A DNA stretch of 18,597 nucleotides from Candidatus Fervidifonticultor sextus (GTDB lineage Bacteria > Sysuimicrobiota > Sysuimicrobiia > Sysuimicrobiales > Humicultoraceae): NCBI GenBank assembly GCA_031459875.1, contig JAVKHQ010000042.1:1-18597 (forward strand), given 5' to 3'. The notes under the pieces are model-generated. The model worked only from the letters and a program-made list of their open reading frames with translations, did no database searches and was not told the DNA's origin. This document shows positions 1 through 18,597 of the stretch, one piece after another (the first letter of the stretch is position 1; each line of letters starts with the position of its first letter). A program made the translations under genes and the position numbers.

Positions 1-718
1 CGATCTGGCGGCCGTAGTCCATGGCGATCAGGCGGTCGCAGAGGTCCATGACGACCCCCATGTCGTGCTCGATGAGGATCATGGGCAGGCCGCGCACCTC
101 CCGCAGTTCCAGGATGTAGCGTGCGATGTCGGCCTTCTCGTCTGCGGTCATCCCGGCCATCGGCTCATCCAGGAGCAGCAGCTTCGGCTCCATGGCCAGC
201 GCCCGGCCCAGCTCGACCTTCTTCTGGATTCCATAGGCCAGTTCGGCGACGCGGTGGCTGCGGTAGGGTTCCAGCTCCAGGAAGTCGATGATCTCCTCCA
301 CCCGACGTCGGTGCTCGACCAGTTCACGCTCCGCACGCCCCCAGTAGATCCCGCTGGCCAGCAGCCCGGCGCGCATGTGGATGGTGCGACCCGAGGTGAT
401 GTTGGCCAGCACGGTCATCCCTGGATAGAGCGCGTTGTTCTGGAACGTGCGAGCGATCCCCAGCGACGCCCGCAGGTGGGGGGGCATGCGCGTGATCTCG
501 CGCCCGGCAAACGTGATCCGACCTGCCTGCGGATGGTAGAAGCCGTTGATGCAGTTCAGGACGCTGGTCTTGCCGGCTCCGTTGGGTCCGATAATCCCCA
601 GCAGCTCGCCGGGCCGCAGGGTGAAGGAGAAGCGGTCGATGGCGGTCACGCCGGTGAACCTGAGTGAGATCCCCTCCACCGCGAGAATGATATCCGCCGG
701 CGGGACGCGGCGCTCCAT
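1..718 (-). CDS. Branched-chain amino acid (Liv-type) ABC transporter ATP-binding protein, LivG-like; C-terminus runs off the window
   Basis: Not in the ORF track. Manual translation from ATG at 718: MERRVPPADIILAVEGISLRFTGVTAIDRFSF..GIIGPNGAGKT (Walker A)..GIARTFQN..LAYGIQKKVELGRALAMEPKLLLLDEPMAG (Walker B)..LIEHDMGVVMDLCDRLIAMDYGRQI. Frame is open to the window edge. Confidence 0.9.
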   Translation of the reverse strand, partial: MERRVPPADIILAVEGISLRFTGVTAIDRFSFTLRPGELLGIIGPNGAGKTSVLNCINGFYHPQAGRITFAGREITRMPPHLRASLGIARTFQNNALYPGMTVLANITSGRTIHMRAGLLASGIYWGRAERELVEHRRRVEEIIDFLELEPYRSHRVAELAYGIQKKVELGRALAMEPKLLLLDEPMAGMTADEKADIARYILELREVRGLPMILIEHDMGVVMDLCDRLIAMDYGRQI

Positions 719-806
719 TTGGGGGGAGGAATACGGCCCCCGAGCACTGGAACCCTTCAGGAGGTCGCGCAGGGGCGGTGCGGCCCCTCTGGAAGGGGAG
801 TCCGTG

Positions 807-2054
807 GTGGAGGAGGTCTGGCACCCAGCCGAACGGTGGAGCGAGCCGCAGCGGCTGGCCTGGCAGGAGCGCCGGCTGCGGGAGGTGGTCCTGGCCGCGC
901 TCCCGCATGCACCGGCGCTGCGGGAGCGGCTGGATGCGGCCGGGCTGCGGCCGGAGGCCCTGACCCTGGCCCACGTCGGCGGCCTGCCGGTGCTCCGCAA
1001 AGACTCCCTGCCCGGGGCACAGCGCCAGACGCCACCGTTTGGCGGCTGGCTGGGGGTGCCCCTCGGAGACCTGGGCCGGGTGTTTCGGTCGCCGGGCCCG
1101 ATCTTCGATCCTGAAGGCCGCCAGGATGACTACTGGCGATTTGCGCCGGCGCTCTTCGCCGCCGGCATCCGGCCCGGCGACATGGTGCTCAACACGTTCT
1201 CCTACCACCTCACGCCGGCCGGCCACATGTTCGACGGCGCGCTGCGGGCGTTGGGGTGTCCGGTCGTCCCCTCCGGACCCGGGGGGACCGAAACCCAATT
1301 GCAGGTGCTGGCCACCCTGCCGGTGGCCGGATACGTGGGTACCCCGAGTTACCTGGCGACGTTGCTGGAGGCCGCGGAGGCCTCGGGTGTCCAGGTCGGC
1401 GTGCGCGTGGCGTTCGTCATCGCCGAGATGCTGCCGGAGTCGCTGCGGGGGCGCCTGGAGGAGCGATACGGAGTCCGCATCAGCCAGGGCTACGGCACCG
1501 CGGACCTGGGATCGGTCGCGTACGAGTGCGCCTCGCGGTCGGGCATGCACGTGTGGTACGAGCACATCGTCGAACTCGTAGACCCGCACACCGGCGCGCC
1601 CGCCGAAGCGGGCACCCCGGGGGAGGTGGTCGTTACGACCCTCAACCCGGTCTACCCGCTGCTGCGGTTTGGGACCGGCGATCTGGCCGTGATGGCCGAG
1701 GGCCCCTGTCCGTGCGGGCGTCCGGGCCCGCGCCTGGCCCGCATCCTCGGCCGTGTGGGCGAGGCGGTCAAGGTGCGGGGGATGTTCGTCCATCCCGCCG
1801 AGGTGGACCGGATCGTGGCCCGGCACCCGGAGGCGGCGCGCTATCAGGTCGTGGTCTCGCGCACCGGGCACCAGGACGACATGCTCGTGCGCGTCGAGGT
1901 CCGATCGGATGCGGCGGTGACGCCAGACCTCCGCGACCGCCTGCGCCAGAGCCTGACAGAGGGACTGCGACTGCGGTGCGATGTCGAACTCGTGGCCTCC
2001 GGCGCTCTGGAAGCCGACGCGAGGAAGATCGTCGATCAACGCCGGTGGGATTGA
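807..2054 (+). CDS. Phenylacetate-CoA ligase (PaaK)-like AMP-forming acyl/aryl-CoA ligase
   Basis: C-terminal part of ORF 546..2054. GTG at 807 (or 804) follows SD-like GAAGGGGAG at 792-800. Motifs LPVLRKD, GTPSYL, QGYGTADLG, YPLLRFGTGDL, KVRGMFVHP and terminal KIVDQR match the PaaK family. Substrate not determinable. Confidence 0.8.
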   Translation: MEEVWHPAERWSEPQRLAWQERRLREVVLAALPHAPALRERLDAAGLRPEALTLAHVGGLPVLRKDSLPGAQRQTPPFGGWLGVPLGDLGRVFRSPGPIFDPEGRQDDYWRFAPALFAAGIRPGDMVLNTFSYHLTPAGHMFDGALRALGCPVVPSGPGGTETQLQVLATLPVAGYVGTPSYLATLLEAAEASGVQVGVRVAFVIAEMLPESLRGRLEERYGVRISQGYGTADLGSVAYECASRSGMHVWYEHIVELVDPHTGAPAEAGTPGEVVVTTLNPVYPLLRFGTGDLAVMAEGPCPCGRPGPRLARILGRVGEAVKVRGMFVHPAEVDRIVARHPEAARYQVVVSRTGHQDDMLVRVEVRSDAAVTPDLRDRLRQSLTEGLRLRCDVELVASGALEADARKIVDQRRWD

Positions 2055-2063
2055 CGGCGCGCG

Positions 2064-2092
2064 TTGACACCCCCAGGGCCCCGTGCTAGATT
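2064..2092 (+). promoter_or_regulatory. sigma70/sigmaA-type promoter for the lysA operon
   Basis: TTGACA at 2064-2069, 17-bp spacer, extended -10 TG at 2084-2085 and TAGATT at 2087-2092, inside the 50-bp gap before lysA. Confidence 0.85.
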
Positions 2093-2104
2093 GGCGATGA
2101 TTTG

Positions 2105-3445
2105 ATGCATCTGGCGCGGCTCCACGGATTTGACGTCGACGCCCGCGGTCACCTGATTATCGGCGGTGTGTCCGCAGCCGACCTTGCCGCCAGGTTCGGG
2201 ACCCCCCTGCACGTGATCGACGAGGCGCGGATGCGCACCAACTGCCGCGCCTACGTGGAGGCCATGCAGGCGCACGCCCCGGGCCCGAGCCGGGTGCTCT
2301 TCGCGTCGAAGGCGCTCTGCACCATCGCCACGTGTCAGGTGGCCTTCGACGAGGGGCTCGGCATCGACGTGGTGAGCGCGGGAGAAATCTACACGGCGCT
2401 GCAGGCCAGGGTGCCGGCGGAGGCGCTGTACTTCCACGGGAGCAACAAGACGCCCGAGGAGATCGCCTACGGGCTGGAGGTGGGTGTCGGTCGGTTCATC
2501 GTGGACAACGAGCACGAGCTGGCGACCCTTGACCGCCTGGCCCGCGAGCGCGGCCGCCGCGCCGACATCCTGCTCCGCCTGACCCCGGGGATCGAGCCGC
2601 ACACCCACAAGGCGATCCAGACCGGCGGGGTGGACTCCAAGTTCGGGTTCGGCATGGCCGGCCCATCCGCGGAGGACGCCGTGCGCGCCGCCCTGGCCAT
2701 GAGGGGCGTGCGCCTGCGCGGCCTGCACTGCCACATCGGGTCGCAGATTCTGGACCTGGAGCCGTTCGTGATGGCCGCGCGCGCCCTGGTGTCGTTCGCG
2801 GCCGAGCTGCGCTCGGGCGGGTTCGTGCTGGAGGAGCTCAACCTGGGCGGAGGTCTGGGCATCCGCTACCTGCCGGAGCACACGCCGCCGACCCGGGAGG
2901 CCTACGTCAAGGCCATCATGGACACGGTGCGGGACCTGCTGGCCCGCTATGACATGCCGACGCCTACCGTGCTGATCGAGCCCGGGCGCTCGATCGTGGG
3001 AGACGCCGGGGTGACGCTCTACACCGTGGGCGCGATCAAGCGGATTCCCGGCGTGCGGACCTACGCGTCCGTGGACGGCGGCATGTACGAGAATCCCCGG
3101 CCGGCTCTCTACGGCGCCCGGTACTCAGCGGTGGTGGCCACGCGCGCCGACGCCCCGCCCACCCAGCGGGTCACGGTGGCCGGTCGGTGCTGCGAGTCCG
3201 GTGACGTTCTCATCTGGGATGCTGACCTGCCCGAGGTCCGCACGGGCGACCTGCTGGCGGTGTTCGCCACCGGCGCCTACACGTATTCGATGGCGGGCAA
3301 CTACAACCGGTATCCGCGGCCAGCGGTGGTCTTCGCGCGCGAGGGCGCCGCTCAGATCGCGGTCGAGCGCGAGACCTCGGCCGACCTGGTCCGACACGAC
3401 CGTCCGCTGACCCATCCGGTCAGCGGGCCGGCGCGGGGCCGATGA
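2105..3445 (+). CDS. lysA: Diaminopimelate decarboxylase
   Basis: FGTPLHVIDE, FASKA (PLP lysine), DVVSAGE, HGSNK, DSKFG, HCHIGSQ, LNLGGGLG, EPGRSIV, GRCCESGD, TGAYTYSMAGNYNR. Start ATG 2105 (in-frame TTG at 2102). Confidence 0.95.
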   Translation: MHLARLHGFDVDARGHLIIGGVSAADLAARFGTPLHVIDEARMRTNCRAYVEAMQAHAPGPSRVLFASKALCTIATCQVAFDEGLGIDVVSAGEIYTALQARVPAEALYFHGSNKTPEEIAYGLEVGVGRFIVDNEHELATLDRLARERGRRADILLRLTPGIEPHTHKAIQTGGVDSKFGFGMAGPSAEDAVRAALAMRGVRLRGLHCHIGSQILDLEPFVMAARALVSFAAELRSGGFVLEELNLGGGLGIRYLPEHTPPTREAYVKAIMDTVRDLLARYDMPTPTVLIEPGRSIVGDAGVTLYTVGAIKRIPGVRTYASVDGGMYENPRPALYGARYSAVVATRADAPPTQRVTVAGRCCESGDVLIWDADLPEVRTGDLLAVFATGAYTYSMAGNYNRYPRPAVVFAREGAAQIAVERETSADLVRHDRPLTHPVSGPARGR

Positions 3446-4062
3446 TCTTCGGCAGGGACCCCTCGGGCCTGCTCCTGTCCATCCCGGCGATCCTGGTCGC
3501 GCTCGCGGTCCACGAGTACGCGCACGCCTGGATGGCCGACCGTCTCGGTGATCCCACGCCGCGCCTCCAGGGCCGGCTGACGCTGAACCCGATCGTCCAC
3601 CTCGATCTGCTCGGCACCCTCCTGCTGCTCGTGGCCGGATTCGGGTGGGCGAAGCCCGTCCAGGTGAACCCTCAGTACTTTCCGAACGTGCGCGGCGGGA
3701 TGCTGGCCGTCGCCGCCGCCGGACCCCTGTCCAACGTCACCCTGGCCTTCATCGCGGGGTCGCTGATCCAGACGGGGGTGATGGAGCGCTCCACGCTGGC
3801 GGGAGGCCTGGTGCTCGTCCTGATTTACTTCAACGTCCTGCTGGCGGTGTTCAACCTGCTGCCGGTACCTCCGCTGGACGGATCACGGATCCTCTCGGCA
3901 CTGCTCCCGCCCCACCAGGCGCTGACCTATAGTCGGCTGGCGGCCTACGGGCCTCTCCTCCTCCTGCTGTTGATCGTGCTGCCCGGCCGGATCTTCTGGT
4001 CCATTCTGGGCCCGCCGATCTCCTGGTTGGTCCGCCTGGCGGCCGGACCGGGGGCGATCTAG
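3442..4062 (+). CDS. Site-2 protease family (peptidase M50) intramembrane zinc metalloprotease
   Basis: HEYAH zinc motif, LGDPTP..GRLTLNP, GFGWAKPV, AGPLSN, FNLLPVPPLDG; several hydrophobic segments; ATGA overlap with lysA stop. Confidence 0.93.
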   Translation: MIFGRDPSGLLLSIPAILVALAVHEYAHAWMADRLGDPTPRLQGRLTLNPIVHLDLLGTLLLLVAGFGWAKPVQVNPQYFPNVRGGMLAVAAAGPLSNVTLAFIAGSLIQTGVMERSTLAGGLVLVLIYFNVLLAVFNLLPVPPLDGSRILSALLPPHQALTYSRLAAYGPLLLLLLIVLPGRIFWSILGPPISWLVRLAAGPGAI

Positions 4063-4823
4063 TGGGCGGGGAGCCGCACCGGTCTGCGCTGCGGGGCCCC
4101 TCGGCCGGGTACACCGTGAAGGTGCCGGGCTTCGAGGGTCCGCTCGACCTCCTGGTCACGCTGGCCCACCAGGGGAGGATCGACCTTGGGGCGATCTCGC
4201 TCGCGGACCTGACCGCGGAGTTCCTCGACCGGACCACGCACGCCCTCGACCTGAACGAGGCCACGGAAGCGCTGTGGATGCTGGCGGCGCTGGTGGAGAT
4301 GAAGGCCAAACTCCTGTTGCCGAAGCCTCCACCGCCGGAGCCGCTGCCCGAGACCGGGGCCAGCGACTTGGCCGAGCGCCTCGAGGAAAAACTCGGCGAG
4401 TACCGCGCCTTCCAAGAGGCGGCCGACGCGCTCAAAGCGCTGGAGGAGATCCAGCAGCGGATCTTCGTGCGCGACCCGCAGGCCGACCCGGCCGACCTGC
4501 TGCTGGAGGGCCTCACGGTTGCCGACCTGTTCCAGGCCTTCCAGGCTGTGCTGACCCGTGCCCGCGAGGAACGCGCCGCCGAGGTGGCCGACGAGCCAGT
4601 CCGGGTCGCCGACCGCATGGCCGCCATCCTGGCCACCGTCAGGCGGTCGCCCGGGGGGATCGAGTTTGCGGCGCTATTCCCCGGGCGCGTGACCACCGTC
4701 TTCGTGGTGGTGACGTTCCTGGCCCTGCTGGAGTTGATCAAGGAGCGCCTGGTGCGGGTCCAGCAGGCGTCTCCGCTGGCGCCGATCCGGGTCATGGCGG
4801 CCGCGGGAGACATGGCAGGATAA
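4062..4823 (+). CDS. scpA: Segregation and condensation protein A (SMC kleisin)
   Basis: N-terminal FEGPLDLL, central MKAKLLLP, C-terminal VVTFLALLELIK; adjacent to scpB. GTG start overlaps the upstream TAG. Confidence 0.93.
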   Translation: MGGEPHRSALRGPSAGYTVKVPGFEGPLDLLVTLAHQGRIDLGAISLADLTAEFLDRTTHALDLNEATEALWMLAALVEMKAKLLLPKPPPPEPLPETGASDLAERLEEKLGEYRAFQEAADALKALEEIQQRIFVRDPQADPADLLLEGLTVADLFQAFQAVLTRAREERAAEVADEPVRVADRMAAILATVRRSPGGIEFAALFPGRVTTVFVVVTFLALLELIKERLVRVQQASPLAPIRVMAAAGDMAG

Positions 4824-4845
4824 CGCAGGGCCGTTCGCGACACGC

Positions 4846-5472
4846 GTGGCATCGCACATCAACAGCACAGCCATGGACCAGGAGCCGCCCGTTGAGATCC
4901 ACCTCTCCCAGGCCGTCCCGCCGGCCGAAGACGGCGAGCAGGCGTCGGCCCTGGCGGCAGCCGTCGAGTGCCTGCTGTTTGTGGCCGACCGTCCGATCGC
5001 CCCAGAACGCCTGGCCGAGGCCCTGGCGGCACCGGTCCCCGCCGTGCACGCAGCCCTCGAACACCTCCGTCGGCGCCTGGCAGACGGCGGCCTGATGCTC
5101 CAGGCGGTCGCCGGTGGCTATCAGCTCGCGACGCGGCCCGAGCATGCCGACTGCGTTCGCCGCTTCCTCCAGAAGGAACACGCCGAGCGGCTCACGCGGG
5201 GCGCCCTGGAGACCCTGGCGGTGATCGCATACCGACAGCCCGTCACGCGGGGCGAGATCGAGCAGATCAGGGGCGTCCGCAGCGACTGGCACATCGAACG
5301 GCTGCTGGAGCGGCAGCTGATCCGGGAGGTGGGCCGGCGCCCCACCCTGGGCCGCCCGGTCCTCTTCGGCACCACAGACCTGTTTCTCCGGTACTTCGGG
5401 CTACGCGACCTCTCCGACCTGCCACCGGTGGGCGACCGGGGCGTGGGGGCCCTGCCCGACGTAGGGCGATGA
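4846..5472 (+). CDS. scpB: Segregation and condensation protein B
   Basis: AVECLLFVA, VAGGYQLATRPE, LETLAVIAYRQPVTRGEIEQIRGV, GRPVLFGTTDLFLRYFGLRDLSDLP. Start uncertain (GTG 4846 or ATG 4873). Confidence 0.93.
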   Translation: MASHINSTAMDQEPPVEIHLSQAVPPAEDGEQASALAAAVECLLFVADRPIAPERLAEALAAPVPAVHAALEHLRRRLADGGLMLQAVAGGYQLATRPEHADCVRRFLQKEHAERLTRGALETLAVIAYRQPVTRGEIEQIRGVRSDWHIERLLERQLIREVGRRPTLGRPVLFGTTDLFLRYFGLRDLSDLPPVGDRGVGALPDVGR

Positions 5473-6545
5473 GGGTCCGGGCGCTGGCCGCGACGGTGGG
5501 GCTCGCAGCGCTGCTCGCCGCGGCGCCGGAGGCGCTGGGTTCGGTCCGCCCCGCCGCCCTCCAGCTCGGTGCGGCGGCGGCCGTGCTGGCCGACGTCCGC
5601 ACCGGACGCATCCTGTATGATCGCGACATGCACCGGCCGCTGCCGCCGGCATCCACGACGAAGATCCTGACGGCGACCCTGGTGCTGGAGCGGCTCCCCC
5701 TGGACCGGGCACTGACGGTCGGCGGCATCCCTGCCGGGATGCGGACCGGCACTACGGTGGGACTCCGGGCGGGAGAGCGCTGGACCGTCCGCGAGCTACT
5801 GGTGGCGATGCTCGTGGGCTCGGCCAACGACGCCGCGCTCGCCCTGGCCGAGGGAGTCTCAGGCAGCGTGGAGGCCTTCGTCGCCTTGATGAACGCCAGG
5901 GCCAGGCAGCTCGGTGCCCGGCGGAGCCACTTCGTCAACCCCCACGGGTTGCATGATCCGGCGCATGTCGGCACGGCCTACGATCTGATGGTGATCACCC
6001 GGCATGCCCTGCACCATCCGGCGCTGGCCGCGACGGTCCGGATGCCGGCCTTCATCCTACAGCGCGCCGACCGGCCGCCGCAGGTGTTGGCGAACACCAA
6101 CCGGCTGCTCGCGCGCTATCCCGGGGCTGACGGCGTCAAGACCGGCTGGACCGCAGCCGCCGGGCAGACCCTGGTGGCCTCGGCGACACGGGAGGGATGG
6201 CAGTTGCTGGCCGTGGTGCTGCGCAGCGGCGACATGTACCGCGACGCGGCCCACCTCCTGGACTACGGGTTTGCGACCTTCGCGCCCGTCCGGGTCGCCG
6301 GCCGGGGTCAGGCCCTGGCCACCATCATCGTCGGACCGCGCAGGGAGCCTCTGCCCGCCGTGGTCCCCGCTGAGGTCGTCGCGGTGGTGCGGCGGGGCGC
6401 CGCGGTGTCGCCCCGGGTGACGCTGCGGGGGGACCTGCGCCCACCGATCGCGGCGGGCGCGCCGGTGGGCGAGGTCCGGTTCCTGGAGGGCCGGGACGTG
6501 GTGGCGCACTCCGTGCTGGTGGCGGCCCGGTCCGTGCACCGGTAG
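5469..6545 (+). CDS. D-alanyl-D-alanine carboxypeptidase (peptidase S11, DacB/DacF-like)
   Basis: C-terminal 358 aa of ORF 4968..6545; ATG 5469 overlaps scpB TGA. Signal-peptide-like N-terminus, PASTTK (SxxK), SAND (SxN), NPHGL, KTG, and PBP5-type C-terminal domain (PPIAAGAPVG). Confidence 0.92.
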   Translation: MRVRALAATVGLAALLAAAPEALGSVRPAALQLGAAAAVLADVRTGRILYDRDMHRPLPPASTTKILTATLVLERLPLDRALTVGGIPAGMRTGTTVGLRAGERWTVRELLVAMLVGSANDAALALAEGVSGSVEAFVALMNARARQLGARRSHFVNPHGLHDPAHVGTAYDLMVITRHALHHPALAATVRMPAFILQRADRPPQVLANTNRLLARYPGADGVKTGWTAAAGQTLVASATREGWQLLAVVLRSGDMYRDAAHLLDYGFATFAPVRVAGRGQALATIIVGPRREPLPAVVPAEVVAVVRRGAAVSPRVTLRGDLRPPIAAGAPVGEVRFLEGRDVVAHSVLVAARSVHR

Positions 6546-6576
6546 CCGTCGGGCGCGGCCGCCGGGCAGGGAGACC

Positions 6577-7155
6577 GTGAAGGCCGAGCGCGCGAAGTGG
6601 GAAGCCCGGTACCGGGCCGGGGACCGGCCGCACGACGGCCCGCCTTCGAGTCTGCTGCGGCGCTGGCTGTCCCGGCTGCCCCGCGGCCGCGCCCTCGACG
6701 TCGCCACCGGCTTCGGCCGCAACGCCATCTTCCTGGCCAGGGCTGGCTACCGCGTGGACGCCATCGACATCGCGCCCACGTGTCTGCGCGAGGCGGCCCG
6801 CCGGGCCCGGCGGGCCGGCGTGCGCGTGCGGTGGATCGAGGCCGACCTCGACGTCTATCCATTGCCCCGGGCACGCTATGATGTGGTCGTGAATGCCTTC
6901 TTCCTCAAGCGCCGCCTCTTCCCGGCGCTCCAGGCGGCGGTGAAACCCGGAGGCGTCCTGATCGTGGAGACCCACCTGGAGTCCTCCGATCCCGACGACG
7001 GATCTGGCACATCGCGGCACCGCCTGCGTCGGGGCGAACTCTGCCGGCGGTTCCGCGGCTGGGAGATCATGGAACTGGAGGAGGGGCGCTTCCGGGAGGG
7101 GGGCCGGTCGTGGCTGCTGGGCCGCATCGTGGCGCGACGGCCGCCGGCCAGATGA
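6577..7155 (+). CDS. Class I SAM-dependent methyltransferase (TehB-like)
   Basis: KWEARY, motif I ALDVATGFGRNA, DAIDIA, IEADLD, YDVVV, VKPGGVLI. SD-like AGGGAG before GTG. Confidence 0.85.
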   Translation: MKAERAKWEARYRAGDRPHDGPPSSLLRRWLSRLPRGRALDVATGFGRNAIFLARAGYRVDAIDIAPTCLREAARRARRAGVRVRWIEADLDVYPLPRARYDVVVNAFFLKRRLFPALQAAVKPGGVLIVETHLESSDPDDGSGTSRHRLRRGELCRRFRGWEIMELEEGRFREGGRSWLLGRIVARRPPAR

Positions 7156-7159
7156 GGCG

Positions 7160-8023
7160 GTGACCCGCCCGGCCCGGCGGCTCGCCGGGTGGCTGGCCGC
7201 CTCGCTGGCACTGATCGCCGGCGCGCCCTTCGACGGGTTTCCGGTGACCATCCGCGACGCCACCGGCACGGTCGTGGTGATTCCGACCGCGCCCCGGCGC
7301 ATCGTCTCGCTGGCCCCCAGCGTGACCGAGATCCTGTTCGCCCTCGGGCTCGACCGGGAGGTCGTGGGCGTCAGCGACGCCGACGACTACCCTCCGGACA
7401 AGGTGCGCGCCAGGGCGCGGATCGGCGGCGTCATCATCAACGCCGAGGGCGTAATCGCCCTGCGGCCCGACCTGGTGATCGGGATGCCAAGCCTCCAGCG
7501 CGACCAGCTCGCGCGGCTGCGGGCCCTGCGTCTGCCCGTCCTGGCCGTGGACGCCGCTTCCGTGGACGAGACCATCAGCCAGATCAGGCTGCTGGGCCGC
7601 GCCACCGGACGCCCAGAGGCAGCCCGTGCGCTGGCCGAGGCGCTGGAGGGACGCGCGCATCAGGTGCGCCCCGCCGTCCGCCGCACCGTCTACATCGAGG
7701 CGTGGAACGAGCCGATCCTGGCGGTCGGCAGAGGCACGCTGGCCGACGACATGGTCCGGCGGGCCGGGGGGATCAACATCTTCGGCGACCGGCAGGGCTA
7801 CACCCAGGTGCCCGCAGAGATGGTGCTCGCTCGGGACCCCCAGGTGGTCCTCATGCTGTATCCGGGCAAGGGGCGCCTGCGCACCCGGCCCGGATGGCGG
7901 GCGATGGACGCGGTGCGGGCCGACCGCATCTACGAACTGCCGACCTCGCTGGTGAGCCGGCCCGGACCGCGGGTCGCCGACGGCCTGGCCCTGGTCGCCC
8001 GCCTCCTCCAGGCCGGGCCCTAG
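7160..8023 (+). CDS. btuF: Cobalamin/Fe-siderophore-type ABC substrate-binding protein (BtuF-like)
   Basis: FPVTIRDATG, RRIVSLAPSVTEILFALG, DDYPP, LRPDLVI, AGGINIF, SRPGPRV. Cobalamin specificity is inferred from family motifs and the neighbouring ATPase. Confidence 0.75.
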   Translation: MTRPARRLAGWLAASLALIAGAPFDGFPVTIRDATGTVVVIPTAPRRIVSLAPSVTEILFALGLDREVVGVSDADDYPPDKVRARARIGGVIINAEGVIALRPDLVIGMPSLQRDQLARLRALRLPVLAVDAASVDETISQIRLLGRATGRPEAARALAEALEGRAHQVRPAVRRTVYIEAWNEPILAVGRGTLADDMVRRAGGINIFGDRQGYTQVPAEMVLARDPQVVLMLYPGKGRLRTRPGWRAMDAVRADRIYELPTSLVSRPGPRVADGLALVARLLQAGP

Positions 8024-8027
8024 CGCT

Positions 8028-9287
8028 GTGGGGCAGGGCGTGCGCGTCGAGATCGCCGGCCTGGTCTGCCGCCTGGGGGGGATCGCGGCCCTCGACGGCA
8101 TCTCGGTCCACATTCCGCCCGGCCGCCTCTTCGGGGTGGTGGGGCCCAACGGCGCCGGGAAGACGACGCTGTTGCGCGCGATCGCCGGGGCCGTGGGTCC
8201 CCAGGCGGGCGCCGTCCTGGTGGAGGGTCGCGCCCCGCACGCGACGCCTGCCTCCGACCTGGCCCGCATCATGGCGGTCCTCCCGCAGCACCCCGTCGCG
8301 CCGGCCGGCGTCACGGTCCGGGAGGCCGTGGGGTGGGGGAGGGCGCCGCGCCTCGGCCGCCTGGCCAGACCGCGGCCGGACGACCTGCGCGCCATCGACG
8401 AAGCGCTGGCCCAGACCGGGACGCTGGCCTTAGCCGGCCGGGCCGTCGACACGCTCAGCGGTGGCGAGCGCCAGCGGGTGCTGATCGCCCGGGCCCTGGC
8501 ACAGTCCCCCCGTCTGCTCCTGCTGGATGAGCCCACCGTGCACCTGGACATCGGCCATCAGGTGGAGATCATGGACCTGCTGCGCCATCTCGCCGGGCGC
8601 GGCCTCACCGTGGTGGCCGCCCTCCACGACCTGAACCTGGCGGCGACCTACTGCGACGGCGTGGCGCTGCTGGCGCGAGGGCGCCTTGTGGCGTGCGGGC
8701 CGCCGGCTGATGTGCTCAGGGCGGACCTCATCCGTCACGCGTACGGCCCCGCCGTGGCGGTCCGCACCAATCCGGCGACCGGGAGGCCCTACGTGGCGGT
8801 CGCCGGCCGGGCGCGGGCGGGCGGGACGGGCCCGCGGATCCACGTGATCTGCGGCGGCGGCACCGGCGCGGAGGCCCTGGCCCGCCTGGTGGAGTCGGGG
8901 TACCGGGTGAGCGCGGGCGTCCTGCACGTGATGGACTCCGACGACGAGGCGGCCGCCGCGCTGGGCGTCGAGGTGGTCGAGGAGGCCCCCTTCTCGCCGG
9001 TCGGCGACGAAGCGGTGGCGGCGGCGACCGCGCTCGCCCGGGCGTCGGATGTCGTCGTCGTCGCCCCAGTCCCGGTCGGGCCTGGAAACCTCCGGAACTT
9101 CGAGGTGGCCGCCTCCGCGCTGGCGGCGGGGATCCCGGTGGTCCTGGTCGAAGGGACCGCACAGCGGGACTTCACCGGGGGTGCGGGGGCGGCGGCGGCC
9201 GAGCGGCTGCGGGCCGCCGGCGCGCTGGTGGTGCCCGACGTGCACGCAGCCGTCGAATTGGTCCGGCGGGTCGCTCCGGTAGCTTAG
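8028..9287 (+). CDS. btuD: Corrinoid/iron-chelate ABC ATPase with ~150-aa C-terminal extension (long BtuD type)
   Basis: GPNGAGKT, LSGGERQR, LLLLDEPT, LHDLNLA; C-terminal domain begins RIHVICGGGTG at about 8835. Confidence 0.75.
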   Translation: MGQGVRVEIAGLVCRLGGIAALDGISVHIPPGRLFGVVGPNGAGKTTLLRAIAGAVGPQAGAVLVEGRAPHATPASDLARIMAVLPQHPVAPAGVTVREAVGWGRAPRLGRLARPRPDDLRAIDEALAQTGTLALAGRAVDTLSGGERQRVLIARALAQSPRLLLLDEPTVHLDIGHQVEIMDLLRHLAGRGLTVVAALHDLNLAATYCDGVALLARGRLVACGPPADVLRADLIRHAYGPAVAVRTNPATGRPYVAVAGRARAGGTGPRIHVICGGGTGAEALARLVESGYRVSAGVLHVMDSDDEAAAALGVEVVEEAPFSPVGDEAVAAATALARASDVVVVAPVPVGPGNLRNFEVAASALAAGIPVVLVEGTAQRDFTGGAGAAAAERLRAAGALVVPDVHAAVELVRRVAPVA

Positions 9288-9301
9288 GGGGTGCGGCTCC
9301 G

Positions 9302-9988
9302 GTGGATCGGCAGGGGCTCGTGGTGACCATCGACGGCCCCACGGCGGCCGGGAAGTCCACGGTGGCCCGCGGCGTGGCCCGCCGACTGGGACTCCGGTAC
9401 GTGGACACCGGCGCCATGTATCGCGCCGTGGCGCTGGCCGCGATCCGGCGGGGCATCGACCCGACCGATGGGGGCGCACTGGGCGCGCTGGCCGAGTCGG
9501 TGACGGTCAGGTTCGAGTCCGGGCCGTCGGGAGACCGCGTCTGCCTCGACGGCGAGGACGTCACCGCCGCGATCCGCGCCCCCGAGGTGAGCGCCGCGGC
9601 CTCCGTGGTGAGCACGGTGCCCCGGGTGCGGGCTGCCATGGTGGCGCAGCAGCGCGCGCTGGCTGCATCTGGCGGAGTCGTGATGGAAGGCCGCGACATC
9701 GGCACCGTGGTCCTTCCCGACGCCGAGGTCAAGGTGTTCCTCGACGCCACCCTGGAGACCAGGGCCAAGCGGCGCCACGACGAACTGCGCGCCCGCGGCG
9801 TCGAGATCGACATCGAGGAGATCAAGCGCCAGGAGGCGGAGCGGGACCGCCGTGACGAGACCCGGGCCCTGGCGCCGCTGCGGCCAGCCGCCGACGCCGT
9901 CATCCTCGACACGACCGCCATGACGGTCGACGAGGTGATTGACGCGGTCGTGCGGCTCGTCCGCCAGCGCACCGGTGGGCACCGATGA
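9302..9988 (+). CDS. cmk: Cytidylate kinase
   Basis: IDGPTAAGKST, YVDTGAMYRA, VMEGRDIGTVVLPDA, RDRRD..R..APL. Confidence 0.95.
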   Translation: MDRQGLVVTIDGPTAAGKSTVARGVARRLGLRYVDTGAMYRAVALAAIRRGIDPTDGGALGALAESVTVRFESGPSGDRVCLDGEDVTAAIRAPEVSAAASVVSTVPRVRAAMVAQQRALAASGGVVMEGRDIGTVVLPDAEVKVFLDATLETRAKRRHDELRARGVEIDIEEIKRQEAERDRRDETRALAPLRPAADAVILDTTAMTVDEVIDAVVRLVRQRTGGHR

Positions 9989-10671
9989 CCGCACGGTTTG
10001 GGATCTGGTACCTGATCCTGCAGATCCTCTACACGGCCTGGACGCGCCTGCAGTTCCGGCTGCGCGTCGAGGGCCGCGAGCACGTGCCGCCGGAGGGCGG
10101 GGTGCTGGCGGTCTGCAACCACAACAGCGCGATCGACCCCTGGATCGCCGGCGTGGCGTTCGGCCGGCCGGCCCGCTACATGGCCAAAGAAGAACTCATG
10201 CGGGTGCCGGTCATCGGCTGGCTGGTTGCCGCCATGGGCGCGTTTCCGGTCCGGCGCGGCGAAGCCGACCGGCGGTCGCTGCGGATCGCCCTCGACGCGC
10301 TGGCCCGGGGCCAGATCGTGCTGATGTTCCCCGAGGGCACGCGCAGCCCCGACGGCCGGCTGCGTACCGGCGAGCCGGGCGCGGCCCTGCTGGCGTTGCG
10401 CTCCGGCGCCCCGGTGCTCCCCACGGCGATCATCGGGAGCCACCGGGTCATGCCGCGGGGCGCCTGGTTCCCCCGCAGTCACCCGGTGACGGTGCGGTTC
10501 GGGCCGGTGATCCCCGTCCCTCGGCGCGAGGGCAAGATCCACCGGGCCGAACTGGACGAGTGGACGCGGCGGTTCATGGCCGCCATCGCGGCGCTGCTGC
10601 CGCCGGAACAGCAGCCGGTTGAGACGGATGGGCCCCCGGTCCGGGCGCCGCGCGCGGAAGGGTCAGGGTGA
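9985..10671 (+). CDS. plsC: 1-acyl-sn-glycerol-3-phosphate acyltransferase
   Basis: NHNSAID (NHx4D), MAKEEL, GAFPVRRG, FPEGTRS; ATGA overlap with cmk; cmk-plsC adjacency is common. Confidence 0.9.
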   Translation: MTARFGIWYLILQILYTAWTRLQFRLRVEGREHVPPEGGVLAVCNHNSAIDPWIAGVAFGRPARYMAKEELMRVPVIGWLVAAMGAFPVRRGEADRRSLRIALDALARGQIVLMFPEGTRSPDGRLRTGEPGAALLALRSGAPVLPTAIIGSHRVMPRGAWFPRSHPVTVRFGPVIPVPRREGKIHRAELDEWTRRFMAAIAALLPPEQQPVETDGPPVRAPRAEGSG

Positions 10672-10768
10672 AAGTCTGCGGGCGAAGGCTCGGCGGACAC
10701 GGAACCCAAACAAGATCTCCTGGCAGACCGGTCCGAGCGGCAGAGCATGACGTGTGCGGCCACCCGCG

Positions 10769-11275
10769 TCAGGGACAGGTCGGCGAGACTCGAAGGTCTT
10801 CTTCCCAACGCAGAACCGTCGCCTTCAGCGGCGGTCCGTAGGGTGGCGCGGTGCCCTGATAGGCGATCTCGACTTCGGCGCGGATGACCCGGGTGTGCAC
10901 CGGCGTGCCGTTCCTCCGGATCTCCCCTACGGACAGGATGCACCAGCGGCGTGCGGGTTCCTCAGCGGTGCACACCGAGGGCGGGCTCAGGCAGGTGCGG
11001 GTGGTGGAGTACCAGAACCGGTCGTCACCGGTATCGGGGTATTCGGTCGGGGAGATGCCGGGCGCGTCCTTGTCCCCCTTGAGGAGGTAGATCTGGTGTT
11101 CCAGGCCGGCCTGGGCCAGGTAGAGCGCCTTCGCGTCCTGGAGCATCAGCTGGCCCATGTCCGTCTCGGCGGTCAGGAGCTGGGCAATCCCGCCGGTCAC
11201 CAGCGCCAGGATCAGGACGACCACCAGCGCCAGGACGAGCGCGGTGCCCGCCTCGTCGGCGACGCAGCGTCGCAT
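10769..11275 (-). CDS. Minor pilin, PilX/GspK/ComGG position
   Basis: From ATG 11275: MRRCVADEAG|TALVLALVVVLILAL, a class III signal lacking Glu5, followed by PilX-N-like ALYLAQAGLE. Last gene of the pilin cluster. Confidence 0.8.
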   Translation of the reverse strand: MRRCVADEAGTALVLALVVVLILALVTGGIAQLLTAETDMGQLMLQDAKALYLAQAGLEHQIYLLKGDKDAPGISPTEYPDTGDDRFWYSTTRTCLSPPSVCTAEEPARRWCILSVGEIRRNGTPVHTRVIRAEVEIAYQGTAPPYGPPLKATVLRWEEDLRVSPTCP

Positions 11276-11294
11276 CAGCCGCGGGCGAGCCGGA

Positions 11295-12878
11295 TCAGGG
11301 CACCTGACGGGAGGCACGGGAGGTGACGGCAAAGGTCAAGACTTCTCCAGTGGGGTCCGCGAGCGTGAGGCTGACCTCCACGGACCTGACCTCCGAGACC
11401 GGGGCACACCCGGTGATGAGGCCCCCGCTGGCATTGAAGCACCGGATGCTCATGGATTGGAACGGGCCCGCCAGCGGCTGAAACGCGCCTAGGGACGCTG
11501 GCGTCTCCTCGGCGGCCAGGAGCGCAGAGGGCTCAGGATCCGCGACCCGGGCCCGCACGATGATGTAGCGGTGCCGATGGTCGATCGGCCGGCGCTGGAG
11601 ACCGTTGACACGCCCGTAGTAGTCTCCCGACAGGATCGGCGCCGGATCGGTGACGGCCACCGCCCATCCCAGAGGCTCCGGCTGGCCCACGGCCCAGGTC
11701 TTCCCGCGCAGCACCGCGCCCACCAGCGAGAATCTCCCGTAGTAGTTGGTCCCTGGGGCGACGGTCAGTGGGGCCTCCGCCAACTGGGTTCCGGCTCCAG
11801 ATCCGCCCCACCCCGCCACCCGGTAGATGCGCAGCCGAGTGTTCGTGGCCTGGCCGGGGTTGAGGCGATAGCCGGCCCCTGCGCTGCTCCGCCGGGCGCT
11901 GATGCCCACGATGTGCCGTTGGGTGGCGGCGCCGCCGCCCGAGTCGCTGCGAAACCTCCAGAAGACCTCGACGTTCGCGTGGCCGGGCAGCCACTTGCTG
12001 AACTCCCGGTAGCACAACCCGGCCTGAGCCCCTCCTGTGTTGGCAAAGCGGAAGGAGGTCCCGACCGGGTTGGTGTCCGCAGCAATCGAGTCGGTGCCAT
12101 TGCACGGGTTCGTGCCCGAATCACGCCGAACCCATCCCGTATCCGCCGTTCCCTCTTCGTAGTCCAGGAAGACGTTGTCGGCGTTCGCCGGTGGAGGACC
12201 GGCACCGAGATCGCCATAGTGCAGGAAGTAGTGCACGCTGGTGCCGCCCGAGGGAATCGGGGCCTGCAGCCTGAACCACACGCGGGTCGTCGTGGTGTTC
12301 CAGGTCGACTGGATGTCCAGCACCCGATCGAGTTCCACCCACTCCGTCCCCGTCCAGTAGCGAATCCGCACGTCGTTGCCGTTGGCGAGGCTCTTTCCCG
12401 ACTGGACGAGGGCCTGGTGATCGAAGGTGACCGGGACCGAGTAGCCGGCAGGGACGCCGTTGGGCGCGACGATGACGATCCGCCGCCTGTAGAGGAATCC
12501 GGTCTCCGAGCGCTGGCGGTACTCCAGGGTTCCGGTGGCGCTGTTGAGTCGATACTCGACGTCCAGCATCTGTCCGGTCCCGTCGCCGCGCGCGGTGACG
12601 AACCGCATGAGGGGGAGGGAGGGATCGACTATGAGGAATCCCTGCGCCGCGCGCAGGTCGCGGACCATCGTGTCGGCCGCCCGCCGCGCGTTCTGGAGCA
12701 TGTCGGTGTGGCGATCGACCCGGTGCCAGGACTGGCCGGCGATGGACAGGAGGGGGACGAGCGCGGCCAGGACCAGACCAAGGATCGCCAGGGTGGCCAG
12801 CACCTCGGTGAGCGTCGTGCCGGCCTCACGCAGGAGGAACGAAGGCGTCCTAGGGACGGGACGTGACCTTGGTGTCAT
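11295..12878 (-). CDS. Large (527 aa) minor pilin, PilW/GspJ/ComGF position, with internal DUF2341-like and lectin-like beta domains
   Basis: ATG 12878; LREAG|TTLTEVLATLAILGLV class III signal with Glu5; NARRAADTMVRDLRAA helix typical of PilW/GspJ; internal YRRRIVI..NGNDVRI..RVWFR..YFLHYGD segment. Confidence 0.8.
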   Translation of the reverse strand: MTPRSRPVPRTPSFLLREAGTTLTEVLATLAILGLVLAALVPLLSIAGQSWHRVDRHTDMLQNARRAADTMVRDLRAAQGFLIVDPSLPLMRFVTARGDGTGQMLDVEYRLNSATGTLEYRQRSETGFLYRRRIVIVAPNGVPAGYSVPVTFDHQALVQSGKSLANGNDVRIRYWTGTEWVELDRVLDIQSTWNTTTTRVWFRLQAPIPSGGTSVHYFLHYGDLGAGPPPANADNVFLDYEEGTADTGWVRRDSGTNPCNGTDSIAADTNPVGTSFRFANTGGAQAGLCYREFSKWLPGHANVEVFWRFRSDSGGGAATQRHIVGISARRSSAGAGYRLNPGQATNTRLRIYRVAGWGGSGAGTQLAEAPLTVAPGTNYYGRFSLVGAVLRGKTWAVGQPEPLGWAVAVTDPAPILSGDYYGRVNGLQRRPIDHRHRYIIVRARVADPEPSALLAAEETPASLGAFQPLAGPFQSMSIRCFNASGGLITGCAPVSEVRSVEVSLTLADPTGEVLTFAVTSRASRQVP

Positions 12879-13278
12879 AGCGCACCTGTTCTTCCCCCTC
12901 GTCGCAGGCGCCGCTGGCATCGCGGTCCTGGCAGGCGGTGACCCTTATCGTCTTGAGGACGCCAACGCCGAAGGTGTTGCTCGATGCCTCGGTGGCGATG
13001 GTCCACTCGACCCGGCAACCAGGCAGGTCCGCAGGGTCTGCGGGAGCGTCGCACGATTCAGCACCGGACGACACGCTGTGGATGTCATCCCGCAGGCGGC
13101 TGATCAGTTCCTCGGCCTTGCGCGTCGCCTCCGCGGCGAGCCGCAGCTGGACATCGGAGACCTGCACCGGGCCCAGCGCGGCCGGCAGGACCTGCAGCAG
13201 CGGGACCAGGGCGACGGCGATGATGGCCGCCGCCACCAGCAGCTCCACGAGCGACACCCCGGCCTCTGGGTGCCTCAT
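12850..13278 (-). CDS. Minor pilin, PilV/GspI/ComGE position
   Basis: MRHPEAG|VSLVELLVAAAIIAVAL with Glu5; ATRKAEEL and LKTIRVT patterns of PilV/GspI-like pilins; four Cys; ATGA overlap with upstream gene. Confidence 0.8.
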   Translation of the reverse strand: MRHPEAGVSLVELLVAAAIIAVALVPLLQVLPAALGPVQVSDVQLRLAAEATRKAEELISRLRDDIHSVSSGAESCDAPADPADLPGCRVEWTIATEASSNTFGVGVLKTIRVTACQDRDASGACDEGEEQVRYDTKVTSRP

Positions 13279-13715
13279 GGCAGCGTCACCACCACCCGAC
13301 CGGTCGTCGCGTACACCTGGACCGTCGCCGTCGCTCCCCCGGCCACCAGGGTCACCGTGCCGCCTGCGGAGGGGCTGCCGTCCGGCCGAAACGAGAACTG
13401 CTGGGGCCCGGTGACGGTGACCCCGGCCGGCAGGGGTTTGGGAAAGTCCGGTTCAGGGCTCCCAAGTTCCCGCCTCACGGTGTAACTCTGGTACGGTGCG
13501 ACGGCCGGCGAAAACTCCACCACGTAGGTGGCTCTTCGGGCGATGGCCAGCCGCTGCGCCAGGCGCAGGTCGCCGGCCAACTCCCGGGCAGGCGCGCTGA
13601 CCTGCAGCGATTCGGGCACGCTCAGGCGCGGCGCGGCCACGACCATGAGAATAGCCAGCAGCGCCGCCAGGACCAGCGCCTCGATGAAGCTGAACCCTCG
13701 ATCCAGTCCCCGCAT
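13275..13715 (-). CDS. Minor pilin, FimT/FimU/GspH/ComGD position
   Basis: From ATG 13715: MRGLDRG|FSFIEALVLAALLAIL..P; ELAGDLRLAQRLAI, FSFRPDGSP..GGTVTL, TTGRV are GspH/FimT-like. Confidence 0.82.
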   Translation of the reverse strand: MRGLDRGFSFIEALVLAALLAILMVVAAPRLSVPESLQVSAPARELAGDLRLAQRLAIARRATYVVEFSPAVAPYQSYTVRRELGSPEPDFPKPLPAGVTVTGPQQFSFRPDGSPSAGGTVTLVAGGATATVQVYATTGRVVVTLP

Positions 13716-13768
13716 GCCTGGGCCGGAGGCCCACCGATCTGCAAGCCGGGCTTCCGAAGCGGGGTGAC

Positions 13769-14152
13769 CTAGTGCCCCGCCCCGGTATCGTGGTTCACGC
13801 CGCCCGCGCTCATCTGCACCCGGCACAGGCTCGCGCTGTACGTGGTCACGTACGGCGTCGCGTTCCCGGTCCTCGGGTCGACCGGCCGGCCGTCCGGGAA
13901 GTACGTCGTGTTGTCCAAAAACGCCAAGAATGCGGCCTCAGTGGCCGGACACGAGCCGTTGTTCCGGTACTGGTAGAGGGCCAGCGCCGAGTTGATGGCC
14001 CGCACGTTGGCCATGTCCACCGCGCGCCGCGCGTCGGCCTCCGCCCCAAAGTAGTTGGGCAGGGCGATGGCGATGAGCACCCCGAGGATCAGGACCACCG
14101 CCAGGACCTCGACGAATGTGAACCCTCCTTCACCTGCGCGCTGACGAACCAT
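13769..14152 (-). CDS. Probable major type IV pilin/pseudopilin (GspG/ComGC-like, 117-aa mature)
   Basis: MVRQRAGEGG|FTFVEVLAVVLILGVLIAIALPNY; ANVRAINSALALY; two Cys; strongest SD in the cluster (GGGAGGTGA); first pilin after pilC. Confidence 0.85.
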   Translation of the reverse strand: MVRQRAGEGGFTFVEVLAVVLILGVLIAIALPNYFGAEADARRAVDMANVRAINSALALYQYRNNGSCPATEAAFLAFLDNTTYFPDGRPVDPRTGNATPYVTTYSASLCRVQMSAGGVNHDTGAGH

Positions 14153-14188
14153 CCGCGTTCACCTCCCTCGTGCTGTAATGTCCTCTTC

Positions 14189-15406
14189 CTACCGCACCAG
14201 CAGTCGTGGCAGTCCGAAGATCGGCAGATACAGCGCCAGCAGGATGAGCGCAACGACGCCTCCCAGGGCGAGGGTCAGCAGGGGCTCGGCCAGCGTCATG
14301 AGCCGCCTGATGGCGAAGTCGGTCTCCCGCTCCAGCAGGTCCGAGGCGCGCTGGAGGAGGGCGTCCAGACGTCCTGCCTCTTCGCCCATCGCCACCATGC
14401 GGTGGACCATGGGCGGGAACAGCGTCACCGACCGCATCGCCTCGCTGAGGCGCCGGCCCCGATTGATCCCGTCCCTGAGGTGCCCGATGGCGGCGCGCAT
14501 CTGGGGATCGGCGATGGCCTCGCCGGTGACGTCCAGGGCCGAGAGGACCGGGACCCCGCTGGCCTGCATGGCCCCGAACGTCCACACGAAGCGGGTGACC
14601 TGGATGGTCCTGGCGACCGACCCCACCTGCGGGATGCGATAGAGCAGGCGCCCGGCTGCCTCGCGCAGGCGGGTCCGCACCCGCGGCTGGGTCAGCGCCC
14701 AGGCGCCGGCCGCTGCGGCCGCCAGCAGGAGCGGCCAGAACCGGCGGACCAGGTGGCTGATCGCGACCAGCGCGACGGTGGGCGGGGGAAGCGGGACGCC
14801 CGCCGTCCGGTAGACGCGGTCGAAGACGGGCACGACGAAGGTCACGAAGATCCCCGCCACCACCGCCGCCAGCGCCGCGACGAAGGTCGGGTAGACGAGC
14901 ATCATCCGGATCTTCTGCTGGAGGGCGAGTTCGCGTTCCAGGTAGTCGCTCAGGCGCGCCAGCGACTGATCCAGCACGCCTGCGACTTCTCCGACGCGCA
15001 CGACGCCCAGGTACAGCGGCGAGAAGAGCGCGGGGTGGCGGGCCAGCCCGGCCGACAGGCTGTGGCCGGCTTCGATACTGGCCTGCAGGTCGGCAATGGC
15101 CTCCTGCAGCTGGCGGCTCTCGGTCTGTTCGCGCAGGACCTCGAGCCCCCTCAGCAGCGGGACCCCCGACGCCAGGAGGCCGGCCAGGTGGAAGGTGAAC
15201 GCCGCCACGTCGTCCAGGGTCGGGCGGCGCTGCAGCCACGGGAACGGTCCCCGGCGGGCCTTCGGGCGCAGCGAGGTGATGTAGAGCCCCCGCTCGCGCA
15301 GGCGGGCCCGGGCGCGGGTTTCGTCGTCGGCCTCCAGCACGCCGCGGACCGGGAGGCCGATGCCGTCCCGGCCGGTGTACTCAAAGGCAGGGACGCCGGA
15401 GCCCAC
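14189..15406 (-). CDS. pilC: Type IV pilus/T2SS inner-membrane platform protein (PilC/GspF family)
   Basis: FEYTGRD..G.LEA, LLASGVPL, GEVAGVLD, YP, SGVPV, FPPMVHRMVAMGEEAGRLD, LAEP..LYLPIF: two T2SSF domains with TM segments. Confidence 0.93.
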   Translation of the reverse strand: MGSGVPAFEYTGRDGIGLPVRGVLEADDETRARARLRERGLYITSLRPKARRGPFPWLQRRPTLDDVAAFTFHLAGLLASGVPLLRGLEVLREQTESRQLQEAIADLQASIEAGHSLSAGLARHPALFSPLYLGVVRVGEVAGVLDQSLARLSDYLERELALQQKIRMMLVYPTFVAALAAVVAGIFVTFVVPVFDRVYRTAGVPLPPPTVALVAISHLVRRFWPLLLAAAAAGAWALTQPRVRTRLREAAGRLLYRIPQVGSVARTIQVTRFVWTFGAMQASGVPVLSALDVTGEAIADPQMRAAIGHLRDGINRGRRLSEAMRSVTLFPPMVHRMVAMGEEAGRLDALLQRASDLLERETDFAIRRLMTLAEPLLTLALGGVVALILLALYLPIFGLPRLLVR

Positions 15407-15407
15407 G

Positions 15408-17315
15408 TCAATCCGCCCCCCCCAGGACGACGCGGCGCACCTCTTCCACGCTGGTGATCCCTTCCAGGATCTTGGCGATGCCGGCCTGGCGCATGGTGCG
15501 CATGCCCGCCCGCTCGGCCGCGTCGCGGATGGTGCTGGCAGGCCGGCGCTGGAGGATGAGCTCCCGCGTCTGGTCGGTCACCGGCATGATCTCGAAGACG
15601 CCGGTGCGGCCGCGGTAGCCGATGTCGGCGCACTCCGCGCATCCTGTCGGCTTCCAGAGGGTGACCGGAAAGGCCGCGGCCAGATTCAACACGCGCAGCT
15701 CGTCGGGCGTAGCCGAATAGGAACGCCGGCACGTCGGACACAGCGTCCGCACCAGCCGCTGGCCCACGGCGGCCAGCAGCGTGGAGGTGATCAGGTACGG
15801 CTCGATGCCCATGTCGATGAGCCGGACCACCGCGCCCGACGCGTCGTTGGTGTGCAGCGTCGAGAGCACCAGGTGGCCGGTGAGCGCTGCCTGGACCGCG
15901 ATCTGGGCGGTTTCGGCATCGCGGACTTCACCCACCATGATCACATCGGGGTCCTGCCGAATGATGGCGCGCAGGCCGGTGGCGAACGACACCGCCATCT
16001 TGGACCGGACGGCAATCTGGGTGATACCCTCCAGGTGGTACTCGACCGGGTCTTCGATCGTCATGATGTTCCGCGACCGCTCGTTGAGGCGGCTGAGGCA
16101 CCCGTAGAGGGTGGTGGTCTTCCCCGAGCCGGTGGGCCCGGTCACCAGGATCATCCCGTAGGGCCTGGCCAGCAGCCGGTCGAGCAGCGCCTCCTGGTCG
16201 GGGAGCAGGCCCAGCCGCTCCAGGCCCAGCAGGACCCGGCTCTTGTCCAGGACCCGGACGGTGATCCGCTCGCCGAAACTGGCGCCCACGGTGGCGATGC
16301 GCAGGTCGTGCTCGCGGCCGCCCACTTCGTAGAGGAGCCGGCCGTCCTGGGGTCGGATGCGTTCGGCGATGTCCAGCCCGGCCAGGGCCTTGATGCGGGA
16401 GGTGACGGCGGCGGCCACAGCCCGGGACAGGCGGGCCTTGTCGTACAGGATGCCGTCGATGCGGTAGCGGACGGCGGTCCCGTCGGCCTGGGGTTCGATG
16501 TGGATGTCGGTGGCCCCGTCGCGGAGGGCCCCCTGGATGAGAGAGTCCACCAGGCGCACGACTGGAGGGTCGGAGGGCGATTCGCTGGCCGCGACGGCGG
16601 TGACCTCGGGCAGGGCGTCTGCGACCTCACCGGTCTCTTCCAGGCGCTCGGTCACGGCGCGGGTGACGTCGAATCGCGTGGACAGCAGCCACTCGAAGTC
16701 CCGCTCGGTCGTAAAGAAGGGGCGCACGCGGGCGCGGACGAGGGCCGAGATTCGGTCGATGGCCACCACATCGCTGGGGTCGGTCATCGCCACGTGGACC
16801 TCGCGGCCCACGCGGGCGAAGGGGACCGCCCTGAGTTCGGTGATGACCGACAGCGGGACGAGGCCCAGCACCTCCTCGTCGATAGAGGTCGCGGCCAGGT
16901 TCACGTAGGGCGCGCCGCGCTGGGCACCCAGCGTCTCGCCCAGCGCCTGCTTGGTGATGAAGCCGCGCTTGATCAGGATCTGGCCGAGGCGTTCGCCGGT
17001 CTTGGCCTGATCCGCCAGTGCTTCTTCCAACTGCTGGGGCGTCAGCAGTTCGGTCTCCAGCAGCATCTGGCCCAGCCGCTTCTGCGACGCGCTGGGCACG
17101 TAGAACGGCTCGGAGGCGTTGACGGCCCTGCGCACGACCACCCCGTCGGCCACCAGCGTGGCCAGGGCCGCCTCGACTGCCTCGAGCGGAATGCCAAGCT
17201 GCTCGGCGATCGCCACCGCGGTGGGCCGTTTCTGGCCGTGGACCTGGACAAAAGCCTGGACACGCCGCCGGACCTGACCGTCGGGCGCATCGGCGAAGGT
17301 AGGCCTAGCGGGCAT
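15408..17315 (-). CDS. pilB: Type IV pilus assembly ATPase (PilB/GspE family) with tandem MshEN motif and extra N-terminal wHTH-like segment
   Basis: Likely start ATG 17315 (GGGGAG upstream; overlaps HTH gene stop). ATDIHIEP, RYRIDG, PQDGR, GPTGSGKTT, TIEDPVE, RQDPDVIMVGE, TGHLVLSTLHTN, CPTC..CAEC zinc site, GYRGRTG. Confidence 0.93.
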   Translation of the reverse strand: MPARPTFADAPDGQVRRRVQAFVQVHGQKRPTAVAIAEQLGIPLEAVEAALATLVADGVVVRRAVNASEPFYVPSASQKRLGQMLLETELLTPQQLEEALADQAKTGERLGQILIKRGFITKQALGETLGAQRGAPYVNLAATSIDEEVLGLVPLSVITELRAVPFARVGREVHVAMTDPSDVVAIDRISALVRARVRPFFTTERDFEWLLSTRFDVTRAVTERLEETGEVADALPEVTAVAASESPSDPPVVRLVDSLIQGALRDGATDIHIEPQADGTAVRYRIDGILYDKARLSRAVAAAVTSRIKALAGLDIAERIRPQDGRLLYEVGGREHDLRIATVGASFGERITVRVLDKSRVLLGLERLGLLPDQEALLDRLLARPYGMILVTGPTGSGKTTTLYGCLSRLNERSRNIMTIEDPVEYHLEGITQIAVRSKMAVSFATGLRAIIRQDPDVIMVGEVRDAETAQIAVQAALTGHLVLSTLHTNDASGAVVRLIDMGIEPYLITSTLLAAVGQRLVRTLCPTCRRSYSATPDELRVLNLAAAFPVTLWKPTGCAECADIGYRGRTGVFEIMPVTDQTRELILQRRPASTIRDAAERAGMRTMRQAGIAKILEGITSVEEVRRVVLGGAD

Positions 17316-17553
17316 GCCGGTCTCCCCGCCGCCTGTGCCCGCCGGCATCCCGGCCCGCATGGGGACGCTCAGAGTTGGCGTTGATCGCATGGTCGGTCAG
17401 CCACCGGTCGATCTGGTCCTTCCTGAACCGCCAGGCGCGGCCCACCCGCAAGGCCGGCAGGTCGCCCCGCTGGATCATCCGGTAGACGGTCATCTCGTGC
17501 ACCCGGAGGTAGCGGGCCAGTTCCTGCGCGGTCAGAATCGCCGCTCGCCGCAC
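17305..17553 (-). CDS. Small excisionase-like/MerR-type HTH DNA-binding protein (HTH_17, BldC/Xis-like)
   Basis: ILTAQELARYLRVHEMTVYRMIQRGDLPALRVGRAWRFRKDQIDRWL is a typical HTH_17 pattern; GGAGGGGG upstream of GTG. Confidence 0.85.
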   Translation of the reverse strand: MRRAAILTAQELARYLRVHEMTVYRMIQRGDLPALRVGRAWRFRKDQIDRWLTDHAINANSERPHAGRDAGGHRRRGDRHAR

Positions 17554-17584
17554 CGTCGTCCAGCCCCCTCCCCCGCGCCCATTC

Positions 17585-17678
17585 CGAAGCGTATCTTCCC
17601 GGGAACCGACTGTTCCTAGACGTGGCCGACGCCAGTTGACTTCAACAAGCCGCAGCCGACCGGACAGATCGCGGACAG
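17585..17678. promoter_or_regulatory. Repeat- and palindrome-rich putative control region of the HTH-pil operon
   Basis: GAA-N7-TTC units at 17585-17599 and 17602-17616 around TTCCCGGGAA; GTTGA-CT-TCAAC at 17635-17646; CGGACAG twice at 17661 and 17672. Function inferred from position only. Confidence 0.45.
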
Positions 17679-17703
17679 GCAGGGTGTCGGGCGGAGGCGG
17701 GAA

Positions 17704-18582
17704 CTACGGGGCGGGGGGCGCCAGCACCAGGAGGGCCTTCGGGTGCACGCAGAACCGCGCGGGCAGGGTGCCGACCGGTTCGCCGTCGGCCTGGATGAAC
17801 AGCGGCGTGGGGCCGCTCACCACGACCTCCCTCGCCTCGACCAGGCGGACTTTCGGATGGCCGAGGTGGCGGCCGGAGAACACCTTGGGGAGGACGAAGA
17901 GGGTCTCCAGGCGCCCCAGCGGGCCGGCAATGAGGGTGTGGAGCAGTCCGTCGTCGGGCCGGGCCCCTGGAGCCAGATGCATCCCTCCGGCGTTCCAGGC
18001 CGTGTTGGCGGCGGCGACGAGGAAGATCCGTTCTCGGCTGCTAGATCCGTCCAGGGAGAGTTCGACTTCTACCGGCCGGTACGTCCCCAGCGTTTTCAGG
18101 ATGCCGATGGCGTACATGACCGTGCCGTTCATCAGTTTGGGCCAGGCGTTGACCTGCCGGGCCACCTCGCCGTCGAATCCGACGCCGGCGATGGTCAGGA
18201 AATAGTGACCGTTGACTTCTCCCACGTCGATCGGGCGCGGGCGCGCGGTGACCAGGATCCTGGCGGCTGCGACGGGATCGCGGGGGATGCCCAGCGCCCG
18301 GGCGAAGTCGTTGGCGGTGCCCACTGGCAGGAGGGCCATGATCCCGTGCCGGCGGGCGCCGAGCAGGCCGTTGGCCACTTCATTGGCGGTCCCATCGCCG
18401 CCGACGGCCAGCACCACGTCCTCGGGCGAGGCCGCGGTCAGCTGGCGCGCATGGCCCCGGCGCTCGGAGTGACTCTCACGGATCTCCCAGCCGGCCTCCG
18501 TCAGGATGGGCCGCGCCTGTTTCCACTGCTGCATTCCCCGTCGGCCGCCGGCGACGGGATTCACGACGGCGCGCACACGCAT
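17704..18582 (-). CDS. Diacylglycerol kinase-family lipid kinase (YegS/DagK/BmrU-like)
   Basis: VVNPVAGG, VGGDGTANEVANG, LPVGTANDFARALG, IDVGEVNG, GVGFDG, GGM, DDGLL, QADGE. Start ATG 18582 (GTG 18585 in frame). Confidence 0.9.
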   Translation of the reverse strand: MRVRAVVNPVAGGRRGMQQWKQARPILTEAGWEIRESHSERRGHARQLTAASPEDVVLAVGGDGTANEVANGLLGARRHGIMALLPVGTANDFARALGIPRDPVAAARILVTARPRPIDVGEVNGHYFLTIAGVGFDGEVARQVNAWPKLMNGTVMYAIGILKTLGTYRPVEVELSLDGSSSRERIFLVAAANTAWNAGGMHLAPGARPDDGLLHTLIAGPLGRLETLFVLPKVFSGRHLGHPKVRLVEAREVVVSGPTPLFIQADGEPVGTLPARFCVHPKALLVLAPPAP

Positions 18583-18597
18583 CACCCAGAACTACGG

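Follow-up and report, generated by a model that had tools for sequence, protein, structure and literature searches.

What a second, small domain might contribute at the N-terminus of a pilus motor is the question raised by one gene of the window, i.e., the whole stretch of 18,597 nucleotides of DNA analyzed here. Positions 15408..17315 of the minus strand (stop codon included), on which all features described below are encoded, bear a PilB/GspE-type pilus assembly ATPase of 635 amino acids according to Pfam, NCBIfam, and the gene call; Pfam finds T2SSE (E 6.8e-130) and MshEN (E 2.8e-17) in this product. N2 and the C-terminal ATPase domain span residues 248–628 (15432..16574), where PF00437 matches at full length (433.4 bits versus a cut-off of 24.9; profile positions 4–370 of 370; 273–653 of a 660-residue frame, which is the same ATPase read from the first ATG). 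The translation carries a GPTGSGKT Walker A motif and two CxxC pairs (CPTC and CAEC), and we take this combination of Walker A and tetracysteine to be typical of GspE and PilB. In NCBIfam, the equivalog cut-offs of PilB (TIGR02538; 555.8 versus 675.65) and GspE (TIGR02533; 577.7 versus 630.25) are missed, as is that of ComGA (245.7 bits versus 300). Upstream in the protein, the MshEN_C/N1 subdomain (residues 134–216; 16668..16916) corresponds to PF05157 (159–241 of the 660-residue frame; 62.9 bits versus a cut-off of 23.1). The MshEN_N c-di-GMP motif region (residues 80–132; 16920..17078) is recognized by NCBIfam, AlphaFold2, and Foldseek: the motif model NF053729 is matched over positions 1–53 of 53 (60.3 bits versus a cut-off of 38), the AlphaFold2 model comprises four helices, and the MshEN part resembles MshE (5htl) with a Foldseek E-value of 2.3e-10. 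By comparison with the published motif (PMC5013675), motif I covers residues 80–103 and, after a spacer of five residues, motif II covers residues 109–132. The first residue of the motif is R80, which leaves 79 residues ahead of it.

These leading residues form a domain of their own. AlphaFold2 folds approximately 76 N-terminal residues as a winged helix (mean pLDDT 85.5, pTM 0.74) with the topology H1–β–H2–H3–β–wing–β of a winged helix-turn-helix. The domain extends over residues 11–74 (17094..17285), as delimited by AlphaFold2, VIA-align, Foldseek, sub-threshold Pfam matches to winged helix-turn-helix families, and dN/dS; its elements in the models are H1 (11–29), H2 (33–40), H3 (44–56), and two strands (60–63 and 71–74), which carry the DSSP numbers H4–22, H26–33, H37–49, E53–56, and E64–67, with a bridge at 25. 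All 50 of the VIA-align matches listed are winged-helix proteins (Z 9.6–11.7), and the best Foldseek match is the Z-alpha domain of PKZ (TM 0.88, rmsd 1.2 over 65 columns). On the sequence level, profile matches lead to Z-alpha, 2d1h, eS25, and EutK, and Pfam winged helix-turn-helix families are matched in up to 12 of the 19 members. The domain of the studied protein itself misses the gathering cut-offs of GntR (22.4 versus 27), MarR_2 (20.1 versus 27), TrmB (19.5 versus 25.6), HTH_24 (18.0 versus 21.9), and EutK_C (13.8 versus 27.5), and the best ESM Atlas score for residues 1–80 (0.80; small HTH_24, IclR, and MarR clusters) lies below the meaningful level. A sequence-only reading of this DNA had proposed a winged-helix-like domain ahead of MshEN and the ATPase, and both the structural models and the orthologues described below bear this out. 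The 60-residue peptide on which it was based is exact (residues 15–74 of the 635-residue protein, 40–99 of the 660-residue frame) and lies on the minus strand; its span is 17094–17273, whereas the proposed end at 17276 adds one residue.

Whether this domain is translated at all depends on the start codon. The ATG at 17315, with which the 635-residue form begins, is preceded by a Shine–Dalgarno-like GGAG (17322..17325, 6 nt 5′ of the ATG, as read from the sequence) and overlaps the preceding gene at its 3′ end, where the stop codon TAG occupies 17307–17305. An independent gene call in the protein collection (P0002) yields the same ATPase of 635 residues. The start at 17315 is hence supported by ribosome-binding site spacing, gene overlap, and an independent call; a start even further upstream would still include the winged helix. 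One may object that the DNA has a GC content of 71%, that high GC content produces many long spurious frames, and that GTG codons lie in frame within the N-terminal region, so that the true start might be located downstream near MshEN and the frame ahead of it be open by chance. We give this objection next to no credence: the later in-frame GTGs and the ATG fall within stretches of the domain predicted as helix or strand or within motif I, which holds the sole later in-frame ATG (M84), the ribosome-binding site is correctly spaced for 17315, the fold is predicted confidently by AlphaFold2, and in two related genomes (G008 and G045) in-frame deletions have removed exactly the winged-helix module. 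Furthermore, the amino acids are conserved despite synonymous turnover, with a dN/dS of 0.14–0.42.

This purifying selection holds in every one of the 10 pairs, also where dS is close to 1. The domain aligns across 19 orthologues with identities of 21–95% to the studied copy, the invariant residues being those of the core (L51, L54, and G58). In a sample of 94 genomes of the phylum, strong profile matches (E ≤ 4e-18) occur at 26 places in 25 genomes—24 of these places in PilB-sized open frames of 547–778 amino acids and two at contig ends—and the next-best E-value is 8.7e-7. All 25 credible matches among 5.8 billion proteins are PilB-type, and, with a 250-residue alignment as query against a species-genome collection, 80 loci were kept, of which 18 show matches that begin at residue 32 or earlier, the named ones all belonging to this lineage. 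Relatives are recorded as CSP1-3, Sysuimicrobiota, and Ca. Fervidifonticultor. In the PilB tree, the 19 carriers fall into one clade (support 99/98) of 22 rows, which additionally holds two non-carriers and one row cut by a contig end. Losses are seen in G008 as a complete, clean deletion, in G039 as absence of the domain, and in G045 as a partial internal deletion; two of them are placed on the tree and that of G045 is seen in the sequence. The domain is thus dispensable in some backgrounds. Its fold, its position, its translation under purifying selection, its confinement to one clade among the PilB sequences of the tree, and its loss in at least three species are demonstrated by these data.

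In the profile searches, the domain was found in no other protein family, a weak likeness to a winged helix of Lhr-type helicases aside, and the A3 profile yields only two matches among proteins of 39–132 amino acids. These two (104 and 131 amino acids, the latter on a contig of 883 bases) were dismissed as standalone copies and taken for putative fragments. The profiles performed better than a single-sequence query, which is too weak for this domain: phmmer with residues 1–79 against 1.84 billion representatives gave 11 matches at E ≤ 1e-3 and none at E ≤ 1e-10, and these were discarded, the best being a fragment of 121 amino acids and the others Ala-rich stretches of unrelated proteins. A word-indexed search with residues 26–104 of the 660-residue frame returned the protein itself and one relative only.

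The losses, together with a dN/dS above that of MshEN in 9 of 10 pairs and poorly conserved surface residues, would also fit a weakly selected structural appendage, which might serve solubility or spacing, bear no signaling of its own, and be tolerated or decaying depending on the lineage. We consider this decidedly unlikely, as the dN/dS stays well below 1 in every pair, the domain is retained in no fewer than 11 genera from two families, and the acidity of helix 3 is conserved.

It is this helix that bears most directly on function. Helix 3 is devoid of basic residues and carries a net charge of −1 to −4 in all 19 orthologues. For the domain as a whole, the net charge ranges from +2 to −6 and is negative in 11 of the 19, and the pI lies below 6.5 in 11 of the 19; the studied copy itself has a net charge of +1 and a pI of 9.0. 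Conserved basic residues are located outside of helix 3 (R17 in 16, R18 in 18, and R62 in 14 of 19). The polar or basic recognition helix and the positive face of DNA-binding winged helix-turn-helix factors are therefore not found here, and the acidity of helix 3 in 19 of 19 orthologues together with the negative domain charge in 11 of 19 makes DNA reading by this helix unlikely. Z-alpha domains (ADAR1, PKZ, and viral E3L-like proteins) come closest among small winged helices, both by profile (E 5e-5 to 7e-4) and by structure (TM 0.88 and rmsd 1.2 in Foldseek, Z 11.7 in VIA-align). Their helix 3 contacts Z-DNA through the conserved residues Lys-Lys, Asn, Arg, and Tyr. In the HMMER alignment, PKKEINRVLYSL of ADAR1 stands opposite the consensus pleeVeAeLetL, which reads PLEAVEAALATL in the studied protein, and the contact positions become L/V, E, E, A, and E/A. 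Membership in the Z-alpha family was rejected on the grounds of these hydrophobic and acidic replacements.

Nucleic acid might still be bound in another way, namely by the Arg pair of H1, the Arg of the wing, and the basic linker—be it incoming DNA or a DNA substrate of a competence-like pseudopilus or, in a moonlighting role, the motor's own promoter. R17, R18, and R62 together with the linker could indeed form a noncanonical surface for nucleic acids, the fold class is mostly DNA-binding with Z-alpha, MarR, IclR, Rrf2, and ArsR among the best sequence and structure matches, the pI of the studied copy is high, and the operon resembles comG/gsp cassettes, where ComGC, ComGD, and ComGA match weakly and all below cut-off. 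However, fold likeness extends to protein-binding winged helices, since ESCRT-II (3cuq_B; Z 10.6) and RPC62 score like DNA binders in VIA-align. Given the acidic helix 3, domain charges down to −6, the lost Z-alpha contact positions, and no dimerization element found alongside the domain by Pfam or AlphaFold2, we regard nucleic-acid binding as unlikely. The link to nucleic acid envisaged in the sequence-only reading is weakened accordingly, and its caveat that the presumed recognition helix is free of basic residues holds, which together with the net acidity of helix 3 in all 19 orthologues favors a role in protein contacts.

The domain has the look of a regulatory or protein-docking element rather than of a DNA reader. 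We hence favor, with a probability of roughly 55%, that this lineage-restricted winged helix is a protein-contact regulatory module on the pilus motor. In one clade within an uncultured lineage, the ATPase has gained a true winged helix at its N-terminus. On this account, the domain would not read DNA via helix 3; situated immediately next to the MshEN sensor, it would instead contact proteins and thereby serve regulation or docking. It might bind in cis, to the N-terminal, basic face of MshEN_N, or in trans, to a partner protein, and in both cases it would tune the timing of hexameric motor assembly or of platform engagement.

A candidate for a partner is encoded next door. The upstream gene (17305..17553) encodes an excisionase-type HTH_17 protein of 82 amino acids (Pfam HTH_17, E 1.6e-18; NCBIfam "excise", 65.7 versus a cut-off of 28.8). 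Downstream of the ATPase follow a PilC/GspF-family platform protein of 405 amino acids (14189..15406; T2SSF with E 1.6e-55 in two stretches; GspF 338 bits, below cut-off) and a major pilin-like protein of 127 amino acids with an N-terminal G/FTFVE motif (13769..14152; N_methyl, with weak GspG/ComGC matches below cut-off). Four further pilin-like genes with a GC3 of 0.78–0.86 and pilin-type hydrophobic N-termini in their products follow (10769..13826): a GspH/ComGD-like one (13275–13826; Pfam GspH/N_methyl), one with a Pfam N_methyl match (12850–13278), and two for proteins of 541 (11295–12920) and 187 amino acids (10769–11332), which show no family beyond one weak NCBIfam match. Together, these genes make up a compact type IV filament operon comprising an HTH_17 regulator, the ATPase, the platform, a major pilin-like protein, and four minor pilin-like proteins. 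Between 10500 and 18000, a promoter scan finds no promoter-like sites, and three terminator-like sites are found versus 2.2 expected; inverted repeats in the intergenic region 17540–17720 consist of G/C runs only.

Docking of the HTH_17 protein by the winged helix, whereby the regulator would be sequestered or delivered and the state of the motor coupled to operon transcription, would suit the overlap of the two genes, and the acidic helix 3 could conceivably mimic DNA toward a basic HTH. Of 31 loci, 12 have an HTH_17 gene upstream; it adjoins 11 of the 19 genes for winged-helix PilB and one PilB gene that has lost the domain. It is this last case, G008, that speaks against docking, as the HTH_17 gene is retained there beside a motor whose winged helix is deleted. 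Moreover, in eight winged-helix PilB loci (L014–L021), this query detects no HTH_17 gene upstream, and the ATPase gene there adjoins rpsL-rpsG-fusA or other genes; it is in the subclade lacking this neighbor that the domains are most acidic. A complex prediction of PilB residues 1–220 with the HTH_17 protein (66 residues) gave 0.00 in both runs and is evidence neither way. We thus rate this partnership, likewise suggested from the sequence-only reading, as very unlikely.

A contact in cis directs attention to the MshEN motif itself. At the second Gly of the published motif, the studied protein carries Glu89, which the earlier reading did not mention; motif I fails the strict and relaxed published patterns at this position only, and motif II fits the strict one by regular expression. 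The relevant parts of PMC5013675 describe the second Gly as conserved and needed for a turn, without reporting a mutant of it, and changes at Arg9 as altering c-di-GMP binding less than fivefold. Among carriers of the winged helix, motif I fails the relaxed pattern in 16 of 20, compared with 0 of 9 non-carriers, and all three species with domain losses have a canonical motif I. Yet these counts reduce to three independent contrasts, in only one of which the motif differs, and the link is hence without statistical support. Between the end of the wing at residue 74 and the beginning of the first MshEN helix at residue 81, pLDDT stays up. The linker SASQK (residues 75–79; 17079..17093), just five residues long, connects the wing to the Arg with which motif I begins, and positions 75–80, i.e., linker plus R80, carry a net charge of +1 to +3 in 19 of 19 orthologues. 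For MshE of Vibrio cholerae, the residues just before RLG are described in part of PMC12943098 as belonging to the positive ligand face. With the short linker and the state of motif I as hints, we tentatively consider, as an idea more likely wrong than right by some distance, that the winged helix switches the c-di-GMP sensor intramolecularly, its acidic helix 3 covering the basic motif-I face of MshEN_N like a lid or standing in there for the ligand. If so, carriers would have replaced or retuned half of the c-di-GMP site, and the motor would have gained a second, c-di-GMP-independent input.

PilB/GspE motors are regulated via their N-terminal domains, with c-di-GMP, PilZ–FimX, and GspL as inputs. 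According to parts of PMC5013675, ATPase activity in vitro hardly responds to c-di-GMP, and an external factor appears to be required. The winged-helix PilB is a real, lineage-restricted variant of this known motor, whose function we infer; in it, the c-di-GMP half-site is directly adjoined by a second small domain of unrelated kind, and the clean natural deletion in sister species offers matched pairs of motors for probing the role of the N-terminus. The scope is narrow, as the variant belongs to one uncultured lineage and demonstrates no new mechanism. Literature searches retrieved no relevant report of PilB or MshEN fused to a winged helix, the supplement of PMC5013675 does not mention HTH, winged, or DNA-binding, and the main text of the description paper of the phylum holds nothing on pilus, secretion, or c-di-GMP. 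The architecture, whose unfamiliarity was remarked on from the sequence, was found by these searches neither in the literature nor outside of one lineage.

Outside of PilB, the sole protein found with sequence likeness to the domain is an Lhr-type helicase (P0039, 1470 amino acids) with a winged-helix module in its C-terminal half, whose residues 1005–1047 align with an hhalign probability of 91% and 44% identity over 43 columns and bear an acidic helix 3 too. Weak matches are found in long open frames (nine of 1403–1469 amino acids; range 1003–2366) in at least 13 genomes of the phylum. This likeness is short, beginning with H1 and breaking off where the wing starts, and stands in a quite different context; common descent is possible at most. 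Among hexameric motor ATPases, FtsK bears a winged helix as well, its gamma domain, as a head for reading or for activating a partner; this basic domain sits at the C-terminus and binds XerD as well as KOPS DNA. The Foldseek and VIA-align rows listed contain no match to FtsK gamma, and, in contrast to it, the domain described here is N-terminal with an acidic helix 3. MshE of V. cholerae (PDB 5htl; PMC5013675) follows the same order of MshEN_N four-helix motif, MshEN_C, and T2SSE ATPase, but begins eight residues before RLG, where the studied protein bears a winged helix of 76 residues first; the second Gly of motif I also differs, and motif II is canonical. PilF of Thermus thermophilus (PDB 6ejf, 8pdk, and 9g1w), which matches the MshEN part in Foldseek with E-values of 4e-10 to 3e-8, is also a PilB-type motor with extra N-terminal regulatory domains. 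These are several GSPII/MshEN repeats of one fold, whereas the extra domain here is of a different fold. The premise that PilB proteins with MshEN begin at or near the motif was hence overstated, all the more as parts of PMC5013675 describe MshEN in many fusions. A precedent for a motor N-terminus as a protein-docking site is the N-terminal domain of Xanthomonas citri PilB with PilZ (PDB 7lkm and 7lko; structural match with E 4e-8 to 1e-7). There, PilZ is docked by the MshEN-like domain itself, whereas here, by analogy, docking would be taken over by a separate winged helix.

The ATPase gene lies in a single open frame on the minus strand (15408–17390), and its start codon is likely the ATG at 17315, with a GGAG box 6 nt ahead of it. 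A 635-aa gene call with this start exists in a public protein collection (P0002); residue numbering throughout follows this form. The ATG overlaps the end of the preceding gene, which terminates in a TAG at 17307–17305. The 60-residue peptide quoted in the sequence-only reading recurs exactly in the translation as residues 15–74 (17094–17273). Pfam assigns T2SSE (E = 6.8e-130) and places its MshEN model on the alpha/beta subdomain, residues 80–132 match the 53-position c-di-GMP motif model of NCBIfam (60.3 bits, cut-off 38), and the N-terminus gives two winged-helix matches in Pfam—both sub-threshold—to GntR (18.1 bits) and HTH_24 (17.1 bits). The NCBIfam equivalog cut-offs for GspE, PilB, and ComGA are not reached. 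Hence, we name the protein a PilB/GspE-type ATPase and give no subtype.

On a structural level, the N-terminal domain is a winged helix. AlphaFold2 models of residues 1–250, built with the 19-sequence orthologue alignment (pLDDT 81.5), and of residues 8–80 alone (pLDDT 85.5, pTM 0.74) have in common helix H1 (11–29), a short bridge, H2 (33–40), H3 (44–56), and a beta hairpin (60–63 and 71–74). In a VIA-align comparison with 48,161 chains, all 50 matches listed are winged-helix proteins (Z 9.6–11.7), which comprise DNA binders (MarR, IclR, Rrf2, ArsR, Z-alpha) as well as protein binders (ESCRT-II, RPC62, TFIIE). Foldseek of the residues 8–80 model returned nothing at E ≤ 1e-3; its best row is Z-alpha of PKZ (TM 0.88, rmsd 1.2 over 65 columns), and other top rows are PerR, MepR, ZitR, and the RPC39 winged helix. 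Searched against the PDB, the sequence profile of the domain matches Z-alpha of ADAR1 (E = 5e-5), the archaeal regulator 2d1h (1e-4), and also eS25 and EutK. Scanned singly with Pfam, the 19 members match EutK_C (12), DUF4423 (11), TrmB (9), MarR_2 (7), and HTH_20 (7); the window's own domain stays under the curated cut-off for every family listed. The proposal of a winged-helix domain ahead of MshEN in a PilB-type ATPase is, thus, borne out by the models with their structural comparisons (AlphaFold2, Foldseek, VIA-align), by Pfam and NCBIfam, and by the orthologue alignment.

Judging from the comparison of orthologues, the domain is translated and conserved. In 18 of 41 related genomes—the window's own not counted—the best PilB match aligns from residue 20 or earlier. 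Frames were cut from the related genomes, and in the 19 that were aligned, the domain is 21–95% identical to that of the window. No variation is seen at L51, L54, and G58, and hardly any at R18 and A37. Nei–Gojobori dN/dS is below 1 in 10/10 pairs (0.14–0.42); it is 0.07–0.22 in the MshEN part, the value of the winged-helix domain being the higher one in 9/10 pairs.

When all 94 genomes available for the phylum were scanned with the profile, strong matches (E ≤ 4e-18) came from 26 places, spread over 25 genomes, namely 19 genomes of family f1 including that of the window, which holds one copy, and six from one genus of family f4. Twenty-four of these places lie in open frames of 547–778 aa and two at contig ends; the first E-value beyond this set is 8.7e-7. 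One genome carries two copies (G085, contigs C152 and C196), and among these and G081:C178 two frames are open for 778 aa, possibly reflecting an additional N-terminal extension. A search of 5.8 billion proteins with the profile gave 27 matches: 25 are PilB-type (22 of 630–653 aa and three shorter pieces), and two are Lhr-type helicases (E = 4e-4 and 5e-3). A standalone form was not found, the sole matches of such size being 104 and 131 aa long, the latter on an 883-base contig. A search of a 185,579-species collection, started from two MshEN peptide patterns, confirmed 115 loci, of which 80 were retained. The match begins at residue 32 or earlier in 18 of these, labeled Ca. Fervidifonticultor (2), Ca. 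Geohabitans (1), Bacillati bacterium ANGP1 (2), Armatimonadota/Armatimonadetes including CSP1-3 (4), and plain "bacterium" (9), and at residue 57 or later in the other 62, which span many phyla.

A maximum-likelihood tree built on 31 frames (C-terminal 545 residues) places the 19 carriers in one 22-row clade (support 99/98); the remaining rows of this clade are G008 and G039, which both lack the domain, and one row truncated at a contig end. The domain is absent from the six outgroup orthologues and three paralogues of the tree. Compared with its congener G018 (L011), G008 (L010, C4) has lost the whole domain by a clean in-frame deletion; in G045 (L036, C34), helices 1–3 are deleted and the first residues and a wing remnant are left, and the domain is whole in G018 and in G047 (L035). 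Two of the losses sit in one genus, where only 2/8 genomes match the profile. One genus displays several states: intact in two species, a wing remnant in one, and fully gone in one. On the simplest reading, the domain was gained once and lost three times or more. A winged-helix module resembling that of PilB occurs at residues 1005–1047 of the 1470-aa Lhr-type helicase P0039 (hhalign 91%, 44% identity over 43 columns), in the C-terminal half, where the AlkZ-like region ends, and likewise with an acidic helix 3. Weak profile matches lie in long frames (nine of 1403–1469 aa; range 1003–2366) in at least 13 genomes of the 94-genome scan. The helicase module may be the source of the PilB domain.

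A link of the motor to nucleic acid had been suggested, with the caveat of a nonbasic recognition helix. Sequence recognition in DNA-binding winged helices is carried by helix 3, and the caveat holds throughout: helix 3 is net acidic in 19/19 orthologues (−1 to −4). The whole domain ranges from +2 to −6 (−2 to −6 in one subclade), with a pI below 6.5 in 11/19; the helix-3 positions of ADAR1 Z-alpha that we take to be Z-DNA contacts align in HMMER with hydrophobic or acidic residues, and the invariant residues are core positions. Taken together, these features speak against DNA reading by helix 3. Two features leave DNA binding in play, namely the conserved arginines—a pair in H1 (16/19 and 18/19) and one of the first wing strand (14/19)—together with a basic linker, and the charge of the window's own domain (net +1, pI 9.0). 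The proposed link is, thus, weakened.

The upstream gene (17305–17553, minus strand) encodes an 82-aa excisionase-type HTH_17 protein (Pfam, NCBIfam), a suggested partner of the domain. As a constant partner it drops out. By tblastn, HTH_17 lies upstream of PilB in 12/31 loci, that is, in 11 of the 19 winged-helix loci and in G008, which keeps HTH_17 yet lacks the winged helix; it was not found upstream in the other eight, where the PilB gene is divergent from rpsL-rpsG-fusA or beside unrelated genes. Hence, the two are not obligate partners. One subclade (L014–L019) combines the divergent rpsL-rpsG-fusA arrangement with a small L7Ae-like gene and no HTH_17. Further upstream follows a diacylglycerol-kinase/YegS-like lipid kinase (17704–18585, minus strand); the order kinase, HTH_17, PilB recurs in at least two relatives' genomes (L003, L010).

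The ATPase gene is followed on its strand by a PilC/GspF platform gene (Pfam, NCBIfam), a 127-aa pilin-like gene, and four further genes with pilin-type N-termini. Proteins of 541 aa (11295–12920, minus strand) and 187 aa (10769–11332, minus strand) bear hydrophobic pilin-type N-termini and match no Pfam family—the former has a weak NCBIfam match to "Verru_Chthon cassette protein C" (22 bits)—and might serve the filament as large minor pilins or as tip proteins. Pfam names no PilM/N/O, secretin, PilT, or prepilin peptidase among the window's frames. At least three more PilB-like genes occur in the genome, and two or more of them start near their MshEN motif. Ordinary housekeeping genes lie on the plus strand (546–6545 and 8028–10671), namely those for an AMP-binding enzyme, a diaminopimelate or ornithine-type decarboxylase, an M50 peptidase, ScpA, ScpB, a D-Ala-D-Ala carboxypeptidase, an ABC ATPase, and an acyltransferase; 6057–8028 holds no clear gene by GC3 or Pfam.

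The c-di-GMP motif beside the domain was compared with the published Vibrio cholerae MshE motif (excerpted text of PMC5013675). Motif II (residues 109–132) is canonical, the spacer is 5 residues long, and the sole deviation of motif I (80–103) is Glu89 at the second glycine—a conserved position required for the helix–helix turn according to the same excerpts, which describe no mutant there. The wing runs to residue 74 and the first MshEN helix starts at 81; the confidence of the residues 1–250 model does not fall between, and the domain lies only five residues ahead of Arg80, the first Arg of motif I. Even the relaxed published pattern fails for motif I in 16/20 carriers, whereas it passes in 9/9 non-carriers; the failing motifs have Glu for the second Gly in eight cases, and in eight the first Arg is replaced by Leu, Met, or Phe. 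Changes of Arg9 in MshE shifted affinity less than fivefold (PMC5013675, excerpts). Motif I is canonical in all three domain-loss species. Since there are three independent contrasts in total and the motif differs in one, the association has no statistical weight; that an altered motif I accompanies the winged helix is kept as a hint and not as a main claim. In the non-carrier orthologues of family f2 (L024–L028), motif I is canonical and motif II fails the relaxed pattern, starting RLA/RMA and not RLG; half-site decay is, hence, common in this PilB orthologue group.

Known MshEN fusions, as given in the excerpted text of PMC5013675, are with ATPase, glycosyltransferase, REC, HD-GYP, CheA, CheX, cyclase, and kinase domains; "HTH", "winged", and "DNA-binding" are absent from its supplement. 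Full-text literature searches for MshEN or PilB with a winged helix listed no such fusion, in agreement with the sequence-only reading, which had not recognized the architecture from characterized pilus motors, and pili, secretion systems, and c-di-GMP go unmentioned in the main text of the paper that describes the phylum. We regard the wHTH–MshEN–ATPase as a variant of a known motor type for which no earlier description was found in the literature. The remainder of the residues 1–250 model matches MshE (5htl; Foldseek E = 2.3e-10) and likewise the GSPII domains of Thermus PilF. In V. cholerae MshEN_N, the positive ligand face is formed by K5, R7, K8, R9, and R38 (PMC12943098, excerpts), and the counterpart of this stretch in the window's protein is the linker between winged helix and MshEN.
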